From: Nanobdellota archaeon
GTDB lineage: Archaea; Nanobdellota; Nanobdellia; PEZQ01
Direction: 5' to 3'
DNA length: 64,000 bases
Assembly: GCA_018220985.1 (NCBI GenBank)
Contig: JAAOXS010000021.1
Span: 24,274-88,273 of the forward strand
Part shown: positions 1 through 64,000 of the stretch, in pieces
How positions within the stretch are numbered: position 1 is the first letter of the stretch
Layout of the letters: each line of letters opens with the position of its first letter
Translations under genes and position numbers: made by a program
The notes under the pieces: generated by a model
What the model was told of the DNA's origin: nothing
What the model saw: the letters and a program-made list of their open reading frames with translations, nothing else
Databases searched by the model: none

Positions 1-748
1 CTGGTTTACAAACCCAATCAATATTACTACCTGTAGAAGGAATTATGAACACATCATCTTCAACCTCAAAAAGTTTTAACCTGCCATTAAACGAAGGAAT
101 TCTTAAAATAATATCACTTACATTAACATAATTAACCAGTCCAAAAGTATTACTCTCAGAAAGAGTTGCAACCTGCCCTACATCCTCATTATTGAATAAA
201 ACAGTAAAACTTTCAACATCCTTACCTTCACCAATAATAATAGGGTTCTCAATTTCAAAATCTACACTAATAGGACCTTTTGTACTAGCTTCCTGAGAAC
301 TTAAAACAACAGTTTCAGGAGAGTAAAGCATGTTATCAATTATTTTCACGCTCTTATAACCAATACTGGAATAATCATAACAAATCTTTACTAACGGATA
401 ATAATCCAAACCCTTAGTGTCCGGCGCTTTAATGGTCCAAGAATACTCAAGAGAATCTAATAAATTCAACTCATCAATAGAATAAGATTCATCATCAATT
501 AATGTAAACTCACCATAATTAAGCAATCTGATAATAACATTGCTCGCAGTTGAATTGCCAATATTCGTAACCTTAAAATTTAAAATAGTGCTCTCACCCG
601 GTTTTAACACATTATTAAAAGTTGAAAACTCATTAACTCCAACACCAAAAACGCCTTTAATCACAGGATCAACAGTTTTCGTCGAACCACTTTGAGTGCA
701 ACCACTAACCAAAACCATTGCACAAACCACTAACAACACTTTATTCAT
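1..748 (-). CDS. secreted lipoprotein-like surface protein, partial (C-terminus lies outside the window)
   Basis: Own translation of the minus strand from the ATG (complement of 746-748) gives MNKVLLVVCAMVLVSGCTQS..., a signal peptide plus lipobox-like LVSGC. The pattern GESTILNFKVTNIGNSTASNVIIRL resembles CARDB-type beta-sandwich domains. The start overlaps the stop of the upstream ORF (ATGA). It is absent from the ORF track because it runs off the window edge. Confidence 0.6.
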   Translation of the reverse strand, partial: MNKVLLVVCAMVLVSGCTQSGSTKTVDPVIKGVFGVGVNEFSTFNNVLKPGESTILNFKVTNIGNSTASNVIIRLLNYGEFTLIDDESYSIDELNLLDSLEYSWTIKAPDTKGLDYYPLVKICYDYSSIGYKSVKIIDNMLYSPETVVLSSQEASTKGPISVDFEIENPIIIGEGKDVESFTVLFNNEDVGQVATLSESNTFGLVNYVNVSDIILRIPSFNGRLKLFEVEDDVFIIPSTGSNIDWVCKP

Positions 749-1995
749 GATATTGGACTTGTATGAACACTGGTTGAACCCTCAAGATTATAAGAATAAT
801 TCATTTCAACTTTAAAAGAATATGTTTTAATAGGAATATTCAAATTTCTTAAATCAGAAAGTTCAACACTACTAATCTTAAAAGGAATTTGCAAATTATA
901 ACTTCTAACAATGTTCTCAGGATCAACTTTTTTAAGGAGAATACCCTCCGCAACAGCGAGCTCATCGCAAGTGATTGTATCAGTACAAGAGATGAAATCA
1001 CTAAACTCACTACAATCAATAACATCCCACCAATCACCACAATTACTTGTAACATCTATTTCTTCAGGTAAAATAACTTTAATAATAGAATTTTCCTGAT
1101 TGGATAAAGAACCCGCACCATTGTTCGCCACAGTGAATGAAAAAGCGTACTCTAAAGAACTACCACCAACTCTTTGAAATTCAACAGGTAAATAATTATA
1201 CATAACACTAATAGGACCCGCTGTTGTTGAAGTGTCAACAGGCACTTCTAAACTCTCACCTAAAGAACGCCTACGATTAACTTCCTCGCTGGACATTGCA
1301 ACAACAGTGAAATAATTTTCAGAAGAATAATCATAAGTAAGAACATAGTAAATGTTTTGCTTATAATAAATATTATTAATCATACCTTCACTTGGAGCTA
1401 GAATACCCCAATAAAACTCGTACTCATCACTCCTAAATAATCTTTGAACGCCATGCTCAACAACAGTTAAATCAGCATCCATATCATACAAAAACAACTC
1501 ATCTTCCACGCTTAGTGGAGAATCACCTCTCTCACCTATTTTTGTAGTAACATATGCATTGTTTAAATCTGCACCAGTAACAACAGCATTATACAAATGC
1601 CCGCAAGTTATCACATCATTATTCTCAATTTCAAAACTTTCAAATAAATCAGGATAATACGCGTTTACGCCATGTTTAACAGAATTTAAATTACTTAAAC
1701 TATCAACACTAATTGGTTCACTTGTACAATCAAGCAAAGAATAAAAACCAAGATTATCAATTTTAACAACCACGTTCTCAGCAGTTTTACCTAAAGCATT
1801 ATTACGAATTCTTAATTTCAAATAAGTGCTAGAACCTGGAGGCAATTGGTTTTTAATAACATTAAACTCAAGCACGCCAATACCCTGAAAACTTTGAAGA
1901 GAACTTTCAGAAGCGCTTACTGACTCATTATTTGATTGTTGAGTGCAACCACTAAACAAAACGACCAAACTCAATAATACTAATAATTTTTTCAA
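745..1995 (-). CDS. secreted lipoprotein-like surface protein (416 aa)
   Basis: The N-terminus MKKLLVLLSLVVLFSGCTQQ is a signal peptide plus lipobox-like motif. PGSSTYLKLRIRNNALGKTAENVVVKI is CARDB-like. The gene has 4-bp overlaps with both neighbours. Confidence 0.65.
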   Translation of the reverse strand: MKKLLVLLSLVVLFSGCTQQSNNESVSASESSLQSFQGIGVLEFNVIKNQLPPGSSTYLKLRIRNNALGKTAENVVVKIDNLGFYSLLDCTSEPISVDSLSNLNSVKHGVNAYYPDLFESFEIENNDVITCGHLYNAVVTGADLNNAYVTTKIGERGDSPLSVEDELFLYDMDADLTVVEHGVQRLFRSDEYEFYWGILAPSEGMINNIYYKQNIYYVLTYDYSSENYFTVVAMSSEEVNRRRSLGESLEVPVDTSTTAGPISVMYNYLPVEFQRVGGSSLEYAFSFTVANNGAGSLSNQENSIIKVILPEEIDVTSNCGDWWDVIDCSEFSDFISCTDTITCDELAVAEGILLKKVDPENIVRSYNLQIPFKISSVELSDLRNLNIPIKTYSFKVEMNYSYNLEGSTSVHTSPIS

Positions 1996-3953
1996 TCACA
2001 CCAACTCCAATCATCAACGTTAAAACATTTACCATCAACCCAAATCTCATCAAAATTAGGATAAATAGTGTGAAAAGCCTGCGGTGAACAATCAATAGTG
2101 ATAACAGCAGGACCTAAATCATTTCTAAAATTGTAAACAGTGTCAAGAGAAATTGCAGTTGTAGTTCTCTCCTGATTGTCAGGTAAGTTCATTAAATTAA
2201 ACTGGAAAGTTTCCAAAACACTAACGTAAGACTTATCTAAATTAAGAAAACAAAAATGCCAATCATCAGTGTTAATTTTTTTATAACTATCCCATAATTC
2301 TATAATTAATTCATCATTAATCTGGTCATATAAATTTGTTTTACTGTCATAATCATCAACATTCAAAAAATCAGCCACCCTCCCTTTCTCGTATTTCAGA
2401 ATATATTCGTACTCTGGTTGATTATCATAATCATTAAAAAAAGACTTACTAACACAAAACCAATCATCACTTACTTCATGATTTGTATCAACAGTATAGG
2501 GCTCATTAGGTTGCAAAACTTTTTCATTAACATTTATTAAATAACTTTCATCAGGTATTAATGATGAACTTAACTTTATTAAATAAAACTTAAAATTTTC
2601 AATACGCCCACTACCTTGGGTTTCATAATTAATACTTGCAAGAATATTACGTGAAGAATCCTTAATAATATACGGAGCTTCAGGCAAGTCAAAAGCAAAC
2701 TTGACAGGTCCCTCAGCATTAACAGTTATAGGTCGAAGATAATTAATTTGCTGTAATAAAAATAAATAATCCGCTTTATCATCATCTAACAATTCAAAAG
2801 TACCTATAGCACTACTCACAAATTCGGTAACAGCACTACCATCAATATACGCACCATAAGGCTCATCCCTTACTACACCACCATTATCAACAATTGTAAA
2901 ACACCAAGGATAAGGTGGTGGAATAACATTTGAATCAGAACTTAAACTAACACCCTCATCACTAACACCGTCATCATCCTTTTCATTTGCTCCTACAAAA
3001 ACATCATCACAAATTCCGTGACCTGTAGCAGAACCTGAAATACCTTCATAATAAACACAACTACCTATGTCATAAGGGCACTTTTCATAAAGTTCTGTGG
3101 CGTCTACAACACACCCACACACTCCTGCTTCTAAGTTGCTTTCTTGACAATAATTATCAATCGGCGTACTCCCTGTTGGACATTTACAAGTACTACTACC
3201 TTTCGCAGTTGAACACTGGCCTTCTTTTATTATTAAACTATTACAAGCATAATTGAAACCTGCTAACTCACAAATATCAGGGTCGCCGCGGGGAGAAACA
3301 CAATTAAACCAACCGGTAACATCAATTTTCCGTGAACCTGTGTTCTGAACATCCATAGTTATTGAAACTTCACCTTGCTCCCAACCATTAATTTTATCAG
3401 GCGCAACCTGCATCCTACTAATTTTAAAATCAATACCTTTAGCACTAATAGATTCCAAACCACCTGCGTGCTGGGTCTCCCAAATAGACCTCATTTGAGA
3501 ACGCATAGCAATTGTTTGATCTGCAGTGCTTAAACTCTCCCCTGTTTCAGCTTCGAAACTAAACTCTTCAAAACCAAGAGCTTGAAAAACATTATCATCA
3601 GTTGAATCCGTAAGCTGTTTTACATCAAGCCTGTCAGAAGTGCTAACATCAAAAGCATTATGTGCTTGAGCAGTTATTCCAGGAAACAAAAATTCACAAT
3701 TAATCAACCAATTACCAATCACAACATCAATAAGTGGAAGAGCTTGAGTGATACTGCAAATAGATTGCGTAACTTGATCAATATACAAAACTTGCTCATT
3801 AACTAAAAATGGTAGTGCAAATTCTCTAAGTATAAGTATAACTGCAAGAATAACTAATATTTTTTTTATCGTACCCCCCCAACTTTTTTTAGGAGTAAGA
3901 GCTACTTTAACATTACCACCCACTTGCTTAACCCTATCTGTCCGCCCTACCAT
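1992..3953 (-). CDS. membrane-anchored Cys-rich surface protein (653 aa)
   Basis: An N-terminal hydrophobic anchor (ILVILAVILIL) is followed by a Cys-dense central region (CNSLIIKEGQCSTAKGSSTCKCPTGSTPIDNYCQESNLEAGVCGCV) and a CARDB-like GEVSITMDVQNTGSRKIDV. The long ORF has coding-like composition. Confidence 0.65.
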   Translation of the reverse strand: MVGRTDRVKQVGGNVKVALTPKKSWGGTIKKILVILAVILILREFALPFLVNEQVLYIDQVTQSICSITQALPLIDVVIGNWLINCEFLFPGITAQAHNAFDVSTSDRLDVKQLTDSTDDNVFQALGFEEFSFEAETGESLSTADQTIAMRSQMRSIWETQHAGGLESISAKGIDFKISRMQVAPDKINGWEQGEVSITMDVQNTGSRKIDVTGWFNCVSPRGDPDICELAGFNYACNSLIIKEGQCSTAKGSSTCKCPTGSTPIDNYCQESNLEAGVCGCVVDATELYEKCPYDIGSCVYYEGISGSATGHGICDDVFVGANEKDDDGVSDEGVSLSSDSNVIPPPYPWCFTIVDNGGVVRDEPYGAYIDGSAVTEFVSSAIGTFELLDDDKADYLFLLQQINYLRPITVNAEGPVKFAFDLPEAPYIIKDSSRNILASINYETQGSGRIENFKFYLIKLSSSLIPDESYLINVNEKVLQPNEPYTVDTNHEVSDDWFCVSKSFFNDYDNQPEYEYILKYEKGRVADFLNVDDYDSKTNLYDQINDELIIELWDSYKKINTDDWHFCFLNLDKSYVSVLETFQFNLMNLPDNQERTTTAISLDTVYNFRNDLGPAVITIDCSPQAFHTIYPNFDEIWVDGKCFNVDDWSWCD

Positions 3954-3975
3954 TAACTCCCCGAAAAATATGATA

Positions 3976-5157
3976 TTATGACCATAACATTTTCAAATTC
4001 CCAATCTTAAAACGACCTGAACTACTCTCAACTCGCAACTTGTTAGTGCCGCTTTTAACATCCTCCTTATCAATATCAACAAGTAATAACCCTTCAAAAA
4101 TTTCACCAGGATTAAAAACGTAATCAGTATTACCCACGATGAATTCCAAATAACCAGCTTCAATTATTTCATCAACACTAACTTGAAAAACAAAACTCTC
4201 CGCATCATCGTAAACACTGCTTGGAACACTGAAATAAAGAGTTTTATTAGACGCTTCCTGACTTGTTTCGTAAACAATTAAAGAAACATCAGATAAATCG
4301 TAAACACCACCTTTACTTGAAGAGAACTCAACAATGTTAACACCACTATTCAAATCAACAACGCTAACAGAATCCTTCACACAATAAGCCGCATCCCTTT
4401 TAATAGGGCTTGCAGAATAAATTTGAACATCATTAAAATTAACGCTTAAACTACCCGAATTATCACTCTCAGTAACTTTGAAACATAACTTAAAATTATT
4501 ACCCTTAGCCTCAATTGAACTAACAGTAAAATCAAAAACTTCAACAACATTAATATTCGAAAAATACTGCTTAACAATTTCAAAATCCAACAACTCACAC
4601 TTTTGAGACTGCCAGAACAATAAACCACGCCATTGGCAAGAAACTTCAAGAGAATCCCCAACCATTTTATCAGCATCAACAACTAAATTAATATTCTGAT
4701 TTTTAGAAATAGCGCTCTTATACAATAAGGTATTAGCACTTTTAATTTCCAAATTTGGAGTTCCAACAACCTCACCAATTCTTGCTTTTACAAGAACACT
4801 TGAATAATCATTAGGAATCACTATTTTAGTAGAACCTTTAAGTAAAATATTCGCTGTAAGCACGGCAGTACTTTTCTCAAGAATGGACTCGTTAATCAAA
4901 GGATAAGCAAGTGAAACACTATCAAAAAAATGGTTGCCAACAGCATCACCCGTACTTCTTCCAATATAACCAATACTATTTGAGAAAACAACGTTATCAA
5001 CGCTAACTGAATTATCAGGATTAGTTGAAATTGGCGAAGTCGTGTTAATATTAAGAATTTTCGCGCGCTCACTTGGATTGATCCATAACAAATAAAGAAT
5101 AAACAAACCAAGAATTAATAAAAGTAATAATGGAATTTGTATTTGCGCTCTCCTCAT
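3976..5157 (-). CDS. N-terminally anchored extracellular protein (393 aa)
   Basis: The N-terminus MRRAQIQIPLLLLLILGLFILYLLW is a signal/anchor. This is the first gene of the co-directional surface cluster. Confidence 0.6.
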   Translation of the reverse strand: MRRAQIQIPLLLLLILGLFILYLLWINPSERAKILNINTTSPISTNPDNSVSVDNVVFSNSIGYIGRSTGDAVGNHFFDSVSLAYPLINESILEKSTAVLTANILLKGSTKIVIPNDYSSVLVKARIGEVVGTPNLEIKSANTLLYKSAISKNQNINLVVDADKMVGDSLEVSCQWRGLLFWQSQKCELLDFEIVKQYFSNINVVEVFDFTVSSIEAKGNNFKLCFKVTESDNSGSLSVNFNDVQIYSASPIKRDAAYCVKDSVSVVDLNSGVNIVEFSSSKGGVYDLSDVSLIVYETSQEASNKTLYFSVPSSVYDDAESFVFQVSVDEIIEAGYLEFIVGNTDYVFNPGEIFEGLLLVDIDKEDVKSGTNKLRVESSSGRFKIGNLKMLWS

Positions 5158-5227
5158 TTTTCTTTTTTTTACCGGACAAGGTTAGATATGCTTTTTAATT
5201 CATAAAAGTTTTTTGCTTATAATAAAT

Positions 5228-7372
5228 ATGTTGGTTCAAAAATTTGAAAAAAAACTATCGAAAACAGTTTACGAACACGTAAAAAAAAACATCAAAAAAT
5301 TTACGCCACCACAACAAACAGCAATAGAACAAGGACTATTTGATAAAAACATGATAGTATCAAGTCCAACAGCAAGTGGAAAAACTTTGATAGCTGAAAT
5401 GGCATTTTTAAAAACGATTTTAGAAGAAGAAAATAAAGCAATATACATAGTACCCTTACGCTCACTAGCATTTGAAAAACACGCCGAATTCAAAGAAAAA
5501 TACGGGAAAAAAATGAGGATAATGCTATCCACAGGAGAACTAGACGCATCAGATGAATGGCTTGGAAAAGCAGACTTAATAATCACGACCAGCGAAAAAA
5601 TGGACTCACTAATCCGACACGGAGCACTTTGGATTAGTAGAGTAGGACTAGTCGTGATTGATGAAATACACTTACTCGGCGACCAAACTCGTGGTGCAAC
5701 ACTTGAAGTGCTAATATCAAGATTGAAAGAATCACTGCCGAAAACGCGAATACTGGGTTTAAGCGCGACAATAAAAAACGCACGAGAACTAAGCGACTGG
5801 CTAAAAGCTAAACTTGTAGAAAGCGATTACAGACCAGTAAAACTTAATGAAGGAATACTACTAAACAATAAAATACACTTTGAAAAAGAACAGAAAATAA
5901 TAAACCAAAACTACGAAGAACAAAGCTATAACATAATAAAAAACTCGCACGAGCAAGGAAAACAATGCATAGTATTTGTATCATCCAGAAGAAGAGCAGA
6001 ATCACTTGCTTCAAAACTGAAAATAACCACTAACAAACAATTAAAAGAAACCTCTTTAAAAACGTTGAAAACACTGCAAAGACCGACAACTCAATGCAAA
6101 AAATTATCCGAATGTCTGATTAACGGAACCGCATTCCACCACGCAGGGCTACTTCAAAAACAAAAAACACTAATTGAACACGCTTTCAGAAACAGAATTT
6201 TACCAGTCATTTTTGCCACGCCAACACTTGCAATGGGCGTTGACTTACCTGCTTTTAGAGTAATAATACGGGACTTGAAACGATACGCTCAAGGATACAG
6301 TGACTGGATAAGCGTAATGGAATACAAACAATGCGCTGGAAGAGCAGGCAGACCGAAATACGCTGATTATGGGGAAGCAATAACTATTGCGAACAGTGAA
6401 GATATGAAAAAAACCATCACTGAAAAATTTGTTAAAGGAAAAGTTGAAGAAATATACTCACAACTAAGTGCTGAACCAAACTTGAGAACGCACTTACTAT
6501 CATTAATCGCGCAATCAGTGATAAGAACTGAAAATGATGTTATGAAATTCTTCGAACAAACGTTTTACGCACACCAATACAGTGATTTAACAACCATGAA
6601 CTCTAAAATACGTAATGTCTTAATCCAGCTTGAAAAATGGAACTTCATCAAAATTGACGGGAAAAAACTCACTCCTACAAAATACGGAATACGAACAGCA
6701 CAATTATACTTGGACCCGCGCTCAGCGAAAACATTAATGAACTCAACAAAAAATGAAGAAGAAATAAATGAAATAGGATTATTACACGCGTGCAACATGA
6801 CTAGTGAAGCAAAACCTCTATTAAGATTAACAAGGGATGATTACGTTGAACTCGCAGAAGACTTCATGTACGACAGGGAAAAACTATTACTCACAGAACC
6901 AACACCAAACTCGTACGAAGCGAATAAATTCTTACAAGCTTACAAAACAGCACGAATGATGGAGTACTGGATAGATGAGAAAACAGAACAACAAATACTT
7001 GACGAATTCAAAACGAGTCCAGGAGATATACGCGCGAAAACACTAAAACTTGACTGGCTATTATACTCAATGAAAGAACTTGCAACACTGCTCGGAAAAA
7101 AACAATTCATAACACCAATAAACAATTTAAGAACAAGAATCAAACACGGCGTGAAAAAAGAACTACTACCCCTAATTAAGTACAAAGGAATAGGACGAGT
7201 ACGAGCAAGACTCTTATTCACTTCAGGAATAAGAACAACACGAGAACTTAAAAAAGCAAACTTTGAAGTATTAAAAAGACTATTAGGCGAAAAAACAGCT
7301 TTAAAACTAAAAGAACAAGTTGAAACAAAAGATTCTAAACCAAATTATTTAAATAACTACTCACAAAAATAA
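5228..7372 (+). CDS. hel308: Ski2-like DNA helicase Hel308
   Basis: Contains Walker A SSPTASGKT, a DEIH box (VVIDEIHLL), the helicase C motif QCAGRAGRP and a C-terminal HhH-like tail. The track start at 5213 is TTG; the first ATG is at 5228. Confidence 0.85.
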   Translation: MLVQKFEKKLSKTVYEHVKKNIKKFTPPQQTAIEQGLFDKNMIVSSPTASGKTLIAEMAFLKTILEEENKAIYIVPLRSLAFEKHAEFKEKYGKKMRIMLSTGELDASDEWLGKADLIITTSEKMDSLIRHGALWISRVGLVVIDEIHLLGDQTRGATLEVLISRLKESLPKTRILGLSATIKNARELSDWLKAKLVESDYRPVKLNEGILLNNKIHFEKEQKIINQNYEEQSYNIIKNSHEQGKQCIVFVSSRRRAESLASKLKITTNKQLKETSLKTLKTLQRPTTQCKKLSECLINGTAFHHAGLLQKQKTLIEHAFRNRILPVIFATPTLAMGVDLPAFRVIIRDLKRYAQGYSDWISVMEYKQCAGRAGRPKYADYGEAITIANSEDMKKTITEKFVKGKVEEIYSQLSAEPNLRTHLLSLIAQSVIRTENDVMKFFEQTFYAHQYSDLTTMNSKIRNVLIQLEKWNFIKIDGKKLTPTKYGIRTAQLYLDPRSAKTLMNSTKNEEEINEIGLLHACNMTSEAKPLLRLTRDDYVELAEDFMYDREKLLLTEPTPNSYEANKFLQAYKTARMMEYWIDEKTEQQILDEFKTSPGDIRAKTLKLDWLLYSMKELATLLGKKQFITPINNLRTRIKHGVKKELLPLIKYKGIGRVRARLLFTSGIRTTRELKKANFEVLKRLLGEKTALKLKEQVETKDSKPNYLNNYSQK

Positions 7373-7379
7373 TAATGTA

Positions 7380-8063
7380 ATGACATTACCAGAACATGTT
7401 GGAATAATAATAGATGGAAATAGACGATGGGCTCAAAGCAGAAACAAACACCCTTGGGATGGGCATAAAGTTGGCGGTGAAGCTTTAGGAAGAATACTAG
7501 AACACGCTGATAAAAAAGGAATAAAAAACATTACCATATACATATGGAGTCTAAAAAACAACGCTGGAAGAAGCGCGGAAGAAAAAAAACAAATATTCAA
7601 ACTAATCCTGAAATGGATTAAAGACTTACTGAAAGAATCCAAAAAAAGAAAAACACGCATAAGATTCCTTGGCAGATGGGAAGAAGCAACAGAAATCAAA
7701 AAAGAACTTGAAAAAACAATGGAACAAACAAAAAATTACACAGAAAAAAACTTGAACTTCTGCTTCATGTACGACGGGCAAGCAGAAATCATTGACGCAT
7801 GCAACAAAGCAATGAAAGAAGGACTGGAAGGCATAACAATTGAAACATTCAAAGAACACTTATACACAAAAGACCTGCCACCACTTGACTTAATAATAAG
7901 AACAGGAATGGAAGACGGTTGCAGACTATCAGGTTTCATGCTATGGGACGCGTCCTACGCAGAACTAATATTCCACAACACACTATGGCCAGATTATTCT
8001 AAAGAACAATTAAACGAAGATTTAGAAGAATTCTCAAAACGCAACAGACGATTTGGAAAATAA
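7380..8063 (+). CDS. uppS: cis-prenyltransferase (undecaprenyl/dehydrodolichyl diphosphate synthase family)
   Basis: Contains HVGIIIDGNRRWA, IIRTG...RLSGFMLW and a C-terminal RRFG, all hallmarks of UPP synthase. Confidence 0.85.
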   Translation: MTLPEHVGIIIDGNRRWAQSRNKHPWDGHKVGGEALGRILEHADKKGIKNITIYIWSLKNNAGRSAEEKKQIFKLILKWIKDLLKESKKRKTRIRFLGRWEEATEIKKELEKTMEQTKNYTEKNLNFCFMYDGQAEIIDACNKAMKEGLEGITIETFKEHLYTKDLPPLDLIIRTGMEDGCRLSGFMLWDASYAELIFHNTLWPDYSKEQLNEDLEEFSKRNRRFGK

Positions 8064-8098
8064 AACTTTTAAAAACGCACAACTAATTACTTTTTTAC

Positions 8099-9142
8099 AT
8101 GCATGACGAAATAGTTGACGAAATTATTATTGGAGCAGGCCCAATAGGTAGTTATTACGCTTCGCAAAAAAATTGTTTAATATTAGAACAAAAAAAAATG
8201 TTAGAAGTCGGAGAACCTGTGCAATGCACCGGACTCGTAAGCAGGAACATAGAAGAATTTGTGAAAATACCAAAAAGCATAATACAAAACAAAATACGCG
8301 GAGCGATACTGCACTCGCCGAATAATTCTGTGCAAGTCAAAAAAGAAAACGTTGCTTATGTTATAAACAGAAAAAAATTTGACCAGTACTTATTAGAAAA
8401 AGCGCTTGAAAATTCAAAAATAATGTTTGGGGAACAAGTGAAAGAATACTATAAAACAAAAAATTACGTGCAAATAAGAACTGAAAAAAACACTTACAGA
8501 ACAAAAAAATTAATAGACGCGAGCGGTCCGAAAACCCAAAAAAATTTTTTGATGGGACTTCAAATAACTGCGAAAATGGAACGCGAACCAATTGCAGAAC
8601 TATTCTTCGGCAACGAAGTTTGCCCAGAATTCTTTGCGTGGATAGTACCTGAAAACGAAGAAGTATGCAGGATAGGTGTTGCAACACGCTCTCCTAGAAT
8701 TTACTTAGATAAGTTATTAGATAAACTTGGAAACCCGAAAATACTGGATTGGCAGGGAGGAATAATACCAATGCATAAACCCGTTTTGCGAGGTGAAAGT
8801 GAAACGTACTTATTAGGCGACCGTGGAGGACATGTTAAACCAACAACTGGAGGAGGATTAATCACAGGACTGAAAAGCGCGAAATTATTAGCACACTCAA
8901 AAAATTATGAGAAAGAATGGAACAAAACAATTGGAAAAGAACTATTGATTCATTGGAGGATAAGAAATTTTTTAGACAAAATTAACGACGAAGAATTAGA
9001 CGAACTAATCGAACTTGTTAAACACTTGAAACCAAAACTTGAAAAACATGGAAACATGGATTACCCTTCAAAATTTTTGACAAAACTGATAACTCCAAAA
9101 ACAATAAAATTTTTTGCAAAAAACTTTTCAAAAATTATATGA
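8099..9142 (+). CDS. FAD-dependent geranylgeranyl reductase family protein
   Basis: Has an N-terminal dinucleotide-binding motif IIIGAGPIGSYYA. The later GDRGGHVKPTTGGGL matches the GGR-family G-D-x-A-G..P.TG.Gi pattern. Confidence 0.7.
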   Translation: MHDEIVDEIIIGAGPIGSYYASQKNCLILEQKKMLEVGEPVQCTGLVSRNIEEFVKIPKSIIQNKIRGAILHSPNNSVQVKKENVAYVINRKKFDQYLLEKALENSKIMFGEQVKEYYKTKNYVQIRTEKNTYRTKKLIDASGPKTQKNFLMGLQITAKMEREPIAELFFGNEVCPEFFAWIVPENEEVCRIGVATRSPRIYLDKLLDKLGNPKILDWQGGIIPMHKPVLRGESETYLLGDRGGHVKPTTGGGLITGLKSAKLLAHSKNYEKEWNKTIGKELLIHWRIRNFLDKINDEELDELIELVKHLKPKLEKHGNMDYPSKFLTKLITPKTIKFFAKNFSKII

Positions 9143-9178
9143 AAAATTTTATTAACCCTTTTCACATCTTAATTTTTC

Positions 9179-10060
9179 ATGCTCGAGAAAGAATTCTCAA
9201 AAGCCTGGAAATACTATTTTGAAAATTACAAGAAACTAACAGTAATACCAATAATTCTTGTTTTAATAATGGTAAGCTCATTAGGTTACTCTAAAATCAC
9301 TACAGGAGAATTCTTTCAAAAAGACGTGAGCGTGAAAGGAGGTTATACAGCAACAATAACTCTTAACCAAGAAATAAACTTACAAGAATTAACGCAACAA
9401 CTCGGAAACCCTGAAATACGACTTGTAAAAGACACATTACGAATAAACATTCAAGGATACGAAATACTAAGCGAACAAGAACTTGTAAGCACTGAAATAA
9501 TAACTCTTTTCCAAGAAATTTATGGGATAACCCTCACTAATGATGATGTTTCAATAGGCTTTCAAAGCGCTGCAATAGCCAAAACATTTTTTGAACAAGC
9601 AACAAAAGCACTGCTATTAGCATTTTTATTAATGGGTGGAGTTGTTTTTTACTATTTCAGAAAACCTGCACCGTCAATTTCTATAATACTATCAACATTT
9701 CTTGACGTGATATGCATCCTCGGCGCAATGAATATTCTTGGAATACAAGTTTCAACAGCGTCAATAGGAGCATTACTAATGATTGTAGGATACTCAACAG
9801 ACAGTGACATACTATTATCAACAAACATTTTGAAAAGAAAAGACAAACCATTAAGTGAAAGAATGCTAAGAGCATTCAAAACAGAACTAACCGTTGACAT
9901 GGCAGCGTTTGTGGTTTTCGCAACAATGTTCTTATTATCAAATGTGGTTATGATAAAAGAAATAGCATTAATATTATTATTTGGAATACTGTTCGATTTG
10001 ATTAACACATGGTTTGGAACAGCTGCGCTCCAACGAATTCTGGTGGTGGAGAAAAAATGA
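9179..10060 (+). CDS. secF: protein-export membrane protein SecF
   Basis: Contains DVSVKGGYTATITL and MIVGYSTDSDILLSTNILKRK, with six predicted TM segments. It is adjacent and translationally coupled (ATGA) to secD. Confidence 0.75.
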   Translation: MLEKEFSKAWKYYFENYKKLTVIPIILVLIMVSSLGYSKITTGEFFQKDVSVKGGYTATITLNQEINLQELTQQLGNPEIRLVKDTLRINIQGYEILSEQELVSTEIITLFQEIYGITLTNDDVSIGFQSAAIAKTFFEQATKALLLAFLLMGGVVFYYFRKPAPSISIILSTFLDVICILGAMNILGIQVSTASIGALLMIVGYSTDSDILLSTNILKRKDKPLSERMLRAFKTELTVDMAAFVVFATMFLLSNVVMIKEIALILLFGILFDLINTWFGTAALQRILVVEKK

Positions 10061-11604
10061 AAGAACTATACAAGAATTACAAACTATGGATTCTTGCACT
10101 AATGCTAATCGCATCAATAATATTCATACACCCGAATATAACAGCAAAGGGTGTTGAAATAACAAGCGCGAAAAACCCTGCACCGTCAGATATTAAAGGA
10201 CAATTCTTAACTGGCATTGAAATAAATTACTTAAATTTTGTTGAAATAAATAACGTACAAGACTACGCGCAAGCAATCTCCCAAATACAACCAAACGACA
10301 CAATAAAACTAACAACATTAATAGAAAAAAACCCATTCATATACGCAGAACAAACAGCTTATCCATTTATAGCAGAACAGAAAGACAATAGAACAAATAT
10401 AGGAATACAAGTAAAACAAATAGAACCAACAAAACTATCATTTGGAATAGAACTAAATGGTGGAACAAAACTTGTACTACAACCCGCAGAAGAAATCACG
10501 GAACAAGATTACGAAAACTTACTGGACATACTACGACGGCGACTTGACTTATTCGGAGTTAAAGGAGCAACAGTCACCACTATCACAGACTTGTCAAGAA
10601 ATAAATACGTACAAGTCCAACTTGCAAGCGTAACCAACGAAGAAGCAATTGACTTAATAAGCAAAGAAGGTAAATTCGAAGCAAAAGTTGGAAACACAAC
10701 AGTATTCCTCGGAACAGACATAATCGACGTATGCTTAAGCAGTGGAGCTCAATGCGCTTACTACGTACGACCATTAGACTCGGGAAGTGGAAGCGTTATT
10801 TGGGAATTCGTTTTTGGAATAGCAATAAGCAAAGAAGCAGCTAACAAATTCGCAGCAACAACACTGCAACTCGCTGAAAACACGACATCAGGACAATGCT
10901 ACCTGAATGAAACAATAGATTTCTACATAGATGATGAAATAATTGAAGGTGCTTCACTTGGAATACCCTGCGATTTAAAAGGAAAAATAATTCTCAACCC
11001 AAGCATAACAGGAAAAAGAACAACACAAGAAGACGCGCAAGCAGAAATGCGCTACTTACAATCAATACTGCAATCAAGAAGCCTGCCAGTAAAAATGGAA
11101 ATACTAAGCGCGGAATCAGTATCACCAATTCAAGGGCAAATGTTCATACAAAACATTTTCATAGTATTCATAATATCAATAATCCTCGTTGACTTAATAA
11201 TCGCAATACGATACAAAAATCCTAAACTCATAATAATAACCATATTCATATCATTATCCGAAATATTCATAACGCTCGGCATCGCAGCAGGGATAGGATG
11301 GACACTAGACATAGCGTCAATAGCAGGAATAATCGCGAGCGTGGGAACAGGAATTAACGACCAAATAGTCATACTTGACGAAGTAGAAGAGAAAAAAGAC
11401 GTCTCACTGAAAAGACGGATAAAAAGCGCTTTCTTCATAGTAATAGCAGCTTACTTCGTAAGCGTTGCATCAATGATTCCACTATTTTTCGCAGGAGCAG
11501 GACTACTCCGCGGATTCGCGCTAACAACAATAATAGGCATAAGCGTAGGCGTACTCATCACGCGCCCAGCATTCGCAGAATTAATAAAAATCGTGAAAAA
11601 ATAA
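10057..11604 (+). CDS. secD: protein-export membrane protein SecD
   Basis: Contains FGIELNGGTKLVLQP (the SecD GGT motif) and a C-terminal TM bundle with GTGINDQIVILDEV. I place the start at ATG 10057 (MKELYK...), which overlaps the secF stop, rather than at track start 10009. Confidence 0.75.
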   Translation: MKELYKNYKLWILALMLIASIIFIHPNITAKGVEITSAKNPAPSDIKGQFLTGIEINYLNFVEINNVQDYAQAISQIQPNDTIKLTTLIEKNPFIYAEQTAYPFIAEQKDNRTNIGIQVKQIEPTKLSFGIELNGGTKLVLQPAEEITEQDYENLLDILRRRLDLFGVKGATVTTITDLSRNKYVQVQLASVTNEEAIDLISKEGKFEAKVGNTTVFLGTDIIDVCLSSGAQCAYYVRPLDSGSGSVIWEFVFGIAISKEAANKFAATTLQLAENTTSGQCYLNETIDFYIDDEIIEGASLGIPCDLKGKIILNPSITGKRTTQEDAQAEMRYLQSILQSRSLPVKMEILSAESVSPIQGQMFIQNIFIVFIISIILVDLIIAIRYKNPKLIIITIFISLSEIFITLGIAAGIGWTLDIASIAGIIASVGTGINDQIVILDEVEEKKDVSLKRRIKSAFFIVIAAYFVSVASMIPLFFAGAGLLRGFALTTIIGISVGVLITRPAFAELIKIVKK

Positions 11605-11610
11605 TTAATT

Positions 11611-11922
11611 ATGGAAAACTCTTTTTGTATATACTGTAAACAAATTGTTCATAATCAATTGCAAATTTGTAATTTTTGTGAAAAAGAATTATCAATTAAT
11701 ACACAAAATACTACATACCAAAATTTTTTAAAAAACATATCATGCCAAATTTTTGATTACTTAATAAAAACGGATTTTAAAGAAGGAATGCCTTTTGGGG
11801 ATATTAAAAATTATTTCAACTTAGAAAACGAATTATTAAATGACGCCCTTTTTGAACTAGCGTACTATGGTAAAGTATACGCGCCAAAACCAGAATTTTT
11901 CAAAGCTTATATAGAAAAATAA
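11611..11922 (+). CDS. small zinc-ribbon protein, function unknown
   Basis: Two CxxC pairs are present at the N-terminus (CIYCKQ...CNFCEK). No further recognisable motif. Confidence 0.4.
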   Translation: MENSFCIYCKQIVHNQLQICNFCEKELSINTQNTTYQNFLKNISCQIFDYLIKTDFKEGMPFGDIKNYFNLENELLNDALFELAYYGKVYAPKPEFFKAYIEK

Positions 11923-12062
11923 AGAATCTTAATTAGAACAAAACTATTTTTAAATTAAAAAATAAAATTAAAAATTATTTCTTAAGAAGTTCAATTGTTT
12001 CCACCGACCTTTCTTAAAAAGAAAACTTGAGCAAAAAAGAAACAAGTAAGAAGAAACTTGCA

Positions 12063-12082
12063 ATGAAATCAAATGATTTCAT
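12063..12082 (-). terminator. perfect 9+9 bp palindrome downstream of nac, possible terminator hairpin
   Basis: ATGAAATCA-AA-TGATTTCAT begins 43 nt after the nac stop. On the minus strand it is followed by a T-rich run (TTTCTTTTTTG). Confidence 0.3.
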
Positions 12083-12124
12083 GCACAGAAAATCTATTGA
12101 TTTTCTTATAAGAAAAAAAGAACA

Positions 12125-12433
12125 TTATTTTTTAAGAAGCTCTATCGCTTCAACTAAATCACCATTAGCGTTCTCCAAAGCAACACGCGCTTCATCTAAA
12201 CCAACACCCGACTGCTTAGAAACCAACTCAACATCCTCACTTGGCAAATCCTTAACTTCTCTCGCTTCACCTTTAATCTGATACATTTCCTCACCCATAA
12301 CCTTCATCTTCGTAATATCAGGATTGTCAATAACAATTTTTTTAGAACCGCTAAAAATTTCGACACGGTCAGCGTCCACTTGCTGCATGTTCATCTGTTT
12401 CATTAACTTACGCATCTGATTCGGGTTAAACAT
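12125..12433 (-). CDS. nac: nascent polypeptide-associated complex protein (NAC alpha, with UBA tail)
   Basis: Contains MFNPNQMRKLMKQMNMQQ..., the NAC beta-barrel, and a C-terminal UBA-like LDEARVALENANGDLVEAIELLKK. The track start at 12451 is TTG; the ATG at 12433 gives the canonical N-terminus. Confidence 0.8.
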   Translation of the reverse strand: MFNPNQMRKLMKQMNMQQVDADRVEIFSGSKKIVIDNPDITKMKVMGEEMYQIKGEAREVKDLPSEDVELVSKQSGVGLDEARVALENANGDLVEAIELLKK

Positions 12434-12485
12434 GAAACAAACAAATGGCAAAAGTATATATTAACTTTTTGATAAATAAATAATC

Positions 12486-13694
12486 ATGCCAAACATGGGA
12501 AAGGCAGTTCACACACTACTATTAGAAGAACGTAAACGCGTAAAAAACGTGTACTACTTATCACTAACACTAATGCTATTCGCACTAGGATGGGCAATAT
12601 CAGCCCCTTTTTACACGATTAACATGCAAAGCATAATACAAGACGCACTACTACTAGGAATATTCTTCAGCATGTGGGGACTCATAAGATTCTTTACAGA
12701 CACTTTCTTTGGAGCATTCTTCGACTTCATAGACAACAAAAAAATAATACTAATATCATTAGTAGGATACGCACTCGTTGGAATAGCATACTACTTTGTG
12801 AACAACATAATACCTTTATTCATACTAAGAATATTCCATATACTGATAGGCAGCTTGTTTTGGGTAGGTGTATGGGCTTACACTCATAAAATATCACCAA
12901 AAAATCGCAGAGAAGAAAACATAATGTTCGAAACAATATTCCTGAACGCACCGTACTTAATCGCACCATTCATAGGCGCACTACTATTTGCCATAACCAG
13001 CCCAAAAATCGTATTCTTAGCAATACCAATAACCATACTTCCAGCAATAATAATATTCAGCATTAAAGGCAAACCAACCAAACAAAAAAAGAAAATAACA
13101 ATAAAAAAAATACTCAAAAAAGAAATAAGAATAATACGCGAAAACAAAAAAAAAGTACTGACACTTTTTTATGTAATGACACCACAATTCCTCGTATCAT
13201 CAGCATTCTTTATATTCTTACCCATATACTTGCTAAACCAAGGATATGGTGCTTACTTCATAGCACTAACAGCTACGATAACAGTAATACCCTCATTACT
13301 CACATTACCATTAGGCAAGTTCGCAGATAAAAACGGAAGAATACCCGTTTTTACTGCAGGAACAATAGCGCTAACAATGGGATTATTATTATTTTATTAC
13401 GCGACAACATCACTACTACTACTGATTAGTATCTTCATAATAGGAAGCGGATTCGCAATAATAAGTCCAACAGCTAACGCGATTGTAGGCGACTTATCCG
13501 GAAAAAATGAAAAAGGCACATTATCAGGAATAACTGAAACCGCAAAAGACTTAGGAATGATGATAGGACCAATAATTGGAGGAATTGTTCTTAACATTTC
13601 AACACTACAACTACTCAGTTTACTACTATCAATAATACCCGTGTCTACCATGCTACTAGCACTAATTTTTGGAAAAATACCAAAAAAAGCTTAA
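12486..13694 (+). CDS. MFS-type transporter
   Basis: About 12 hydrophobic segments with a central basic loop (KGKPTKQKKKITIKK). The loop GKFADKNGRIPV resembles the MFS signature. Confidence 0.7.
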   Translation: MPNMGKAVHTLLLEERKRVKNVYYLSLTLMLFALGWAISAPFYTINMQSIIQDALLLGIFFSMWGLIRFFTDTFFGAFFDFIDNKKIILISLVGYALVGIAYYFVNNIIPLFILRIFHILIGSLFWVGVWAYTHKISPKNRREENIMFETIFLNAPYLIAPFIGALLFAITSPKIVFLAIPITILPAIIIFSIKGKPTKQKKKITIKKILKKEIRIIRENKKKVLTLFYVMTPQFLVSSAFFIFLPIYLLNQGYGAYFIALTATITVIPSLLTLPLGKFADKNGRIPVFTAGTIALTMGLLLFYYATTSLLLLISIFIIGSGFAIISPTANAIVGDLSGKNEKGTLSGITETAKDLGMMIGPIIGGIVLNISTLQLLSLLLSIIPVSTMLLALIFGKIPKKA

Positions 13695-13701
13695 ACACAA
13701 T

Positions 13702-14223
13702 TTACTTTCTTAAACCGCGCATTTTCCTACCCTGACTTGTTAAACCACGCAAAGCATTCATCTTCTTATTCTTATTCAAAACCCAATTTGTTTCCTCATC
13801 ATTCAAAATTCTTGGATGATTAGGATCAACACTCACAACTTCAAAATACTTGAATTGACCATCTTCACCAACCCAATAACTACCCAAAATCACGAGATTA
13901 GGGTGCTTTCTTTGAATTCTCTCTTCACAAATGAGTTGTAAACTTTTCTTATTAGAATACTTATTCTGACCGCTTTTACTTGGCTTACGACCAGAATGGA
14001 CTTGAACTCTCTTCCTACCGCCACGTTTGATTTTAATTCTATTAACTACAAAACCGCCTTTAGCTTTGTAACCGTACATTCGTGCTTTATCAATACGTGT
14101 TGGCTTACTAATTCGAACAATTGAATTATCTTTACGCCATGAGCGTATTTGTTTCTTGTACTCGTCCTTCATGGTTGAGAGTGGTTTCTTCCACAACTTA
14201 CCAAGGTACTTGTAAAATCCCAT
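13702..14223 (-). CDS. rpl15e: 50S ribosomal protein L15e
   Basis: MGFYKYLGKLWKKP...RPTRIDKARMYGYKAKGGFVVNRIKIKRGGRKR is the characteristic eL15 sequence. Confidence 0.9.
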   Translation of the reverse strand: MGFYKYLGKLWKKPLSTMKDEYKKQIRSWRKDNSIVRISKPTRIDKARMYGYKAKGGFVVNRIKIKRGGRKRVQVHSGRKPSKSGQNKYSNKKSLQLICEERIQRKHPNLVILGSYWVGEDGQFKYFEVVSVDPNHPRILNDEETNWVLNKNKKMNALRGLTSQGRKMRGLRK

Positions 14224-14315
14224 TATACTTTTTCTTACCTCTATACTTCACCTGTTCACAGGCACATCGTATGGTTAACTTAAAAAAAACAATTAAGAAT
14301 TACTTTTAAAGGTTA

Positions 14316-14900
14316 CTACAAATGACTTTCTAAAATTCCTCTAATTTCTTCAAGCAAGTTTTCAGGAATCTCATAAGATTCAGATATTTTTTTCAAATTA
14401 TCCAACTTTTTAGAAAATATAACACTTGCAAGATCTACAGCTATGCTCTTCAATTTAGTTTTAACTTCAATTTTACTTAAATTTTCAAAATCAGCATTTG
14501 TTACATTGGTTATTTCAAATAATGAACGATTAAAACCAATTATTACTAACAAATTATCTAATTCATTAATTTTTTTAATATGATAAACAGATCTTTCAGA
14601 ATCAAATTTTAGAACCTCCATGATACCATTAATAGAATCACTAATTGATTTTGACATGTTTTCAGTTCCAGAACCTGAATACACGTTTTCCAATTTTTTT
14701 AATTCAGATAACTGCGCTGCAAAAACACCACTACCCACTGGATTTAATATAAATTCACTAAATTTGTTAACATTATCTTTCATACGTAGTTCGTTAGGAT
14801 TAGGATGAGCAACAATAAATGCGCCAGTAGAATTAGTTATTATTGTAAGAATGTAATCTGTATTAAACCATTTAGGCTTTTTAATACTAAAAATTCCCAT
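14316..14900 (-). CDS. hypothetical protein (194 aa)
   Basis: A clean ORF with an ATG start. No motif I can name. Confidence 0.45.
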   Translation of the reverse strand: MGIFSIKKPKWFNTDYILTIITNSTGAFIVAHPNPNELRMKDNVNKFSEFILNPVGSGVFAAQLSELKKLENVYSGSGTENMSKSISDSINGIMEVLKFDSERSVYHIKKINELDNLLVIIGFNRSLFEITNVTNADFENLSKIEVKTKLKSIAVDLASVIFSKKLDNLKKISESYEIPENLLEEIRGILESHL

Positions 14901-14968
14901 GATAATTACTTATTTAAAATCAACTTTATATAAATTTTTTTAAACTAAATACACCACTTCTTTAAATT

Positions 14969-15523
14969 ATGTTAAAGAAAAACTTGTTACAAGCACAAAT
15001 AAGCAATAAAATAGGATTTAACAATTACGAATTACTACAACAAAAAAAACGAAAACTAGCAAAAAAAATAAGACTAACAAAAAAAACATATGACCAAATT
15101 ATTTTAGAACATGAATTTGCACAAATAGAAAATAAAGAAAGATTCTTTTTTTGTATTGGAAAAAAAGAAAATAGTACAACACATTTTAAACACTATCTTA
15201 GCAATGATGACTGTTTAGAATTTTATTTTATAAAAAGAAATTCAGACAGCATATCTTTAAAAAACATATTGAAATTACATGACTATATTGAAATTTTAGT
15301 TGAAAAAAATAAAATAGGAAAACAAAACAATCAACTTTTGTTTGGGCACACACACTTAACAAAACCACCGCATGATAAAGAGATTTTTCACGAATTAGAA
15401 AAAAAACAAATTTTTGAACAATGGGGAATATTAACATACATTATTTCTTACCCAAAAAATTCTAAAACACTTTTACACGCGTATAATATGAAATATAACG
15501 AACTTGAAATAATAATAAATTAA
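14969..15523 (+). CDS. hypothetical protein, weak JAB/MPN-like pattern
   Basis: IRLTKKTYDQIILEHEFAQIENKERFFFCIG and then LLFGHTHLTKPPHD loosely resemble the JAMM layout (E...HxH...D). The canonical S-x-x-D is not present. Confidence 0.4.
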   Translation: MLKKNLLQAQISNKIGFNNYELLQQKKRKLAKKIRLTKKTYDQIILEHEFAQIENKERFFFCIGKKENSTTHFKHYLSNDDCLEFYFIKRNSDSISLKNILKLHDYIEILVEKNKIGKQNNQLLFGHTHLTKPPHDKEIFHELEKKQIFEQWGILTYIISYPKNSKTLLHAYNMKYNELEIIIN

Positions 15524-16230
15524 AGTTTGCTAATAACTTTTCCCAAAGGAGTTAATTCAACTTTTTTTTCCCGACCATTCCTAACAGTTTTAACACAACC
15601 ATATTTCTCCAGCCTGTTCAAAAACTTTGAAAAACGAATAACATTTGAACGCGATTCCTCCCAACCCATACCCCTCATTATTTTAACAAAAGTTTCACTC
15701 ACGCCGCCTAAATCCTTTAACTTTGTAAGAATATCATTTAAAACACCCGCACGCAACTCATTAAAGTCTATTTTTGGCATGAAAATGCTAACTGGTTCAA
15801 CACCACCATCCTCAACAACTTTAACAGCGTAATCCTCAGGAACTTGAGGATTCTTAGGGGGAATATACACGCAAGAAACACTCTTAAACAAAATACCAGA
15901 AGTAATAGCTGCAATCTCAAAAGCTTTACGGGAAGAAGTAATATCAATTAATAACTCATTATTAGAAGCCAAATTAAGCAAGAAAGAAAAACACTCGTCA
16001 AAATCTCCTAAATCCATATCAACCACTTCAATAGAATTTTTATCATAAAACAAACTAATTTTCTCAATAATTTCATCAGCAAACTTTTTCGTCGTCTTCC
16101 TCCACGCACCAGTGTACTCAGAATCAGTGGTTTTAGTAATAATCAAAAAAACTTTTTCAGGCTTAAAACGAGCAATACTACTCAAAACACGATTTTTGTA
16201 AACGCCAACAGGCGCGACGAGAACAACCAT
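15520..16230 (-). CDS. Csa3-like regulator: CARF-like Rossmann domain plus C-terminal winged HTH
   Basis: By eye, the N-terminus MVVLVAPVG...KVFLIITKT...LLIDITSSRKAFEIAAITSG lines up with the Csa3 CARF core. The C-terminal FLNRLEKYGCVKTVRNGREKKVELTPLGKVISKL is a wHTH. The track start at 16236 is TTG; the ATG is at 16230. Confidence 0.5.
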   Translation of the reverse strand: MVVLVAPVGVYKNRVLSSIARFKPEKVFLIITKTTDSEYTGAWRKTTKKFADEIIEKISLFYDKNSIEVVDMDLGDFDECFSFLLNLASNNELLIDITSSRKAFEIAAITSGILFKSVSCVYIPPKNPQVPEDYAVKVVEDGGVEPVSIFMPKIDFNELRAGVLNDILTKLKDLGGVSETFVKIMRGMGWEESRSNVIRFSKFLNRLEKYGCVKTVRNGREKKVELTPLGKVISKL

Positions 16231-16284
16231 TAACAATCACTTGTTAATTGTTAATATTTCTTTTTATTTAATGTTTATTGTTAA
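16230..16284. promoter_or_regulatory. array of four TTGTTAA/TTAACAA heptamers in the divergent promoter, candidate operator
   Basis: TTAACAA lies at 16230-16236, and TTGTTAA at 16241-16247, 16248-16254 and 16278-16284. The first two form an inverted repeat that abuts the regulator's ATG. Confidence 0.35.
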
Positions 16285-16324
16285 GAAAATATACTTATAT
16301 TTGGTTTTAGTAAATAATTGTGCG

Positions 16325-16783
16325 ATGAAATGGTCTGTAATTTATTTTCATGTAACCTCCGATGAAGAACTGAAACTTGAAGAAAAACTGTTAAAAGAAA
16401 CTGTGAAAAAAAATGTTAACTGGACTAAACTCCCTCAAAAACTTATTGATGGTATAATCATACCGTCCAGTTTTAGAACTGATTATCAAGGAATTGAATA
16501 TTTAATAAGAGAATCTGGAAAAGAAGAGTGCAAAGTATACGAAATAACAGGTCAAAAACAAGACGTAAAAACATACTATAATAAGGATTATTTCAACTCT
16601 CAAAAAAGTAACACAAATTCAAAAGATATGATTGTTATGGACTTATACGACATCGTTACTACAAACAAGCTTAGACCAATAAAAGAAGCGCACTTGTGTG
16701 GAGCGCAGGGTTTTGGCGAAATTGGAGATTCGTGCCCAGGATGCGAAGGAAAATATAGAGAAAGAAGTGTGGTGATAAAATAA
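16325..16783 (+). CDS. hypothetical protein with C-terminal Cys cluster
   Basis: The C-terminus CGAQGFGEIGDSCPGCEGK may bind metal. I prefer ATG 16325 (MKWSVIYF...) to the TTG at 16241. Confidence 0.45.
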   Translation: MKWSVIYFHVTSDEELKLEEKLLKETVKKNVNWTKLPQKLIDGIIIPSSFRTDYQGIEYLIRESGKEECKVYEITGQKQDVKTYYNKDYFNSQKSNTNSKDMIVMDLYDIVTTNKLRPIKEAHLCGAQGFGEIGDSCPGCEGKYRERSVVIK

Positions 16784-17403
16784 TGAATAAAGAATCAATA
16801 TTAAATTATACTATGGATAATCTAATGGAAAGTAGACTACAAAGTAAATATGAAGAATTATTAATAAATAAAAATAATATACAAAAAGCTCTATGTTTAA
16901 TACGTATAACAGGATTACTTCCTAATGAAAATATTATTCAGAAAGCTTACAAACAACAGATTCAGAACGGTATTGATGAAAATGAAAATATTGATTGGAA
17001 TTATAGAGAACTTTGGCATGGTAGACCTTGGGACTGTGCCGGAGGCGGTGAACCTGTAGTTTGGTATAAAAAAGATATTGAAAATTATAAAGAAGGACTT
17101 CGTTCTTCTATTGCTTGTGGACGAGATGATTGGAAAAAATCAATAGAAAATATACAACTGCTTAGAGAATTAACAAATGTTGAACCCTCAAAAGAAATAA
17201 TTTATGAGGCAATTCAAATGTACATATCAAAAAAATGGAAATTAGACAAATTATCTGATGCTTTAGGCTTACATGTTGGAACATTACTCACATACTTATC
17301 TGAAGGTAGAAAGGACTCAAAAATAGAAAAAATTTTGGATAACCCTTCAGAATTTGAAGAAATATCCAGAAAACTTAAGAGTATAATTGAAGATGAAAAA
17401 TAG
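16783..17403 (+). CDS. hypothetical protein with HTH-like C-terminal segment
   Basis: Coupled by ATGA to the upstream ORF. LSDALGLHVGTLLTYLSEGR looks like a helix-turn-helix, and WHGRPWDCAGGGEPVVWY is an unassigned motif. Confidence 0.45.
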   Translation: MNKESILNYTMDNLMESRLQSKYEELLINKNNIQKALCLIRITGLLPNENIIQKAYKQQIQNGIDENENIDWNYRELWHGRPWDCAGGGEPVVWYKKDIENYKEGLRSSIACGRDDWKKSIENIQLLRELTNVEPSKEIIYEAIQMYISKKWKLDKLSDALGLHVGTLLTYLSEGRKDSKIEKILDNPSEFEEISRKLKSIIEDEK

Positions 17404-17453
17404 CGGACAAATACAATAATCCTTTTTTAACCATTGAAATTTTAATTCTAACA

Positions 17454-18629
17454 ATGAACACCGCATTATGCGCTAAGTGCAAAGGCAGAGGGTACTGTGG
17501 AAAACCCTGCCCATTTCTATCATACTACAAAAATGTAGAACTCAAAAAAGATTTTCTTTCAGAAACCCCGCCAAGCATATTCGTAGGCAGATTCAATTAC
17601 CCTAACGTGAATATAGGTGTTCTCTCACCACCTGAAGAAACGAAAAACGTAGAATACTTTGACAACCATTACGCATGGTTCAAAGAACGAAAATCACTAA
17701 ACGAAATTGCAGGACTAAGAGCCCAACTAATTAACTCAAGAATACGCGGAAGCGTAAAAAAACAAAACAAAATAATAGAAACCTTCCAAGAAATCACTTT
17801 AGGTAAGAAAAGCGTTGACTTAGAAATACACTTGAAAAAACAACCAAAACCAATAATGAACACTTTTACAACAAGCACGATGATAGGACCTCACGCGGAA
17901 CTTGAAAAAGTACGACTCGCAGAAAACGTGAAAGTTGACAAAAGAATAGAAAAAGCTTACTACGACACTGACTTGAAAAGTGTAAAAGCCATAAATGAAT
18001 TATATAAAAAAGGAGTTAACGAATCGAAACTGGCTAGAGTTCTTTCAGCAGGAATACTTGGAGTAAAAATTAATAGAAAACTCGTACCCACGCGGTGGAG
18101 CATAACAGCAGTGGATGATAATTTGGGGAAAAATTTGATAAAACAAATAAAATACAACAAACAAATAGACGAATACCACGTTTATTACTCTTCAAGAATG
18201 GGCAACGCGTTCTGCGTTATATTAATGCCAGGGCAATGGACTTACGAATTATTTGAATGCGTTCAAACAAATGAATTACAATACACAACGAACTACGAAA
18301 CGTACTATGGGAGAAAAGAATACGCTAAAGAAACAGCAGGCGGATATTACGCATCACGGCTTGGCGTGCTCGAACAATTAGTCAAGAAAAAAAGACAAGC
18401 GTCAGCGCTTATAATTAGAGAAATCACAAAAGACTATTACTTGCCTATTGGAGTATGGCAAGTTCGGGAAAACGTGAGAAACTCATTTAACAAAGTAATA
18501 AAATTCGGTGATTGGGAATTAGTAAAACAATACGTGACAAGACTGTTTAGCTTTAACATTAATGAAATACTAGTAAAAAGTAAATTGTTAAAAGAAAGAA
18601 AACAACCAAAACTCACGAACTATTTTTAA
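17454..18629 (+). CDS. nreA: archaeal DNA repair protein NreA family
   Basis: The N-terminal Cys motif is CAKCKGRGYCGKPCP. LVPTRWSITAVDD and GGYYASRLGVLE match NreA (DUF650/651). The C-terminus QPKLTNYF fits a PCNA-interacting PIP box (QxxLxxYF). Confidence 0.7.
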   Translation: MNTALCAKCKGRGYCGKPCPFLSYYKNVELKKDFLSETPPSIFVGRFNYPNVNIGVLSPPEETKNVEYFDNHYAWFKERKSLNEIAGLRAQLINSRIRGSVKKQNKIIETFQEITLGKKSVDLEIHLKKQPKPIMNTFTTSTMIGPHAELEKVRLAENVKVDKRIEKAYYDTDLKSVKAINELYKKGVNESKLARVLSAGILGVKINRKLVPTRWSITAVDDNLGKNLIKQIKYNKQIDEYHVYYSSRMGNAFCVILMPGQWTYELFECVQTNELQYTTNYETYYGRKEYAKETAGGYYASRLGVLEQLVKKKRQASALIIREITKDYYLPIGVWQVRENVRNSFNKVIKFGDWELVKQYVTRLFSFNINEILVKSKLLKERKQPKLTNYF

Positions 18630-18655
18630 AACAAAAATAACTTATCATATAACAT

Positions 18656-19297
18656 ATGAAAATCGTTGTAAGCCTTGGCGGATCAGCCTTTGTGAAAAAT
18701 GAAATAGATGTAGAATTCTTAAAAGAGCTTAAACAATTATTAGAAAAAAACACTAACAATTTTTGCATAATTACAGGCGGCGGAAAAATCGCGAGATACT
18801 ACTCTGAAGCCGGGCGAAAACTTGGGATAACGGAAAACGAACAACACACGCTCGGAAGAGATGTTACACTAATCAACGCACAACTACTAGCATACCACTT
18901 AAACACTGAATACTACTATGACAGTCCATCAAACATTACTCGGAAATGGAAAAAACAAACAATCATAACCGGAGGGTACACACCCGGATGGAACACTGAT
19001 GTGGGCGCGTCAATGATAGCATCAATCACTAACTCAACAATGATAAACATAACAAACGTGCCTTATGTTTATGATAAAGACCCAAAACTACCCGGAGCGA
19101 AACCCATAAAAAAAATGGGTTGGGAAAGAATGAAACAAATCGTCGGACTAACATTCACCCCCGGGCAAAACTCGCCATTACACCCAATAGCTGTTAAAAC
19201 ATGCGCGGAAAACAAAATAACACTCTTAGTGATGAACGTAAAAAATTTTAAGAAATATTTAAAAAATGAGAAATGGGAAGGAACAATAATTTCCTAA
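18656..19297 (+). CDS. pyrH: archaeal-type UMP kinase (amino-acid kinase fold)
   Basis: Contains MKIVVSLGGSAF, ITGGGKIARYY, ITGGYTPGWNTDVGA and VYDKDPKLPGAKP. Confidence 0.7.
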   Translation: MKIVVSLGGSAFVKNEIDVEFLKELKQLLEKNTNNFCIITGGGKIARYYSEAGRKLGITENEQHTLGRDVTLINAQLLAYHLNTEYYYDSPSNITRKWKKQTIITGGYTPGWNTDVGASMIASITNSTMINITNVPYVYDKDPKLPGAKPIKKMGWERMKQIVGLTFTPGQNSPLHPIAVKTCAENKITLLVMNVKNFKKYLKNEKWEGTIIS

Positions 19298-19330
19298 ACT
19301 TTAAAACGCTTACATGATTAATATATTTTT

Positions 19331-19864
19331 ATGGCAGACCTGTTCATAAACCCGTTCAATGACGCGGTAATAATAAGCCTAATCTCTGCAGGAGTTTACT
19401 TACTTGTAGGATTAATAGTGATATCCCTATTAATGAAGATTACACGTTCGTTCATAAATGATAATGATATTAAAAAAATGCTGAAAAGAATTGGAATAGG
19501 AATACATGGAATTGATATAATAATGTCAGGAATAAAACTTTACTTATACTTCATACTAATACTAATAATCTTAGGCAGACTTGGAGTGTCAAGCTTTCTA
19601 ACAGATGTAATAATACTTATTCTCATCATAGCAGTTATGGGAATACTATTGTTAAGTCTTAAGAATTTTGTGCCAAACGCTGCTGCAGGACTGTACATAT
19701 CATCAACAAACATGATAAGCAAAAATGACAAAATCGTTGTGGATAAACTTGAAGGAAGAGTAGATGAAATAAATCTGTTAAACACAATTCTAAAAAAGAA
19801 CAATAAAGAAAAAATAATAATACCCAACGCAATACTAATCAAAAAAAAGGTTGTTAAAAAATGA
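19331..19864 (+). CDS. small MscS-like mechanosensitive channel protein
   Basis: Three TM segments are followed by KNDKIVVDKLEGRVDEINLLNTILKKNNKEKIIIPNAIL, which matches the MscS beta-domain pattern gD.i.v.g..G.V.ei.l..T.l....g..v.iPN. Confidence 0.55.
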   Translation: MADLFINPFNDAVIISLISAGVYLLVGLIVISLLMKITRSFINDNDIKKMLKRIGIGIHGIDIIMSGIKLYLYFILILIILGRLGVSSFLTDVIILILIIAVMGILLLSLKNFVPNAAAGLYISSTNMISKNDKIVVDKLEGRVDEINLLNTILKKNNKEKIIIPNAILIKKKVVKK

Positions 19865-20088
19865 TACGAGCATACTTACTATTAATAACCAAACCCGGAG
19901 TTGAAAGTAGAATTGCAAGCAAACTAATAAACATAAAAGAAGTTAAAGACATTGAAGTAGTGTACGGGGATTATGATATAGTAATTAAAGTAGAATTCCC
20001 AAACATGGACGAACTAAGCGCTTTCATAAAAAAATTACGCGCAATCAAAAACATTAAAAACACGTCAACAATGATAGCTATGCAATGA
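19861..20088 (+). CDS. stand-alone Lrp/AsnC ligand-binding (RAM) domain protein
   Basis: The 75-aa sequence MIRAYLLLITKPGVESRIASKLINIKEVKDIEVVYGDYDIVIKVEFPNMDELSAFI has the typical RAM-domain pattern without an HTH. Confidence 0.6.
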   Translation: MIRAYLLLITKPGVESRIASKLINIKEVKDIEVVYGDYDIVIKVEFPNMDELSAFIKKLRAIKNIKNTSTMIAMQ

Positions 20089-20681
20089 TACTCATCGAAC
20101 AATTGTACAACACAACAATAACAATAATACAATTCTACGGACTGCCAGGATACTTCTTAGCAATGATAATTCAAGCAATTATTGCACCAATACCATCAGA
20201 AGCACTAATAATGCTCGGAGGCGCAAGCTTCGGCGCGTTTTGGGGTGGATTAATTGGAAGTTTAGGCGAAACAGCAGGGGCAGTGTTTAGTTTTTACATA
20301 TCAAAAAAAGGTGGAAGACCAATAGTTAAAAAATTGTTAGGGAGTAAAATAACTGACTTCGCGGATAAATGGTTTCAAACATATGGTGGCAGAGCAGTGT
20401 TTTTAGGAAGGCTTATTCCAGTAATACCCTTTGATGCTGTAAGCTACGGCGCGGGATTAACAAAAATCAAATTCAAAAAATTCTTCTTAGCAACATTAAT
20501 AGCCAGTTTTCCAAGAGCTTTCTTTTTCTCAATACTCGGAGGATTTGTAGCATCAGAAATATCAAGAGAAGGGTTCATAAGCGCTTTTAATCAAATACTA
20601 ATAATAGTAATCGGGCTTGCAGTAACACTAATAGTTTTCCAAAATTTGCTAGTAAAGAAAGTCAGAAGATTTAAAAAATGA
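20085..20681 (+). CDS. DedA / SNARE-associated (TVP38-like) membrane protein
   Basis: Contains PIPSEALIMLGGASFG...GRLIPVIPFDAVSYGAGLTKIKFKKF. Confidence 0.65.
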   Translation: MILIEQLYNTTITIIQFYGLPGYFLAMIIQAIIAPIPSEALIMLGGASFGAFWGGLIGSLGETAGAVFSFYISKKGGRPIVKKLLGSKITDFADKWFQTYGGRAVFLGRLIPVIPFDAVSYGAGLTKIKFKKFFLATLIASFPRAFFFSILGGFVASEISREGFISAFNQILIIVIGLAVTLIVFQNLLVKKVRRFKK

Positions 20682-20700
20682 CTATTAATGAATTAGGATT

Positions 20701-21330
20701 ATGAAAGTATTAGTTTTAAGTGCGCACAGTGACGATCAAGTCCTTGGACTGGGAGGAACAATTGCAAAACACTCTAAGCAAGGGGATAAAGTAGTCACAG
20801 TAGTTTACAGTGCAGGAGAGAAAAGTCCTGTTTGGACTTTGAAGAAAGAAAAACTAATCACGCAAAGAATGCAAGAAACCATAAACGCGGATAAAATTTT
20901 AGGAGTTAAAAAAACAATATTCTTAAAATATCCTGATGTGAAACTGCAAAAATTCCAGAACGAACTTAACGAAAAAACGTTGAAAATAATACGAGAGTAC
21001 AAACCAGAAAAGATATACGTACACCACAAAAAAGACTTGCACCCTGACCACATGGCTGTTTGGAAAGCGTGCGAGTATTCGCTTAAAAAAATAAAGAACA
21101 CTCCAGAAATATACGGGTACGAAGTTAACTCTTGGTTCTCACCGTTCACGCAGCAAGCAGAACTCGTAGTTGACATAACAAAAGAATACAAAAAAAAATT
21201 ACGCGCAATAAAATGCTACAAGACACAACGCTACCTACTCTTCTTCCTAAACCCATTGCTTAAACTGAGAGGATTTCACTACAGCAGCATATATGGTTTT
21301 AAATATGCCGAAGCGTTTTATACTTATTAA
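20701..21330 (+). CDS. PIG-L/LmbE family N-acetylglucosaminyl deacetylase
   Basis: Contains VLSAHSDDQVLGLGGTIAK and HPDHMAV, the zinc-binding motifs of the PIG-L family. Confidence 0.7.
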   Translation: MKVLVLSAHSDDQVLGLGGTIAKHSKQGDKVVTVVYSAGEKSPVWTLKKEKLITQRMQETINADKILGVKKTIFLKYPDVKLQKFQNELNEKTLKIIREYKPEKIYVHHKKDLHPDHMAVWKACEYSLKKIKNTPEIYGYEVNSWFSPFTQQAELVVDITKEYKKKLRAIKCYKTQRYLLFFLNPLLKLRGFHYSSIYGFKYAEAFYTY

Positions 21331-22427
21331 TGAGGAAAGTATTATTCGTACCGAGTGGTATAGGGTTAGGACACGCGGTAAGAACTCATAATATAATAAA
21401 CCACGTGAGAAAAAAAGCGGAATTCCGACTTGCAACTTACGGAGACTCAACACCTTTCTTTAACAAACTAGGATATGAACAAATAAAGTTAAGAGGCTTT
21501 AACTACCATGGCGAATACTCATTTGAATTAATGCAAACACTTGTTAAAGAAGCAGATATATTCTTCAAACTAGCTGGAGATTATTTAAAACTATCACGAT
21601 ACGCTCAAGAATTCCCTTACGACACAATTGTATCAGACTCAGATCCGATAGGGATAATAACTGCGAACTTTCTAAGAAAAAGAAACGTGCTAATAGAGAA
21701 CTTGCAAATCGTACTTGACGAAGCAAAATACTTGCCGAAAAGATTTCAAGAAACATTATCATACCAAATCGGGCTCGTACAAGAATTAGAAAAATACATA
21801 ACACAATATTTGGATTTAATACTTGTAACAAGTTTCAACAACAACAAATACGCTGATAAGAAAAAACACAACATAGGACTGGTAATGAATTCAAAAACGG
21901 ATGATAATTCTTACAAAAACGCGCTGAAAAACGAGTTCATAGCAGTGCCAATAAATGGTTCAGCACTGTCTTACAACATTGTTCACGAACTAATAAGCGT
22001 GTTCAAAAATTTTCCAAAACAAAATTTTTATTTTATAAATTTTCCAACAAAAATAATTAAAAAAATAAAAAACATTTACTTACTGCCATTCATGCACCCG
22101 CCCGAGTTAAGAGCTTACATGAAAGCAAGCAAAGCAGTAGTGAGCTTTGCAGGTCACTCAACGCTAACTGAAATCGCGCACTTCAAAAAACCCTCATTAA
22201 TATTGCCTTTACCAAATCACATAGAACAAATATCTAACGCAACATTTTTTAGAAGAAATAAACTTGCAGAAGTAGTGTTTCCACGGCAAAAATATGAGAA
22301 TGAAAGCGTTACGCGCGCTCTGACAAAACTGTTCGCAAACTTAAACGCGTACGAAGAAAACATTAAAAGCATGAATTTCAATTTTAACGGAGCGGAAAAC
22401 GCTGAAAAATTAATACTCACAGATTAG
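21330..22427 (+). CDS. glycosyltransferase (GT-B fold, MurG/UDP-glycosyltransferase-like)
   Basis: Has an N-terminal G-rich loop VPSGIGLGHAVR and a C-terminal VVSFAGHSTLTEI...LPLPNHIEQ. ATGA-type overlap with the deacetylase gene. Confidence 0.55.
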   Translation: MRKVLFVPSGIGLGHAVRTHNIINHVRKKAEFRLATYGDSTPFFNKLGYEQIKLRGFNYHGEYSFELMQTLVKEADIFFKLAGDYLKLSRYAQEFPYDTIVSDSDPIGIITANFLRKRNVLIENLQIVLDEAKYLPKRFQETLSYQIGLVQELEKYITQYLDLILVTSFNNNKYADKKKHNIGLVMNSKTDDNSYKNALKNEFIAVPINGSALSYNIVHELISVFKNFPKQNFYFINFPTKIIKKIKNIYLLPFMHPPELRAYMKASKAVVSFAGHSTLTEIAHFKKPSLILPLPNHIEQISNATFFRRNKLAEVVFPRQKYENESVTRALTKLFANLNAYEENIKSMNFNFNGAENAEKLILTD

Positions 22428-22849
22428 TTCATAATAACTCTCTCAATGTTTACGACCAATTTTTCAACATCATCATAAAACGATTTTAGCTTATCTTTAC
22501 TGAAAGTTTTAGAACTCTTCCAATTACTAATGATCACGCCTTTATCAGTTCTATACAAACTCTTGTAAGTCATGTTTTTTAAATAAAAATACATGTCATA
22601 CAATCTTTCCTCTAAAGCCACTTTTCTCAAAATTTCTTTACTCAAATCCTCAAAAGTCGTGGACGTGCTTGCGGAATCTCCACGTTGAGATTCAAGAATG
22701 ACCGGGCTAATCAAATTCATCGCGCTTAACAAATTTTCAATGTAAACTTTAATACTTGAATCAGGAAGAGTATCTAAATTAATCAGGATTTTTCTCGCTT
22801 TCTCTAATTCTAAACGAGACCTATTAAGATTTGTACGCGTAAGTTCCAT
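22424..22849 (-). CDS. hypothetical helical protein (141 aa), paralog of the upstream ORF
   Basis: The C-terminus SFYDDVEKLVVNIERV resembles KYLSNARELINNIEKL of ORF 22824-23387. Confidence 0.45.
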   Translation of the reverse strand: MELTRTNLNRSRLELEKARKILINLDTLPDSSIKVYIENLLSAMNLISPVILESQRGDSASTSTTFEDLSKEILRKVALEERLYDMYFYLKNMTYKSLYRTDKGVIISNWKSSKTFSKDKLKSFYDDVEKLVVNIERVIMN

Positions 22850-23387
22850 AATCAGTCCTAACTAGTTTTTCAATATTATTAATTAATTCTCGAGCATTTG
22901 ATAAATACTTTTTTATCATATTCACGCTTAAAGTTTCAACACGCAAACAGCCATTAACAATGTGAATAACACTACCTTCCTGAATATTATACCCACCACT
23001 TTTCATACTTCGCAAATTGTCCAGTTTAATAATCATTTCCTCACCTTCAAAGTTAAGAGCGAACTGTTCGGAATAATCTCTTAAAAAATATTTTAAACGC
23101 AAATGCTCGTTCTCAGGTAAGTGATAAATTCTCTTAAATCTTAACTCGTTCTTAAGAAAAGCGAAAATCGTATTGTTCAAGGCGGAGTTAATGTGACGCG
23201 CAACTGAAAGCATAATCTTACGATCGTTTAATAATTTGTAAGTTACGTAAACCATATGGTCAGCTAACTTCAACTCCTTCCGAGCCTCAGCTAACTCTTC
23301 CCAAATATCCACAATAAATATGATAATTCCAAGCTTAAAAATGGTTTGTGCACCTAAAAATATGGAAATATTTAAAAAATTAAACAA
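22824..23387 (-). CDS. hypothetical helical protein (up to 187 aa; start uncertain)
   Basis: The track start is TTG, and the only internal Met is 44 codons downstream. It overlaps the next gene by 26 nt. Confidence 0.45.
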   Translation of the reverse strand: MFNFLNISIFLGAQTIFKLGIIIFIVDIWEELAEARKELKLADHMVYVTYKLLNDRKIMLSVARHINSALNNTIFAFLKNELRFKRIYHLPENEHLRLKYFLRDYSEQFALNFEGEEMIIKLDNLRSMKSGGYNIQEGSVIHIVNGCLRVETLSVNMIKKYLSNARELINNIEKLVRTDYGTYAYKS

Positions 23388-23401
23388 TATTTCCCAATTT
23401 T

Positions 23402-24208
23402 ATGAGTTTAAATCTTGAAAGTTTAATAAAAAACGATTTAATCATTCCTAAAAAAGATGAAACGAGAACAGATTACTTTGTAAGAGCTATAAATATAAAG
23501 CTAAATAACCCTCCCTTGCAAAAAGTATTAAAATCATATACTACAACAAAAGAATACAAAATATTTGATTTTTACAAGGTACAACCCTCAATAATAAGTA
23601 AAAAAAATAATTTAGAAAAAAATTCGTCGCATTATGGCGGTTCAAGTGCAGGGGCTGATTTAAACCAATTTTTTTCATATTTTGTGAATGAAGGATTTAA
23701 TAAAAAATCACTTATTCCAATAATTTATGAAAACTCAAAAAATGAAGAATTAGCTGTTAAAGAAGCAACTATTAAAACATTACAACATAACATTATTAGT
23801 GACAGTGCAATAAAACCCCAATTCCATGCGAAAGAAGGAATTATAAAAGCACTTTTTAATATTCCAGCCAGCAATAGAAAAAATCAATTAAAAACTGCAA
23901 GTAAAACAATTGGTTTATATGGCTTTTACTTAACACCACCTATTTTAGCTTCAATTGTATCACCAACATTTATTCCTTTAGCAACACCAGGGATTTATTT
24001 ATGCATAAAAGACTTACAAGATATCAAAAATGAAAGAATAATGTACAAAGCCACTAACAAATTAATAAATCTAGATAAAGGATTAGAAAAAATAATACCA
24101 ACATTAACTCCTGATGAAATAGTTAAGTTAGCAAAAGGTTGTTCTTTAGACGATTTGGAAAAAACTGAATTAGAAAAAGAAATGTTTAAAATATTATCTA
24201 CAGCTTAA
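23402..24208 (+). CDS. hypothetical membrane protein (268 aa)
   Basis: The ORF has a central hydrophobic hairpin (IGLYGFYLTPPILASIVSPTFIPLATPGIYLCI). Confidence 0.45.
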   Translation: MSLNLESLIKNDLIIPKKDETRTDYFVRAINIKLNNPPLQKVLKSYTTTKEYKIFDFYKVQPSIISKKNNLEKNSSHYGGSSAGADLNQFFSYFVNEGFNKKSLIPIIYENSKNEELAVKEATIKTLQHNIISDSAIKPQFHAKEGIIKALFNIPASNRKNQLKTASKTIGLYGFYLTPPILASIVSPTFIPLATPGIYLCIKDLQDIKNERIMYKATNKLINLDKGLEKIIPTLTPDEIVKLAKGCSLDDLEKTELEKEMFKILSTA

Positions 24209-24269
24209 TTTCTATCTCAAAAATTTTTTAGAAACTTTTAAAAAACCAAAACACATCAAAAAAGTTACT

Positions 24270-24803
24270 ATGGCCAAACTTAGAAGCGGAAGGTGTTACA
24301 CAACATTGAAAAGACCGTTCACTCGGAAGAGTCGAAAACATGAACTCTCGTACGTAAGAGGAGTTCCAGGCTCAAGAATCGCAAAATTCGAAGTAGGCGC
24401 AACTAAAAAAAAATTCACGCACGCAGTTCACATGATAAGCAAACAAAATATACAACTAAGACATAACGCGTTAGAATCAGCAAGACTTGCAGTAAATAGA
24501 TACGTAAGCAAAGCAGTAGGAAAAGAAAACTTTCACTTAATAATTCGTGTGTACCCGCATCACGTTTTACGCATGAGAAAAATCATGAGCGGCGCAGGAG
24601 CAGATCGTTTATCTAGCGGAATGGCGCACTCGTACGGGAAACCCATAGGCACAGCAGCGCAAGTTAAAGAAGGTCAAGAAATAATAACTGTAAACCTTAA
24701 CGAATCAGGAGTGCAAAAAGTTAAAGAAGCATTCAAAATCGCTGGAAAAAAATTACCCTGCAAAACAAGCTACAAAATAATAGAAAAACAAACAAAAAAA
24801 TAA
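24270..24803 (+). CDS. rpl10e: 50S ribosomal protein L10e (uL16)
   Basis: Contains RCYTTLKRPFTRKS...YVRGVP..RI.KFEVG...LESARLAVNRY...RVYPHHVLR. Confidence 0.9.
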   Translation: MAKLRSGRCYTTLKRPFTRKSRKHELSYVRGVPGSRIAKFEVGATKKKFTHAVHMISKQNIQLRHNALESARLAVNRYVSKAVGKENFHLIIRVYPHHVLRMRKIMSGAGADRLSSGMAHSYGKPIGTAAQVKEGQEIITVNLNESGVQKVKEAFKIAGKKLPCKTSYKIIEKQTKK

Positions 24804-25412
24804 ATGATTAATTGGATAATTTTTGATTGGGGTGGCGTATTATTCACTATAAATTACTTAGAACTTGCTGAAACAATTCACCATTCTTTTAAACAACTTT
24901 CAAGAAAAGAAATAGAAACAATACTTTACGGAAAAGAATTAGGTTATGATTACAGAAATGGAAAATATAACAAAAAAGAATTCTGGCAAAAAACAAAACA
25001 AGTTATTGGCAAAAAATTTAACACTGAACTACTCGCACAAAAATGGCACGAATCATACAAACTAAACGAACAAGTTCTTAAAATAATAAAACAATTAAAA
25101 CAAAACTATAAAATAGGCGTTATCTCAGGCAACATAAAAGAACGCGTACAATACTTAGACAAAAAATATGACGTGCTAAAATACTTTGATTCCCAAGTTT
25201 TCTCATACGAAGTTGGAACGAACAAGCCGAACCCGGAAATTTATGAACAATTCTTGAAAAAAACAAATGAGAAAGGCGAAAACTGCGTTTTTATAGATGA
25301 TGAAATAAAGTTTATACAATCAGCGCAAAAATACGGTATTAAAACAATACACTTCAAAAACGCGGAAAACCTGAAAAAAGAATTAAAAAAAAATGGGATT
25401 AAAATTAAATAG
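24804..25412 (+). CDS. HAD-superfamily hydrolase
   Basis: Motif I is IIFDWGGVL (DxG variant), motif II is ISGN, and motif IV is FIDDE. Confidence 0.7.
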   Translation: MINWIIFDWGGVLFTINYLELAETIHHSFKQLSRKEIETILYGKELGYDYRNGKYNKKEFWQKTKQVIGKKFNTELLAQKWHESYKLNEQVLKIIKQLKQNYKIGVISGNIKERVQYLDKKYDVLKYFDSQVFSYEVGTNKPNPEIYEQFLKKTNEKGENCVFIDDEIKFIQSAQKYGIKTIHFKNAENLKKELKKNGIKIK

Positions 25413-25611
25413 CGTCACCTAAACTCTCACTGGACACGTCAGGCACTGAAGAACTTACATTCACGCCAGCACTGGATGATAAATCCGGCAAATCAGTATT
25501 AACTCCAACACCTAACTCGCTTGAAGGAACACTGCCCGTTGACTCTTCCTCCTGACTAACGCAACCGCTTAAAAATAACACGCCTAAAAACAAAAACACT
25601 AGCTTCTTCAT
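25405..25611 (-). CDS. small secreted lipoprotein-like protein (68 aa)
   Basis: MKKLVFLFLGVLFLSGCVSQ is a signal peptide plus lipobox-like motif. The rest is Ser/Val-rich. 4-bp overlap with the upstream gene. Confidence 0.5.
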   Translation of the reverse strand: MKKLVFLFLGVLFLSGCVSQEEESTGSVPSSELGVGVNTDLPDLSSSAGVNVSSSVPDVSSESLGDAI

Positions 25612-27608
25612 ATCACATCACTACTCCCACTACTCGTTTTACCTAATTGATTCATTTTCATAAACACTTTCTCAGGATTACAATTTTCTTTAACCCAATC
25701 ATAATCCCCAACGCCAAACTTGGAATTGCACTCGTCAACCGCGCCCTTAACAACAACTAACTCAACCTTATAAGCGGACATGTCACTACCCGTTTTTTCA
25801 TAATTATCAATAACTGTTTCAGAACCACTATACATGTGAGTTAACAATTGAGTGAACAAAACACTAGCAGCAAGCCTTTCAAAATTTTTGAAACGCGACT
25901 GAAGTGAAACTTGTAAACCCTCACTCTTAACATCATCACCCTGACGAAGAGCAATTTTTAACTCTTCAACAACACTTTCAATACTGATTAACTCTCCATC
26001 AACAATCGAAGAATTTAACACAATACCCTTCTCAGCGAACTCCTGCTTAACTTTAACAATATTACCACGCATAACACGAATATAATTATTAGCCAACTCT
26101 TCAACAAGAACAACCTGCACTTCACGCATAATCTTCTGAACCCTGCTTTCCAAACTCTTAACTTTTTCCCGCAACTCTTCAGAAGAAGCGGAATCCTGCA
26201 AATCACGCAACTCACTAATCATAACATCAATCTCATCAAGTTTATCATCAATTTTTTTAGAATCAATTGTTAAATTATGACCTTCACGTGCTTTACGAAT
26301 CTCTTCATTAAAATTTTCACGAACACGACTCTTAATTTTTTCACCATAAGCAACATATAACTTTATCTGTGCCTTCACAAACAACCGTTCAAAACGAGGC
26401 TGCAAATCATTCTCAAAACTTTTCGCAGTTTCATCATCCTCAAAAGACTGGCTTTGCTCAACAGCGCTTTTACCTGCTAAAACACCCAATTCACTGACTA
26501 ACTCATTTAACTCTAATTCAATACTTGAAAAATCAACAACAACACCCTCTTTCTCAGCATTCGCTTTCATCTTCACTAACTCCTCACGCACTCTTTCAGA
26601 AAAAGTATTAGCCATAACAACATAAACTTTGTAAACCATACGACGCTTCAACTCCAAATACATACTAACAACTTCACTTTCAAAACGAAGCTTAATATCC
26701 TCCATGTTCTCAGAAGTAAGCTCGTTTTTTAACTCTTCAATATTAGCTTCAACACTACTAAGATATTCCTCATCATCAGAAAAATCAACACTCAAACCCT
26801 GCTTCTGAATTTCACTCTTAACCTCTTCAAACTTACTTCTAACCTCATTCATAACAGCATCAGCTTGCTCTAACATAAAATTAACCCAATACTCCATTCC
26901 ACTCTCATGAACTTCACTAACAATTTCATCAAAATTTTCCTGAACACTAAGCCTTAAAACCTGCCAATCCGTGAAAAAATCTGATTTCTCAAATACCGGC
27001 GCAATTTCTCCACGCCTATTAGAAAAAATTGAAACCTTACCACTAATGCTTGAAACACTAACACCTCTACTTTCAAGACTGCTTGTTAAATTATTAAGAA
27101 ACGCGACCTCCCAATCAAAATGTTGCAAAGACAATTCTTTCATCAAACTCTTAGCCTCCTCAAACCTGGTTTCAAAACTGTTTTGCATAAGACTAACAGC
27201 CACGTTAGAACCGCTCCTCGCTTCACTTCTTTCAATTTCGTCAACAATAACTAAACGCGAACTTGATTTGAAATCATCTTTTAAAACGCTAAACTCATCC
27301 CACAAATTTTCATAACCATCATCAGTAGAATCAACTTCGCCAATGTAAACAGCTAACTCAGCGTGCAAGTCAACAAAATTATCATAAATTTTTTCCAAAG
27401 AAGAAACATCATAATTCTTAACTTCCGCGAACTCAATAATTTTCAACATTTTAATTTCAAAAGTGTCAAGCTCAACACTGTTAAAACCATAACGAACACT
27501 TAACCAATCCTGAGTAGCTGTTTTCTCAAAACCACTAACAACATCATAATCATCAGCGAAAACAGGAACTGCTAATAACAATACAAAAAATAAAACTCTA
27601 CCCATCAT
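25608..27608 (-). CDS. secreted coiled-coil repeat protein (666 aa)
   Basis: Has the signal peptide MMGRVLFFVLLLAVPVFA. About five modules of roughly 95-100 aa recur, each with ...AEKEG(V/I)V(V/L)..SSI...EL... and ...F.RL....Q.KL.V... Confidence 0.6.
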   Translation of the reverse strand: MMGRVLFFVLLLAVPVFADDYDVVSGFEKTATQDWLSVRYGFNSVELDTFEIKMLKIIEFAEVKNYDVSSLEKIYDNFVDLHAELAVYIGEVDSTDDGYENLWDEFSVLKDDFKSSSRLVIVDEIERSEARSGSNVAVSLMQNSFETRFEEAKSLMKELSLQHFDWEVAFLNNLTSSLESRGVSVSSISGKVSIFSNRRGEIAPVFEKSDFFTDWQVLRLSVQENFDEIVSEVHESGMEYWVNFMLEQADAVMNEVRSKFEEVKSEIQKQGLSVDFSDDEEYLSSVEANIEELKNELTSENMEDIKLRFESEVVSMYLELKRRMVYKVYVVMANTFSERVREELVKMKANAEKEGVVVDFSSIELELNELVSELGVLAGKSAVEQSQSFEDDETAKSFENDLQPRFERLFVKAQIKLYVAYGEKIKSRVRENFNEEIRKAREGHNLTIDSKKIDDKLDEIDVMISELRDLQDSASSEELREKVKSLESRVQKIMREVQVVLVEELANNYIRVMRGNIVKVKQEFAEKGIVLNSSIVDGELISIESVVEELKIALRQGDDVKSEGLQVSLQSRFKNFERLAASVLFTQLLTHMYSGSETVIDNYEKTGSDMSAYKVELVVVKGAVDECNSKFGVGDYDWVKENCNPEKVFMKMNQLGKTSSGSSDVI

Positions 27609-27692
27609 AAACTATGATAATTAACAATTAATAATTATAAAACTTTTCCACGCGAAATTAATATAAGCCAACACTCATTCTAAAAATGTATT

Positions 27693-29489
27693 ATGACAAA
27701 ATTTGTATCCTGGTTTAAAGATGTAGACGTAAGCCAAACATCACTTTTCGGTGAGCAAGCAGCAAAAATAAGTGATTTATACAAAAACAATTTTCCAGTA
27801 CCAATAGGTTTTGTAATAAACAAATCAGCGTTCAAAGAATTTATAGAACAAAATGGGATGGCAGAAAAAATAACGCAACTAATCAACACGGAAAACAGTG
27901 AAGAAATAATGAACTTAATCATGAGCGCTGAAATACCTAACAACGTTTCAGAAAGAATACTAACAGCATACCACAGCTTAGAAACAGGAGGCGAAAGATT
28001 TTCAAGAATAACCAACACAGCACTTGAAATGATACGAGTGGGAAGAACGAAAACACCACTTGTAACAATTGAAACATCAAACAATTACGCTGGAACACTA
28101 AACTTGCAAAGAAACGTGCAAGGAGACAAACAATTACTTGAAAACGTGAAAAAAGCTTGGACAACAATATTTTCACCAGCAGGACTAATACAAATAAAAC
28201 AATCACAACAAATTTTTGAAACAGGAATAATAATAAAAAAAGAATTAGAAACGAGCACGTCAACAATATCCTATTCAAAACATCCAATAAATTTTAATGA
28301 CGAAATCTTCGCAGAATCAGTATGGGGTGGGATAACACCTTTACTGGAAAGTGAAATAACACCAGACTCTTACGTGATAAGCAAACAAGACGGAACACTA
28401 AAAAACAAAAGAGTAAGCACTCAAAACTGGATGATTTACAAAGACTTAAGAACGAACACGCTAACGCGAAAAGAACTATCATACGAACGCGCGAACTCAC
28501 AAGTACTAAACCCAGAAATAATCAAAAAAATAGCGTACTTAACTAACAGAGTTGAAAAATACTTCGGAGCACCCCAAAAAATAATGTTCGTAACAGAAGG
28601 CAACAGAATATACATAACCCGCGTAGAACACATTAAAAAAAATCAGGAAACAACGCAAATAACGCAAGAAGGATTTATCGAACTACTAAAAGCGCACCCG
28701 ACAACAATGGGAATAGGAATTGGAAAAGCAAAAATAATACAATTACCTCGCGACTTTTCCCAAATAAATCAAGGAAACATAATCATCACAAAAAAACCCT
28801 TACCTGGAATTGAAAAAGCACTACTCAAATCAAACGGGTTAATAATTGGCAGTGGAGGAATATCATCAAAAATTACGGAACTTGCAATAACCCTAAAAAA
28901 ACCAGTTATAACAGGCGTAATAGACTTCACAATTTTTGACGAAAATTATGAAACAATGATTAATGCTGAAAACGGGGTTATCAGCCAAAAAGAAATCACA
29001 CAACAGCAAACAATACTTCAAGAAGGACTATTACAAGCACCGACACTAAACGAAAACATAAAACTATCAATTGAAACTTCATCAGAACAAGCACTGCAAA
29101 CAATCATGCAAATGTGCAAACAGTACGGAGTTCAAATAAACGTGATAAACAAACCAGAAGAAATTATTAAACAAGAAACACCATTCATGCAAGAAATTCC
29201 TGAAACAATAACTCCACAATTTATTGATGAAACACCAACAAATTCTTTTTTAGACGAACCAAAACAAATAATTAAACCTGAAGAACAATTTTCAGTTCAA
29301 GACATGCTAAACAAACCAGCTCAAGAAAACCCACTACCATTACCGCAAACCCGAATTGAAACAGAAAATTATGAAGAACCAATATCGCCAAAACCCGAAA
29401 ACGCGTACACAATAGGAGACGACTACCAAGAAAAGAAAGAACCTGAAAAGAAAAAAGAAAACAAAGACGAACTAGTACCTTACTGGTAA
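27693..29489 (+). CDS. PEP synthase / pyruvate phosphate dikinase-like protein lacking the TIM-barrel domain and the catalytic His
   Basis: The N-terminus is like PPDK_N (FPVPIGFVINKSAFKEFIEQNG). The swivel-domain motif GSGGISSKITELAITLKKPVITGV aligns with canonical GGxTSHAAIvARelgiPaVvG, with His replaced by Lys. There is a Q/E/P-rich C-terminal tail. Confidence 0.65.
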   Translation: MTKFVSWFKDVDVSQTSLFGEQAAKISDLYKNNFPVPIGFVINKSAFKEFIEQNGMAEKITQLINTENSEEIMNLIMSAEIPNNVSERILTAYHSLETGGERFSRITNTALEMIRVGRTKTPLVTIETSNNYAGTLNLQRNVQGDKQLLENVKKAWTTIFSPAGLIQIKQSQQIFETGIIIKKELETSTSTISYSKHPINFNDEIFAESVWGGITPLLESEITPDSYVISKQDGTLKNKRVSTQNWMIYKDLRTNTLTRKELSYERANSQVLNPEIIKKIAYLTNRVEKYFGAPQKIMFVTEGNRIYITRVEHIKKNQETTQITQEGFIELLKAHPTTMGIGIGKAKIIQLPRDFSQINQGNIIITKKPLPGIEKALLKSNGLIIGSGGISSKITELAITLKKPVITGVIDFTIFDENYETMINAENGVISQKEITQQQTILQEGLLQAPTLNENIKLSIETSSEQALQTIMQMCKQYGVQINVINKPEEIIKQETPFMQEIPETITPQFIDETPTNSFLDEPKQIIKPEEQFSVQDMLNKPAQENPLPLPQTRIETENYEEPISPKPENAYTIGDDYQEKKEPEKKKENKDELVPYW

Positions 29490-29494
29490 AAAAA

Positions 29495-30196
29495 TTATTT
29501 TATCAAATTTAGATAAGAATCAATTTCTTCAACACTAACAGCGCAACCTTTCAACTTCAAACTCCACAACAAACCCGCAAGAATACGCTGACGCTTATTA
29601 TCCAAATTCAACAAACTCTCATTCTCAAAATTGGAGAAAAAACCATTCTCAAAAGCGAAAACGCCCACCTCAATACTACGCACAACTTTAACAGCACCAA
29701 TTAATGACTTAACACTATCCAACTCACCGCTAACAATTTTAACATGAGTATGCAACTTTTTCTCCTGACGCGCACGCAAACGCTCAGGACTCTCAATAAA
29801 CAAACGAGTATTACGCTCATCCATCAAAACAACCTTAGCACCTAAATGCTTAGCTAACGCAAGCATTTCAGCCTCACCCCAATGAATAATTTGAATAGGA
29901 TTACCCTTAGCAACAAAACACTTATTGCAAGAACGAATAATCCTATCAGTTAAAGATTTAACCTCATCATTCTCAACAAACTCGATAACACCCGACTTGA
30001 TTAACTCCAAAATCCTAAAACCCTCCAAACGAAACTTCTTACTCTCAATAGCTTTAACCACAGTCTCATTCAAAACTTTCCTACCAACAACGAAACGCAC
30101 GTCAAACTCATTTTTTAAACGAGACAACACACCAAGCAAACAATTACTAGACAAACTAATAATAGAAGATGAATCAACAACAATAGTCTCAGTCAT
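29495..30196 (-). CDS. PIN-domain protein (DUF3368/COG2405-like) with C-terminal extension
   Basis: IVVDSSSIISL (first acidic residue), GEAEMLALAKHLGAKVVLMDERNTR (the E and D of the PIN catalytic set). Confidence 0.55.
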   Translation of the reverse strand: MTETIVVDSSSIISLSSNCLLGVLSRLKNEFDVRFVVGRKVLNETVVKAIESKKFRLEGFRILELIKSGVIEFVENDEVKSLTDRIIRSCNKCFVAKGNPIQIIHWGEAEMLALAKHLGAKVVLMDERNTRLFIESPERLRARQEKKLHTHVKIVSGELDSVKSLIGAVKVVRSIEVGVFAFENGFFSNFENESLLNLDNKRQRILAGLLWSLKLKGCAVSVEEIDSYLNLIK

Positions 30197-30780
30197 TTAC
30201 GCTTTAAAACCTCCTTAAGCACAGCATAACGATCACCAACGCCCTCCGTAATCAAACCCTTATAATCATGACTCTTAGTATGCCCAAGATAAGACATTGC
30301 CTCCCACTCACTAATATCTAATAATTCAGCAACCCTGCCCATACTAACACCATGCTCGTAAATCTTCCACGCTTTAGCAACTCGCGCTTTTTCCAAAACG
30401 TACTGCAAATGCTCTGAAAACTCTTTATCAGCAACACTGATTAATCGAGTTAATTTTTTTAATGAATTAGAAACGTTTCCAACCTCACGTTTTTTAAGCG
30501 CGTTACGAGCTGTAACCAACTGCTTAGTCACGTCACGCCAGAAAGAACGCCAATAATTCCTATTCTTCCGCTCGTACTTTGATTTCTCAAAAAGTTTTGA
30601 TAACGCGTAAACAATAATGCTTGTTTGCACTGAATGCCTGTCCTGAAAAATACTCGCGTTATGAATGATGTGATCACTCCATTCTTTAATGTGCTTTGAA
30701 TCATTATTTTTCAAACCAATTAACACGTTATTGACTACGTCAAGAATATCACCAAAAATGGCATCACTTCTCTCACTCAT
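30193..30780 (-). CDS. UPF0175-like HTH protein with long N-terminal helical extension (putative antitoxin partner)
   Basis: The C-terminal KIYEHGVSMGRVAELLDISEWEAMSYLG matches the UPF0175 pattern (lY..g.lSlgkAAelagms..ef...L). 4-bp overlap with the PIN gene. Confidence 0.45.
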   Translation of the reverse strand: MSERSDAIFGDILDVVNNVLIGLKNNDSKHIKEWSDHIIHNASIFQDRHSVQTSIIVYALSKLFEKSKYERKNRNYWRSFWRDVTKQLVTARNALKKREVGNVSNSLKKLTRLISVADKEFSEHLQYVLEKARVAKAWKIYEHGVSMGRVAELLDISEWEAMSYLGHTKSHDYKGLITEGVGDRYAVLKEVLKRK

Positions 30781-30867
30781 TAATACAAAAATAATACTTA
30801 CTAATTAATTATAATTGCGGTCGAAAGACAACAACCATTATTAAACATAAATGATTACACAAACCAA

Positions 30868-32742
30868 ATGAAATTTTTTCCCTACGCGCAAGTGCGAAAA
30901 CACCAAGACGCGTTTATTAAAGACGTGAACGAAACACTTGAGAAAAAAAAGATTTTACTTGCAAACGCGCCAACAGGAATTGGGAAAACAGCAGCAGTGC
31001 TAAGCCCTGCAATTGAATACGCAATAAAACATGACAAAACAATTTTCTTTCTAACACCAAGACACACGCAACATAAAGTAGTAATAGAAACGCTAAGACT
31101 AATACATGAAAAAGGAATTAATTTTTCTGCAATAGACATAATAGGAAAAAAATGGATGTGCGCAATACCGGGTTCAACTAATTTGAACTCAACAGACTTC
31201 TCACAACTATGCAAACAACTAAGAGAAAATAATGCTTGCAAATACTACGAAGCATCAAAAAAGAATAAAAATGTTTTAACAGAAATATTACACGTAGAGG
31301 AAGCAGTAGAGCAACTAACAGAACAAGGACTCTGCCCGTATTATACAACAATTGCTTTTGCGAAAAAAGCAAAAGTGATTATCGGCGATTACTATCACGT
31401 GTTCAGTGAAAACACGCGGAAAGCACTTTTCAAACACACAGAAAAAGAACTGAAAGATGCAATACTCATAATTGATGAAGCGCATAACCTGCCTGGAAGA
31501 ATACGAGAACTGCTAAGCGCCCGAACAAGCAATCTATCATTATCACTCGCGTTCAGAGAAGCGCAAAAATACAACAAACAAACAGCAGATACAATACAAC
31601 AAATCGGAAACGCGCTGAAAAACAAAGGGGATACAATGCATGGGGAAGAAGGATTAATACACCGCGAATGGTTCTTACAAGAACTTGAAGAATCATTAAC
31701 AACCACTATTGAAAACTTTTTAATAACACTTGAAAAAATAGCTGAAAAAACAAGAGAAAACAAGAAAAACAGTTATTGTGGAGCACTAGCCGACTTCATA
31801 GAAAACTGGATGACACAACACGAAGAATACGTAAGATTCATACGCAGAGAGAGCTTCAAAGGAAAAGAATACTACTCACTGAACAATAATTGTTTATCAC
31901 CTGCAATAATAACTTCAAACGTGCTAAAAAGCAGTCACTCAACAATACTGATGAGCGGAACACTACAACCACTTGAAATGTACGCGGACTTGTTAGGCAC
32001 GCCAAACGCAATCCTAAAAAAATATGAATCACCGTTTCCTAAAAAAAACAGGACAATACTTATAGTACCTGAAACAACAACAAAATACTCAAAACGCTCT
32101 GAGAACGAATACAAAAACATAGCTGAAAAATGCGTGAAAATAATAAACTCGCAAAAAGTGAACACTGCAATATTCTTTCCATCATACGCTCTGAAAAACG
32201 ATATATACCAATACATACGAGACACGTCAGAAAAAACAATATTCATTGAAAGACAGAACATGACAAAACAAGAAAAAACAGAAATGATAGAAAAATTCAA
32301 AAAATACTCACAAAATGGGGGAGCAACGCTTTTAGGAGTCATATCCGGAAACTTCGCAGAAGGAATAGACTATCCTGGGGAATTCTTACAAATGATAATA
32401 GTCGTTGGAATACCACTTGCAAAACCGAACTTGAACACGCGCGCAATAATACAATACTACCAAAACAGTTTTGGAAAAGGATGGGAATATGGGTACACTT
32501 ACCCTGCAATCACGAAAGTACTGCAAGCAAGCGGAAGAGCGATAAGAAGTGAGAATGATAAAGGGGCAATAATACTATTAGACGAAAGATACATACACGA
32601 AAATTACTTACCATCACTACCTGAAGATGTGGAAATCACCACGAAACCCGTAGAAAAAATAAACAAATTTTTTAACAAAAACATTATAGAAAACAACTAT
32701 GAAAATATCAACAAAAATTTTGAAACTAAAAAAATCGAATAA
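30868..32742 (+). CDS. xpd: XPD/Rad3-type 5'-3' DNA helicase
   Basis: Contains Walker A ANAPTGIGKT, a DEAH box (IIDEAHNL), four Fe-S cluster cysteines (C..CKQLRENNACKYY...GLCPYY) and the C-terminal motif QASGRAIRS. Confidence 0.85.
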   Translation: MKFFPYAQVRKHQDAFIKDVNETLEKKKILLANAPTGIGKTAAVLSPAIEYAIKHDKTIFFLTPRHTQHKVVIETLRLIHEKGINFSAIDIIGKKWMCAIPGSTNLNSTDFSQLCKQLRENNACKYYEASKKNKNVLTEILHVEEAVEQLTEQGLCPYYTTIAFAKKAKVIIGDYYHVFSENTRKALFKHTEKELKDAILIIDEAHNLPGRIRELLSARTSNLSLSLAFREAQKYNKQTADTIQQIGNALKNKGDTMHGEEGLIHREWFLQELEESLTTTIENFLITLEKIAEKTRENKKNSYCGALADFIENWMTQHEEYVRFIRRESFKGKEYYSLNNNCLSPAIITSNVLKSSHSTILMSGTLQPLEMYADLLGTPNAILKKYESPFPKKNRTILIVPETTTKYSKRSENEYKNIAEKCVKIINSQKVNTAIFFPSYALKNDIYQYIRDTSEKTIFIERQNMTKQEKTEMIEKFKKYSQNGGATLLGVISGNFAEGIDYPGEFLQMIIVVGIPLAKPNLNTRAIIQYYQNSFGKGWEYGYTYPAITKVLQASGRAIRSENDKGAIILLDERYIHENYLPSLPEDVEITTKPVEKINKFFNKNIIENNYENINKNFETKKIE

Positions 32743-33541
32743 ACAAATTAAACAACTAACATTCACTACTCCTAAAAAATCAACAGTTTCAAAACACTCC
32801 AACCTAACAACGTGTTTGAAAAAAATAAACGGACTGAACAATGTTAAAGGTAAAGTATTAATTAAAGTAAACCTGAACTCTGATGACAAATACCCTGGAA
32901 CAAGCAATCCGAAAACTTTAAGCGAACTAATAAAATTGTTGCAAAAGAAAACTAAAAAAATATTTGTAGGAGACCGCTCAAGCATTTTTTGGGAAGGAAC
33001 ACGCGAAAACGCTGAAAAAGTAGGAATAACGCAAGCAACAGAAAAAGCAGGAGCGGAAATGGTATACTTTGAAAATCATCCTTGGATAAAAACGCGTGAC
33101 TTCTGGATAACAGAAAAAATACTTGACTACGACCACGTAATAAACTTGGCAGTTCTAAAAACGCACAGAATAGCGGGGATAACATTATCCTTGAAAAACA
33201 TGATGGGCATCACGCATCCCAGAACTAGATTATTCATGCACGCTCATAACTTGAACAAGAAAATAGCAAGAATAAACACTCTAATAAATCCAACAATAAA
33301 CATAATAGACGGCACGAAATGCTTTATAGACGGCGGACCTGACACAGGTGTGCTGAAACAAGGAAAAATAATTCTCGCATCAAAAGATAGAATAGCCCTT
33401 GATGTTATAAGCTTTAAAGAATTACAACAACTCGGTTCAAAAAGTTTAGCTAGAAAAAATCCTTGGAAACACCCTCAAATCAAGGAAGCAGTAAAACTAA
33501 AACTCGGCGTTAACTCTGATAAAAAAATAATCATAAAATGA
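32699..33541 (+). CDS. DUF362-family protein
   Basis: Contains KVLIKVNLNS, NLAVLKTHRIAGITLSLKNMMG and IIDGTKCFIDGGP. Overlaps the xpd 3' end by 44 nt. Confidence 0.6.
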   Translation: MKISTKILKLKKSNKQIKQLTFTTPKKSTVSKHSNLTTCLKKINGLNNVKGKVLIKVNLNSDDKYPGTSNPKTLSELIKLLQKKTKKIFVGDRSSIFWEGTRENAEKVGITQATEKAGAEMVYFENHPWIKTRDFWITEKILDYDHVINLAVLKTHRIAGITLSLKNMMGITHPRTRLFMHAHNLNKKIARINTLINPTINIIDGTKCFIDGGPDTGVLKQGKIILASKDRIALDVISFKELQQLGSKSLARKNPWKHPQIKEAVKLKLGVNSDKKIIIK

Positions 33542-33555
33542 AAAAAATAGGAAAA

Positions 33556-33627
33556 AGCTTCGAGAGGGAGTCGAACCCCCGACCTACAGCTTACAAGGCT
33601 GTTGCTCTACCACTGAGCTACCGAAGC
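33556..33627 (-). tRNA. tRNA-Thr (anticodon UGU)
   Basis: Hand-folded cloverleaf: GCTTCGG/TCGAAGC acceptor (one G-U), GCTC-AGTGGTA-GAGC D arm, ACAGC-CTTGTAA-GCTGT anticodon arm, GGGGG-TTCGACT-CCCTC T arm. No encoded CCA. Confidence 0.85.
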
Positions 33628-33710
33628 AACTGAAAAAAAACAAGCCACTGCCTTTTAAAAACTTTATCTGTTCAACAAACTTAAAATATTCAAAAAAATA
33701 TAATAAAACT

Positions 33711-34133
33711 ATGTCAAACAGTACTGTAACAGAAATTAAAGAACTACTAAAAATACCTGACGAAAAAAAAATTGAATACAAAGAATATGGAGGATTCTGG
33801 AGAAGAGCATTAGCAACAATAATTGATGCAATCATAATATCATTTGCAGTAACAATACCTTACGGATGGGTAGTATCATTAGCGTACTATCCACTACTAA
33901 TTGCTTTCTACGGACAAACAATAGGAAAAAAATTGTTAGGACTAATGGTCGTGAACAAAGATGGCAAATCTCCAATCGGAATATTTGATGCAATAGTAAG
34001 AGAATGGCTTGGCAAATTCGTACTATTAATCATAAACCTTTTCTTCTTCATAGGATTCCTCTTAATCGGATTAGACTCTAAGAAAGAAGGAATACACGAC
34101 AAAATCGCTAAAACACGCGTGGTCAGGGTTTAA
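33711..34133 (+). CDS. RDD-family membrane protein
   Basis: GFWRRALATIIDAIIISF is followed by 3 TM segments and a conserved D near the C-terminus (GIHDKIAKT). Confidence 0.65.
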   Translation: MSNSTVTEIKELLKIPDEKKIEYKEYGGFWRRALATIIDAIIISFAVTIPYGWVVSLAYYPLLIAFYGQTIGKKLLGLMVVNKDGKSPIGIFDAIVREWLGKFVLLIINLFFFIGFLLIGLDSKKEGIHDKIAKTRVVRV

Positions 34134-34168
34134 AAAAAAAAAAAAAATTTTTATTTTTTTTATTTTTT
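34132..34168. terminator. A16 run followed by T5-A-T9-A-T6 between convergent genes, candidate bidirectional oligo-T terminator
   Basis: Read directly from the sequence. Either strand presents long oligo-T tracts immediately after its stop codon, and oligo-T is the known archaeal termination signal. Confidence 0.35.
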
Positions 34169-35122
34169 ATTATAATTATTTATAATTCCATCTAATAATA
34201 ACTCACTTGCTTTATGAGAACTAATATTAGTAGTATCAATCTTCGTGTGATTCCAACCATTTTCTTTAACAGAATCTAAAAACACTGATATCTTACATTG
34301 AATCGCAGTAGCATACTCCGGATCATCTTCACCTGAATCTGACCTGTCTGGATCTGTTAACATCCTATTTTCCACACGTCGCATTATTTCATCTACGCTA
34401 GCAGTAATTCGAAAATAATGATCTGGCTTATGATCATCTAAAACTTTTGGAAGAAAATTAAAATACCTTTTAGAAATGAGATTTGTTAACCCATTATTCT
34501 TATTAAAAAATTCACTCATAGGACTATTAAAAAAATCATTAATAACAGCATACCGATTCATACCTTGTTTATGAGAAATATTAATATTAAGCACATTTTT
34601 TAAGTCAGCTACGTCTTTTTCAGTTACTTCACCTTCAAAAGCGCCAAGACTCTGAAAATAAGGAGTATAAGCTTTAACAGTATCCCAAAAACTAATATCA
34701 TTAACTTGAATAATATCTTTTTTCAAAGAATTCGCAAGCAACCTTACAAGAAAAAATTGTAAATTTGGCTGAATAGCAAAAGCTGACTGCCCAACTATTG
34801 GATTATACTTATTCTTAGAACCTATAAGCTTTGAATGATCAATAAAACCAGTATAATCTGAAACCCACTCCTTAAAAATCAAAAAATAAACATTCTCAAA
34901 CTCAAAAATTTTTCCACCAGACTTACCACCATTAGTTATTGGAAAACTTATAGCATTCTCACCAACAATATTATTAATCAATTCTGTTGTCAAAACTTTT
35001 TTTCCAAGAAATTTTCCTAAAACAGGATTACACTCGATTTCTAATAATTTTTCAAGAGATTTTAGGGTTTCTGTTTTACCACTACAATACTCTCCACCAC
35101 AATGAACAACAAAAAGACCCAT
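34160..35122 (-). CDS. P-loop NTPase/kinase-like protein (320 aa), possibly deoxynucleoside-kinase-like
   Basis: Walker A is GGEYCSGKTE at the N-terminus, and a basic lid-like segment IMRRVENRM lies near the C-terminus. The assignment beyond P-loop is weak. Confidence 0.5.
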   Translation of the reverse strand: MGLFVVHCGGEYCSGKTETLKSLEKLLEIECNPVLGKFLGKKVLTTELINNIVGENAISFPITNGGKSGGKIFEFENVYFLIFKEWVSDYTGFIDHSKLIGSKNKYNPIVGQSAFAIQPNLQFFLVRLLANSLKKDIIQVNDISFWDTVKAYTPYFQSLGAFEGEVTEKDVADLKNVLNINISHKQGMNRYAVINDFFNSPMSEFFNKNNGLTNLISKRYFNFLPKVLDDHKPDHYFRITASVDEIMRRVENRMLTDPDRSDSGEDDPEYATAIQCKISVFLDSVKENGWNHTKIDTTNISSHKASELLLDGIINNYNKK

Positions 35123-35194
35123 TACAAATTTAATAAAATATTTTAAACAAATAAAAAGAAATTCTTAACACCAATATAATAATAGTTAATGAAA

Positions 35195-35701
35195 TTACTT
35201 ACTAATATTCTTCCTTAACAAATCCAAAATATTACTCGACTTATCTTGAGGTAAACCTTCAATAGTGATTTCGGGAACAGGCATGCCACGAGACCCGCTT
35301 AACTGACCGGCAGTATGAATATTCACATGACTAATCTTCACCAATTGCTCAACAACGCCCTGCTCAGAACTAATATTCGTAATCTTATTAAAACTTACAA
35401 ACTTATCAAACTTCCAAAAAATACCACCCTTAAAATGAACACCCTTACTCGTAATCACGTAAGCATAAGTTTTACGCAAAAAATCATAATAAACCATTAA
35501 AACAATAGCGCCAACAAACAAAACAATCAAAAACAAATTAAACAAACCTCCAATCAAACCAGATAAACTAATCAAACTCGTAAAAATAATGACAACAAAA
35601 ACTAAACCACCAACAAGAATAGCGCCACCCTTACCAATAAGCCAAGGATAAACTACCTTATCATCAGGCGAATGCTTAAACAAAACCTTATCAACAACCA
35701 T
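35195..35701 (-). CDS. membrane protein with bacterial PH domain (bPH_2/YdbS-like, DUF304)
   Basis: Two TM helices are followed by YAYVITSKGVHFKGGIFWKFDKFVSFNKITNISSEQGVVEQLVKISHVNIHTAG. Confidence 0.6.
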   Translation of the reverse strand: MVVDKVLFKHSPDDKVVYPWLIGKGGAILVGGLVFVVIIFTSLISLSGLIGGLFNLFLIVLFVGAIVLMVYYDFLRKTYAYVITSKGVHFKGGIFWKFDKFVSFNKITNISSEQGVVEQLVKISHVNIHTAGQLSGSRGMPVPEITIEGLPQDKSSNILDLLRKNISK

Positions 35702-35791
35702 TATACCAAACTAAAAACAGAAATAACATAAAATACTTTTCTATCCCACTCCAAAAAATTTATTAAATAACTATTGTTAATGTGAGTAATC

Positions 35792-36529
35792 ATGTTTGAA
35801 GCAGTTTTGTTAAGCTTAATTGCGGGACTAGCAACAGGCCTTGGCGGACTAATTGGCATACTAATAAAACCCGGAAACAAAACCACTGGCGCAATACTAG
35901 GATTCGCATCAGGAGTTATGATAACACTCGCATTTTTAGACTTAGTAATGCCCGCACTTGCAACAGCAGGATATTTCATAGTCATAATCGGATTCGGCCT
36001 TGGCGCATTCTTAATGTTTGGAGTTGATAACTTCATACCCCACATGTACAGACATGAAAAAGAAAAAGGCATGTTAAAATCAAGAAATTTGAAAACGGGA
36101 ATGCTCGTAGCAATAGGAATTGCAATTCACAATTTTCCAGAAGGAATAGCTGTTGGAGCAGGATACGCGCACGCACCTCAATTCGGGATAATAATTGCAA
36201 TAGCCATTGCATTACACAACATTCCCGAAGGAATTGTAACAGTTATACCATTAATCTCAGCTGGCGTTAAAAAAAAGAAAGCGCTGGCAATATCATTATT
36301 CTCAGGAATTGTCGAACCATTAGGCGCAATAATCGCGCTAACATTTTTAAACAATATAACAGGATTCGTACCTTTTGGCCTAGCCTTTGCAGGAGGCGTA
36401 ATGGCATTCCTAACCCTTGACGAACTAATACCCATGTGCAAAATAAAATCGAACAAAAACTTAACATCAATTGGAATCATTATCGGATGCTTAAGCGTAA
36501 TGACGCTATCAGCAATATTCGGAATATAA
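35792..36529 (+). CDS. zupT: ZIP-family metal transporter (ZupT-like)
   Basis: Two HNFPEG/HNIPEG motifs and about 8 TM segments. Confidence 0.8.
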   Translation: MFEAVLLSLIAGLATGLGGLIGILIKPGNKTTGAILGFASGVMITLAFLDLVMPALATAGYFIVIIGFGLGAFLMFGVDNFIPHMYRHEKEKGMLKSRNLKTGMLVAIGIAIHNFPEGIAVGAGYAHAPQFGIIIAIAIALHNIPEGIVTVIPLISAGVKKKKALAISLFSGIVEPLGAIIALTFLNNITGFVPFGLAFAGGVMAFLTLDELIPMCKIKSNKNLTSIGIIIGCLSVMTLSAIFGI

Positions 36530-36587
36530 ACAAAAAAGGGTTTATGAGTTAAACTTTTAAACAGTTAAAAATTATTATTACACCTAC

Positions 36588-36659
36588 GCATTGGTAGTCT
36601 AGTGGTTAGGATCTTGGCCTTCCAAGCCGAGGACCCGGGTTCAAATCCCGGCCGATGCA
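36588..36659 (+). tRNA. tRNA-Gly (anticodon UCC)
   Basis: Hand-folded cloverleaf: GCATTGG/CCGATGC acceptor, TTGGC-CTTCCAA-GCCGA anticodon arm, CCGGG-TTCAAAT-CCCGG T arm. It is followed by a T-rich hairpin at 36667-36688. Confidence 0.85.
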
Positions 36660-36734
36660 CTACAACCTTTTTTCTTGTAAGAAAAAAGCTTGGGTAAAAA
36701 AGAACCTTAAAATCAATAATTTTTCTGAAAAAAA

Positions 36735-37808
36735 TTAATTTAACTTAGTGTACTTCAACTTACCACCCAAAAAAATTTTACGCGTTTGACCGCGAACACC
36801 TTTACCTGTGAACTCAGTTCTTAACAAACCTAACCTTTCAAGTTTCTCTAAAGAACGGCGAAAACTCCTTTTAGTTAATTTACCGCCTTCTTTAACGTAT
36901 TCTTCAAAAACCATGCCTGAAACCAAACCCTGCGACGCACTAACTAAACCAATAATTATTTGCTCAGATTCACTTAATTTACTAAGCGATGTTTTAATAC
37001 GAAACTCTGATAATTTCTTCAAAGCAACATCAACATCTCCTTGCTCAACTTTAGAACGCTCATTGCTTTCAGCAATGCGAACAGACCTTAACAACAAAAA
37101 CAAGCCCACACGAATATCACAAGCATTATACGTTTCACGAACAACTCTGTTCAACAATAAGTCAGAAAACGCGCCCGGACGAAACGCTTGAGAGCAACGA
37201 GCCTTCAAAATTTCTTTAACTTCCTGAAGAGAATAAGCCTTAAAATGCAAATCATCCACGCTCAAACGTGAAACAATACGAGGCTCAAGACTTAACAAAA
37301 AATCCTTATCATTCGCGATAAGAATCAAAGAAACTTTACCTTCCAAAGCATCAGCGAACCTGTAAATAAAACTTGTATCACGCAACTTATCAACTTCATC
37401 TAAAACAAGAACTAAACCCTTAATTCTTTCAACACGCTTAACGATCTCACGAAAAACGTCATCAGAACTTTTACCCTGATAAAAAAAATAGCCTAAAGCC
37501 TTACCAACATCCACTAAAGCTTGATACTCCCTACTAGAATCCCAACAATTAATGTAAACACACTTAACATCACCACTGTAATCCTCCAACTTTCGAATAA
37601 TATCCAAAGAACATAAAGTTTTACCAAGACCAGGGTCACCGTGAATAAATAAGTTATACGCTTTCTGACCGCGTAACAAAGGCTTAACGCATTCAGCAAT
37701 AACACTTCTTTCATCGTCCCTGAACAAAACGTTCTCAGGGACATGCGAGTAATTCAAAACACCACTCTTAAGAAAAATACTTTCAGACTCCCCACCAAAA
37801 AAACGCAT
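36735..37808 (-). CDS. cdc6: Orc1/Cdc6 replication initiator
   Basis: Contains Walker A GDPGLGKT, Walker B LVLDEVD and a C-terminal wHTH (SFRRSLEKLERLGLLRTEFTGKGVRGQTRKI). Confidence 0.85.
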   Translation of the reverse strand: MRFFGGESESIFLKSGVLNYSHVPENVLFRDDERSVIAECVKPLLRGQKAYNLFIHGDPGLGKTLCSLDIIRKLEDYSGDVKCVYINCWDSSREYQALVDVGKALGYFFYQGKSSDDVFREIVKRVERIKGLVLVLDEVDKLRDTSFIYRFADALEGKVSLILIANDKDFLLSLEPRIVSRLSVDDLHFKAYSLQEVKEILKARCSQAFRPGAFSDLLLNRVVRETYNACDIRVGLFLLLRSVRIAESNERSKVEQGDVDVALKKLSEFRIKTSLSKLSESEQIIIGLVSASQGLVSGMVFEEYVKEGGKLTKRSFRRSLEKLERLGLLRTEFTGKGVRGQTRKIFLGGKLKYTKLN

Positions 37809-37879
37809 GATTACCGGACATATGGTTGCACTTGTTTATTAAATAATTTTTGCTTCAAACAAACAGAGGTGATAATAAA

Positions 37880-38032
37880 ATGAACACAAAACTAACTGAA
37901 ATTCCAGTTGAGGGAATGTGCATGAAAGATACAGTTGAAATGCTCGGAAAATTATCAAACATTGGCTACGAAGCAAACATAAAATCCAAGCACGGTACCA
38001 TTGTAATACAACTCAACAAACAAAATGCATAA
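37880..38032 (+). CDS. small protein (50 aa), function unknown
   Basis: A strong Shine-Dalgarno AGAGGTGAT ends 7 nt upstream of ATG 37880. The track ORF begins at an upstream TTG. Confidence 0.4.
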   Translation: MNTKLTEIPVEGMCMKDTVEMLGKLSNIGYEANIKSKHGTIVIQLNKQNA

Positions 38033-38055
38033 TCTAAAAATTCTTTTTCTCCGGC

Positions 38056-38084
38056 GGGAGTGGTTTTTTTTTAGAACCACTCCC
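38056..38084. other. GC-rich perfect 10-bp hairpin (GGGAGTGGTT / AACCACTCCC, 9-nt T-rich loop)
   Basis: Read directly from the sequence. It stands out against the AT-rich background and lies between the small ORF and the HPF-like gene. Confidence 0.4.
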
Positions 38085-38121
38085 TAAAATTATTTAACAA
38101 CAAAAAAACAAGTAAAACACT

Positions 38122-38421
38122 ATGGCAAAAATAACTTTCTCCAACTATGAACAATTAAAACCTGAAGAGCGAGAATACGCTCAAAAACAAATAAACTATT
38201 TCCTAGAAAAAAACAATCCCCTAATAAAAGAAGTTGACACACTGGACATTAGTCTCGCTGAAAAAAGAAGAAGACTCGGCAAATTCGGACTATCCGAAAT
38301 AAACCTTAAAATAGTATGCAGCTATGGCGTATTCCACTCAAACAGTTCAAACTGGAATAAAAAAAAAGCATTAAAAAAAGCACTGGACAAACTTGAAAAA
38401 CAAATAAGAAAAAAACGCTAA
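38122..38421 (+). CDS. possible ribosome hibernation factor (HPF/RaiA, S30AE-like)
   Basis: The 99-aa sequence lines up by eye with the S30AE pattern: KITFSNYEQLKPEEREYAQKQINYF.. against i.itg.n.elt.alreyvekkl.kl, and SEINLKIVCSYGVFHSNSSNWNKKKALKKALDKLEKQIRK against vevtv.v.g..l.a.....d.yaaid.a.dklerqlrk. Confidence 0.45.
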   Translation: MAKITFSNYEQLKPEEREYAQKQINYFLEKNNPLIKEVDTLDISLAEKRRRLGKFGLSEINLKIVCSYGVFHSNSSNWNKKKALKKALDKLEKQIRKKR

Positions 38422-38738
38422 TTAAAAATCATTTGAACCCTAAGCATAAAATCATCCCTTTTAGCTTTAAACAATGATTTTCTGAACTCAGCGCAAACAC
38501 TATCATCACTAACATAAATGTGATTAAGACCATTATCAAGAACTTCCTTAATAATCGCTCTACTTAACAGTTTTTTATTAGAACACTTTGAATTCAAAAT
38601 AATTCTAATATCCTGCTCCAATTTCTTCCAATTACCAACTTTACCACCATAACGTTTCTCATAAGCTCTAACAACTAAACCAACATTTCTTGAAGAACTC
38701 CTAACACCCAACTCTTCCAACAAAACAGTTTTTAACAT
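38418..38738 (-). CDS. hypothetical protein (106 aa)
   Basis: SD GAGGTGG lies 8 nt upstream of the ATG. No motif recognised. Confidence 0.5.
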   Translation of the reverse strand: MLKTVLLEELGVRSSSRNVGLVVRAYEKRYGGKVGNWKKLEQDIRIILNSKCSNKKLLSRAIIKEVLDNGLNHIYVSDDSVCAEFRKSLFKAKRDDFMLRVQMIFN

Positions 38739-38808
38739 TTTAAAACCACCTCAAAAACATTACAAAAAATTGTTATTTAAAAAACAAATTAGACCAGTTG
38801 TCCAGTAA

Positions 38809-39291
38809 TCATCTCGCAACACAAAACTGGCTACCAACAACATTTCCAGGCAAACTAATCCTTAAAGTATATTCCTCTCCAAGAACAAGGTCAGTTGTAA
38901 CATTAAAATTAACACTTAAAAAAGTATCAACATTAAAATCACCACTCATAACATTCTTGTTCTCAACAAATTCTAAATCACTACCCTCAGAATCAACAAG
39001 AACTAAACTAACAGGACCATCATGAATATTTCCCTGACCTGTGTTTTCAATAATTAATTCAATCTCATTATGACCATAAACACCGCCAGTTTCTGTTGCA
39101 TTACACTTTTTATACTTGAAATCAAACATTAACTGAGTAGCACCCGTAACTCCACCCGCAGTGTCTTCAACTTGCCGTTGAATAGTTGCTTGAAGAGAAT
39201 TCATCCACATGTATGCTGCGCCAGCAGCGGCAACAGTCATCATTAATAATAACACAGTTGCAATTATTGGAGTAACACCCTTACAATTCAT
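38809..39291 (-). CDS. archaeal type IV pilin-like protein (class III signal peptide)
   Basis: MNCKGVTPIIATVLLLMMTVAAAGAAY matches the archaeal pilin N-terminal pattern (K/R)G(V/I)(S/T)P(V/I)IATVLL. Confidence 0.65.
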   Translation of the reverse strand: MNCKGVTPIIATVLLLMMTVAAAGAAYMWMNSLQATIQRQVEDTAGGVTGATQLMFDFKYKKCNATETGGVYGHNEIELIIENTGQGNIHDGPVSLVLVDSEGSDLEFVENKNVMSGDFNVDTFLSVNFNVTTDLVLGEEYTLRISLPGNVVGSQFCVAR

Positions 39292-39293
39292 TT

Positions 39294-39836
39294 TTAGTAA
39301 CCCGCTAAACCTGCGAAAAAGCTAATGACGCCAGATACAATTGTTGAAATAAAACTTCTAACTACTGCAGCAACACCCTTCTCTTTTTCAATAGTGAACT
39401 CTAACGGAGTGAACTTTTTTATAAGCGACACGCCTGTTTCAGCCTTAATTGACTTAGGAACTATTACAACACTCGCGTTATTGAAAAGACTAATCAACTC
39501 TTCCTGTTCAATATCATCTTTCATCACAGCATCATAAATTTTATTGAAATTAATTGAATCAATCTTAACCAACACATCCGAATTACGATTATCATTAACT
39601 CTAACAGAGAAATCCTGCATAATCGTAACTTGCACAGACGCATTATTATCAATAATTAATAACTCACCAGTAAAAGGCAGTAAAGGCTTAACCATGCCAT
39701 CAAACTCGGTTGTAATATTCAAAGTGTTAATTTTAACAGCAGCGGCATCAGCCGTTTCCAATAAAGTTTCACTAGTAATGGCGAGTGCGGGCATTAAAAC
39801 AATCAAAGCGCTTAATAATACAATTCCCCATTTCAT
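39294..39836 (-). CDS. secreted protein with C-terminal membrane anchor
   Basis: Has the signal peptide MKWGIVLLSALIVLMPALA and a C-terminal hydrophobic segment ISTIVSGVISFFAGLAGY. It lies 2 nt upstream of the pilin gene. Confidence 0.5.
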   Translation of the reverse strand: MKWGIVLLSALIVLMPALAITSETLLETADAAAVKINTLNITTEFDGMVKPLLPFTGELLIIDNNASVQVTIMQDFSVRVNDNRNSDVLVKIDSINFNKIYDAVMKDDIEQEELISLFNNASVVIVPKSIKAETGVSLIKKFTPLEFTIEKEKGVAAVVRSFISTIVSGVISFFAGLAGY

Positions 39837-39893
39837 AACAACTAATTAAACCTTATAACTTAAAAAACGTTGTCAAATTCTTTAAAAAAAATT

Positions 39894-39955
39894 GTGTGTC
39901 AGAAGTTACCCTGCAAATCATCCTCGCGTCATGCTGGGATGGCCTCATCATCCAC
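39894..39955 (-). ncRNA. candidate C/D-box sRNA
   Basis: Minus-strand read: GTGG-ATGATGA(C)-12 nt-ATGA(D')-CGCG-AGGATGA(C')-15 nt-CTGA(D)-CACAC. Terminal GTG/CAC can pair. It is a GC-enriched island in a 182-bp intergenic region. Confidence 0.45.
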
Positions 39956-40060
39956 AATAATAAAAACTGGAAAAGTAACTTATAAACGTATTGGGTTAAA
40001 CTAAGAACGAAAACAAGCTTGAATAATTATTTAATTAAGAAAAGACTAATTAATAATTTA

Positions 40061-40666
40061 ATGAGAACCATCACTAAAATATTCATATTCTCAGATATCC
40101 TGCTTTTATCATCAGCAGGACTTATCGGACCTATTTTTGCAATATTCATAGACGACCACTTGATTGGAGGAGGAGCACTAGCCGCTGGAATGGCGATGAT
40201 GGTATTCTTACTAGTGTCGGGCGTTGGCGACCTGATAATGGGAAGATACATTGACAAAATAGAAAACCCGAAACTCTTCCTAATAATCGGCTCACTAATA
40301 ATAGCAATAGTACCAATAGCATTCATATTCATAACAAACGTGAATCAATTGTACGCATTGGAAGCAGTAGCGGGAATAGGCGCCGCGCTTTCATACCCAA
40401 TATGGTATATGATGTTCTCAAACAACCTAGACCAAAAACATGACGGGTACGCTTGGTCAATATACGAGTTTTGCACGAGAATAAGCATGGCAATTACAGC
40501 TTTTTTAGGAGGATGGGTAGCACAAAACTTTGGATTTAAAGAAACATTCATTATAGTTGGGGTTTTGGGAATAATGGGTGCGGTAACACTAATATTCATT
40601 AAAATACCTGAAAAAAAGAATAAGCGAAAAATAAAACGCAAAAAAATACGACTCACCAAATATTAA
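40061..40666 (+). CDS. six-TM half-size MFS-like membrane protein
   Basis: Six hydrophobic segments and a basic C-terminal tail. The motif GRYIDKIENPK resembles the MFS loop. The track start at 40019 is TTG; the first ATG is at 40061. Confidence 0.5.
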   Translation: MRTITKIFIFSDILLLSSAGLIGPIFAIFIDDHLIGGGALAAGMAMMVFLLVSGVGDLIMGRYIDKIENPKLFLIIGSLIIAIVPIAFIFITNVNQLYALEAVAGIGAALSYPIWYMMFSNNLDQKHDGYAWSIYEFCTRISMAITAFLGGWVAQNFGFKETFIIVGVLGIMGAVTLIFIKIPEKKNKRKIKRKKIRLTKY

Positions 40667-40693
40667 AATACGAATACTACATAATATATTTTT

Positions 40694-41827
40694 ATGAATA
40701 CAGCTTACTACTCAGCATGGATACCACGATCCTACATGCACTTACAAAGAGTGTACGCATACCTAAAAAAACAAGACACTCTTGACATAACAAAAATAAA
40801 CCACGACTTTCAAAAAAACCAATTCACATGCAACATAAACTACTTAGGAAAAAACGTAAAACTATTATTTGACGCGGATGGCGTATTCATATTTGAAACA
40901 CAACTCAAAAATGATGAAATAGAAAACTCAGAATACTTAACAACATTTTTTTACACACTATTCAAAAAAATTCTCAGCATAGCAATGCCCGTAATAAAAA
41001 ACCAAATAGAGCAAGGACTCATGCCACTACAACAACAATTATTCATTCAAACAAAACAAAAAATAACGCTAAAATACGGCTTTGAAACAAAAAAAATAGG
41101 CAAACACACAATGATAACAAACAGAATAACCAACCAAGAAAAAACAGTAACAACATACTTTAATTCAACAAAAAAATTAAACGAAAAATTCCTAATACAA
41201 TACTTTTTCATAAAATCCTACGAACACGCACTAATAGACTTAACAGAAAAAATGGTAAAACTGTTTAGTAAAACAGGCGAGATGAACAAAAAACTTGAAG
41301 CAGAACACATGGATGTGGAAACATTAAAAGAAATCACAACATACTTAGCAGACAAATCAAAAGACGTATCACTAATGCATTCAAGAATAGAACACATGAA
41401 AACAAATTACAATAGAAAACTAGAACTATGGAAACACTACAAACCACAAAAACTGGAAAAAACGCTAAGCGAACAAACAGCCATTGACGAAAGATACGAA
41501 AACGCTTTTTATGATAATGAATACGTAAAACACTTATGGTCACTGCTCGGAGAATTCATGGACCGTTCACTGGAAATACTGCAAATCACAACAAGCAACC
41601 AAGAAGTAGTAGAATCAAACAAACTGCAAGCACTAGTAAGCGCGGAAGCAGCTCAAATCATAGCAACAAGCCTACTATCAATAGTGGTAGCAGAAGGAAT
41701 AAACATATCACCAAAATATCAAGCAGCAGGAACAATAATTATATGGGTAATACTATTCCTAATAATCTCAGGATTCTTCAAAATATTCACGTCACGAAAA
41801 AAAGTTAAAACACTACTAAGCAAATAG
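40694..41827 (+). CDS. hypothetical protein with large soluble domain and two C-terminal TM helices
   Basis: The topology resembles CorA, but there is no GMN motif. Confidence 0.5.
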   Translation: MNTAYYSAWIPRSYMHLQRVYAYLKKQDTLDITKINHDFQKNQFTCNINYLGKNVKLLFDADGVFIFETQLKNDEIENSEYLTTFFYTLFKKILSIAMPVIKNQIEQGLMPLQQQLFIQTKQKITLKYGFETKKIGKHTMITNRITNQEKTVTTYFNSTKKLNEKFLIQYFFIKSYEHALIDLTEKMVKLFSKTGEMNKKLEAEHMDVETLKEITTYLADKSKDVSLMHSRIEHMKTNYNRKLELWKHYKPQKLEKTLSEQTAIDERYENAFYDNEYVKHLWSLLGEFMDRSLEILQITTSNQEVVESNKLQALVSAEAAQIIATSLLSIVVAEGINISPKYQAAGTIIIWVILFLIISGFFKIFTSRKKVKTLLSK

Positions 41828-41880
41828 TGGACACCACCCCACAACTAACCTTATATTAACCAACCCTTTTCTAAAAAAAT

Positions 41881-42888
41881 ATGAACGAAGAAGACATGCT
41901 TGAAGAATTTGATGAAACTGATGAAACACCAAAAAAACACGGCGACGACATCACAATAGAAGACTTACCCGGAGTAGGCCCGAAAACAGCTGAAAAACTA
42001 GTTGACGCAGGATTCAACGACTTAATGAGCATAGCAGTAACACCCGTCGGCGACTTAATGGCAGCAGCAGACCTTACAGATTCCGCTGGAAGAAAAATCA
42101 TAAACGCAGCGCGAAAACTATTAGAAATGAACTTTATGAGCGCTGAAGAAATGAAAGAAAAACGAAAAAGCGTAGGATTCATAACCACAAGCAGTGAAAA
42201 CTTTGACAACTTACTAGGCGGAAAAGGAGTTGAAACACAGGCGCTAACAGAATGCTACGGAAAATTCGCAAGCGGAAAAAGCCAAGTAGGATTCCAACTA
42301 GCAGTAAACGCGCAACTACCAATAAAAAAAGGCGGGCTTGACGCTGACGTAGTATTCATAGACACTGAAGGAACATTCAGACCTGAAAGAATAGAACAAA
42401 TCGCTGAAGCAGCAGGAATAGACCCTGAAAAAGCGTTAAAAAGAATACACATCGCCCGCGCGTTCTCAAGCGACCATCAAATGCTACTCGCAGAAAAAGT
42501 ACCTGAACTAATAGAACAAGAAGGTAAAAACGTAAAACTCGTAATAGTTGACAGCTTAATGGGATTGTTTAGAAGCGAATTCATAGGCAGGGGAACCCTC
42601 GCAACAAGACAGCAAAAGCTTAACAAACACTTACACACACTTCAAAGACTAGCAGACAGGTTTCAACTCGCAATATACATAACAAACCAAGTCATGGCCA
42701 GACCAGACATATTCTTCGGCGACCCTACAACTGCAGTTGGCGGACACGTGCTCGCACATGCTGCAACGTTCAGAGTTTACTTACGAAAAAGCAAAGGAAC
42801 CAAAAGAATAGCACGGTTAGTTGATTCACCATCACTACCTGAATCAGAAGCTGTATTCACAGTAGATACTTGCGGCGTAAGAGACTAA
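41881..42888 (+). CDS. radA: DNA repair and recombination protein RadA
   Basis: Has the HhH segment LPGVGPKTAEKLVDAGF, Walker A GKFASGKSQ, VVFIDTEGTFRPERI and Walker B LVIVDS. Confidence 0.9.
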   Translation: MNEEDMLEEFDETDETPKKHGDDITIEDLPGVGPKTAEKLVDAGFNDLMSIAVTPVGDLMAAADLTDSAGRKIINAARKLLEMNFMSAEEMKEKRKSVGFITTSSENFDNLLGGKGVETQALTECYGKFASGKSQVGFQLAVNAQLPIKKGGLDADVVFIDTEGTFRPERIEQIAEAAGIDPEKALKRIHIARAFSSDHQMLLAEKVPELIEQEGKNVKLVIVDSLMGLFRSEFIGRGTLATRQQKLNKHLHTLQRLADRFQLAIYITNQVMARPDIFFGDPTTAVGGHVLAHAATFRVYLRKSKGTKRIARLVDSPSLPESEAVFTVDTCGVRD

Positions 42889-42897
42889 AAAAAAATT

Positions 42898-43695
42898 ATG
42901 ATAAAAGAAATCAACGTTAAAGGAGTGATAACTAAAAGCAACTTACCAGATGCTGATTACGTTATAAACCCATACATTGGTTGCGCACATGGTTGTATAT
43001 ACTGTTATGCAGAATTTATGAAACGATTTACTAATCATAAAGAAGAATGGGGTTGTTTTGTGGATGTTAAAATGAACGCTTTAAAAAAATTAGGTAACAT
43101 TAACAAATTAAGAAATAAGAAAATACTGTTTAGCTCAGTGACAGACCCTTACCAATCCGTAGAAGCAAAATATGAATTAACTAGAAACATATTAAAAAAG
43201 TTAATTTGTGTACAACCAGAAATTGGAATTCTAACAAAATCACAACTCGTAACAAGAGACATTGACGTATTCAAAAAATTTGAGAAAATAGAAGTTGGAA
43301 TCTCAATATCAACACTAAAATATTACAAACAACTTGAACCCTTAGCTTCACAGCCAGAACATAGGATTAAAGCACTAAAAAAAATAAGCCAAGCAGGCAT
43401 ACGAACCTACGTGTTTATTTCACCAATACTTCCAAGCATTACTGATTATAAGAGAATAATGAAAAAAACCAAATTCGCTGATTACTTCATGTTTGAAAAC
43501 ATTAATGTACAACCAAATAATAAAAACAAAATTTTAGAATTCGTAAAAAAAACAAAACCTGATGCGTTAAAATACTACGAAAAAGAATATGATTGGAAAA
43601 AATTAGAAAAAGAAATTACGGAAAATTATAATAATGCGAAAACATACTTTCACCACGACAGTTTTAAGAAGCGTCAGGCACAATCCATCGAATAA
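42898..43695 (+). CDS. radical SAM protein (SplB/COG1533 DNA-repair-photolyase-like)
   Basis: The CxxxCxxC motif is INPYIGCAHGCIYCYAEF. Size and layout resemble the SPL-related family. Confidence 0.7.
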   Translation: MIKEINVKGVITKSNLPDADYVINPYIGCAHGCIYCYAEFMKRFTNHKEEWGCFVDVKMNALKKLGNINKLRNKKILFSSVTDPYQSVEAKYELTRNILKKLICVQPEIGILTKSQLVTRDIDVFKKFEKIEVGISISTLKYYKQLEPLASQPEHRIKALKKISQAGIRTYVFISPILPSITDYKRIMKKTKFADYFMFENINVQPNNKNKILEFVKKTKPDALKYYEKEYDWKKLEKEITENYNNAKTYFHHDSFKKRQAQSIE

Positions 43696-44197
43696 TCGCG
43701 CAAGCCCCGAAAAAAATCAAAAAAATCAACGAACTCGCAAGAACAGTAACAAAATCCAACGGGATATCAGAATAAATAATAGCCAAATTCAAATAAGCAA
43801 GAATGTTCACAGTCGCAGGACTTGAAATAATAAACGCCAACTTAGAAGGAATCTTATGAAAAAAATCGAACACTGCGAGCAACAAACCATAACTAACAAC
43901 AAAAACCACAACCAAAGTCTTCAAAAACACGCCACTAAACAAACTACCAACACCAAAATTATCAATCAAAAAACGAACAGAATCCACTCCAACAAAAAAC
44001 AAAACTAACGAATTACTAAGCGCAGTATTCCAACCAATTTTCTCATTCTTATACCTGCCAAAATAAATTTGCAATAAAAGAGTTGAAACAAGCAAAGGTA
44101 AAGTCATCCAAATCATATCCGGATGCGAAAAAGGAGCTTGCAACAACTCCATAAACCGGGGAGTAAGCTCAAACTGAATAAAACTCTCCAAAACCAT
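43664..44197 (-). CDS. hypothetical integral membrane protein (177 aa)
   Basis: About five hydrophobic segments. Its 3' end overlaps the radical SAM gene convergently. Confidence 0.45.
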   Translation of the reverse strand: MVLESFIQFELTPRFMELLQAPFSHPDMIWMTLPLLVSTLLLQIYFGRYKNEKIGWNTALSNSLVLFFVGVDSVRFLIDNFGVGSLFSGVFLKTLVVVFVVSYGLLLAVFDFFHKIPSKLAFIISSPATVNILAYLNLAIIYSDIPLDFVTVLASSLIFLIFFGACAIIRWIVPDAS

Positions 44198-44283
44198 AAA
44201 ACAAATAGTGTAATTAAGACTTAATAAAAATTATTCAAAAACGTGCAGAAATATTTATAAAACACGCATTCATCAAAATTTTG

Positions 44284-45270
44284 ATGAAATCATTTGAAAA
44301 CAAAACAATTCTAATCACAGGCGGGACAGGAACAATAGGGCAAGCAGTCACGCGATACTTGTTGAACGAAAACGTGAAAAAAATTAAGATAATCAGCAGA
44401 AACGAGTTCAAACAACACGAGACAAAAATTAAATTTAACAATTCAAAAATAGAATTCATAATTTGTGATGTTAGAGACTACACTGCGCTGAACAGTGTAA
44501 TGCAAGACGTTAACATAGTATTCCACACAGCAGCAATGAAAAGAATAGAAATATGCGAAAAAAACACGCAAGAAGCAATAAAAACAAACATTGTTGGCAC
44601 TATGAACGTGATAAACGCTGCAGGAAACAACAATGTAGAAACAGTTGTTAACATGAGCACTGACAAAGCAGTTAAACCAGACTTTGTTTACGGAACAACA
44701 AAAAACATGGCTGAAAAACTAATAGTGAACGCGAACAAAAAATTTAAAACAAAATTCGTAAACATACGCTCATCAAACGTGACTTGGAGCACTGGAAACG
44801 TTTTTCACATATTCTACGAAAAACTAATGAACAATGAAGAAATAACTGTTTTCGGAGAAAACATGATAAGACTATTCGTAAACCCTGAAGACATAGCAAA
44901 ACAATTCCACTACGCTTACTCAAAGGGGCAAGGTGGAGAAACATTTGTAATACTAACAAATTCAATACGAATAAGTGAACTCGCAAAAGCAATGCAAGAA
45001 ATAATTGGAAAAGGAAAAATAACTTTGAAAGACCACTTAAGACCTGGAGAAAGATTTGAAGAAATACTAATATACGCAGAAGAAGTTGAAAGAGCATTTA
45101 AAACAGGAAATTACGTGGTAATAATGCCAAAAGAAGAAAAAGAACTAATGCAAAAATACGCGGAAAACGAAAAATTTAACATGGAATACTACAGCACGCA
45201 TAACTCTCCAGAATTAAGCATTGAAGAAATAAAAAAATACATAACACTAACCGAATTCTCAAAAATATAA
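44284..45270 (+). CDS. CapD/PseB-like NAD-dependent sugar 4,6-dehydratase/epimerase
   Basis: Contains KTILITGGTGTIGQAV (Rossmann), CDVRD and YGTTK (the YxxxK catalytic motif). The track start at 44281 is TTG; the ATG is at 44284. Confidence 0.7.
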   Translation: MKSFENKTILITGGTGTIGQAVTRYLLNENVKKIKIISRNEFKQHETKIKFNNSKIEFIICDVRDYTALNSVMQDVNIVFHTAAMKRIEICEKNTQEAIKTNIVGTMNVINAAGNNNVETVVNMSTDKAVKPDFVYGTTKNMAEKLIVNANKKFKTKFVNIRSSNVTWSTGNVFHIFYEKLMNNEEITVFGENMIRLFVNPEDIAKQFHYAYSKGQGGETFVILTNSIRISELAKAMQEIIGKGKITLKDHLRPGERFEEILIYAEEVERAFKTGNYVVIMPKEEKELMQKYAENEKFNMEYYSTHNSPELSIEEIKKYITLTEFSKI

Positions 45271-45271
45271 A

Positions 45272-46345
45272 TTATTTCTCAACTACTTTTTGAATAACTT
45301 GATTATACTTCTTACTAACGGACTCCCAACTAAACTCGTCTAAAAACTTGAAAGCCTTACTAACCTTACCACTTTTTTTATCACTTAAAGCGCTAACAAT
45401 ACACTCTTCAAGCCCACTAATGCTTTCAGGTTTGAAAACCCACGCCATACTATTATCTAACAAACCAATATCGCTAACGACCACACGCGTTTTAGAAGAC
45501 ATAGCTTCAAGTAAAGAATAAGGAAAACCCTCACTAACAGATGGTAAAACATAAACACTCGAATCCGCCAAGTGCTTTTTATACTGTTCAGGCTTGTAAA
45601 CGCCTAAAAACTTAGCGTTAACACCTAAACTTTTAGCAAGACTTTCAAGAAAAACTCTCTCAGGACCATCACCTAAAATAACTAACTCATAATTCTTCAA
45701 ACCAACACAAGCCTTAATCAAAGTATCAACACTTTTAACTTTAATCAACCTGCCCGCGAAAAGAATCTTATTCTTACCCAATTTTTTTTTCTTCAAATTA
45801 AACCATGACTTATCAAAACCAAGACCGATAAAAGTTGAAGGCGCCCCATACTTTTTATTCTTAACACTTAACACGTGATCAGCACCAGAATAAATCAAAC
45901 CCTCAACTAATTTGAAACCAGTTTTAACCAAAAAATTGTACTGCGGTTGCTCAGAAGGGGTTCCGAGCATAACTGAAATGAAAGGCTTCCTCTTAATTTT
46001 TGAAAGAATCAAACCAAAAAAACTTGCAATAACGTCCTGACAAATAATCACGTCAAAATTCAATTTTAACGCTTTCAAAAAACTCATAAAATTAAAACTC
46101 GGATTCCTAAAAAAGAAACCTTTAACCCAAGGTACTCTAAAAACAGTTACATTCCTAAATTTTTCAAATTTTTTAGTTGAAGGAAACTTCCGAGTAATAA
46201 CCATAATATTATGCTTTTTCTTAAGAGTATTAACTAACTCTTCAGCATGAACTTCCATACCACCACTACTAAACTTATCAAAATTATTATTAATCCCTAA
46301 AGGAAACTCCTTAGAACCTAAAATCAGAACATTAACCATTTTCAA
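45272..46345 (-). CDS. glycosyltransferase family 4 (GT-B)
   Basis: The EX7E-type motif is PSVSEGFPYSLLEAMSS, preceded by ILFAGRLIKVKSVDTLI. Confidence 0.7.
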   Translation of the reverse strand: MKMVNVLILGSKEFPLGINNNFDKFSSGGMEVHAEELVNTLKKKHNIMVITRKFPSTKKFEKFRNVTVFRVPWVKGFFFRNPSFNFMSFLKALKLNFDVIICQDVIASFFGLILSKIKRKPFISVMLGTPSEQPQYNFLVKTGFKLVEGLIYSGADHVLSVKNKKYGAPSTFIGLGFDKSWFNLKKKKLGKNKILFAGRLIKVKSVDTLIKACVGLKNYELVILGDGPERVFLESLAKSLGVNAKFLGVYKPEQYKKHLADSSVYVLPSVSEGFPYSLLEAMSSKTRVVVSDIGLLDNSMAWVFKPESISGLEECIVSALSDKKSGKVSKAFKFLDEFSWESVSKKYNQVIQKVVEK

Positions 46346-47169
46346 ACACCTAACACCAATTTAAAAAACTCGTAAAACACGCCAAAACCAACGCAAAAAG
46401 CATTTAGAAAATAATACGGCAACATTTTAAAACCTGTAAATAAACCAAACTTCCCACTAACCCTGTAAAAACCATAAGGGACACTAAGCAACCAATTCAC
46501 TAAAAATTTAGGAGACTTATGCTTCCAAGCCATCCGCGCATTACCCCAACCATACTGAAACTTTTGCTTAACAAACGAACGAAAATTAGTACGATGCCTG
46601 TGAAACGCTTCAACACTACCCACTCCCAAAGAAAAACCAGCATTAACCAACCTAACGCAAAGATCCTGATCCTCACTTGTCCTATTCATGAAAGAGTCAA
46701 AACCAAAACTTAAAACCTTACTTTTCTCCCACACAGTAACAATAGTACCAATCCTATGCCTACGACCAAAATTATTAAATAAAACTCGAAAATGAACATC
46801 CTCAGCCCACTCTAAATAATTATGATTCTTAGGAGAAACTATTTGAGCATGAATACTAACCCAACTATTTTCACGCATTTCACGAATCAAACTTTTATAA
46901 CAATTTTTTGGAACAACAGTATCCGCATCAGTGTAAGAAATCAAAGACTCTTTAGCTTTTTTAGCGCCTAATTGACGAGCATAAGACAAACCTTTACCTT
47001 TATCAGAGTAAACACTATCAACATACTTCCTCGCGATTTTAAGAGTATTATCTGAAGATTTACCATGAATAAGGATTATTTCAGAAGGATTATTATTCCT
47101 AACACTTTCCAAACACTCTTTAATTGTTGATTCACTGTTCTTAGCACAAACAATAACTGACAATTTCAT
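46342..47169 (-). CDS. glycosyltransferase family 2
   Basis: Contains MKLSVIVCAKNSE and a DxD (YTDADTVV). The C-terminus is membrane-associated. The track start at 47175 is GTG; the ATG is at 47169. Confidence 0.7.
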   Translation of the reverse strand: MKLSVIVCAKNSESTIKECLESVRNNNPSEIILIHGKSSDNTLKIARKYVDSVYSDKGKGLSYARQLGAKKAKESLISYTDADTVVPKNCYKSLIREMRENSWVSIHAQIVSPKNHNYLEWAEDVHFRVLFNNFGRRHRIGTIVTVWEKSKVLSFGFDSFMNRTSEDQDLCVRLVNAGFSLGVGSVEAFHRHRTNFRSFVKQKFQYGWGNARMAWKHKSPKFLVNWLLSVPYGFYRVSGKFGLFTGFKMLPYYFLNAFCVGFGVFYEFFKLVLGV

Positions 47170-47271
47170 GAACACAATGACTTAAAAACCATTTTTAAAC
47201 TTTGTTAACAAACAATACATTGCCATAAAACTTAATACATTAAAAAAACATGATAATAAACAGGTGCACGC

Positions 47272-47574
47272 ATGGTAGAAAAGAAAAAACCTGCACGAAC
47301 AACTTCTAAAAAGAAAAAGCCAGAGCAAGTAGGAGTGATAACTCACTACTTCAACAACATCAATGTAGCAGTACTAAAATTGAACAAAACACTTAACCAG
47401 GGGGATAAAATTCGCATACAGTCCGACACACCCAATGGATTGACAAATTTTAAACAAACCATAAAATCAATGCAACACAACCACAAACCACTAAAAAGAG
47501 CGATTAAAGGCAAAGAAATCGGCTTAAAAGTTCGTGACAGAGTACGAGCAAATGATTTGGTTTATAAATTATAA
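47272..47574 (+). CDS. small EF-Tu-domain-2-like beta-barrel protein
   Basis: The pattern VGVITHYFNNINVAVLKLNKTLNQGDKIRI...IKSMQHNHKPLKRAIKGKEIGLKV..RVRANDLVY resembles translation-factor domain II. A basic N-terminal tail is present, and SD AGGTG lies upstream. Confidence 0.45.
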   Translation: MVEKKKPARTTSKKKKPEQVGVITHYFNNINVAVLKLNKTLNQGDKIRIQSDTPNGLTNFKQTIKSMQHNHKPLKRAIKGKEIGLKVRDRVRANDLVYKL

Positions 47575-47658
47575 ACAAATTATAAACCAACACCAACTCA
47601 ATTTTTTTTATTTTTTTATTAAATACGCTTATAAATTTATTAATAGTATAAATAAAGT

Positions 47659-50600
47659 ATGGGGAGAAGAGCAATACTAACAACTTTAGTAATACTTGCT
47701 CTACTACCTGTTGTAATAAACGAAGTAAAAGCGGAAACATGTACAACAGACAGTGACTGTTCTAATTACACGTACTGCGATGCAGACGCGTGTAATGGAC
47801 GAATAACAGGAATATGCGACACATCAATAAGTGAATGCGCTTGCTGCATTACTGACGGAGACTGTTCTTCAGGATACACTTGTTCAACTGAAGGTTATTG
47901 CTACGACAATAGTAATTATTGTGGTGACGGAACCTGCCAGGATGAAGAAGACTGTGAACAATGCCCTAGTGATTGCGGAACTTGCAGTGTAGCATCTGTT
48001 TGCGGCGACGGAGTATGCGACGCTGACGAAGATGCAACAAACAATTTCTGCGAAGCAGACTGTACTTATACAACAATTGGAACGGACGTGTGCGGTAACG
48101 AAATTTGCGAAGGAAGCGAAAACTGCGATAACTGTTACGTAGACTGTTGCGAAGATAATACAATAACTGTAGAATGCGGTAATGGAATCTGCGAAGACGG
48201 AGAAGACTGCGGAAGTTGCTCTACGGACTGTTGGTGTGACTGGGAACAGGAACAGCAACAAAAAATAGACGCTTACAAAGCAACATTAATCTTAACTTCA
48301 GAAGAGCAAACACTTGCAAGCACAATAATAAACTCTTTGAAAGCAGTTCATACAGCAGCAACAGCATACATTTCAAGCCCTTCAGGAACAACAGCGTACA
48401 ACCTTGCGTACCAGCAAAGATTGAAAGAACAATCTTTTTGGGATTTAGAAAAAAATTATGCGGGAACAACGCTTAAAAAATCAGGAGAATACGCAATACT
48501 AAACTATGGCTCTGGAAGAGTAAACGCGTGGGAAGACGAATTCGGAAACTTCCAAATCAACGGACTGGACATCATAGAAGGTTCAGGAATAAGATTTGGC
48601 GCGCACATATGGTACAATGACTGGGAAAACAAATACGGAATTGGAATGTGGGTTGACTGGGATGATAACGCCAGAAACTATGAAGAAAACATTAAGAACG
48701 GGTGGATGGACGGTGAAGACGTTGCAAGACAAGCTCAAGCAGCTGAAGACGTTAAAGAAATAATTGCAACATTCACAATCACAGACGACAATAAAGAAAT
48801 CGCAAATGAACTAATAAATTACATGGACACAGTTTACGACCTTGCAAACGAATTTACATTAAACTCTGATAAAATCTACAAATTACAATACGAAGCAGAA
48901 CTACTAAATGCAAGAATGAACGGCGTAGCCGAAGGACTAAGCTGCAACGACGTTAACGAAGTTTCAACATACATTCTCGTCTACTCAAAAGGAAGTGTAG
49001 AAGTATGGGACGACGAATTCGGAGGAAAAACACTTGCACAACACAAAAGACTACTTGACACAGACTACGTTAAACTCGAAATTAACGCTGGCGGATGCGA
49101 CGATTGGAGTGAAAGAGGATGGATGGGAACCAACTTACAATGGAGCAGAACCGTAACAGAAAACGAAAATTACAGAACAGCAATAACGAACGCGAGGAAA
49201 TCAGCTTGGAGAGAAGCTGAAGCACTAAGACAAAGATACATGGTCTTAGAAGCAAAAAAACTTTACACGTTCACAGTTGAAGAAGAAAACATAGCGAAAG
49301 AAATAATCGAAAAACTCAACAAGTTCAAAGAAGAAATAAAAGAATTCGAAGCAGGAAAAGTAACAGCATACAAACTACACTACGACAGCATACTACTAAC
49401 CTCAGAACTTGAAGGATACTCATGGGCATACCCTGAAATCGCAAAAGGCATAGGAGAATACGTACTATTAAACGGACCTGGAATTCCAGATGTTTGGAAA
49501 GATGAATTCGGAGACATAGAACTAGGACACAACTTAAGAGTTCACTTTGGAGAAAACATAGAATTTAACTTAAACAGATGGTGCGACGAATGGAGAGACT
49601 TCTGCGGATTTAACTCATGGATGCAATGGGGGCAACTAAGAGAAGACTACAGAGACGACATAAAAAAAGCTGAAAGAGACGGATGGAGAGAAGCTGAAAG
49701 AAAAAAACGAAAAACACTTGCTGACAAATTTAGAAAAGAATTGCAAGGAGAAATAGAAGACGTTTACTCATCAGCAATAAAATCATTCGTATCAAAAGCA
49801 AAAAATTTCATGGAAGGCGGAGCAACAGCTTACGATGTTGAAATGACAAGACTTGAAGCATCATACTTACTGCAAAAAAACATTGACGAACAAAAAAGAG
49901 ACTTCATAATGGTCCTAGACTTAGGAGAAGACGTTCCACCACCAGAAGCATGGCTTGACTGGGAAACAGGAGAAATCCACATAGGCGGCTGGAGAGAACT
50001 TGTACTAACATCCAAAGACGGTAAAGAAGATGTTATTGCAGGAATGGACACATGGTGCGATGATTGGGATGGATTCTGCGGAGGAAACATTTGGATGAAC
50101 TGGCCTGAATGGGACAGAATAAAAACAGACATTCACCGCGCGAACAACGACTTTTGGAGACAGAAACGTGAAGAAGAGATTAAACCAATGCTCAGTGAAA
50201 TAATCAGTAAAAAAACAACTTACTCAAGCAAAGACCAAACACTAATCAACGAATTATCTGACTTAATAGAAACAGTAGAAGAACTTGGTGAAAACTATGA
50301 CACGCTAGGTGTTGAAAACTTTCAATACAGTATCTTAGTTAAGAGAGATGTCATAAACGATAAACTAATTACTGCACAAGACGGAAGCTTAATAGAAATT
50401 GCAGTTGCAGAAGCAGAAGGATACCATGATTATGATGACTGGATGCAAAGACTTTATGGAGTAGCAGTTTACACAGGAGAAAAAATTGACTTAGTAATAA
50501 GATTTTACGAAAAATTCACACCATTCTTCCTTGAAGCAATTGAAAAAACACAAGGATCAGAATTCGCAATAGAAATAGAAATAGTTTGGAAAGAATGGCA

Positions 50601-51966
50601 AGAAGGCATGGAAAAATCCATTGAAAACGCTTACGAAAAATACGAAAAAGAACAAAGCGGGGTAAGATTAACAAAACTTGTTGAACAACGTGAAAAAATA
50701 ATTTCAGAAGTTGACAACATAGAAACAAAAGTTAACTCTTACGAAAACAATGAGATAAGCCTAAGTCAACTAAGAAAATACGTGAACAGTATATACTATA
50801 AAATACAAGCCTACGACCAAGAAGTAGCTTATTACGCTGCAATGTCTGGACAAGAATTCCCAACATTCGAATTTGTAAACGTAAAAATAAACACGGAACA
50901 CGTTAAAATGGAATTATACGAGAAAGATTTTGAATACAGATTTGGAGGCGGAATTGGAGTATTCCAAGCAAAAACGTACAACAACGACCAAGAAAGAGAA
51001 TACGAATTAGAATTCGCACCAACAAATGTTGAAACAACAAAAGTTGTGAAACAAACTTCATCAGATTCATTTATTCAAGAAGAATATAATGAACAAGGAT
51101 TTGAAGAATTCACAGGAAACTTTATAGCAGTAACAGGCAGACCAATACAACCAATAACCACAGATGTGAAAGCAATAAGTTCAACAGCAGTTTCAACAAC
51201 GCTCGCTAAAGGAGATGTGCAAGACACTGAAATTGAAATCTTTGACGAAGACGTAGCTCGAGAAATAGAATTCGAGAAACAAAAAATTGTTGAAGAAAGA
51301 TACGAAGACATAAGCATGTTCAGAGAGCAAGAAATGGAAACTAAATCAATTAACAAAATAATCAACAAAAAGAAAGGTTACAGCGGAGAAAGAATAATAA
51401 TTAAAGGAATTAAGCCAAGACTTAAACTCAGCACTCAAATGACTGATACAGAAATAATGCGCTTAGCGGAAGAACTGAAAACGAAATGGAGCGAAGCAGC
51501 AGAACTAGGATACATTGACGACGCAGTATACAACATGAACATGCATATAGATAACTTTCCAGCACTGCAAGAAGCAATAACTTCTTGGGGAGATACAGCA
51601 CTATCCTTAAAACTAAACTATAAAGAAAACTCTGTTTTCGAATTCTCATTCAAAACAGAAGATGGATACATAGGATGGGTTAAGTATGGAATAGCTGAAA
51701 ACGCTGGAAGCGGAAGTGACAACATATACATAGAATTAGACTTTGAATCGTTACTACGACTAAGAAATTGGTGGGAAGACAAACTCAAAAACGCTGAAGG
51801 AATAATGGACGTAATAGGGGCTGTACCAGGATTTTTAGGTAACATGATTGGAATGCTTATGAACGGAGAAATAGTAATACAACCATTCGGTTCAATTTCA
51901 AAAATACCTCAATTCCTAAGCGTATTCTTCGAAGGAATAGTTCACACAACAGGAGTAGAAATATAA
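47659..51966 (+). CDS. giant secreted repeat protein (1435 aa): Cys-rich modules plus Trp-rich repeats
   Basis: Has the signal peptide MGRRAILTTLVILALLPVVINEVKA. Four CG(D/N)GxC..(E/D)(D/N)C..C..DC modules are followed by four or more repeats of about 160 aa, each containing W.DEFG...W.D/W..G/W....W. Confidence 0.7.
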   Translation: MGRRAILTTLVILALLPVVINEVKAETCTTDSDCSNYTYCDADACNGRITGICDTSISECACCITDGDCSSGYTCSTEGYCYDNSNYCGDGTCQDEEDCEQCPSDCGTCSVASVCGDGVCDADEDATNNFCEADCTYTTIGTDVCGNEICEGSENCDNCYVDCCEDNTITVECGNGICEDGEDCGSCSTDCWCDWEQEQQQKIDAYKATLILTSEEQTLASTIINSLKAVHTAATAYISSPSGTTAYNLAYQQRLKEQSFWDLEKNYAGTTLKKSGEYAILNYGSGRVNAWEDEFGNFQINGLDIIEGSGIRFGAHIWYNDWENKYGIGMWVDWDDNARNYEENIKNGWMDGEDVARQAQAAEDVKEIIATFTITDDNKEIANELINYMDTVYDLANEFTLNSDKIYKLQYEAELLNARMNGVAEGLSCNDVNEVSTYILVYSKGSVEVWDDEFGGKTLAQHKRLLDTDYVKLEINAGGCDDWSERGWMGTNLQWSRTVTENENYRTAITNARKSAWREAEALRQRYMVLEAKKLYTFTVEEENIAKEIIEKLNKFKEEIKEFEAGKVTAYKLHYDSILLTSELEGYSWAYPEIAKGIGEYVLLNGPGIPDVWKDEFGDIELGHNLRVHFGENIEFNLNRWCDEWRDFCGFNSWMQWGQLREDYRDDIKKAERDGWREAERKKRKTLADKFRKELQGEIEDVYSSAIKSFVSKAKNFMEGGATAYDVEMTRLEASYLLQKNIDEQKRDFIMVLDLGEDVPPPEAWLDWETGEIHIGGWRELVLTSKDGKEDVIAGMDTWCDDWDGFCGGNIWMNWPEWDRIKTDIHRANNDFWRQKREEEIKPMLSEIISKKTTYSSKDQTLINELSDLIETVEELGENYDTLGVENFQYSILVKRDVINDKLITAQDGSLIEIAVAEAEGYHDYDDWMQRLYGVAVYTGEKIDLVIRFYEKFTPFFLEAIEKTQGSEFAIEIEIVWKEWQEGMEKSIENAYEKYEKEQSGVRLTKLVEQREKIISEVDNIETKVNSYENNEISLSQLRKYVNSIYYKIQAYDQEVAYYAAMSGQEFPTFEFVNVKINTEHVKMELYEKDFEYRFGGGIGVFQAKTYNNDQEREYELEFAPTNVETTKVVKQTSSDSFIQEEYNEQGFEEFTGNFIAVTGRPIQPITTDVKAISSTAVSTTLAKGDVQDTEIEIFDEDVAREIEFEKQKIVEERYEDISMFREQEMETKSINKIINKKKGYSGERIIIKGIKPRLKLSTQMTDTEIMRLAEELKTKWSEAAELGYIDDAVYNMNMHIDNFPALQEAITSWGDTALSLKLNYKENSVFEFSFKTEDGYIGWVKYGIAENAGSGSDNIYIELDFESLLRLRNWWEDKLKNAEGIMDVIGAVPGFLGNMIGMLMNGEIVIQPFGSISKIPQFLSVFFEGIVHTTGVEI

Positions 51967-52014
51967 ACGAAAAAAAACCATTTATCTATTTTTTTTTATT
52001 TTTTTAACAAACCA

Positions 52015-52182
52015 TTAATGAACATTAGTTTTAAGGTTAAGATAAACAAGATTAGTATACTCTCCTATTTCTTTAGGTAAACTAACAATATTTTTGTTTG
52101 ATAAATTTAATCTAGTAATTCTTTTATCTATTTCAACACTAACTTCTTTAACTTTATACGTTAACTTCACAAAAAACAACAT
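52015..52182 (-). pseudogene. 55-codon ORF encoding about 1.5 leucine-rich repeats, probably a gene fragment
   Basis: Own translation: MLFFVKLTYKVKEVSVEIDKRITRLNLSNKNIVSLPKEIGEYTNLVYLNLKTNVH*. The segment LNLSNKNIVSLPKEIGEYTNLVYLNLKTN fits the LxxLxLxxNxLxxLPxxIGxLxNLxxLxLxxN LRR consensus. It is below the 60-aa cut-off of the ORF track. Confidence 0.3.
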
Positions 52183-52214
52183 TTTTAATTAAAATTTAAA
52201 TATTATTATACATA

Positions 52215-52814
52215 ATGAGCGACTTTAATTTTGGAAAAATTACTGGAACAATGATAATCCTATGCATTGTAGGATTCATACTACAACAATTTATTGACAT
52301 GTCCACACTATACTTCTCACCAGACTATTTAACAAAACCATGGGTGCTAATCACATCACTATTCTTGCACGCAAACGTAATCCACTTAGCTTACAACTTG
52401 TACGCACTATTCATATTCGGAAACGTACTTGAAAAAAACACAAACCAAAAATTCACACTAACAATAATACTATTAGGCGGAATAAGTGGAAACATACTAT
52501 TCTCAATAATCTCACCATCAAACGCCATCGGATTCAGTGGAGCAATATACGCGCTAATGGGAAGCGTAACAATACTACTGCCAAACCTGAAAATCCCCCT
52601 ACCCCTCGGCTTCATCGCAGTACCAGCAAAAGCATGGTTCGCAGGACCAGTAATGGCATTAGGAGAACTATTACTAAGCATAACAAGCTTTGATAACATA
52701 GCGCACTCAGCTCACCTTGGAGGATTCGCACTCGGATTCATCATGAGCTGGTTTTGGAAAAAATATTACTACCAATCCATTACTTCCCTTTCAGCCCGAG
52801 AACTCCACGATTGA
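52215..52814 (+). CDS. rhomboid family intramembrane serine protease
   Basis: Contains the catalytic GFSGAIYALMG (GxSG) and AHLGGFALG (His), plus HANVIHLAYN. Confidence 0.8.
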   Translation: MSDFNFGKITGTMIILCIVGFILQQFIDMSTLYFSPDYLTKPWVLITSLFLHANVIHLAYNLYALFIFGNVLEKNTNQKFTLTIILLGGISGNILFSIISPSNAIGFSGAIYALMGSVTILLPNLKIPLPLGFIAVPAKAWFAGPVMALGELLLSITSFDNIAHSAHLGGFALGFIMSWFWKKYYYQSITSLSARELHD

Positions 52815-53116
52815 ACTGCGCTAACAATCCTACTCTTAATATCCATCTTATCCTTAGTTTTGTACTTGAACAAGTAACCGCCACGAGACATGTTAACCTG
52901 AGTTTTCACCAATAATTTTTGTTTAACCAATTTCTTAACCGCTTTTTGAACAGTGCTTCTCTCAAAACCAGTGAGTTCAGAAATCTTAACAATTGAAAAC
53001 TTATCATGAGCCTTTAATAATTTAAGTAAAATGTTGTACTCTGTTTTGTTAAGATTAAAACTACACTTAATTATTTCGCGCAACTCAATTTTTTTACACG
53101 CGAAATCAATCATCAT
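52769..53116 (-). CDS. winged-HTH transcriptional regulator (MarR/TrmB-like)
   Basis: Contains LNKTEYNILLKLLKAHDKFSIVKISELTGFERSTVQKAVKKLVKQKLLVK. ATGA overlap with the upstream thioredoxin gene. Confidence 0.55.
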   Translation of the reverse strand: MMIDFACKKIELREIIKCSFNLNKTEYNILLKLLKAHDKFSIVKISELTGFERSTVQKAVKKLVKQKLLVKTQVNMSRGGYLFKYKTKDKMDIKSRIVSAVQSWSSRAEREVMDW

Positions 53117-53433
53117 ACGTTATCATCAACCCATTTCTGAATGCTTTCATTAGGCAACGTGCCCACAAATTCAGCTGTGACTTCCCCATTCTTGAACATT
53201 TTAACACTAGGAATACTCATAACACCATAAACTCCAGGCATAACCGTATTCTCTTCAACATTCATTTTAGCTAAAATAAACTTATCCTTGTTTTCTTTAG
53301 CTACTTCCTCAATAACTGGACCGAGCATTTTGCAAGGCATACACCAACCAGCCCAAAAATCAACAACAACAGGAATATCCTTTGATTTCCCTAAAACTTT
53401 TTCTTTAAAATTTCCATCATTAACATCAATCAT
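53113..53433 (-). CDS. trxA: thioredoxin
   Basis: The active site is FWAGWCMPCK (CxxC). SD GAGGTGGT lies 6 nt upstream of ATG 53433 (MIDVNDG...), so the track start at 53469 is probably too long. Confidence 0.8.
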   Translation of the reverse strand: MIDVNDGNFKEKVLGKSKDIPVVVDFWAGWCMPCKMLGPVIEEVAKENKDKFILAKMNVEENTVMPGVYGVMSIPSVKMFKNGEVTAEFVGTLPNESIQKWVDDNV

Positions 53434-53505
53434 GTTAAACCACCTCAATTGTGATAATAACAAGCACATGCATTTAAGGATTTCTTAAATGTGATTTTTT
53501 AACAA

Positions 53506-53826
53506 CTATTCATTCACAATACTTTCTAAAGAATTACCCTTTTTTTTTAATTTATTAAAATGGTTCTTACCTTCTTCAGTTAAATAATAAGTTACTCCCT
53601 TACTGTTTTTGTTGTTAAAATTATTTTTCGTATTAGCTTCAAAAGAATATAAATAGATGTTTTCACTTTTTAAACTATATACTGTGCTTTCAATAGTTGG
53701 TTTACCTAATTTAGTTTGTTCTGTTGCAAAAAGCATATGATTTGAGTTTGAAGGTGTAAATCCATCAGTATAATTATTACCCATGAGCAAAAATATTTTA
53801 GCTCTATTACTTAACTTGTTTTTCAT
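53506..53826 (-). CDS. hypothetical protein (106 aa), possible wHTH
   Basis: KGVTYYLTEEGKNHFNKL resembles the wing/C-terminal helix of PadR-like regulators. The resemblance is weak. Confidence 0.4.
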   Translation of the reverse strand: MKNKLSNRAKIFLLMGNNYTDGFTPSNSNHMLFATEQTKLGKPTIESTVYSLKSENIYLYSFEANTKNNFNNKNSKGVTYYLTEEGKNHFNKLKKKGNSLESIVNE

Positions 53827-53889
53827 ATTATTATAATACCCTCACTTTTTTCTAGTTAAGAATTAAAACTGCTTTTTAAACATTACTAT

Positions 53890-55386
53890 TTACTTAACAC
53901 GCCACTTAACACCACTATCAGTGTCCTCTAATTCAACACCCGCTTTCTTGAGTGCTGTGCGAATATCATCACTCGTAGCGTAATCCTTTTTAGAACGCGC
54001 TTCCACGCGAAGAGAAATTAACTGCTCCATTAAACCATCAATTTTGTTTTTCTTTTTTAGAGAACCACTTACTTTCTTAACTAACTCTTTCCAACTTAAA
54101 GTAACTTTAACACTAGAACCGCTTGTAACACCAATAACTATTTCCTTATCCAATCTTAAACCAAGAACTCTTAACAATTCCTTTACTGTCTCAACTGATT
54201 TTTCAAGAATTGACTTCTTATTACCCAAACTTTGAGAAACCTTTTTCAAAAAAAGCATTGTAACATCAACAGCTTTTGGAGTGTTTAAATCATCATCCAT
54301 AGCTTTCTCAAAACTAACTCTGTACTCCCTAATCCACTTATTCAAACTCTCGCTTTTACCGCCAGTGCTCTCCTGAACTCGTTCAAAAACTCTGTAAACG
54401 CGCAGAAGCAACGCTTCAGAATTCCGCACGTTTGACTTGTTAAAATCAATTTGCTTACGATAATGAGAAGAAACCAATGTTAACCTTAAAGCTTCCCAAT
54501 CATACATTTTCAAAGCATCCCTAATCAACAACATATTACCAGTACTTTTACTCATCTTTTCACCATTCAAAGTCATGAAAGTAGTGTGCATCCAATAATT
54601 CGCGAAACGCTTACTAGTAGCGGCTTCACTCTGAGCAATTTCATTAGGGTGATGTAAATACAAATGATCATAACCACCACCATGAATGTCCAAAGTTTCT
54701 CCCAAATATTTCATACTCATAGCAGAACATTCCACATGCCAACCAGGTACGCCAACACTCCAAGGACTATCCCACTTCATAATTACATTAGAATCAACTT
54801 TTCGCCAAAGAGTAAAATCATTAGGATCATTTTTATTAGTGTCTGCGTGCACACGGCACTTTGATTTTTTTTGAAGAATGGGTGTTGGCGAAAGAGTGCC
54901 ATAGTCTTTAAACTTACGCACTTTAAAGTATACGTTACCATCCTTTTCATACGCGTAACCACTTTTAATAATTCGTTTTGTTAAATCAATCATTTCCTGT
55001 ACGTGTTGTGTTGCACGAGGATAAATATCAGCCCTATTCAAATTTAGCGCGTCTAAATCTTCAAAATACCTTTGAATGAATTTTTCAACAAGAGCGTACG
55101 GATCAACTTTTCTTTCCTTAGCCCTTTTCTCAATTTTATCTTCACCCTCATCAGCATCACTTGTAAGATGACCTACATCAGTGAAGTTCTGCACGTGAGT
55201 AACCTCATACCCTTTGTAACGTAAATACCTAACGAGAACATCCCAATAAGAATACGTGCGCGCATGACCCAAATGCAAATCATCATAAACTGTTTGTCCG
55301 CAAGTATAAATGGAAACCTTACCTTTATGAATTGGTTTGAAAACCTCTTTCTTACGCGATAAACTATTATAAATTTTGAAACTCAT
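53890..55386 (-). CDS. cysS: cysteinyl-tRNA synthetase
   Basis: HIGH motif DDLHLGHARTY; KMSKS motif GEKMSKSTGN; zinc-site context CGQTVY, HVEC. Confidence 0.9.
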   Translation of the reverse strand: MSFKIYNSLSRKKEVFKPIHKGKVSIYTCGQTVYDDLHLGHARTYSYWDVLVRYLRYKGYEVTHVQNFTDVGHLTSDADEGEDKIEKRAKERKVDPYALVEKFIQRYFEDLDALNLNRADIYPRATQHVQEMIDLTKRIIKSGYAYEKDGNVYFKVRKFKDYGTLSPTPILQKKSKCRVHADTNKNDPNDFTLWRKVDSNVIMKWDSPWSVGVPGWHVECSAMSMKYLGETLDIHGGGYDHLYLHHPNEIAQSEAATSKRFANYWMHTTFMTLNGEKMSKSTGNMLLIRDALKMYDWEALRLTLVSSHYRKQIDFNKSNVRNSEALLLRVYRVFERVQESTGGKSESLNKWIREYRVSFEKAMDDDLNTPKAVDVTMLFLKKVSQSLGNKKSILEKSVETVKELLRVLGLRLDKEIVIGVTSGSSVKVTLSWKELVKKVSGSLKKKNKIDGLMEQLISLRVEARSKKDYATSDDIRTALKKAGVELEDTDSGVKWRVK

Positions 55387-55431
55387 TTTATTGCACCTAA
55401 TATTTTTTTAGAATTAAGAATAGATAAATGT

Positions 55432-55461
55432 TCACTCCTTGCAGGGACAATCACTTTTCAT
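55432..55461 (-). promoter_or_regulatory. leader mini-ORF MKSDCPCKE* upstream of cysS
   Basis: Own translation: ATG AAA AGT GAT TGT CCC TGC AAG GAG TGA. It ends 45 nt upstream of the cysS ATG. The core AGTGAT-NNN-CCC-NNN is shared with the trp and val leaders. Confidence 0.5.
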
Positions 55462-55596
55462 ATTAATTTATTATAATTAACTCCTGTTCTTTAAGATTTT
55501 CTTTAAAACAAATGCTTTCTAAACTAATTTTATTACTAAATCATTAAAAAACAGCTATGGGAATCTTTAAAAAACAATAAAGCCCGAAAATTGGCT

Positions 55597-55962
55597 ATGT
55601 TAAGCGAAAATGTTGCTAATAAACTCGTAGAAGAATTAACAAAAAAGGATTCAACATACAGCTTAAGCTATGATGATTCGACAATTCTTATAAGAAATAA
55701 ATCTAATGACTTCACAGGTAACTTGAATAACTACGAACCTGAAAAACTTCTAATAAACATTAAATCCCGAAAACACCACGCAATTTTTTGGCCTCATAAT
55801 TTTCCAAAAGTACTAGAACTACCAAAACTTCCAATATACATAGTTATAGCTGATAATAACTTAACACTTGATGATATTATGATTGGTTTGAAACATACTG
55901 AAAATTTTAAAGAATTTTACCCTAAAAATGATAATAAAATAGAATATTTACGAATTAGATAA
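55597..55962 (+). CDS. hypothetical protein (121 aa)
   Basis: ORF with ATG at 55597 (the track start at 55591 is TTG). No motif recognised. Confidence 0.4.
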   Translation: MLSENVANKLVEELTKKDSTYSLSYDDSTILIRNKSNDFTGNLNNYEPEKLLINIKSRKHHAIFWPHNFPKVLELPKLPIYIVIADNNLTLDDIMIGLKHTENFKEFYPKNDNKIEYLRIR

Positions 55963-57013
55963 CTCCAAAAACCATAAGCAAACCTAAACCCAACATTAAT
56001 ACACCAGCAACTAAATGCAACAACCTTAAATTCTTCTGCCTTAACCTCTCCGCTTTCTCAGTGCTAAAACCTTTCACGAACAATAAAGTTAAGAAAACCA
56101 TCGGCGCAATAAAAATTAAATTGTACAAAATCAACAACGGAATCGAACCAAGCATGGTGGTTTTACTTGCTAATAAACCAATAATAACGATGTACGGACC
56201 GCTCGTGCAAGGAGTTAAAAAAACGCTAACAATCAAACCCGTAAAAAACGCGCCTTTAGGAGAAGTAGTTGCTTTAAGCAACCGTTTCATGTGCGGTCGC
56301 CAACTCATAGGAACTTCCATTAACACACCTTTACCATACCAAAAGAAATCCTTAATATTCAACAAACCAACAATGATTGCTAAAACTCCAACACCCTTAA
56401 AAATTATGTTAGACAAACTAAAAACTTGAATAACACTGAATAAACCAAAACCCATCAAAAAATACGCGATAAAAATTGCGCTTGCAAAAGCCAAACCTGC
56501 TTTTAAAGCAGTTTTCTTATTACCTTTTAAGAGAATAGTTGAGATAAGAATTATTAAAACAGCGAACTCGCAGGGATTAATAGAATCAAGAAACGCGCCG
56601 GCAACCAATGCTCCAAGCGTTAAAGTTGTTACACCTTCTTCCATGTAAACATTCGCTCCAGGCTCACTGCAACCTGCTACGCTATAAAAATTAATTCTTT
56701 CCTTTAATACATCATAAATGTTTGAAGAATACTCTATTACATCAGCACCAATAAAAATAATTGGCGTCGCGCTTGGAGCAAAATCATACTGTTTGGCAAG
56801 AGTTGTTAATAAATTATAATTATCTAAACTTTCACGAATATCAAACTTTTCAACAATTAAATCTGAAAACTCGCTTTCTAATTGAGCAAGCACGGGCTCA
56901 GTGGCAGCGCAATGAGAACAACCTTCCTGATAAAAATAATATAAATGTGTTTCAGCAGCTAAACTCGTTAATGGTAATAATAACACCAATACGAACAATA
57001 ATGCTCGTCTCAT
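55955..57013 (-). CDS. thioredoxin-fold / CcdA (DsbD-like) fusion, membrane thiol-disulfide electron transporter
   Basis: A signal peptide MRRALLFVLVLLLPLTSLAA is followed by a CxxC (EGCSHCAA). The CcdA-type TM core then has conserved Cys in NPCEFAV and TPCTSGP. The ATG at 57013 is preferred over the track start. Confidence 0.7.
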   Translation of the reverse strand: MRRALLFVLVLLLPLTSLAAETHLYYFYQEGCSHCAATEPVLAQLESEFSDLIVEKFDIRESLDNYNLLTTLAKQYDFAPSATPIIFIGADVIEYSSNIYDVLKERINFYSVAGCSEPGANVYMEEGVTTLTLGALVAGAFLDSINPCEFAVLIILISTILLKGNKKTALKAGLAFASAIFIAYFLMGFGLFSVIQVFSLSNIIFKGVGVLAIIVGLLNIKDFFWYGKGVLMEVPMSWRPHMKRLLKATTSPKGAFFTGLIVSVFLTPCTSGPYIVIIGLLASKTTMLGSIPLLILYNLIFIAPMVFLTLLFVKGFSTEKAERLRQKNLRLLHLVAGVLMLGLGLLMVFGVI

Positions 57014-57060
57014 GAAAAAACATTTAAACTGAAATACTATATAAACATTTGTTTCAAAAA

Positions 57061-57540
57061 ATGAAATCAATGACTTTAACTACAAAAGACTTAATGCTCT
57101 TATTTACAATTCTTTCAGGATTCATTTTCGCAGTATCATTCTCATCATATTATATTAATAATTTAATTCATGAAGGAAAAGTGTGCAGTTGTTTTATTCC
57201 AGTTCCATTACTCATAATGACTATGTCATCTCTCGGATTTTTTGTAGGTGGAATCGCATCATACTATTTCTTGCGAAGAATAATTGGTGAAAGAAAAGAA
57301 ACAAAAATCAACGCTGAAAAATCCTTAAACTTTTTGGAAGGTGATGAAAAAATTATAATAAAACAAATAATACAAAAACAAGGAGAAATCATGCAATCAT
57401 CAATTACTGGATTAACACGAGTCAGAACAACACGTGCAATTAAAAAATTAGAATCAAAACAAATTATTATCCGAGAAAAAAAAGGAATGACAAACAAAAT
57501 AATATTAGACAAACAAATAATGTCATTGTTCAAGAATTAA
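57061..57540 (+). CDS. membrane-anchored winged-HTH regulator
   Basis: Two TM helices are followed by EKIIIKQIIQKQGEIMQSSITGLTRVRTTRAIKKLESKQIIIREKKG (MarR-like wHTH). The track start at 57049 is TTG; the ATG is at 57061. Confidence 0.5.
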   Translation: MKSMTLTTKDLMLLFTILSGFIFAVSFSSYYINNLIHEGKVCSCFIPVPLLIMTMSSLGFFVGGIASYYFLRRIIGERKETKINAEKSLNFLEGDEKIIIKQIIQKQGEIMQSSITGLTRVRTTRAIKKLESKQIIIREKKGMTNKIILDKQIMSLFKN

Positions 57541-57549
57541 CTTGAGGAA

Positions 57550-57777
57550 TTATTTTAATTCCCCAAGCCTTTTCTTAATTGCAGAAAGCTCGTTCTCAAG
57601 AATTTTAGATTCACTCTCTAAAGATTCCTTTTCACTTATTGCAGTTAAAGGAACTTGCCTACAACCAAAACCCCTACCAAAACCCCTGCCTAAACCGCTT
57701 TTACCTTTACCACAATGTCCGCGACCAGCACCAGTAGGTCCTTTACCTGAAGGTCCTGTTCCATCAAAATTTGGCAT
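57550..57777 (-). CDS. DUF5320-family protein
   Basis: The N-terminus MPNFDGTGPSGKGPTGAGRGHCG is followed by a C-terminal coiled coil, typical of DUF5320. SD GAGGTGGT lies upstream. Confidence 0.6.
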   Translation of the reverse strand: MPNFDGTGPSGKGPTGAGRGHCGKGKSGLGRGFGRGFGCRQVPLTAISEKESLESESKILENELSAIKKRLGELK

Positions 57778-57798
57778 TTAAACCACCTCACAATGTTA

Positions 57799-57852
57799 TT
57801 ATGAATAAGTATTCATAATTGGTATTTAAACGTTTCGAATAATCATTCATAA
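57799..57852. promoter_or_regulatory. two related palindromes (TTATGAATA-AG-TATTCATAA and GAAT-AATC-ATTC) in a divergent promoter
   Basis: Read directly from the sequence. Both end in ATTCATAA. They lie between the DUF5320 gene (-) and the dcd-like gene (+). Confidence 0.3.
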
Positions 57853-57920
57853 CTTTTTTGTTTAATGTAAAATAACAGCAACCTAAAAACTTTTAAACAC
57901 AATAACTTTCAGTTTTTCTT

Positions 57921-59003
57921 ATGGTTTTAGAAAAAATACTAAATGACAAAGGATTAAATTACGCAATAGAAAACGATTTTATTAACATAAGTAAAACCAT
58001 TTTTAAACGCGACTTTGATGACTATTTTGTAAAAAGCAATGGAAATGAAATTCAACCAGCAACAGTGGATATGGGTTTTCTTTTAAACGATTTTTGCGAA
58101 TTTTCTAGTGGAAATTTTTCCTCAAATTATGAATCCGTAAGTTTTATGAAAGCAATTAATGATTATATACCAAAAAAAATACAAAAAAAAATTTTTTTTC
58201 TTGCTCATGAATTACGCGACCAAATTAATAAAAAAGAAATTTTAGATGTGTTACCACCATACAGTATTAATCAAATTCACCTTAATGATAGAATTACTAT
58301 GAATGATATGATAATGCGAGTGACCGCTAAAAGTTGTTTAGGAAGAATAGGATTAACCACCAATCACCCATTTTACCTTTATTCAGAACAAAAATATGAA
58401 AAAATGAAAAGACAATTTTCTTTTACACTAACTAATAAAACATCCATACCTTGGCGGTTCAAACCCTGTGAAAAAATAGTTCAAGCAATTTTTCAACCAA
58501 TTGATATTAACCTAGAACCATTATACGATAAAAGCATGTATGGAACAAAAACAGGCAAATTCCATGAATTAACAGCTGGAAATGAAATGACAATTATAAG
58601 ATATGATGAATTAATAACACAACTAATTGAAAACTCGGATAACGTGAATGATATGATTATGGATTTTGATAAAAGAAACGAAATCTTGAAACCATTCACT
58701 CACACAATAGAATTGTCAAAATCAAAACCTTACCATGTTCGAAACGGTGAACACGTAGCTGTTAAAACCCGTGAAAAAATCTCTTTAGACTCTAAAATAG
58801 GATTATACTTGGATGATGGTGCCAATGCAGGATGGGTTGACCCTGGATATGAAGGCCACTTATTTCCAAACCCTTATGATAAAAAAGTGAAAATTGGTGA
58901 TGTTATTGCTAAAGCTTACGAATACTATTTTCCTTCAGGCGTTCAAGATGTTTACGGAACTAAAAACAACACACATCAAAATAGTGAAAAATTTGGATTA
59001 TAA
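57921..59003 (+). CDS. divergent dCTP deaminase/dUTPase-fold protein, apparently tandemly duplicated (360 aa)
   Basis: Half 1 has NEIQPATVDMGF (cf. iqPasvDLrlg), AKSCLGRIGL (cf. grSSlaRlGl) and FSFTLTNKTSIPWRFKPCEKIVQAIF. Half 2 has VRNGEHVAVKTREKISL and AGWVDPGYEGHL (cf. G.iDPGf.G). Confidence 0.5.
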   Translation: MVLEKILNDKGLNYAIENDFINISKTIFKRDFDDYFVKSNGNEIQPATVDMGFLLNDFCEFSSGNFSSNYESVSFMKAINDYIPKKIQKKIFFLAHELRDQINKKEILDVLPPYSINQIHLNDRITMNDMIMRVTAKSCLGRIGLTTNHPFYLYSEQKYEKMKRQFSFTLTNKTSIPWRFKPCEKIVQAIFQPIDINLEPLYDKSMYGTKTGKFHELTAGNEMTIIRYDELITQLIENSDNVNDMIMDFDKRNEILKPFTHTIELSKSKPYHVRNGEHVAVKTREKISLDSKIGLYLDDGANAGWVDPGYEGHLFPNPYDKKVKIGDVIAKAYEYYFPSGVQDVYGTKNNTHQNSEKFGL

Positions 59004-59005
59004 AA

Positions 59006-59076
59006 AGCCAGACCCCGGAGTTGAACCGGGTTGCACGGCTCTGCAGGCCGCTGCATAACCGTTCTGCCAGTCTGGC
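59006..59076 (-). tRNA. tRNA-Cys (anticodon GCA)
   Basis: Hand-folded cloverleaf: GCCAGAC/GTCTGGC acceptor, GCGGC-CTGCAGA-GCCGT anticodon arm, CCCGG-TTCAACT-CCGGG T arm. Confidence 0.85.
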
Positions 59077-59112
59077 ATTGTTATTAGAATAATTAACACT
59101 TAAAACGAGTTT

Positions 59113-60393
59113 TTAAAGGTTTGTCCTTACACCATTAGGGTAATTCTTGTGCTTTGGAAAACTAACTATAGAATCAGGCTGAAACGAGAAAACGCTTTTC
59201 CTAGCAGCGGGATTATTATTAAGAATAATTGAATCCACCCCTTTTTTATACCTATTATTATTTAGTCTGAATCTTTTAGCTAAAAACTCGTTGGCGTAAC
59301 CCACATGATGGTTTCGAACCATGAACTCCAACAATTTAGGGTGAAGTATTTGCATTGGAAATTGATTCAAATTAAGGTTGACTGTCCACAAATCTAAATC
59401 TTTGAAGTAATACCATTCAATAAATTTAGCTACTAACGGGTGCTCAAGATTTGTTAATGGCTCAAACACTTTTGCAACAGTAAAATTGTTAATGTCCACA
59501 TTAGTGTTATTAGTTATTTTTACGCTGCCAACGTTTTTCAAACCTTTATTAACTATGTTCTCAGCAGCGCTAAAATGATGACAATGAATTCTTACCTTTG
59601 TCCCTTCATCATTAGCTTCGTTTTTGTGAGTTCCACAAGAACAGCGATGATCTGACATCATTAATTTATGAAACTCAATTTTTTGAGATGGGTTTTTTAA
59701 ATCAACTTCATACTCTTCAACTTTTACACCTAATAAGCTTGGTATTTGAAAACTTCCAGCATGACCAATGAATCTTTGTTTCTTATTATTCCAACTGCTA
59801 GTGTTATCAAAAGTTATTTCTCGTAAATTTACGACTTCATTAGATTTTTTTTCATAAGCGTTCTCAAAAATTTTCATGAAATACTCTGATTCTTTTTCAC
59901 CAAACCTTTTGAAAACTTTATCAAAAATTTCTTGCTTAGAATTAGTCATAAGCGCAGCTCTAATTTCTGAACTTGGCTGGTATAGTACGCGATTTTTTTC
60001 AAATTCCCCATCGATTGTTATAAGTCGTGTTAATGAGTAACCCACAAGTTTAGTTGTGTAATACACGAAATCAGGTGCTGGATCTTTTTTTGGATGCGAG
60101 TGAATCCGGCGTAAAGTTAGGAATTCTAAATCAAACTGGTTTCCAGTTGCTTGATTGGTTGATGATAATGGAATGTTCATGTAAGGAAAAAAATTTGCTC
60201 CCCCTAATCCAAGTTTTTTTGCTCTACTAAAATAAGTATTAACAATTCTTTTAACTTCTGATTTCGGAATTGAATAAACACTTTGCTCAAGCAGGTTGGA
60301 AAGATCGTCTTGGTTTAATCTTAACTTCTGCAAACTTTCAACATCAAAAATTGAGTTGTAATACTCTTCTCTTTTGAATTCATCAACTACCAT
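59113..60393 (-). CDS. hypothetical protein with SWIM-type zinc finger (426 aa)
   Basis: CSCGTHKNEANDEGTKVRIHCHH fits the SWIM pattern CxCx(n)CxH. Confidence 0.45.
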   Translation of the reverse strand: MVVDEFKREEYYNSIFDVESLQKLRLNQDDLSNLLEQSVYSIPKSEVKRIVNTYFSRAKKLGLGGANFFPYMNIPLSSTNQATGNQFDLEFLTLRRIHSHPKKDPAPDFVYYTTKLVGYSLTRLITIDGEFEKNRVLYQPSSEIRAALMTNSKQEIFDKVFKRFGEKESEYFMKIFENAYEKKSNEVVNLREITFDNTSSWNNKKQRFIGHAGSFQIPSLLGVKVEEYEVDLKNPSQKIEFHKLMMSDHRCSCGTHKNEANDEGTKVRIHCHHFSAAENIVNKGLKNVGSVKITNNTNVDINNFTVAKVFEPLTNLEHPLVAKFIEWYYFKDLDLWTVNLNLNQFPMQILHPKLLEFMVRNHHVGYANEFLAKRFRLNNNRYKKGVDSIILNNNPAARKSVFSFQPDSIVSFPKHKNYPNGVRTNL

Positions 60394-60430
60394 TAAAAAA
60401 AATGATTAAGACTTGAGAATAAAAACTTTA

Positions 60431-61594
60431 TTAATCCCTTAACAAGAATTTTTCAAGCACTTTCTTTGCTTTAACACGCTCCTTCTGATGATTAGCCAAA
60501 TAAGAGTTCACTTTTTCAATTGCAATTGCTTTCAACTCACCAGAAAGCATATCACCATTCTTATAACTCTCATAAATTTCTTTTAACTTTTTATCATCAG
60601 GCTCGAATAAGAAATTAAGCAACTGATAAGACATGTCAACATCAGGATTACCTCCTTTTTCCCTATGCTCTTTTACAGTATCACGACCACCACTAAAAGC
60701 GCTTCCAATCTTTTTCTTAACCTCTTTCGCAGAATCAGTTGTGTAAATCGCGCTCGACGGATCTGAAGAACTCATCTTCCCACCTTCCTTCAAACCAGGC
60801 ATTAACACATTATGAATCGCGGCAGGCTTATAATAACCAAGCTTAGGCATAACATCTCGTGAAACCCTAAAATGCGGGTCCTGATCAATACCGTGAGGGA
60901 TAAGACAAGGCACATTCTTACCCTGACGAACACTCTCCAAAAAAGCAGGAACTGCCTGAAAACTCGTGTAAAAAATGCTACCAATATTCGTACTATTATT
61001 AAAACCGAAAACAGCTTTAATTGTTGAAAAAGTAATTTTTTTAGCAACACGAATAGCATTATTATACAACGTTTTCGAATAAAACGTGTCAATTAAGATT
61101 TCAGTATTTTTTGGCTTAAAACCAAGAGCGATAATGTCCAAAGCATCACTTAACGCTTGATTAGTTGTTTGCTCAAGCTCAAGATCCTGCCTGAACATGA
61201 ACTTTTCATCATCAGTCATTTGAATTACTAATTTTGCTTTGAACTTATCCTGCAACCACTTAGTGAACACGAAAGGCATTAAATGACCAAGATGCATTCG
61301 CCCACTCGGACCCCTTCCTGTGTACAAATAGAACTTCTCTTTTTTCTCGTACTTGTCAAGCAACCAGTTCAAATCACGGTGTGAAAAGAACATACCTCTA
61401 CGCAACATGAAATGAGCAGGTCCAGTGTGCTTTTCAATTCGCTTAATTAAAACATCATTAATTCGCACAGTTCCGAACTGTTTGATTAAATTATTATAAT
61501 CAATTTTACCGGACACCTCCCACGGCGTCACGACAAAACCTGTTTTATCAGTCATATTATAACTAACAAGTTCTCTTGATTTAATATTTTTCAT
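60431..61594 (-). CDS. trpS: tryptophanyl-tRNA synthetase (archaeal/eukaryotic type)
   Basis: HIGH motif GRMHLGHL; KMSKS variant GGKMSSSDP; N-terminal VTPWEV...DYNNLIKQFG. 4-bp overlap with trpB2. Confidence 0.9.
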   Translation of the reverse strand: MKNIKSRELVSYNMTDKTGFVVTPWEVSGKIDYNNLIKQFGTVRINDVLIKRIEKHTGPAHFMLRRGMFFSHRDLNWLLDKYEKKEKFYLYTGRGPSGRMHLGHLMPFVFTKWLQDKFKAKLVIQMTDDEKFMFRQDLELEQTTNQALSDALDIIALGFKPKNTEILIDTFYSKTLYNNAIRVAKKITFSTIKAVFGFNNSTNIGSIFYTSFQAVPAFLESVRQGKNVPCLIPHGIDQDPHFRVSRDVMPKLGYYKPAAIHNVLMPGLKEGGKMSSSDPSSAIYTTDSAKEVKKKIGSAFSGGRDTVKEHREKGGNPDVDMSYQLLNFLFEPDDKKLKEIYESYKNGDMLSGELKAIAIEKVNSYLANHQKERVKAKKVLEKFLLRD

Positions 61595-62850
61595 TCTAAC
61601 TCACCTCGCAAGAACTGTTCGTAACCTGTCAAGTCTAGTAACCCATGCCCGCTCAAACAAAACACTAAAACCTGATTCTTTCTTCTCTTAGCATTTTCTA
61701 TAACACTTTTTATTGCATGACAACTTTCCGGAGCAGGAATAATACCTTCAGTTTCAGCGAACAATTTTCCAGCTTCAAAAACACTTTTCTGATTATAATA
61801 CTCTGTTTTCATTAAACCATGCTCTTTTATAGCTGACAATAACGGTGCCACTCCATGATACCTTAACCCGCCTGCATGTATTGCCGGTGGTACGAACTCG
61901 CATCCAAGCGAATGCATTTTTAGCATAGGCGTTATTTTTGCAGTGTCACCAAAATCGTATTTGAACTCGCCTTTTCCCATACTCGCACAACTTTCTGGCT
62001 CTACACCAATTAATTCAGCGCCAGTATTATAGAAAGGTAATGCTATTCCTCCAAAATTACTTCCACCACCCACACAACCAATTACTGCATCCGCTTTTTC
62101 AGGCAATTGCTCTTTAGCTTCCAAACCAATTATTGATTGATGTATTAACACGTGAGTTAGCACTGAACCAAGACTATACTTGTAGTTTTCTAATTTCATG
62201 CAAGTTTCTAAAGCTTCACTTATTGCTATTCCTAAACTTCCCGGATGCTCTGGATTTTGGTCTAATAATTTTTTACCAAAACTTGTTTCTTCATTTGGGC
62301 TGGGCAGAACATGTCCGCCATAAATATTCATAATCGTTTTCCTTCCAGGTTTCTGATAATAACTACTTCTTACCATGAATACTTTACAATCCAAATCGAA
62401 TAATTTGCACGCAAGACTTAATGCACTACCCCACTGCCCAGCACCTGTTTCAGTTATTAAACCTTTCAAGCCCTCTTTCTTCGCGCTAAAAGCTTGCGCT
62501 AACGCAGTATTTAATTTATGACTTCCAGTAGGGCTCGCACCCTCATACTTATAATAAATCCTGCAATTAGTCCCAATTTTTTTTTCCAAATTCTTAGCCC
62601 TAATTAATGGCGTTGGCCTGTATTTTTTGTAGAATTCCAAAATTTTTTCGGGTATTGGAATGAACCGTTCCTTGCTGATTTCTAATTCCATACTTTCTTT
62701 TGGAAAAATTTGTTTTAATTCTTCAGGATTTATTGGTTTTTTTGTTGCAGGATTTATTGGCGGACTAACCTTGAAAGGTAAGTCTGCAGTTATGTTGTAA
62801 TAATGTTTTGGTACTTTACCAGGGACACTCAACCCTTTTATTGTTCTCAC
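61591..62850 (-). CDS. trpB2: tryptophan synthase beta-like protein, TrpB2 type
   Basis: Contains PKHYYNITADLP, the PLP-lysine motif EGASPTGSHKLNTA, GCVGGGSNFGG and GLRYHGVAP. The start is GTG at 62850 with an in-frame stop immediately upstream. No trpA is visible nearby. Confidence 0.85.
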   Translation of the reverse strand: MRTIKGLSVPGKVPKHYYNITADLPFKVSPPINPATKKPINPEELKQIFPKESMELEISKERFIPIPEKILEFYKKYRPTPLIRAKNLEKKIGTNCRIYYKYEGASPTGSHKLNTALAQAFSAKKEGLKGLITETGAGQWGSALSLACKLFDLDCKVFMVRSSYYQKPGRKTIMNIYGGHVLPSPNEETSFGKKLLDQNPEHPGSLGIAISEALETCMKLENYKYSLGSVLTHVLIHQSIIGLEAKEQLPEKADAVIGCVGGGSNFGGIALPFYNTGAELIGVEPESCASMGKGEFKYDFGDTAKITPMLKMHSLGCEFVPPAIHAGGLRYHGVAPLLSAIKEHGLMKTEYYNQKSVFEAGKLFAETEGIIPAPESCHAIKSVIENAKRRKNQVLVFCLSGHGLLDLTGYEQFLRGELE

Positions 62851-62860
62851 TAGTTTTCAT
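62816..62860 (-). promoter_or_regulatory. second, out-of-frame mini-ORF MKTSENNKRVECPW* overlapping the trpB2 start
   Basis: It starts with ATG at 62860, and SD AAGGTGA (62869-62875) ends 8 nt upstream of that ATG. It ends ...GAG TGT CCC TGG TAA, 33 nt inside trpB2. Its 5' context AAATTAATATGAAAA is identical to that of the cysS leader. Confidence 0.3.
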
Positions 62861-62903
62861 ATTAATTTTCACCTTAGAAAGAGTGTTCTCTAGCAAAATC
62901 TTA

Positions 62904-62933
62904 TCATAATTTTTGCCAGGGATAATCACTCAT
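62904..62933 (-). promoter_or_regulatory. leader mini-ORF MSDYPWQKL* upstream of trpB2-trpS
   Basis: Own translation: ATG AGT GAT TAT CCC TGG CAA AAA TTA TGA. It ends 53 nt upstream of the trpB2 start. The ATG lies about 28 nt from the centre of TTTATAAAA (62957-62965). Confidence 0.5.
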
Positions 62934-62956
62934 AAAAATAAAGTATTCAATTTTGC

Positions 62957-62965
62957 TTTATAAAA
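62957..62965 (-). promoter_or_regulatory. TATA-like box (TTTATAAAA) for the trp leader transcript
   Basis: The spacing to the leader ATG is about 28 nt, compatible with the known archaeal TATA-to-TSS distance of about 26-27 nt. Confidence 0.3.
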
Positions 62966-62977
62966 CTAACGAAAAAA

Positions 62978-62987
62978 ATTTAAAAAT
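62978..62987 (+). promoter_or_regulatory. TATA-like box (ATTTAAAAAT) for the val leader transcript
   Basis: Its centre lies about 28 nt upstream of the val leader ATG at 63011. Confidence 0.3.
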
Positions 62988-63010
62988 CAAATCATGTTTA
63001 AATTATTGTT

Positions 63011-63043
63011 ATGAATCTAAAAAGTGATCGCCCCGTACAATAG
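63011..63043 (+). promoter_or_regulatory. leader mini-ORF MNLKSDRPVQ* upstream of valS
   Basis: Own translation: ATG AAT CTA AAA AGT GAT CGC CCC GTA CAA TAG. It ends 39 nt upstream of the valS ATG. Confidence 0.5.
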
Positions 63044-63082
63044 ACCGATTACTTTATTATTCAATTTCGAGAGACTTTAGAC

Positions 63083-64000
63083 ATGACTATGGATAAGCGT
63101 TACAACGTGGAAGAAACAGAAAAGAAATGGGCGAAAAAATGGGTTGAAAACAAAACTTACGAATTCGTAGAAACCAAGAAAAACTACGTAATCGATTCCC
63201 CACCACCATACCCTTACGTATCCTTACATGCTGGGAACTTTTTTAATTTCGCTTACCAAGATTTTGTGGCACGATACAAACGACTTAGAGGATTCTCAGT
63301 ATTACACCCTTGGGGTTGGGACTGTCATGGATTACCAGCTGAAATTTTTATAGAAAAAAAATATGGGAAAACCGCTGAAAAAATAGGCATTGAAGCATTC
63401 AAAGAACTATGCGAAAAACACATATTAGAAAACATTGAAAACATTCGCGAAAACCAAGCTCAAGTAATTGGGATGAGTGTTGACTGGAGTAAACAATATG
63501 CAACAATGACTGATGATTACAAAACTCGCGTCCAAAAATCCTTTCTTGAAATGGTAAAAAAAAAATACGTTTACAGAAAAGAAGCACCCGTATCATGGTG
63601 CGTGAGTTGCCATACAGCCATTGCAGAAGCGCAAACTGATAAAATAGAAAGAGAAACCAATTTTTACCACATAAACTTACCATTAAAAAACAAAAAAGGC
63701 TCAATAACAATTGCAACAACTCGACCTGAACTAATGCCCTCATGTGTCGCGGTCTTCGTTAACCCAAAAGATGAACGTTACAAAGAATTCATAGGAGAAA
63801 TAGTTAAAATACCCTTCTTCGGACAAGAAGTTAAAATAATCGCTGACGAGAAAGCAGACCCTGAATTCGGCACTGGCGCAGTTTACCACTGCACTTTTGG
63901 AGATAAAACTGACTGGGAATGGGTTGTAAAACACAAACTGCCAATAATAAAATCAATAGAAGAAAACGGAAAACTCAACGAAAACACGAAATTTTTAAAA
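63083..64000 (+). CDS. valS: valyl-tRNA synthetase, N-terminal 306 codons (continues beyond the window)
   Basis: Own translation: MTMDKRYNVEETEKKWAKKW...VIDSPPPYPYVSLHAGNFFNFAYQDFVARYKRLRGFSVLHPWGWDCHGLP...ATTRPELMPSCVAVFVNPKDERY...ADPEFGTGAVY. This is the ValRS pattern. It is absent from the ORF track because no stop falls within the window. Confidence 0.85.
   Translation, partial: MTMDKRYNVEETEKKWAKKWVENKTYEFVETKKNYVIDSPPPYPYVSLHAGNFFNFAYQDFVARYKRLRGFSVLHPWGWDCHGLPAEIFIEKKYGKTAEKIGIEAFKELCEKHILENIENIRENQAQVIGMSVDWSKQYATMTDDYKTRVQKSFLEMVKKKYVYRKEAPVSWCVSCHTAIAEAQTDKIERETNFYHINLPLKNKKGSITIATTRPELMPSCVAVFVNPKDERYKEFIGEIVKIPFFGQEVKIIADEKADPEFGTGAVYHCTFGDKTDWEWVVKHKLPIIKSIEENGKLNENTKFLK

Follow-up and report, generated by a model that had tools for sequence, protein, structure and literature searches.

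A putative prfB-like +1 frameshift switch with a cognate sense codon after CCC in the leaders of archaeal aminoacyl-tRNA synthetase loci

[quoted passage not shown] The leaders described here lie upstream of cysS, trpB2-trpS and valS in a 64-kb stretch of archaeal DNA, hereafter the window, and in two relatives, L001 and L002. They share with prfB a slippery P-site codon and an A-site codon tied to the gene's own product; a candidate SD-like sequence lies 3 nt before the slippery codon at five of seven sites, and at L001 cysS, L002 cysS and window trpB2 the enzyme is encoded in the +1 frame. Several features set them apart. The A site here holds a sense codon for an aminoacyl-tRNA, whereas that of prfB holds a stop codon for a protein factor; the slip would take place on CCC-U/G with tRNAPro instead of CUU-U with tRNALeu; between the predicted leaderless 5' end and the site there are 3-13 codons; and at four sites the shifted ribosome would reach only the start of a separate gene. 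The host is an archaeon, and the genes that would be regulated encode CysRS, a TrpB-like protein with TrpRS, and ValRS, not release factor 2. The resemblance to prfB is one of mechanism only and involves no homology.

An A site left empty by a scarce aminoacyl-tRNA permits a +1 slip of the P-site tRNA, and CCC-N is well known as a site of such slips (Atkins et al., 2016, PMC5009743; PMC8211752). Similar hungry-codon events are the Ty1 CUU-AGG-C shift in yeast and starvation shifts in E. coli, and CCC_UGA slips occur in pheL and a Listeria phage; unlike the arrangement proposed here, these shifts arise as incidental errors, benefit a transposon or phage, or, for pheL, are judged a by-product. 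None of them is known to feed back on the synthetase of the limiting tRNA. For Archaea, a review of 2021 names one proven -1 frameshift but no +1 frameshift proven in a cellular gene (PMC8211752). Our literature searches on frameshift-regulated synthetase genes found none; an earlier reading of the window from sequence only had named no precedent in archaeal synthetase genes.

Attenuation at trpL, pheL, hisL and pheST also uses a short leader ORF with relevant codons, on which the ribosome senses charged tRNA. By comparison, the present leaders contain just one or two cognate codons, revealed no terminator/antiterminator hairpins, are archaeal and sit on putatively leaderless mRNAs, and they are proposed to act by shifting the reading frame rather than by a decision on transcription termination. 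T-boxes of Gram-positive bacteria are structured RNAs of ~200-300 nt that bind tRNA directly without the ribosome. As proposed here, a cognate 'specifier' codon in the synthetase leader reports tRNA charging for homeostatic control, but the leaders of this study have no Rfam match, no structure and clear ORF features. To our knowledge, archaea lack T-boxes as well as a stringent response or attenuation of the bacterial type, and few means have been described by which they adjust synthetase levels to tRNA charging.

Regulatory frameshifts that sense a small molecule or an elongation defect operate in ermC, in antizyme (+1) and in the C. elegans zip-2 uORF; in ermC, ribosomes that have changed frame translate into the intergenic spacer and so activate the gene that follows (PMC5009743; PMC11831180). 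The triggers are a macrolide, polyamines and a general elongation block, the organisms are different ones, and no cognate codon of a synthetase takes part. The arrest peptides TnaC, SecM and ErmCL depend on a conserved nascent peptide in the exit tunnel, whereas the peptides considered here differ among orthologues.

Leaders of the cys, trp and val loci and of two relatives

The sequence-only reading had reported three mini-ORFs, upstream of cysS, trpB2-trpS and valS. All three sequences and their coordinates (Table 1) were correct on re-reading, including the 45-nt gap between the cys mini-ORF stop and the cysS ATG at 55386. It had further reported AGTGAT-NNN-CCC from no other intergenic region, and a search of both strands of the window with AGTGATNNNCCC gave exactly 3 matches, against a shuffle mean of 0.16 and with 0/100 shuffles reaching 3. 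All three copies lie inside the mini-ORFs, and in each the codon directly after CCC encodes the cognate amino acid of the downstream enzyme. The distance from ATG to AGTGAT differs by 0, 6 and 12 nt, that is, in steps of 3 nt, so that the reading frame is kept. An additional CCC-cognate site, missed in the first reading, was found in MKTSENNKRVECPW*, a mini-ORF that ends in CCC TGG TAA and overlaps the trpB2 start.

The identity of the downstream genes was confirmed with NCBIfam: CysRS (TIGR00435) and TrpRS (NF008927) scored above cut-off, the TrpB-like protein matched NF009057, and the best matches of the cut ValRS N-terminus were valS models. No further synthetase gene was detected among the large ORFs of the window (those of at least ~280 aa were scanned), several of which had no Pfam match.

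Table 1. Positions of leader elements and genes in the window.
Feature	Positions	Strand	Remarks
TATA-like box CTTAAA, cys leader transcript	55490..55495	-	5' edge 34 nt before mini-ORF ATG
cys leader mini-ORF MKSDCPCKE*, 0 frame	55432..55461	-	ATG AAA AGT GAT TGT CCC TGC AAG GAG TGA
cys SD-like hexamer AGTGAT	55450..55455	-	3 nt (TGT) 5' of shift codon
Proposed cys shift site CCC TGC	55441..55446	-	CCC (P site) would slip to CCT; Cys codon in A site
cys +1-frame ORF P A R S E H L S I L N S K K I L G A I K *	55383..55445	-	TGA overlaps cysS ATG (ATGA)
cysS (CysRS, 498 aa)	53890..55386	-	TIGR00435, 485 bits; own SD AGGTG 55394-55398
TATA box TTTTATAAA, trp leader transcript	62957..62965	-	~32 nt before ATG at 62933
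trp mini-ORF 1 MSDYPWQKL*	62904..62933	-	AGTGAT 62925-62930, CCC 62919-62921, TGG 62916-62918
+1 frame of trp site 1	62816..62920	-	Open 34 codons; in frame through ATG 62860; ends at site-2 TAA
trp mini-ORF 2 MKTSENNKRVECPW*	62816..62860	-	CCC 62822-62824, TGG 62819-62821, TAA 62816-62818
trpB2 (TrpB-like PLP enzyme)	61591..62850	-	NF009057, 632 bits; stop overlaps trpS start by 4 nt
trpS (TrpRS, 387 aa; second in the operon)	60431..61594	-	NF008927, 499 bits; SD GAGGTGAG
TATA box TTTAAAAA, val leader transcript	62979..62986	+	32 nt before ATG at 63011
val leader mini-ORF MNLKSDRPVQ*	63011..63043	+	AGTGAT 63023-63028, CCC 63032-63034, GTA 63035-63037
val +1-frame ORF P Y N R P I T L L F N F E R L *	63033..63080	+	TAG ends 2 nt before valS ATG
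valS (ValRS), cut by window end	63083..64000	+	Homologues named valine--tRNA ligase; valS models best NCBIfam matches

The second trp mini-ORF (ATG AAA ACT AGT GAG AAC AAT AAA AGG GTT GAG TGT CCC TGG TAA) is preceded by a good SD, AAGGTGA, at 62869-62875. Its ATG at 62860 is the only SD-led ATG before trpB2; it is out of the trpB2 frame and leads to CCC TGG TAA, and the +1 frame from the CCC of this site is the trpB2 frame. The NCBI start of the TrpB-like protein (P0241, beginning MKGLSVPGK) is a non-canonical ATA codon. N-terminal lengths of TrpB2 homologues did not discriminate between the start models.

CCC-cognate leaders were also present in L001 and L002, in which CysRS is 54-55% and ValRS 62% identical to the window proteins. 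The L001 cysS leader reads ATG ATC CGT CCC TGC TGC TGA (MIRPCC*), the L001 valS leader ATG TTT AAT GGT GGT TGT CCC GTA TTC GAG TGA (MFNGGCPVFE*) and the L002 cysS leader ATG AAT GGC CCC TGT TGA (MNGPC*). The ATG, the reading frame, CCC, the cognate codon and the nearby stop are kept in the relatives. The peptide is not: the residues before the P-site Pro are MKSDC, MIR and MNG for cysS and MNLKSDR and MFNGGC for valS, with just three residues in some leaders. Since the orthologous peptides differ, 'S-D-x-P' is not a peptide motif, and the leader-peptide family first proposed on its basis was abandoned; of the frame and motif for which orthologues were to be checked, they keep the frame, CCC and the cognate codon.

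Seven sites are now known, four in the window and three in the relatives. CCC followed by the cognate codon occurs at 7/7, and an in-frame ATG and a stop within 1-3 codons of the cognate codon are found at all of them. Given the codon usage of the window, the chance of seven cognate codons in seven is ~7e-13. CCC itself is rare, making up 53 of the 568 Pro codons (9%) in window genes. Both the cognate identity of the post-CCC codon and the retention of CCC, first noted at three sites, extend in this way to all seven. The arrangement was recovered in three independent assemblies, one NCBI MAG and two different Logan runs (ERR14788038 and SRR34261169).

The +1 frame and its surroundings

CCC is the one Pro codon that allows tRNAPro to re-pair after a +1 step. 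At 7/7 sites the context is CCC-T or CCC-G, giving CCT or CCG after a shift, which is still Pro. At three sites, L001 cysS, L002 cysS and window trpB2, the +1 frame is the enzyme's own frame. From the L001 CCC it encodes P A A E K L K I K N S L... and coincides with the frame of CysRS; the sole other in-frame start at this gene is a TTG without SD, 12 nt past the P-site codon. The L002 cysS leader has a second ATG 4 nt downstream that is directly in the CysRS frame, and a shift is therefore not strictly needed there.

At the other four sites the leader is not fused to the enzyme, and the shifted product would not be the enzyme. In 4/4 of these unfused leaders the +1 frame has no stop until at most 5 nt from the following start codon, and the -1 frame is open in only 2/4. 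The +1 frame ends in ATGA at window cysS, in TAG-2nt-ATG at window valS and in TAAATG at L001 valS, and from trp site 1 it runs into the ATG at 62860. The overlap or abutment of stop and start at window cysS, window valS and L001 valS holds for the +1 frame only; the 0-frame stops of the four unfused leaders lie 42-49 nt 5' of the main start. Shuffle probabilities of +1-frame openness were 0.154, 0.185, 0.180 and 0.081 (about 0.15 for the cys site and 0.18 for both trp site 1 and the val site), or ~4e-4 jointly. At each of the seven sites the +1 frame either enters the synthetase gene or extends as far as it, a feature missed in the first reading, which argues for prfB-like +1 frameshifting rather than plain stalling.

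A hexamer is located exactly 3 nt 5' of CCC at 5/7 sites (AGTGAT three times, GGTGGT and ATGATC), and the match at -9 to -4 is poor at L002 (ATGAAT) and trp site 2 (GTTGAG); SD-likeness was judged against the window's own SDs, AGGTG and GGTGAT. By this comparison AGTGAT and GGTGGT appear to be SD-like, and their distance of 3 nt from a CCC-N slip site recalls the layout of bacterial prfB. The recurrence of this purine-rich hexamer, together with the lack of a conserved nascent peptide, also speaks against the analogy to TnaC and SecM arrest peptides that had been drawn at first. Window cysS (AGGTG) and L001 valS (GGAGGTG) have good SDs of their own, and their translation could be independent of the leader.

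TATA boxes were found 30-34 nt 5' of each first ATG, the commonest position for leaderless genes here; TATA-like boxes of window genes peak at -35 to -31 from the ATG. No TATA-like box lies within 70 nt of the cysS ATG, and none is near the valS ATG. The val and trp promoters are arranged back to back. RNA folding of four leaders gave no significant difference from shuffled sequences (z from -1.95 to +1.0), and neither terminator-like hairpins 5' of the genes nor terminator/antiterminator hairpins in the leaders were found. Rfam gave no match at gathering score across the window, and the leader regions remained without one when the limit was relaxed to E<=1. A 10-bp hairpin surrounds the val site and a 9-bp hairpin follows trp site 1; neither is common to the other leaders.

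Proposed switch and competing readings

We consider it probable, on the features above, that each element is a prfB-like programmed +1 frameshift switch, in which a slow A-site sense codon is read by the tRNA of the downstream enzyme. The transcript would be leaderless and begin at or beside the mini-ORF ATG. Once 3-13 codons have been translated, the ribosome would carry peptidyl-tRNAPro on CCC in its P site and face the cognate codon in its A site (UGC/UGU for CysRS, UGG for TrpB2-TrpRS, GUA for ValRS). This placement had already been suggested in the sequence-only reading, and the anatomy conserved in relatives and the promoter at leaderless distance support it. With ample charged cognate tRNA, the codon would be read and translation would terminate 1-3 codons further on, giving no useful product. 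With scarce charged tRNA, the A site would stay empty and tRNAPro would slip +1 from CCC to CCU or CCG, probably assisted by the SD-like hexamer 3 nt upstream.

The consequence of the slip would depend on the site. In the fused cases (L001 cysS, L002 cysS and window trpB2), the slipped ribosome would enter the enzyme's own frame. In unfused cases, where the +1 stop overlaps or abuts the enzyme start (window cysS, window valS and L001 valS), termination-reinitiation would switch the gene on, and the trp locus would place two slip sites in series. Coupling of this kind at overlapping or abutting stop and start codons is documented for archaea (PMC6728339, PMC10666635). The link to enzyme output at the four unfused sites presumably depends on such coupling. 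Slippage would yield trans-frame peptides, for example MIRPAAEKLKIK..., MKTSENNKRVECPGKVPK..., MIRPAAEKLK... and MNGPVDALK.... How the elements are built, that this build is conserved, and where the frames and promoters lie can be read directly from the DNA; from these features we infer that slippage occurs, responds to tRNA charging and raises enzyme output. Of the sensor first proposed for these loci, a translated leader that senses the cognate aminoacyl-tRNA is retained, and the peptide family and the arrest analogy are given up.

That first model invoked stalling only: a pause on Pro and a hungry cognate codon would alter downstream expression with no change of frame, either by opening the mRNA, as in ermC, or through transcription-translation coupling. 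It draws on the same conserved anatomy of ATG, CCC, cognate codon and nearby stop. Pro in the P site is known to slow peptide bond formation and A-site events, and window cysS and valS have starts of their own ~50-60 nt downstream. We nevertheless regard it as doubtful. Stalling leaves unexplained why CCC is used at 7/7 sites instead of the common CCA or CCT, and why the +1 frame is everywhere the enzyme frame or open to the enzyme start. It would also have the wrong sign in the relatives, where a stalled ribosome would cover the TTG of L001 and, in L002, an ATG inside the mini-ORF, and starvation would lower synthesis. Moreover, the leaders show no structure beyond that of shuffles, and their peptide is not conserved.

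An ordinary uORF, translated in the 0 frame only, could dampen or couple downstream expression without any charging switch, the cognate codon being incidental or merely slowing. The L001 cysS leader offers such a possibility, as its 0-frame TGA lies 2 nt before the TTG start and 0-frame reinitiation could follow. In the unfused leaders, the distance of 42-49 nt from the 0-frame stop to the main start is too far for coupling, and seven cognate codons and seven CCC codons at seven sites are unaccounted for; we judge this explanation improbable.

It is very improbable that the motif acts untranslated, as a transcription-factor site or as a mini T-box-like RNA whose 'codon' pairs with a tRNA anticodon. 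AGTGAT and CCC are indeed identical in nucleotides within the window, and base pairing between the cognate triplet and an anticodon is conceivable. Against this are the in-frame ATG, the stop and the +1 continuity at all sites, the ATG-motif spacing in 3-nt steps, the absence of a significant fold and of an Rfam match even at E<=1, the leader length of only ~70 nt and the position of the motif downstream of the predicted transcription start. A tRNA-binding mini T-box and a box C/D or K-turn reading of GTGAT had both been considered and were dropped because of the ORF features. Chance resemblance combined with annotation or assembly errors at gene starts is hardly credible: AT-rich intergenic DNA is full of short ORFs and gene starts are uncertain in these assemblies, but the motif count (3 against 0.16), the cognate coincidence (P ~7e-13), the three independent assemblies and the background loci without the arrangement all oppose it.

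Implications and distribution

On balance, the evidence tips slightly towards a DPANN (Nanoarchaeota-type) clade that controls at least three synthetase loci by +1 frameshift switches, with the cognate codon after a slippery CCC serving as the charging sensor. If so, no regulatory +1 frameshift would have been known before in the cellular genes of archaea, nor, in any organism, a synthetase gene under feedback by frameshifting; the switch would be a functional counterpart of the T-box that uses the ribosome only. The logic of the RF2 switch would have been re-invented with sense codons, giving a compact sensor of ~30 nt that needs neither a protein nor an RNA structure and could be set to any aminoacyl-tRNA of choice, a design directly usable as a synthetic charging sensor. 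The switch would also explain why proper in-frame starts are missing from annotations, as for the TrpB-like protein placed at ATA.

The element is present in only three genomes, with 2-3 sites per amino acid (Cys, Trp, Val). A scan of related genomes, suggested along with the first model, turned up the two relatives with CCC-cognate leaders, and ~100 more distant CysRS, TrpRS and ValRS loci lacked the element; the full signature was absent from 1.47 Mb of other loci. None of 80 CysRS loci from species-representative genomes (38-50% identity) had the leader, nor did the further CysRS relatives L085, L107 and L108 or the ValRS relatives L083, L084, L109 and L110 (~50% identity). No CCC-TGG leader was found 5' of trpS in 18 metagenomic TrpRS relatives (54-70% identity). 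TrpB2 was too conserved for a homologue search to single out members of the clade, the best 120 hits being 55-60% identical and including Thermotoga and Pyrococcus. The locus L101, cut off at its 5' end, retains the trpB2-trpS pair. In several DPANN genomes without the leader, a tRNA-Cys gene adjoins cysS.

Leader mini-ORFs at seven sites

The window is archaeal and AT-rich (GC ~33%); it encodes Nre and an archaeal Hel308 domain 4, and carries a CysRS 100% identical to MBR9679344.1 of a Nanoarchaeota archaeon MAG. The three mini-ORFs described in the sequence-only reading were recovered exactly as given there, and the genes downstream encode CysRS, a TrpB-like enzyme followed by TrpRS (stop and start overlapping by 4 nt), and ValRS. 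Three matches to AGTGATNNNCCC were present on both strands of the 64 kb against 0.16 expected, a count reached in 0 of 100 shuffles. No further synthetase gene was found among the large ORFs scanned (at least ~280 aa), several of which lack a Pfam match. A fourth site, trp-2, is a short ORF between the first trp mini-ORF (trp-1, MSDYPWQKL*) and trpB2; it encodes MKTSENNKRVECPW, ends in CCC TGG TAA and is preceded at 9 nt by the best Shine-Dalgarno (SD) sequence of the region, AAGGTGA. No SD-led in-frame start was found for trpB2, and the annotation of its product (MBR9679352.1, 416 aa; P0241, beginning MKGLSVPGK) from a non-canonical ATA at NCBI is a symptom of this missing start.

Sampling of the window's lineage is sparse: its closest CysRS matches share just 54-55% identity with the window protein, and both their metagenomic (Logan) contigs carry the element. 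In L001 (ERR14788038), cysS is preceded by TTTATAAAA, a ~21-nt spacer and ATG ATC CGT CCC TGC TGC TGA, and CysRS is called from a TTG lacking an SD, 12 nt downstream of CCC. On the opposite strand of L001, a ValRS gene (62% identity to window ValRS) follows TTTATAAA, a spacer and ATG TTT AAT GGT GGT TGT CCC GTA TTC GAG TGA. In L002 (SRR34261169), cysS follows TTTTATAAAAAT, a spacer and ATG AAT GGC CCC TGT TGA. The in-frame ATG, CCC, cognate codon and stop 1-3 codons on are all kept in the relatives.

Seven sites aligned on CCC, with the frame read from the second base of CCC (+1 frame)
Site	Hexamer (-9..-4)	Spacer	P site	A site	0-frame continuation	+1 frame
window cysS	AGTGAT	tgt	CCC	TGC	AAG GAG TGA	TGA overlapping ATG (ATGA)
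L001 cysS	ATGATC	cgt	CCC	TGC	TGC TGA	CysRS frame (P A A E K L K I K N S L...)
L002 cysS	ATGAAT	ggc	CCC	TGT	TGA	CysRS frame
window trp-1	AGTGAT	tat	CCC	TGG	CAA AAA TTA TGA	34 codons, in frame into and through trp-2 ATG, ending at same CCC TGG TAA
window trp-2	GTTGAG	tgt	CCC	TGG	TAA	trpB2 frame
window valS	AGTGAT	cgc	CCC	GTA	CAA TAG	TAG, 2 nt, ATG
L001 valS	GGTGGT	tgt	CCC	GTA	TTC GAG TGA	TAA abutting valS ATG (TAAATG)

Under window codon usage, the cognate codon at 7/7 sites has P ~7e-13 and CCC at 7/7 Pro positions P ~6e-8. The peptides up to Pro differ among the sites (KSDCP, IRP, NGP, SDYP, RVECP, KSDRP and NGGCP), and the proposal of S-D-x-P as a conserved nascent peptide therefore did not hold. 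A purine-rich hexamer lies exactly 3 nt upstream of CCC at five of the seven sites, L002 cysS and trp-2 having no clear SD-like hexamer. It resembles the window's own SDs, AGGTG (cysS, trpS and others) and GGTGAT (gene at 16783), which are rare and found mainly on operon-internal genes. In the window, ATG-to-AGTGAT distances are 0, 6 or 12 nt while the distance from AGTGAT to CCC is constant, which argues for a signal read in frame by the ribosome rather than a promoter element.

Among window genes, the 5' edge of TATA-like boxes falls most often 35 to 31 nt before the ATG (a single 5-nt bin holding 17 of the 46 occurrences), and most genes are predicted to be leaderless, with a box like cTTTTAAAAa ~30-35 nt upstream and no SD. 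Each of the six first mini-ORF ATGs has a TATA box 30-34 nt upstream (L002 read by eye) and none occurs within 70 nt of the cysS and valS ATGs, so that each transcript very likely begins with the mini-ORF as its first cistron. A 77-nt spacer with back-to-back TATA boxes separates the divergently transcribed trp and val leaders.

Frame relationships and the candidate mechanism

The +1 frame coincides with the enzyme frame at three sites and is open to the next start codon at the remaining four. The openness probabilities of these four spacers, each shuffled, were 0.154, 0.185, 0.180 and 0.081 (joint ~4e-4); the -1 frame is open at just two of the four. Two enzyme genes have independent SDs, and L002 contains an alternative in-frame ATG.

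It is highly probable that the leaders are real, translated and cognate-codon-sensing, and we favor, with moderate confidence, that they work by +1 frameshifting. When cognate charged tRNA is scarce, the A site would be empty, peptidyl-tRNAPro would slip from CCC onto CCU or CCG, and translation would proceed in the +1 frame, either yielding the enzyme directly or bringing the ribosome to its start codon; the trp operon would have two such gates. We infer all three of the slippage, its charging response and the coupling step. Archaeal termination-reinitiation at overlapping or abutting stop and start codons is documented (PMC6728339, PMC10666635). The order of SD-like sequence, 3-nt spacer, slippery P-site codon and product-dependent A-site codon is common to the bacterial prfB switch (AGGGGG, 3 nt, CTT-T, then TGA; PMC12421855), whereas the slow codon in the archaeal leaders is a sense codon. 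Frameshifting would account for the rare CCC, because this is the only Pro codon re-pairing after a +1 shift, and also for codon identity, the way the frames relate, the early stop in the 0 frame and the missing in-frame starts.

The stalling at a hungry cognate codon that the sequence-only reading put forward fits in part: a stall-only sensor agrees with the window cysS and valS leaders but leaves CCC and the +1 frames unexplained, and a ribosome stalled in L001 or L002 would obstruct the start of the enzyme under starvation. Coupling through the 0 frame fails because, at the four sites open to the next start, the 0-frame stops are 42-49 nt short of the main start, too distant from it. A nucleic-acid element bound by protein or tRNA does not explain the ORF features; the leaders gave no Rfam match and no significant fold. 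Chance is excluded by the site statistics and three independent assemblies.

As a class of mechanism, +1 frameshifting is already known; the novelty lies in the sensor, the genes targeted and the domain of life. A 2016 review covers prfB, antizyme, ermC-leader frameshifting and incidental pheL CCC_UGA shifting, and uses 'synthetase' nine times, never for a frameshift-regulated aminoacyl-tRNA synthetase gene (PMC5009743); full-text literature searches returned no report of one. For archaeal recoding, a 2021 review gives a single proven -1 case and, in cellular genes, none of the +1 type (PMC8211752).

Individual leaders have further features. The val mini-ORF and valS share one frame, interrupted by a sole TAG (MNLKSDRPVQ*TDYFIIQFRETLDMTMDKR); readthrough of this stop would also yield an N-terminally extended ValRS. 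The val shift site is flanked by a 10-bp hairpin (AAAGTGATCG / CGATTACTTT) that would sequester the SD-like hexamer, and a 9-bp trp hairpin (TGGCAAAAA / GATTTTGCTA region) begins at the A-site codon of trp-1; neither is common to other leaders. Oligo-T runs (T6, T5, T7) between the L001 val shift site and valS could possibly be archaeal intrinsic termination signals, adding a transcription-linked control layer.

Distribution and neighboring loci

The element was absent from 80 more distant CysRS loci, 18 TrpRS relatives (54-70% identity) and the ValRS and CysRS relatives L083-L085 and L107-L110; two scans for the signature, covering 1.47 Mb of these loci, returned the known sites and background within coding regions, nothing else. 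The element, carried by only three genomes, looks like a young, lineage-specific invention, a distribution that makes the comparative support narrow.

Coordinates of features in the window and compared loci
Feature	Contig or locus	Coordinates	Strand
trp-2 ORF	window	62860..62816	-
trpB2	window	61591-62850	-
trp/val spacer	window	62933-63011	
TATA boxes in spacer	window	62957-62965; 62979-62986	-; +
val mini-ORF/valS shared frame	window	63011-63085	
TAG in shared frame	window	63041-63043	
val hairpin	window	63021-63055	
trp hairpin	window	62885-62918	
val leader oligo-T runs	L001	2445-2524	-
tRNA-Cys	window	59006-59076	-
tRNA-Cys adjoining cysS	L003	~9720-9800	
tRNA-Cys adjoining cysS	L005	just 5' of 10001	
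tRNA-Cys adjoining cysS	L007	just 5' of 9046	
tRNA-Cys adjoining cysS	L107	9985-10060	
Two-ORF ValRS	L083	458-3081	
Two-ORF ValRS	L084	3414-5885	
Two-ORF ValRS	L110	42-2237	
1435-aa protein	window	47659-51966	+
1367-aa protein	L001	4539-8642	-
ORFs without Pfam match	window	745-1995; 1992-3953; 3976-5157; 25608-27608; 55955-57070; 59113-60393	

In DPANN genomes other than that of the window (Woesearchaeota, Micrarchaeota and an NCBI MAG), tRNA-Cys (anticodon GCA) sits directly upstream of cysS, within ~10 nt of its start. This is a different way of linking cysS with its tRNA, and it recurs; in the window the two are 3.6 kb apart. Three unrelated contigs of ValRS relatives have ValRS called as two consecutive ORFs (e.g., 420 + 449 aa, 11 nt apart), which could reflect a ValRS that is truly split, recoding of an in-frame stop, or a frameshift. 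A 1435-aa protein without Pfam match is encoded near window cysS, and in L001 the gene for a 1367-aa protein with a MopE-type copper-binding match directly abuts cysS, suggesting conserved synteny.

Follow-up and report, generated by a model that had tools for sequence, protein, structure and literature searches.

Several described systems let a ribosome's progress through a short sequence report on the supply of a decoding factor. In the bacterial RF2 gene, prfB, a short zero-frame ORF carries a Shine-Dalgarno (SD)-like element a few nucleotides 5' of a slippery P-site codon (CUU), followed by a slow A-site codon, a stop read by RF2, whose decoder is sensed; a +1 slip turns production on. At Ty1 (CUU AGG C) and other hungry-codon sites, the P-site tRNA slips by +1 while the A site awaits a scarce aminoacyl-tRNA (PMC5009743, PMC8211752). 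In the ketolide-induced ermC leader, frame-changed ribosomes pass the uORF stop into the spacer, leading to downstream initiation (PMC5009743). The pheL leader also shows CCC_UGA frameshifting, which is considered incidental (PMC5009743). For programmed -1 frameshifting, only one archaeal case is given in a 2021 review (PMC8211752). In trpL, pheL, hisL, thrL and the leader of pheST (PheRS), a short leader ORF reports one charged tRNA and controls its synthetase or biosynthesis genes, and in T-box riboswitches an RNA structure with one specifier codon per synthetase or biosynthesis operon binds the tRNA directly. To our knowledge, archaea have neither T-boxes nor leader-peptide attenuators, and how they adjust synthetases to demand is essentially unknown; nor do we know of T-boxes that control tRNA genes.

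Here we describe leaders in a 64,000-nt stretch of DNA from a Nanobdellota archaeon (the window), which precede the genes for a TrpB-like enzyme and TrpRS on one strand and for ValRS on the other. From the sequence we infer, with a probability of about two in three, that these leaders are hungry-codon +1 frameshift sensors resembling that of bacterial RF2 and carried on leaderless uORFs. The Trp and Val leaders are probably a new way to sense a shortage of charged tRNA, and a full-text literature search found no published description of such leaders.

With prfB the leaders share the short zero-frame ORF, the SD-like element just upstream of the P-site codon, a slow A-site codon whose decoder would be sensed and a +1 slip that would turn production on, and the second Trp site (CCC TGG TAA, leading to the TrpB-like frame) has the in-gene layout as well. 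Unlike in prfB, a sense codon read by aminoacyl-tRNA (TGG, GTA, TGC and others) occupies the A site, and we therefore regard these sites as a variant of the prfB type, not as members of it. Further differences are the P-site codon (CCC), the archaeal host and the reuse of one design for at least ten amino acids. Most sites also lie in a leaderless uORF whose +1 frame does not encode the regulated protein; it enters a functional protein (TrpB-like) only at the second Trp site and elsewhere ends on or next to the main ATG.

Attenuators of the trpL type likewise read one charged tRNA through a short leader ORF, but here there is a single cognate codon, no terminator or antiterminator hairpin, a leaderless rather than SD-led ORF, and a proposed read-out that consists of a frame change. 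As in ermC, a frame change in the uORF would allow the downstream gene to be initiated; ermC, however, is bacterial, is triggered by an antibiotic and relies on the unfolding of a defined hairpin, whereas in these leaders an empty A site would set off the shift, and the +1 frame stops exactly at the main ATG. Ty1 sets a fixed Gag-Pol ratio in yeast, whereas the codon here matches the regulated gene, so that the slip would act as a specific sensor. The T-box riboswitches have a similar regulon and share the single codon per operon, but the window holds neither such a tRNA-binding structure nor a match to their Rfam family (RF00230).

Results

Layout of the divergent Trp/Val region

The original prediction described 62851-63082 as a 232-bp spacer from which a Trp (minus strand) and a Val (plus strand) leader ORF diverge, their ATGs 77 bp apart, with two A/T boxes about 28 nt from these ATGs and a weaker box upstream of cysS. 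The coordinates bear this out. The spacer runs from the GTG of the TrpB-like ORF (62850, minus) to the ATG of ValRS (63083, plus), both boxes are centred where predicted (Table 1), and the cysS box (55488-55496, TCTTTAAGA) has its centre 31 nt from the ATG of its mini-ORF (55461).

Table 1. Positions of leader features and neighbouring genes in the window
Feature	Position	Strand	Details
Trp-leader TATA box	62957..62965	-	TTTATAAAA; minus-strand reading TTTTATAAA; centre 28 nt from 62933
Trp mini-ORF 1	62904..62933	-	ATG AGT GAT TAT CCC TGG CAA AAA TTA TGA, encoding MSDYPWQKL
Trp site-1 candidate shift cassette	62930-62916	-	SD-like AGTGAT, TAT, CCC 62921-62919, TGG 62918-62916
Trp +1 frame after site-1 CCC	62816..62917	-	33 codons, GKNYDKILLENTLSKVKINMKTSENNKRVECPW; stop TAA 62818-62816
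Shine-Dalgarno GGTGA	62869..62873	-	8 nt before ATG 62860
uORF2	62816..62860	-	MKTSENNKRVECPW, then stop; started by SD-led ATG 62860
Trp second candidate shift cassette	62833-62816	-	GTT GAG TGT CCC TGG TAA; CCC 62824-62822
TrpB-like PLP enzyme	61591-62850	-	read from GTG; NCBIfam NF009057 5e-190
TrpRS	60431-61594	-	NCBIfam NF008927 9e-150; 4-nt overlap with TrpB-like ORF
Val-leader BRE	62971-62977	+	CGAAAAA; fits genome consensus (A-rich -7..-3, then TTTAWA)
Val-leader TATA box	62978-62987	+	ATTTAAAAAT; centre 28.5 nt from 63011
Val mini-ORF	63011-63043	+	ATG AAT CTA AAA AGT GAT CGC CCC GTA CAA TAG, encoding MNLKSDRPVQ
Val candidate shift cassette	63023-63037	+	CCC 63032-63034, GTA 63035-63037
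Val +1 frame after CCC	63036..63080	+	14 codons, YNRPITLLFNFERL; TAG 63078-63080, 2 nt before ValRS ATG 63083
ValRS	63083..64000	+	leaves window; 788 aa in contig
cysS leader	55432..55496	-	TATA-like TCTTAAAG in 55488-55496 region
Cys mini-ORF	55461-55432	-	ATG AAA AGT GAT TGT CCC TGC AAG GAG TGA
Cys +1 frame	55383..55442	-	19 codons; TGA 55385-55383 overlaps CysRS ATG 55386-55384 (ATGA)

The two BREs of the spacer adjoin within a 12-bp gap. The Trp promoter has a good TATA box and a poor BRE (TCGTTAG, off the genome consensus), which could be due to its abutting the ValRS BRE. Scans of metagenomes and GTDB showed no back-to-back Trp/Val layout elsewhere; in the related genome G001, the flanks of the ValRS leader look like coding sequence and no leader diverges from it. 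Of the natural examples, the Trp/Val divergent region is the most compact, with two promoters, three candidate shift sites and a candidate in-gene shift in 270 bp.

In the Trp leader, the +1 frame of site 1, which is part of a GTG-started ORF (62816..62929) in the open-reading-frame list, runs into a second CCC-TGG-TAA site. The +1 frame of that second site is the TrpB-like frame (GGT AAA GTA CCA ..., GKVPKHYYNITADLP). The sole SD (GGTGA) precedes the GTG at 62850 by 18 nt and the TTG at 62832 by 36 nt, and neither codon has another well-placed one. The TrpB-like gene was absent in all 13 relatives searched for a comparison of starts. On the Val side, the ending of the +1 frame (TAG, 2 nt, ATG) recurs in the G001 ValRS leader. 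The same metagenome and GTDB scans found no relative of the ValRS locus above 61% identity. The enzyme behind the cysS leader is CysRS by TIGR00435 (2e-145).

Proposed frameshift sensor

On the reading that we favor, two divergent BRE/TATA promoters would each start a transcript on the ATG of a mini-ORF of 9-10 codons. This mini-ORF would carry a cassette of an SD-like GTGA(T), a short spacer, a rare CCC in the P site and the cognate codon in the A site, namely TGG for TrpB-like/TrpRS and GTA for ValRS. When the cognate aminoacyl-tRNA is plentiful, the ribosome would terminate 2-4 codons on, 40-60 nt before the main gene. When it is scarce, the A site would stay empty and peptidyl-tRNA-Pro could slip from CCC to CCN; the ribosome would then follow the +1 frame to the main start codon, and termination on or beside the main ATG would hand it over to the main ORF by translational coupling. 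Translation of the +1 frame may also guard the transcript against premature termination. For Trp, ribosomes in the +1 frame would come to the second CCC-TGG-TAA site, which can also be entered from the SD-led ATG (62860), and shifting again at this site would allow direct reading into the TrpB-like protein. As the sequence reads, the +1 frame, opening at CCC and closing on the main start codon, would link the two cistrons, a connection absent from the original prediction.

The candidate shift cassette and the +1 frame

Seven leaders in the genome of the window have a common cassette: an SD-like KTGA, four bases, CCC (CCT in Ile) and the cognate codon. This codon directly follows the proline codon at all seven loci (Trp, Val, Cys, Ile, Thr, Asn and Pro; enzymes identified by NCBIfam), and each site has one cognate codon and no run of several. 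CCC accounts for 8.8% of Pro codons in long ORFs versus 7/8 cassette P sites, the exception being IleRS with CCT. It is the sole Pro codon that is still Pro (CCN) after a +1 slip, and P-site re-pairing (CCC-N to CCN) is possible at 62921-62919, 62824-62822 and 63032-63034; the only tRNA-Pro found is tRNA-Pro(UGG). The CCT of the IleRS leader is unable to re-pair after a +1 slip, and an eighth leader, that of SerRS, has no CCC and fits the design only with one G removed. Both odd sequences are confirmed by independent contigs from a public sediment run, X1.

Upstream of the slippery codon, 15 of 18 sites, none of which was chosen by KTGA, have this element 4 nt before CCC, a spacing similar to that in prfB. 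AGTGAT, GTTGAG or GGTGA ends 3-4 nt before CCC, the 3' tail of the 16S rRNA reads ...GGATCACCTCCA, and the genome's genuine SDs read GGTGA. The SD-like element is complementary to the 16S tail and may act during elongation. A pattern search with the frame left unconstrained gave ten matches in family f27 that carry a GGTGA cassette, and in all ten an ATG is in frame with CCC.

Downstream, no stop interrupts the +1 frame between CCC and the main start in 7/7 leaders of this genome (shuffle p 0.12-0.25 per locus, product 6e-6) and ends as ATGA, with TGA overlapping the ATG, in five of them. Second cassettes, where present, lie in the +1 frame of the first and are closed by a stop right after the cognate codon or at most four codons on; besides the Trp leader of the window, they occur in the Lys, Cys and His leaders of loci L053, L054, L056 and L057.

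Arrest by the nascent peptide was also considered and is unlikely: the ribosome has joined only 4-9 residues when it reaches the site, and conservation acts on nucleotides, the wobble T of GGT/AGT/GTT being constant while the amino acid varies. Folding of eight leaders against dinucleotide shuffles gave no conserved or significant fold (MFE z -1.9 to +1.0) and no structure shared among them, and we dropped readings based on a hairpin attenuator or a T-box-like RNA for this reason.

Of the readings that compete with the sensor, the one that survives best involves no frame change: a pause at the cognate codon after proline would itself open the main ribosome-binding site or block premature termination, along the lines of the bacterial trpL/pheL or ermC leaders. 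The cognate-codon rule and the leaderless mini-ORF fit such attenuation just as well, a P-site proline donates its peptide slowly, and leaders that precede tRNA genes require an output at the RNA level anyway. What a pause leaves unexplained, however, is the near-exclusive use of the rare CCC, the +1 frame open to the main ATG with its ATGA endings, and the placement of second cassettes in that frame. It also sits poorly with one cognate codon in place of a run and with folding that yields neither consistent alternative hairpins nor a fold that sequesters the SD. We therefore consider stalling alone rather unlikely.

Promoter geometry and predicted start of the transcripts

Whether the mini-ORF ATGs stand at the transcript 5' end, as originally predicted, can be judged against the genome's own promoters. 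Among the 375 genes in the genome of the window whose upstream gap is 50 nt or more, the first bases of TTTAWA cluster at -34..-29 from the ATG (76 matches versus about 2 per position elsewhere); the consensus is an A-rich BRE followed by TTTAWA, whose first T lies about 30 nt before the ATG. The Trp-leader TTTATA begins 31 nt ahead of the ATG at 62933, inside this peak, and the Val-leader TTTAAA begins 32 nt ahead of the ATG at 63011. Across the mini-ORFs of this genome the hexamer starts at -31 (Trp, Ile, Asn, Pro), -32 (Val, Ser) and -33 (Thr). The Cys mini-ORF has a one-mismatch box (CTTAAA) at -34, the box named in the original prediction begins at -35, and it is the weakest of the boxes. 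All eight synthetase mini-ORFs are thus in the TTTAWA peak range or at most one base off it.

Eight more leaders, identified without a TATA criterion (four from G001, two from family f4 and two from metagenome contigs), have an exact or one-mismatch box at -29..-32. In total, an exact or one-mismatch TATA hexamer lies 29-35 nt before the ATG in 16 of 16 leaders, compared with a background of about 0.5% per position. No SD (GGTG) was found upstream of the mini-ORF ATGs (for Trp and Val, the 25 nt before the ATG were checked), and the T-rich, initiator-like stretch directly before them is like that of other leaderless genes. The box spacing thus matches the genome's own promoter geometry here and in relatives, and the eight synthetase mini-ORFs are very probably leaderless, with transcription predicted from sequence to start at or next to their ATGs.

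The original prediction also took the main ORFs to be SD-led or internal. GGTG lies 9-12 nt before the ATG in five of the eight main ORFs, in or next to the genome-wide SD peak at -12/-11; the AsnRS copy is at -15 and ValRS has no clear SD. The GGTG of the Trp leader (-13) serves the uORF2 ATG at 62860, in another frame, and not the GTG of the TrpB-like ORF. X1, the sole public run that holds the locus, is labelled 'RNA-Seq'; its contigs span the promoter spacer at even depth and carry no direction, and the run is probably DNA.

Transcription might instead begin elsewhere, the A/T boxes being mere AT-rich spacer and the uORFs internal or untranslated. A/T boxes are common in a genome of 33% G+C, and the cysS box is imperfect, with an alternative (TTTTAAAG) 12 nt further upstream. 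Chance boxes would not, however, be expected to fall within one base of the genome peak in every leader surveyed, nor do they account for ATGs that lack an upstream SD and follow an initiator-like stretch. We regard this reading as improbable.

Marginally less probable still are two overlapping uORFs, in which the long frame would initiate by itself at the GTG or TTG of the cassette while the ATG mini-ORF modulates it by occlusion or reinitiation. A KTG at -8..-6 does fall in the +1 frame at every site in the genome of the window, and 62816..62929 is listed as a GTG-started ORF. Yet these GTG or TTG codons have no SD and lie 4-22 nt inside a leaderless transcript, a stalled ribosome would cover the GTG and so give less synthetase in starvation, which is the wrong sign, and the conservation of CCC is left unexplained. 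A T-box-like RNA, whose specifier codon after CCC would pair with the anticodon of uncharged tRNA without translation, would suit the agreement of the codon with the enzyme encoded downstream, and even with the anticodon of the isoacceptor in adjoining tRNA genes, as well as a T-box-like regulon of synthetases and biosynthesis genes, but is very improbable: a gathering-threshold Rfam scan of the window detected no riboswitch, its only matches being three tRNAs, neither fold nor sequence is conserved beyond the mini-ORF, the codon invariably shares its frame with an ATG at the leaderless position and has a stop behind it in that frame, and features of the +1 frame would be meaningless in an untranslated RNA.

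Spread among relatives

The design to which we ascribe frameshift sensing is found in four other families of the class, where genes for cognate tRNAs, for cysteine synthase and for small wHTH proteins also follow it. With relatives included, about 27 loci fit the cognate-codon rule. In family f27, an AAA leader precedes tRNA-Lys(UUU), an AAG leader tRNA-Lys(CUU) (anticodon read by eye; ARAGORN differs), an AGA leader tRNA-Arg(UCU) and ArgRS, CAC and CAT leaders tRNA-His and HisRS, and a TGC leader cysteine synthase. Some f27 leaders precede a tRNA gene alone, and translational coupling can therefore not be the whole output. Small wHTH proteins in f27 are encoded in the +1 frame.

In the relatives, the +1 frame reaches the main start in 11 of the 12 leaders directly before a protein gene; the G001 ThrRS leader has one stop within the +1 path. 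One metagenome ValRS leader has ATA in place of GTA, two f27 sites hold a non-cognate codon, and ValRS has no leader in most other families of the class. A class-wide search of 401 genomes for the TATA-ATG-KTGA-CCC pattern gave about twice the control, a noisy result that was informative only once enriched families were picked.

Discussion

We lean, by a small margin over even, toward a regulon that spans the class in Nanoarchaeota-type DPANN archaea and would use a single portable module, a leaderless mini-ORF with an SD-like element, CCC and one cognate codon, to sense the supply of each aminoacyl-tRNA by +1 frameshifting. Its targets would be the matching synthetase, the gene of the matching tRNA isoacceptor, genes of amino-acid synthesis (TrpB-like, cysteine synthase) and small wHTH proteins encoded in the +1 frame.

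If the sensor reading is true, tRNA charging is sensed by the reading frame itself, through a cassette of 15 nt on a leaderless transcript and with a single codon for each gene. This would be the first +1 frameshift with a regulatory role in archaea and the first frameshift sensor of sense-codon decoding used as a general regulon, as well as a compact, portable part that could be tested with simple reporters. The class-wide regulon, if it holds, would do in archaea, by way of the ribosome's reading frame, what T-box and attenuation systems do in bacteria.

Leader ORFs share a common design

We scanned for mini-ORFs upstream of all long ORFs in the window's genome and identified the downstream genes by NCBIfam. 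Seven leaders of one common design emerged, and in all seven the codon 3' of a proline codon is cognate to the downstream enzyme. Aligned on CCC, the sites give the consensus [AG][GT]TGA-N-YRY-CCC-XXX, that is, an SD-like KTGA, four bases, CCC in the P site and the cognate codon in the A site (the cassette). The MetRS, TyrRS, LysRS, GluRS and AlaRS genes of this genome are without such a leader. The genome (0.66 Mb, 33% G+C, 84% complete) is that of a DPANN archaeon of the Nanoarchaeota sensu GTDB, related to MAGs labelled 'archaeon' and 'Nanoarchaeota archaeon'. Its 16S rRNA tail reads GGATCACCTCCA.

Features of the window and leaders in its genome and in G001, a relative of the same family
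Feature	Position	Strand	Details
CysRS	53890-55386	-	NCBIfam
TrpRS	60431-61594	-	NCBIfam
TrpB-like PLP enzyme	61591-62850	-	NCBIfam
TrpB-like/ValRS spacer	62851-63082		232 bp; Trp and Val mini-ORF ATGs 77 bp apart
ValRS	start 63083	+	NCBIfam
Trp mini-ORF	62933-62904	-	ATG AGT GAT TAT CCC TGG CAA AAA TTA TGA; MSDYPWQKL*; CCC TGG; TrpB-like/TrpRS
Second Trp cassette	62833-62816		GTT GAG TGT CCC TGG TAA
Trp leader SD	62873-62869		GGTGA
A/T box TTTATAAAA	62957-62965		centre 28 nt from Trp mini-ORF ATG
A/T box ATTTAAAAAT	62978-62987		centre 28 nt from Val mini-ORF ATG
Tiny frame	62994-63014	+	ATG TTT AAA TTA TTG TTA TGA; MFKLLL*
Val mini-ORF	63011-63043	+	ATG AAT CTA AAA AGT GAT CGC CCC GTA CAA TAG; MNLKSDRPVQ*; CCC GTA; ValRS
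Cys leader			MKSDCPCKE*; CCC TGC; CysRS
Ile leader			MNFARVDRPILQQ*; CCT ATT; IleRS
Thr leader			MRVDRPTL*; CCC ACA; ThrRS
Asn leader			MGVCPNC*; CCC AAT; AsnRS
Pro leader			MKLGECPPF*; CCC CCA; ProRS
Ser leader (L108)	G000:C23:56314-56402 (outside window)		ATG AGT TAT GAT TTC CGC CAG TCT ...
G001 IleRS leader			MVCGDYPIFGSCPIL*; two CCC ATT sites
G001 ThrRS leader			MRVDHPTHV*
G001 ValRS leader			MNRTALMGECPVLPLY*; +1 frame ends TAG-2nt-ATG, as in window
G001 ArgRS leader (L041)	G001:C6:64500-64960	-	MYGECPRNRQYF*; MYGECPR(AGA)...

There are two exceptions to the design in this genome. The IleRS site has CCT rather than CCC, and contigs from the public run X1 agree with the assembly. The SerRS leader has no CCC, although its TATA box lies at -32 and a +1-type frame ends in ATGA on the SerRS start. 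Removal of one G would give GAT TTC CCC AGT (D-F-P-Ser), a perfect fit with a +1 frame ending in ATGA, but independent contigs from run X1 have the same letters as the assembly.

The +1 frame and a candidate frameshift

A one-base skip after CCC leads into the +1 frame, which is open to the main start in 7/7 leaders. In the Cys, Ile, Thr, Asn and Pro leaders its stop is a TGA that shares bases with the ATG (ATGA); in the Val leader it is a TAG 2 nt 5' of the ValRS ATG. Against shuffled spacers, this openness has p values of 0.12-0.25 per locus, with a product of 6e-6 over the seven leaders. Among proline codons CCC has a share of only 8.8% in long ORFs, yet it occupies 7 of 8 P sites. No other proline codon still reads as proline (CCN) after a +1 slip regardless of the codon that comes next, so that one cassette fits all amino acids. 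The only tRNA-Pro found is tRNA-Pro(UGG), which reads CCC weakly, and +1 slippage is known to occur under such weak reading. KTGA(T), complementary to the 16S tail, stops 3-4 nt 5' of CCC, a spacing near that of the prfB stimulator; the genome's genuine SDs read GGTGA.

We propose, with a probability of about two in three, that each leader is a leaderless uORF working as a +1 frameshift sensor of the hungry-codon kind. In this proposal we infer the shift itself, the part played by the SD-like element, and the output. Since the +1 frame terminates on the main ATG, the output may be termination-reinitiation coupling; since some leaders precede only tRNA genes, the shift might also affect transcript completion or stability. 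Ribosome stalling at the cognate codon with no change of frame is the strongest competitor; in view of the open +1 frames, we consider it unlikely. A uORF initiated independently at a GTG or TTG is less probable still, and a tRNA-binding RNA element is very improbable.

Predicted promoters and leaderless starts

We took promoter geometry from the genome's own genes, using 375 ORFs with an upstream gap of at least 50 nt. TTTAWA starts pile up at -34 to -29 from the ATG (76 cases vs about 2 per position elsewhere), and GGTG peaks at -12/-11. Alignment of 110 TTTAWA promoters gives an A-rich BRE at -7 to -3, TTTAWA, a T-rich stretch and the ATG. Leaderless starts are thus the rule in this genome, with SD-led genes as a second class.

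The hexamer lies at -31 from the Trp and -32 from the Val mini-ORF ATG. At the Cys mini-ORF a one-mismatch hexamer, CTTAAA, lies at -34, the cysS box originally marked beginning at -35. Among leaders picked without a TATA criterion, five other synthetase leaders of this genome have the hexamer at -31 to -33, and eight in relatives have it at -29 to -32, exact or with one mismatch. No SD was seen upstream of the mini-ORF ATGs. The ValRS BRE, CGAAAAA, matches the consensus; for Trp, the TATA box is of consensus type and the BRE poor, because the boxes are 12 bp apart and both BREs have to fit into that gap. The original prediction, that the mini-ORFs are leaderless, is thus well, if indirectly, supported by genomic geometry, and its coordinates were all correct, including those of the cysS box and mini-ORF. 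Transcripts that begin elsewhere appear improbable given this spacing.

The tiny frame just after the ValRS TATA box, ahead of the Val mini-ORF, is probably not translated: at 7 nt from the box, it is too near to stand at the transcript start. The one public run with the locus, X1, a sediment metagenome labelled RNA-Seq, contains 86% of sampled locus words at about 4x depth. Its depth is even across the untranscribed promoter spacer, and it is probably DNA despite the label.

The two-stage Trp leader

The Trp +1 frame runs for 33 codons and reaches a second cassette, whose own +1 frame is the TrpB-like reading frame. The leader's sole SD serves the ATG at 62860 of a second small frame, and neither the GTG (62850) nor the TTG (62832) of the TrpB-like ORF. 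For these reasons the protein would most simply be made by a +1 shift giving MKTSENNKRVECP|GKVPKHYYNI..., a layout shared with prfB, where the shift likewise reads into the protein frame. No homologue of the TrpB-like gene was seen in 13 related genomes with leaders of this kind; the gene may have entered between TrpRS and a Trp leader already in place.

Conservation in relatives

The cassette is conserved at the nucleotide level, since GGT, AGT and GTT all keep the wobble T where the encoded residue changes. In the G001 ArgRS leader, a tRNA-Arg(UCU) gene lies between mini-ORF and ArgRS, and the +1 frame reads through that gene, 50 codons without a stop, until it closes in an ATGA at the start of ArgRS. 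Of the other families of the class, f4 has ValRS leaders with ...RGDGPV... and ...RGDEPV..., and f2 has ThrRS leaders; a metagenome contig encodes MKSGELPVLQ* with an ATGA ending. Family f27 has the type G-[DE]-Y-P-X, 5' of IleRS and ValRS and, by A-site codon, of tRNA-Lys(UUU) (AAA), tRNA-Lys(CUU) (AAG), tRNA-His and HisRS (CAC/CAT), tRNA-Trp and TrpRS (TGG), tRNA-Thr(UGU) and ThrRS (ACA), cysteine synthase (TGC) and a LysM-like RAM protein (AAA); for two intron-bearing tRNAs the anticodon was read manually and differs from ARAGORN's. Four f27 leaders are two-stage in the manner of the Trp leader in the window: the first cassette's +1 frame carries a second one.

The cognate rule is obeyed at about 27 loci in this genome and its relatives, and three sites breach it or are ambiguous. 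The one clear breach is a ValRS leader on metagenome contig Ga0180433_10041916 (L072), with CCC ATA (Ile) rather than CCC GTA and otherwise near-identical to that of L070; the others are a GGT in a Thr operon and an ACA mini-ORF 5' of a His leader. The element is patchy, as many of the class's ValRS genes lack it and are simply leaderless. In the family of L005 (G011:C14), ValRS is preceded by another kind of leader, a 31-codon leaderless ORF (MTLAPKPDFKTIEQKQ...) that repeats the ValRS N-terminus (MALSQKPDFKEIEQRW...).

Implications

No comparable element turned up in full-text literature searches, in the reviews by Atkins (2016) and De Lise (2021) or in a 2026 Nanobdellota genome preprint; the 2021 review lists a single -1 frameshift case for Archaea (PMC8211752). 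The element joins two known principles, regulatory +1 frameshifting and the charged-tRNA-sensing leader ORF, in a form not described before.

At three f27 loci (L052, L053 and L056, genomes G129 and G230), leaders with AAA or AAG in the A site precede tRNA-Lys genes whose anticodon (UUU or CUU) fits that codon. Because two of these have no synthetase gene downstream, the sensor seems also to control tRNA genes, one isoacceptor at a time. At L056 (G230:C45), leader and tRNA-Lys are followed by a 77-aa stand-alone RAM-domain protein (ORF 307-538 of the reversed locus), whose best match (5.5e-10) is to the lysine regulator LysM, in its C-terminal half. In G129, the Cys and Thr leaders L054 and L055 have small winged-helix proteins (...LS.RSVR.AL..L...) in the +1 frame, directly 3' of the last shift site. 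These would be synthesized by frameshifted ribosomes only, and as such are possible starvation-induced regulators.

Follow-up and report, generated by a model that had tools for sequence, protein, structure and literature searches.

Short leader ORFs as candidate +1 frameshift sensors of charged tRNA ahead of aminoacyl-tRNA synthetase genes in a DPANN clade

Known +1 shift sites and cognate-codon leaders

Slippage into the +1 frame at CCC-N is suppressed by EF-P. Such slippage is on record as an error that m1G37 suppresses, and tRNA-Pro stalled on CCC-C makes a +1 shift (PMC4519876). CUU_U is the conserved shift site of prfB, CUU_A is the shift site of Ty1 with a hungry A-site codon, and the efficiency of shifting at hungry codons is set by the limiting tRNA supply (PMC5009743). 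In the reviews searched, no aminoacyl-tRNA synthetase (aaRS) gene was found to be regulated in nature through starvation-type hungry codons. Similarly, the literature searched, with incomplete coverage, described no aaRS genes under frameshift control and no archaeal cognate-codon leaders. To our knowledge, archaea have no T-boxes and no stringent-response-style attenuators.

Herein, short leader ORFs ahead of aaRS genes are described in a 64-kb window, which is the whole stretch of DNA that was analysed, and in relatives of its source organism, an uncultured MAG. From the arrangement of their codons and frames, the leaders are somewhat more probably than otherwise programmed +1 frameshift sensors of charged tRNA, in which a cognate sense codon serves as the hungry A-site codon.

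The trpB2-trpS leader and its relatives

The features of the trp leader locus, in the direction of reading, are as follows.

62957 to 62964, minus strand: TATA box TTTATAAA of the trp leader, a putative promoter element that ends 23 nt before ATG 62933
62904 to 62933, minus strand: leader ORF 1, the Trp-codon mini-ORF, kept in L001, L002/L003 and L007
62925 to 62929, minus strand: SD-like GUGAU, which stands 3 nt 5' of the shifty CCC and is complementary to AUCAC of the canonical 16S 3' end
62916 to 62921, minus strand: candidate shift site 1, CCC (P site) and then UGG (A site, cognate 'hungry' codon)
62816 to 62920, minus strand: +1-frame path from site 1, 33 open codons, via ATG 62860 in frame, to the ORF 2 stop
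62869 to 62875, minus strand: Shine-Dalgarno (SD) AAGGUGA, read directly from the sequence, 8 nt before ATG 62860
62816 to 62860, minus strand: leader ORF 2, MKTSENNKRVECPW and a stop, with CCC UGG UAA as its last codons
62816 to 62824, minus strand: candidate shift site 2, CCC UGG UAA, where a +1 slip (CCU GGU AAA GUA CCA ...) would lead into the trpB2 reading frame
61591 to 62850, minus strand: trpB2 open frame, 419 aa, a TrpB-like PLP enzyme (NCBIfam NF009057, E = 5e-190)
60431 to 61594, minus strand: trpS (TrpRS), a 387-aa ORF whose start overlaps the trpB2 stop (ATGA, 4 bp), with a GAGGT SD 8 nt upstream

The original prediction had described a mini-ORF on the minus strand, 62933 to 62904 (ATG AGT GAT TAT CCC TGG CAA AAA TTA TGA, MSDYPWQKL and a stop), with 53 nt between its stop and GTG 62850 and with an overlapping trpB2-trpS pair downstream. 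The sequence, strand and spacing were read again and agree in full, and the pair consists of TrpB2 (NF009057) and the 387-aa TrpRS ORF. The start of trpB2 had been placed at GTG 62850, which now looks unlikely. This GTG is simply the first start codon in the trpB2 open frame, and no SD occurs within 17 nt of it, whereas ATG 62860, in another frame, has AAGGTGA at 8 nt; GTG 62850 is probably not the real start. The second Trp site at 62824 to 62816 and the systematic opening of the +1 frame to downstream genes had not been part of that prediction.

No SD lies ahead of ATG 62933, and leader ORF 1 is probably translated from a leaderless 5' end, since the TATA box ends 23 nt upstream of its ATG. 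The absence of an SD, the TATA box and a leaderless start had all been proposed before, and the spacing agrees with them. In eight of the ten leaders, 22-24 nt separate the end of a TTTAWAWD box from the leader ATG, and the box-to-first-ATG spacing of the long ORFs of the window peaks at the same distance (22-25 nt). The window cys leader lacks a clean TATA where one would be expected, and the Cys leader ATG of L007 stands 2 nt past a tRNA-Cys gene. These spacings are those of an archaeal leaderless mRNA, whose TATA box is centred about 26-28 nt upstream, and transcription of the leaders would then start at the start codon or only a few nt from it.

Two sister leaders in the window, for cysS and valS, had also been named, and both were located.

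63011 to 63043, plus strand: valS leader, ATG AAT CTA AAA AGT GAT CGC CCC GTA CAA TAG (MNLKSDRPVQ and a stop), candidate shift site 63032-63037
55432 to 55461, minus strand: cysS leader, ATG AAA AGT GAT TGT CCC TGC AAG GAG TGA (MKSDCPCKE and a stop), candidate shift site 55446-55441

The +1 frame of the valS leader ends at TAG 63078-63080, 2 nt before ATG 63083 of the following gene, which is valS (match P0243). The +1 frame of the cysS leader has 19 open codons, and its UGA stop overlaps the cysS ATG 55386 (AUGA). On both strands of the window, AGTGATNNNCCC has three matches against 0.16 expected, and at least three matches were obtained in 0 of 100 shuffles. All three are the trpB2-trpS, cysS and valS leaders, each in the correct orientation, and they precede the only three aaRS genes among all ORFs of at least 265 aa in the window. 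The codon that follows AGTGATNNNCCC is cognate in each case: TGG for trp, TGC for cys and GTA for val. The leader pattern is not due to chance, because the matches exceed expectation and each stands before an aaRS gene with the cognate codon.

The comparison was extended to a sample of 5 genomes and 3 amino acids, in which 13 sites were found (the window, L001, L002, L007 and L192). L003 is an independent assembly with a sequence identical to that of L002, and the two were counted once. Conservation of the mini-ORF upstream of trpS in relatives had been one of the proposed tests, and the mini-ORF is present there as MKRDYPWN (L002/L003), MKSGHLWQ (L007) and MSDCPRRNN (L001), each followed by a stop. 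The cognate codon lies directly 3' of the shifty codon at 12 of the 13 sites; the exception is the L001 trp site, with CGG instead of TGG. The position that had been claimed for the Trp codon is supported, since a Trp codon occupies the equivalent position at 6 of the 7 Trp sites. Tandem Trp sites are present in three genomes, and in L002 and in L007 they are 40 nt apart.

The conserved unit consists, in this order, of an SD-like GUGRU, a 3-nt gap, one of the two classic +1-shifty codons CCC and CUU, the cognate codon, and a 0-frame stop 1-4 codons on. The P-site codon is CCC at nine sites and CTT at four. The Pro codon is CCC at all nine Pro sites, compared with 10% of the Pro codons in 54 window genes, and CTT makes up 17% of the Leu codons in the same genes. 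The base after CTT is U in all four CTT sites. At 11 of the 13 sites the shift codon is preceded by GTGRT at a distance of exactly 3 nt; the two sites without an exact GTGRT are window site 2 (GAGTGT) and L192 cys (AUGAUCC). The SDs of the window genes are of the AGGTG, GAGGT or GGTGA type, and we infer from them an anti-SD with which GUGRU would pair. The GUG within GUGRU might itself start a +1 ORF.

The leader was searched for more widely. None was found upstream of valS or metS in L194, L196 and L197, which are more distant members of the ValRS clade, nor at 64 metagenomic TrpRS loci from diverse archaea, all at most 71% identical. The leader was also absent from other aaRS genes of L002 and L007 (class II synt_2). 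A search for further leaders of the same build (TATA, ATG, CCC/CTT, early stop), which covered the window and also L001, L002, L007 and L192, gave none beyond those linked to aaRS genes. P0242 was the closest ValRS to the L001 ValRS query (72% identical). A codon-agnostic ATGAAAAGTGATNNNCCC scan of genome contigs was set aside as uninformative; the matches listed were essentially random bacterial ones, and the few archaeal ones among them (L042, L060) lay inside long ORFs.

The reading frames around the sites were then compared with shuffled sequence. At all 13 sites the 0 frame meets a stop 1-4 codons past the cognate codon. At all 11 testable sites the +1 frame comes as close as 9 nt to the downstream start or passes it, fuses in frame with the ORF that follows, or leads in frame into a second site, and the count becomes 13 of 13 when two further fusions are added. 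The same openness test was passed by the -1 frame at 2 of 11 sites and by the 0 frame at none of 11. The per-site shuffle probabilities are 0.01-0.25; multiplied together they give about 6e-11, which becomes about 3e-9 when two possibly non-independent sites are left out. For the open in-frame chain from site 1 to ORF 2 of the trp leader, the shuffle probability is 0.01, and the +1 frame of shift site 2 is open for 1231 nt, up to the trpB2 stop. The spacers are short, so that an open frame is in itself not rare.

At fusion sites the downstream ORFs are without translation signals of their own: trpS of L001 has no SD, trpB2 of the window has only GTG 62850 without an SD, and cysS of L192 starts with TTG, likewise without an SD. 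The sole start of a 185-aa downstream ORF in L002 is a GTG inside the SD-like motif. At six leaders the downstream aaRS has its own start codon, mostly with a recognisable SD, which contains GGTG in four genes, is GAGGCGAG at L007 trpS and is a weak GAGAG at the window valS. These start codons and SDs indicate that a frameshift is not strictly needed for the expression of those six genes.

Proposed frameshift sensor and competing explanations

The trp mini-ORF is, by our estimate from codons and frames, somewhat more probably than not the earlier member of a pair of Trp-codon sensors in the trpB2-trpS leader and part of the aaRS leader family. Transcription would start at or adjoining ATG 62933, and the ribosome would make M-S-D-Y-P, with CCC then in the P site, UGG in the A site and GUGAU 3 nt upstream. 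When Trp-tRNA is plentiful, Trp would be inserted and termination would follow 3 codons on. With no gene start within 50 nt of that point, trpB2-trpS expression would be off or basal. When charged tRNA-Trp is scarce, the A site would be empty and peptidyl-tRNA-Pro would slip from CCC to CCU. The slipped ribosome would read the +1 frame for 33 codons, through ATG 62860 with its own SD (AAGGUGA). At the second CCC UGG, directly before UAA, a second +1 slip would lead into the trpB2 frame, and trpS translation would follow via the ATGA overlap. The predicted net output is that low Trp-tRNA charging gives more TrpB2 and TrpRS. The cysS and valS leaders would follow the same scheme with UGC and GUA, the +1 frame delivering ribosomes to the aaRS start codon. 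In all leaders, GUGRU in a putative SD-like role, together with CCC or CUU, would hold the ribosome over the cognate codon. That this DPANN clade controls its aaRS genes and trpB2 in this way, by leaderless +1-frameshift leaders in which charged-tRNA supply sets the slippage, we regard as evenly balanced on the features of the leaders.

The main rival is translational attenuation by stalling only, with no frameshift, in which a stall at the hungry codon remodels the mRNA or unmasks a downstream SD or start, as in the mycobacterial polycysteine leaderless sORFs and in ermC-type leaders. We consider it unlikely but worth real weight. The leaderless architecture and cognate codons that it calls for are present, its precedent is documented in mycobacteria (bioRxiv 10.1101/834739), and an SD precedes several of the downstream aaRS genes. 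For the cysS leader, the MFE fold (-8.5 kcal/mol, z = +0.8) also pairs AUUGUCCCU with the cysS SD region, but this pairing is weak and not conserved, and it is absent from the fusion-type leaders, which have no SD. Across six leaders the z values of the folds range from -2.4 to +1.0 and most lack significance; neither a common helix nor one that hides the SD in all of them was found. Stalling alone leaves unexplained why the P-site codon is CCC or CUU instead of the preferred CCA, CCT or TTA, why the +1 frame is open at every site and ends at or fuses with the gene start, and why the fusion-type downstream ORFs lack an SD. Each site also has one cognate codon and no run.

In a simpler arrangement, the GUG of GUGRU (AUG in L192 cys) would start a +1-frame uORF coupled to the aaRS gene, and the mini-ORF and its cognate codon would be incidental. 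The +1 ORF always opens with an in-frame GTG and reaches the gene, and the L192 cys ATG ORF ends 4 nt ahead of the TTG start. Such coupling is improbable, as it does not account for the cognate codon in the other frame at 12 of 13 sites or for the rare CCC codon; no SD lies upstream of the GUG, and it is the ATG that stands at a constant distance from the TATA box, with the GTG 4-13 nt further downstream.

The model implicit in the original prediction was a nascent-peptide arrest, TnaC-like, in which an S-D-x-P core senses free Trp or the A-site aminoacyl-tRNA. This core is indeed common to the three window leaders and L001, but it is not kept in the other relatives, where R or G replaces S, G replaces D and L replaces P; x varies among Y, C, R, H and S. 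These replacements all preserve GTGRT-NNN-C(CC/TT). The site peptides vary accordingly (SDYPW, RDYPW, SGHLW, GDSLW, SGRLC, GGCPV, MIRPC). The constraint is at the nucleotide level and not on the S-D-x-P peptide, and peptide-level conservation of S-D-x-P was ruled out by the comparison of relatives. The peptides of 6-10 residues are also too short for the exit tunnel. Because the nucleotides are kept rather than the peptide, and because Pro is always the rare CCC, whose exclusive use an arrest peptide leaves unexplained, we regard a TnaC-like arrest peptide as quite improbable.

An RNA element of the T-box kind, in which the cognate codon would be offered to an uncharged tRNA for pairing with its anticodon, is very improbable. 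It would agree with the display of a cognate codon downstream of a conserved purine-rich motif, and in the val leaders CCC GUA falls within the loop of a hairpin. This hairpin is not kept in L192, however, and the 70-130 nt from leader ATG to gene are too short for a T-box and have no conserved fold. Rfam gave no match over the whole window at the gathering threshold, nor in 62700-63200 at E <= 10. Translation is what the ATG, the frame, the stops and the spacing from the TATA box, all of them conserved, point to. A hairpin-plus-T-run scan of 62700-63200 found no terminator, its pattern being that of bacterial intrinsic terminators, which would miss archaeal oligo-T ones; in the other leaders, by eye, T-runs of at least 5 are missing from most spacers and present in L192 val. 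RNA-structure explanations were set aside, the folds of the six leaders being mostly no better than those of shuffles, with no Rfam match and with no terminator of the bacterial type in 62700-63200.

Chance similarity, or a promoter-proximal DNA motif unrelated to translation, might be suspected in an AT-rich genome with many short ORFs, but it is the least credible reading given the excess of matches over expectation, aaRS genes as the exclusive neighbours, and 12 of 13 cognate codons kept across 5 genomes.

Comparison with known systems

If the frameshift reading is true, the leaders are, as far as known, the first cis-acting tRNA-charging sensor described in Archaea. Every leader element lies within about 40 nt, and leaders of about 30 nt would be a compact, portable sensor of one amino acid's charged tRNA. 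As regards annotation, the start codons assigned in these genomes to trpB2, cysS, trpS and the ORFs beside them are probably wrong, and gene callers do not see the leaders.

The classical bacterial leaders share the direction of the response. In E. coli pheST (pheM) and trpL and in T-box systems, operon expression rises when the cognate charged tRNA falls, as proposed here. The archaeal leaders differ in host, in having one cognate codon per site and in having no T-box, and no conserved alternative hairpins were found in them. The mycobacterial 'Cys ribulon' similarly uses unannotated leaderless short ORFs with cognate codons and the ribosome as an amino-acid sensor (bioRxiv 10.1101/834739). 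However, it is bacterial, relies on runs of Cys codons and an RNA duplex that sequesters the RBS, and serves Cys metabolism rather than aaRS genes, with neither a frameshift nor a shifty codon.

In the tRNA-Pro slippage work of Gamper, Hou and co-workers, a P-site CCC beside a vacant A site is a well-known setting for a +1 shift, and the model sequence CCC-CG is that of the L001 site (PMC4519876). Slippage is an error there, whereas it would be exploited in the aaRS leaders. Yeast Ty1 (CUU_AGG_C), ABP140 and EST3 and Gallant's starvation shifts in E. coli combine a CUU P site with a tRNA-limited A-site codon, and the L001 site CCC_CGG has a rare Arg codon used as in hungry-codon shifting. In Ty1 the tRNA is constitutively rare and the Gag:Gag-Pol ratio is fixed, whereas here the codon is cognate to the regulated aaRS, which implies feedback. 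A natural regulatory role for 'hungry-codon' frameshifting would thereby be provided, if the reading holds.

The likeness to prfB is the most detailed. Both have a short 0-frame ORF with an internal SD-like element 3 nt 5' of the shift codon, and both have a slow A-site codon whose decoding relies on what the downstream gene encodes; the main product lies in the +1 frame or is reached by way of it (PMC5009743). The prfB site AGGGGG-UAU-CUU-UGA may be set beside L007 site 2, AGGUGAU-UAU-CUU-UGG, and CUU_U is identical in four sites here. The differences are also clear. In prfB the A site holds the stop UGA, which is read by RF2; here it holds a sense codon (UGG, UGC, GUA or CGG) whose cognate tRNA is charged by the downstream aaRS, except for CGG (L001 trp). 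The leaders here are archaeal, GUGRU is predicted to pair further inside the anti-SD, and CCC is the commoner shift codon. The +1 ORF here mostly ends at a gene start codon (coupling) and does not encode protein, and the Trp leaders have two sites in series. The aaRS leaders are thus an analogue and not a member of the prfB family, because the A-site codon is a sense codon and not UGA. If the proposed sensor is real, it is a sense-codon analogue of prfB autoregulation, and autoregulatory +1 frameshifting reaches beyond stop codons (prfB) and polyamines (antizyme) to sense codons as reporters of the product's own activity.

Leaders in the window

The Trp mini-ORF upstream of trpB2 was read back from the window sequence exactly as originally predicted, with 53 nt between its stop and GTG 62850 and no SD before its ATG at 62933. 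The downstream gene pair was also borne out. The 419-aa ORF is a TrpB-like PLP enzyme, TrpB2 (Pfam PALP; NCBIfam NF009057, E = 5e-190), and the 4-bp overlap with trpS is present. The leader sits in a divergent intergenic spacer of this DPANN 'Nanoarchaeota archaeon' MAG (GC about 0.34), with the valS side on the plus strand. Proteins P0001 and P0121, which tie the sequence to that MAG, match at 100% identity.

62964-62957, minus: TATA-like TTTATAAA, ending 23 nt 5' of the mini-ORF ATG
62933..62904, minus: Trp mini-ORF, ATG AGT GAT TAT CCC TGG CAA AAA TTA TGA (MSDYPWQKL*), from the sequence
62816-62875 including its SD, minus: ORF 2, 14 codons, MKTSENNKRVECPW*, ending CCC TGG TAA; AAGGTGA SD 8 nt before ATG 62860
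61591..62850, minus: trpB2 open frame, 419 aa; GTG 62850 is the first start codon in frame
60431..61594, minus: TrpRS ORF, 387 aa, overlapping trpB2 by 4 bp
63011..63043, plus: valS leader MNLKSDRPVQ*, upstream of valS ATG 63083; valS named through P0243, a valine--tRNA ligase
55461..55432, minus: cysS leader MKSDCPCKE*, upstream of cysS (53890..55386, minus)

The valS and cysS leaders share the build of the Trp mini-ORF, GTGAT-NNN-CCC-cognate codon. On both strands of the 64-kb window, AGTGATNNNCCC was matched 3 times against 0.16 expected, and at least 3 matches occurred in 0 of 100 shuffles. The three matches are the trp, cysS and valS leaders, and trpS, cysS and valS are the only aminoacyl-tRNA synthetase (aaRS) genes detected by Pfam scans of all window ORFs of at least 265 aa. 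The codon after CCC is cognate in all three (TGG, TGC, GTA).

A second CCC TGG lies in ORF 2, which overlaps the annotated trpB2 start in a different frame. The +1 frame from CCC 62921 has 33 open codons, runs in frame through ATG 62860 and ends GAG TGT CCC TGG TAA (62816). A +1 slip at this second CCC would give CCU GGU AAA GUA CCA..., the trpB2 frame. Since no SD is present within 17 nt of GTG 62850, TrpB2 is more likely reached by ribosomes that start at ATG 62860 (or come from the first site) and then shift frame, and GTG 62850 as the trpB2 start is probably an ORF-finder artefact.

At 61556-61594 (minus), the public TrpRS annotation (P0001, 374 aa) begins 13 codons downstream of ATG 61594. 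The 387-aa form looks more likely because ATG 61594 overlaps the trpB2 stop (ATGA) and a GAGGT SD lies 8 nt upstream. A tRNA-Cys gene (59006-59076, minus) is directly 3' of the string of trpB2, trpS and a 426-aa gene. The 426-aa ORF (59113-60393, minus) and a 1435-aa ORF (47659-51966, plus) had no Pfam/NCBIfam match.

Conservation of the nucleotide string

Loci of relatives were retrieved through TrpRS, CysRS and ValRS homologues, and equivalent leaders were found in four further genomes. L002 and L003 are independent assemblies of identical sequence and were treated as one genome.

Leader sites and the course of the +1 frame, entered after a slip at CCC or CTT
Window trp, site 1: leads in frame to site 2
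Window cys: open 19 codons; UGA stop overlaps the cysS ATG (AUGA)
Window val: stop TAG, 2 nt 5' of the valS ATG
L001 trp (TrpRS 83% identical to the window's), ATG AGT GAT TGT CCC CGG...: fused in frame to trpS, which has no SD
L001 val, ...AGT GAT CGC CCC GTA...: stop 26 nt inside valS
L002/L003 trp (TrpRS 73%), site 1, ATG AAA CGT GAT TAT CCC TGG AAT TAA: leads in frame to site 2
L002/L003 trp, site 2, GGT GAT TCT CTT TGG TTC TGA: fused in frame to a 185-aa ORF overlapping trpS
L007 trp (TrpRS 70%), site 1, ATG AAA AGT GGT CAT CTT TGG CAG TGA: leads in frame to site 2
L007 trp, site 2, GGT GAT TAT CTT TGG TTC TGA: stop 2 nt 5' of the ATG
L007 cys, ...AGT GGT CGT CTT TGC TGA: stop 4 nt 5' of the ATG
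L192 cys (CysRS 55%), ATG ATC CGT CCC TGC TGC TGA: fused in frame to cysS
L192 val, ATG TTT AAT GGT GGT TGT CCC GTA TTC GAG TGA: stop abuts the ATG

The conservation upstream of trpS on which the original prediction turned was thus found in L001, L002/L003 and L007. The S-D-x-P peptide core noted for the trp, cysS and valS leaders did not hold in the relatives. The residues change (S to R or G, D to G, P to L; Y, C, R, H or S stand at x), whereas the nucleotide string is kept: GTGRT, 3 nt (mostly Y-R-Y), CCC or CTT, and the cognate codon. With window site 2 included, the cognate codon is present at 12 of 13 sites in five genomes; exact GTGRT is missing at 2 of the 13. The Pro codon is CCC at 9/9 sites, compared with 10% of Pro codons in 54 window genes; CTT makes up 17% of Leu codons in window genes. 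The best-known +1 shift-prone P-site codons are CCC_N and CUU_U. GUGAU(C) complements the 3' end of canonical 16S rRNA; SDs at genes here are AGGTG, GAGGT or GGTGA and belong mostly to genes inside operons, trpS and cysS among them.

At the trp site of the closest relative, L001 (4014-4019, plus), CCC CGG replaces CCC TGG. CGG encodes Arg and is rare, at 4% of Arg codons, and CCC-CG is a well-studied slippery sequence. The change may reflect constitutive shifting, a loss of specificity for Trp or an error of assembly. Cys sites always use TGC (4/4 codons). Val sites always use GTA followed by C or T, so that the +1 codon is UAY and not a stop. Nearly all spacer codons are Y-R-Y, like UAU in prfB. 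The Val leaders of the window (63020-63064, plus) and L001 (3795-3840, minus) have a common 10-bp hairpin (AAAGUGAUCG / CGAUUACUUU), inside which the CCC GUA shift site lies and by which the SD-like element is sequestered; no such hairpin was seen in L192.

No such leader was found at 64 metagenomic TrpRS loci (at most 71% identity) or before valS or metS in three more distant ValRS-clade members. The element is confined to one subclade, in a sample of five genomes and three amino acids with patchy distribution. In L194 (11766-13526), L196 (12351-14169) and L197 (11036-12573), valS has no leader and is flanked by aIF5A and aRF1, a conserved translation-factor synteny. aIF5A is the homologue of EF-P, which suppresses Pro-codon frameshifting in bacteria.

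Leader starts and reading frames

Of 10 leaders, 8 have a TTTAWAWD box whose end lies 22-24 nt 5' of the leader ATG; the window cysS leader has no clean TATA at the expected distance. The first ATGs of long window ORFs show a sharp TATA-spacing peak at 22-25 nt, and the leaderless start suggested originally agrees with this spacing, the 5' end being predicted. The motif's GTG is 4-13 nt 3' of the leader ATG, which places the ATG, not the GTG, at that putative 5' end. For many long ORFs, the first ATG follows the end of a TATA-like box at 22-26 nt (12 long ORFs, e.g. starts 7380 plus, 8099 plus, 20701 plus, 27608 minus), so the genome is probably largely leaderless. The L007 tRNA-Cys(GCA) gene (9282-9357, plus) ends 2 nt before the Cys-leader ATG of cysS, which suggests that a leaderless 5' end could be made there by tRNA 3' processing. 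The tRNA-Cys, the putative sensor and the synthetase are physically linked in this genome.

At 13/13 sites, a 0-frame stop follows the cognate codon within 1-4 codons. A frame was scored when it came within 9 nt of the start or passed it, fused with the downstream ORF, or chained to the next site. This was found for the +1 frame at all 11 testable sites, for the -1 frame at 2 and for the 0 frame at none. Spacer shuffling gave probabilities of 0.01-0.25 per site, with a product of about 6e-11, or about 3e-9 without two possibly non-independent sites. The architecture, conservation and statistics of the leaders are direct observations.

A candidate frameshift sensor

We slightly favour reading the leaders as a hungry-codon +1 frameshift sensor, with its 5' end, slippage, GUGRU role and regulatory direction deduced from sequence. 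With ample charged tRNA, the leader would be read in the 0 frame, with termination at a long distance from the gene. When the A site is empty, the peptidyl-tRNA would slip on CCC or CUU, possibly assisted by the SD-like element, and the ribosome would continue to the aaRS gene or into it. Several aaRS genes still have a start codon and a recognisable SD of their own. For Trp, two serial sites would sharpen the response.

Attenuation by stalling, without a frameshift, has a precedent in the leaderless poly-Cys sORFs of mycobacteria (bioRxiv 10.1101/834739). It is the main rival, and unlikely: it leaves the choice of CCC/CUU, the +1 frame bias and the SD-less fusion ORFs unexplained, and folding of six leaders gave no sequestering helix that is conserved. 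A plain coupled uORF initiated at GUG is very improbable, as it cannot explain why the other frame carries cognate codons. An arrest peptide fails on conservation and is more doubtful still; a T-box-like RNA, which is without support, is slightly less credible again, and chance, against which stands the motif count, can hardly be entertained.

Full-text searches and the reviews of Atkins et al. 2016 (PMC5009743) and of archaeal recoding in 2021 (PMC8211752), a partial coverage of the literature, yielded no report of programmed frameshifting of aaRS genes or of cognate-codon leaders in archaea. What defines the prfB site is an SD-like element placed 3 nt before CUU_U, with a slow codon in the A site, and Ty1 shifting on CUU_AGG_C is driven by a hungry A-site codon (PMC5009743). 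A tRNA-Pro stalled on CCC-C shifts by +1 (PMC4519876). The proposed sensor would follow the logic of prfB, except that the codon read by the gene's own product is a sense codon here and a stop codon in prfB. The known principle would be autoregulatory +1 frameshifting; the new elements would be the sense cognate codon, the occurrence in Archaea and, mostly, coupling to the regulated gene and not fusion with it.
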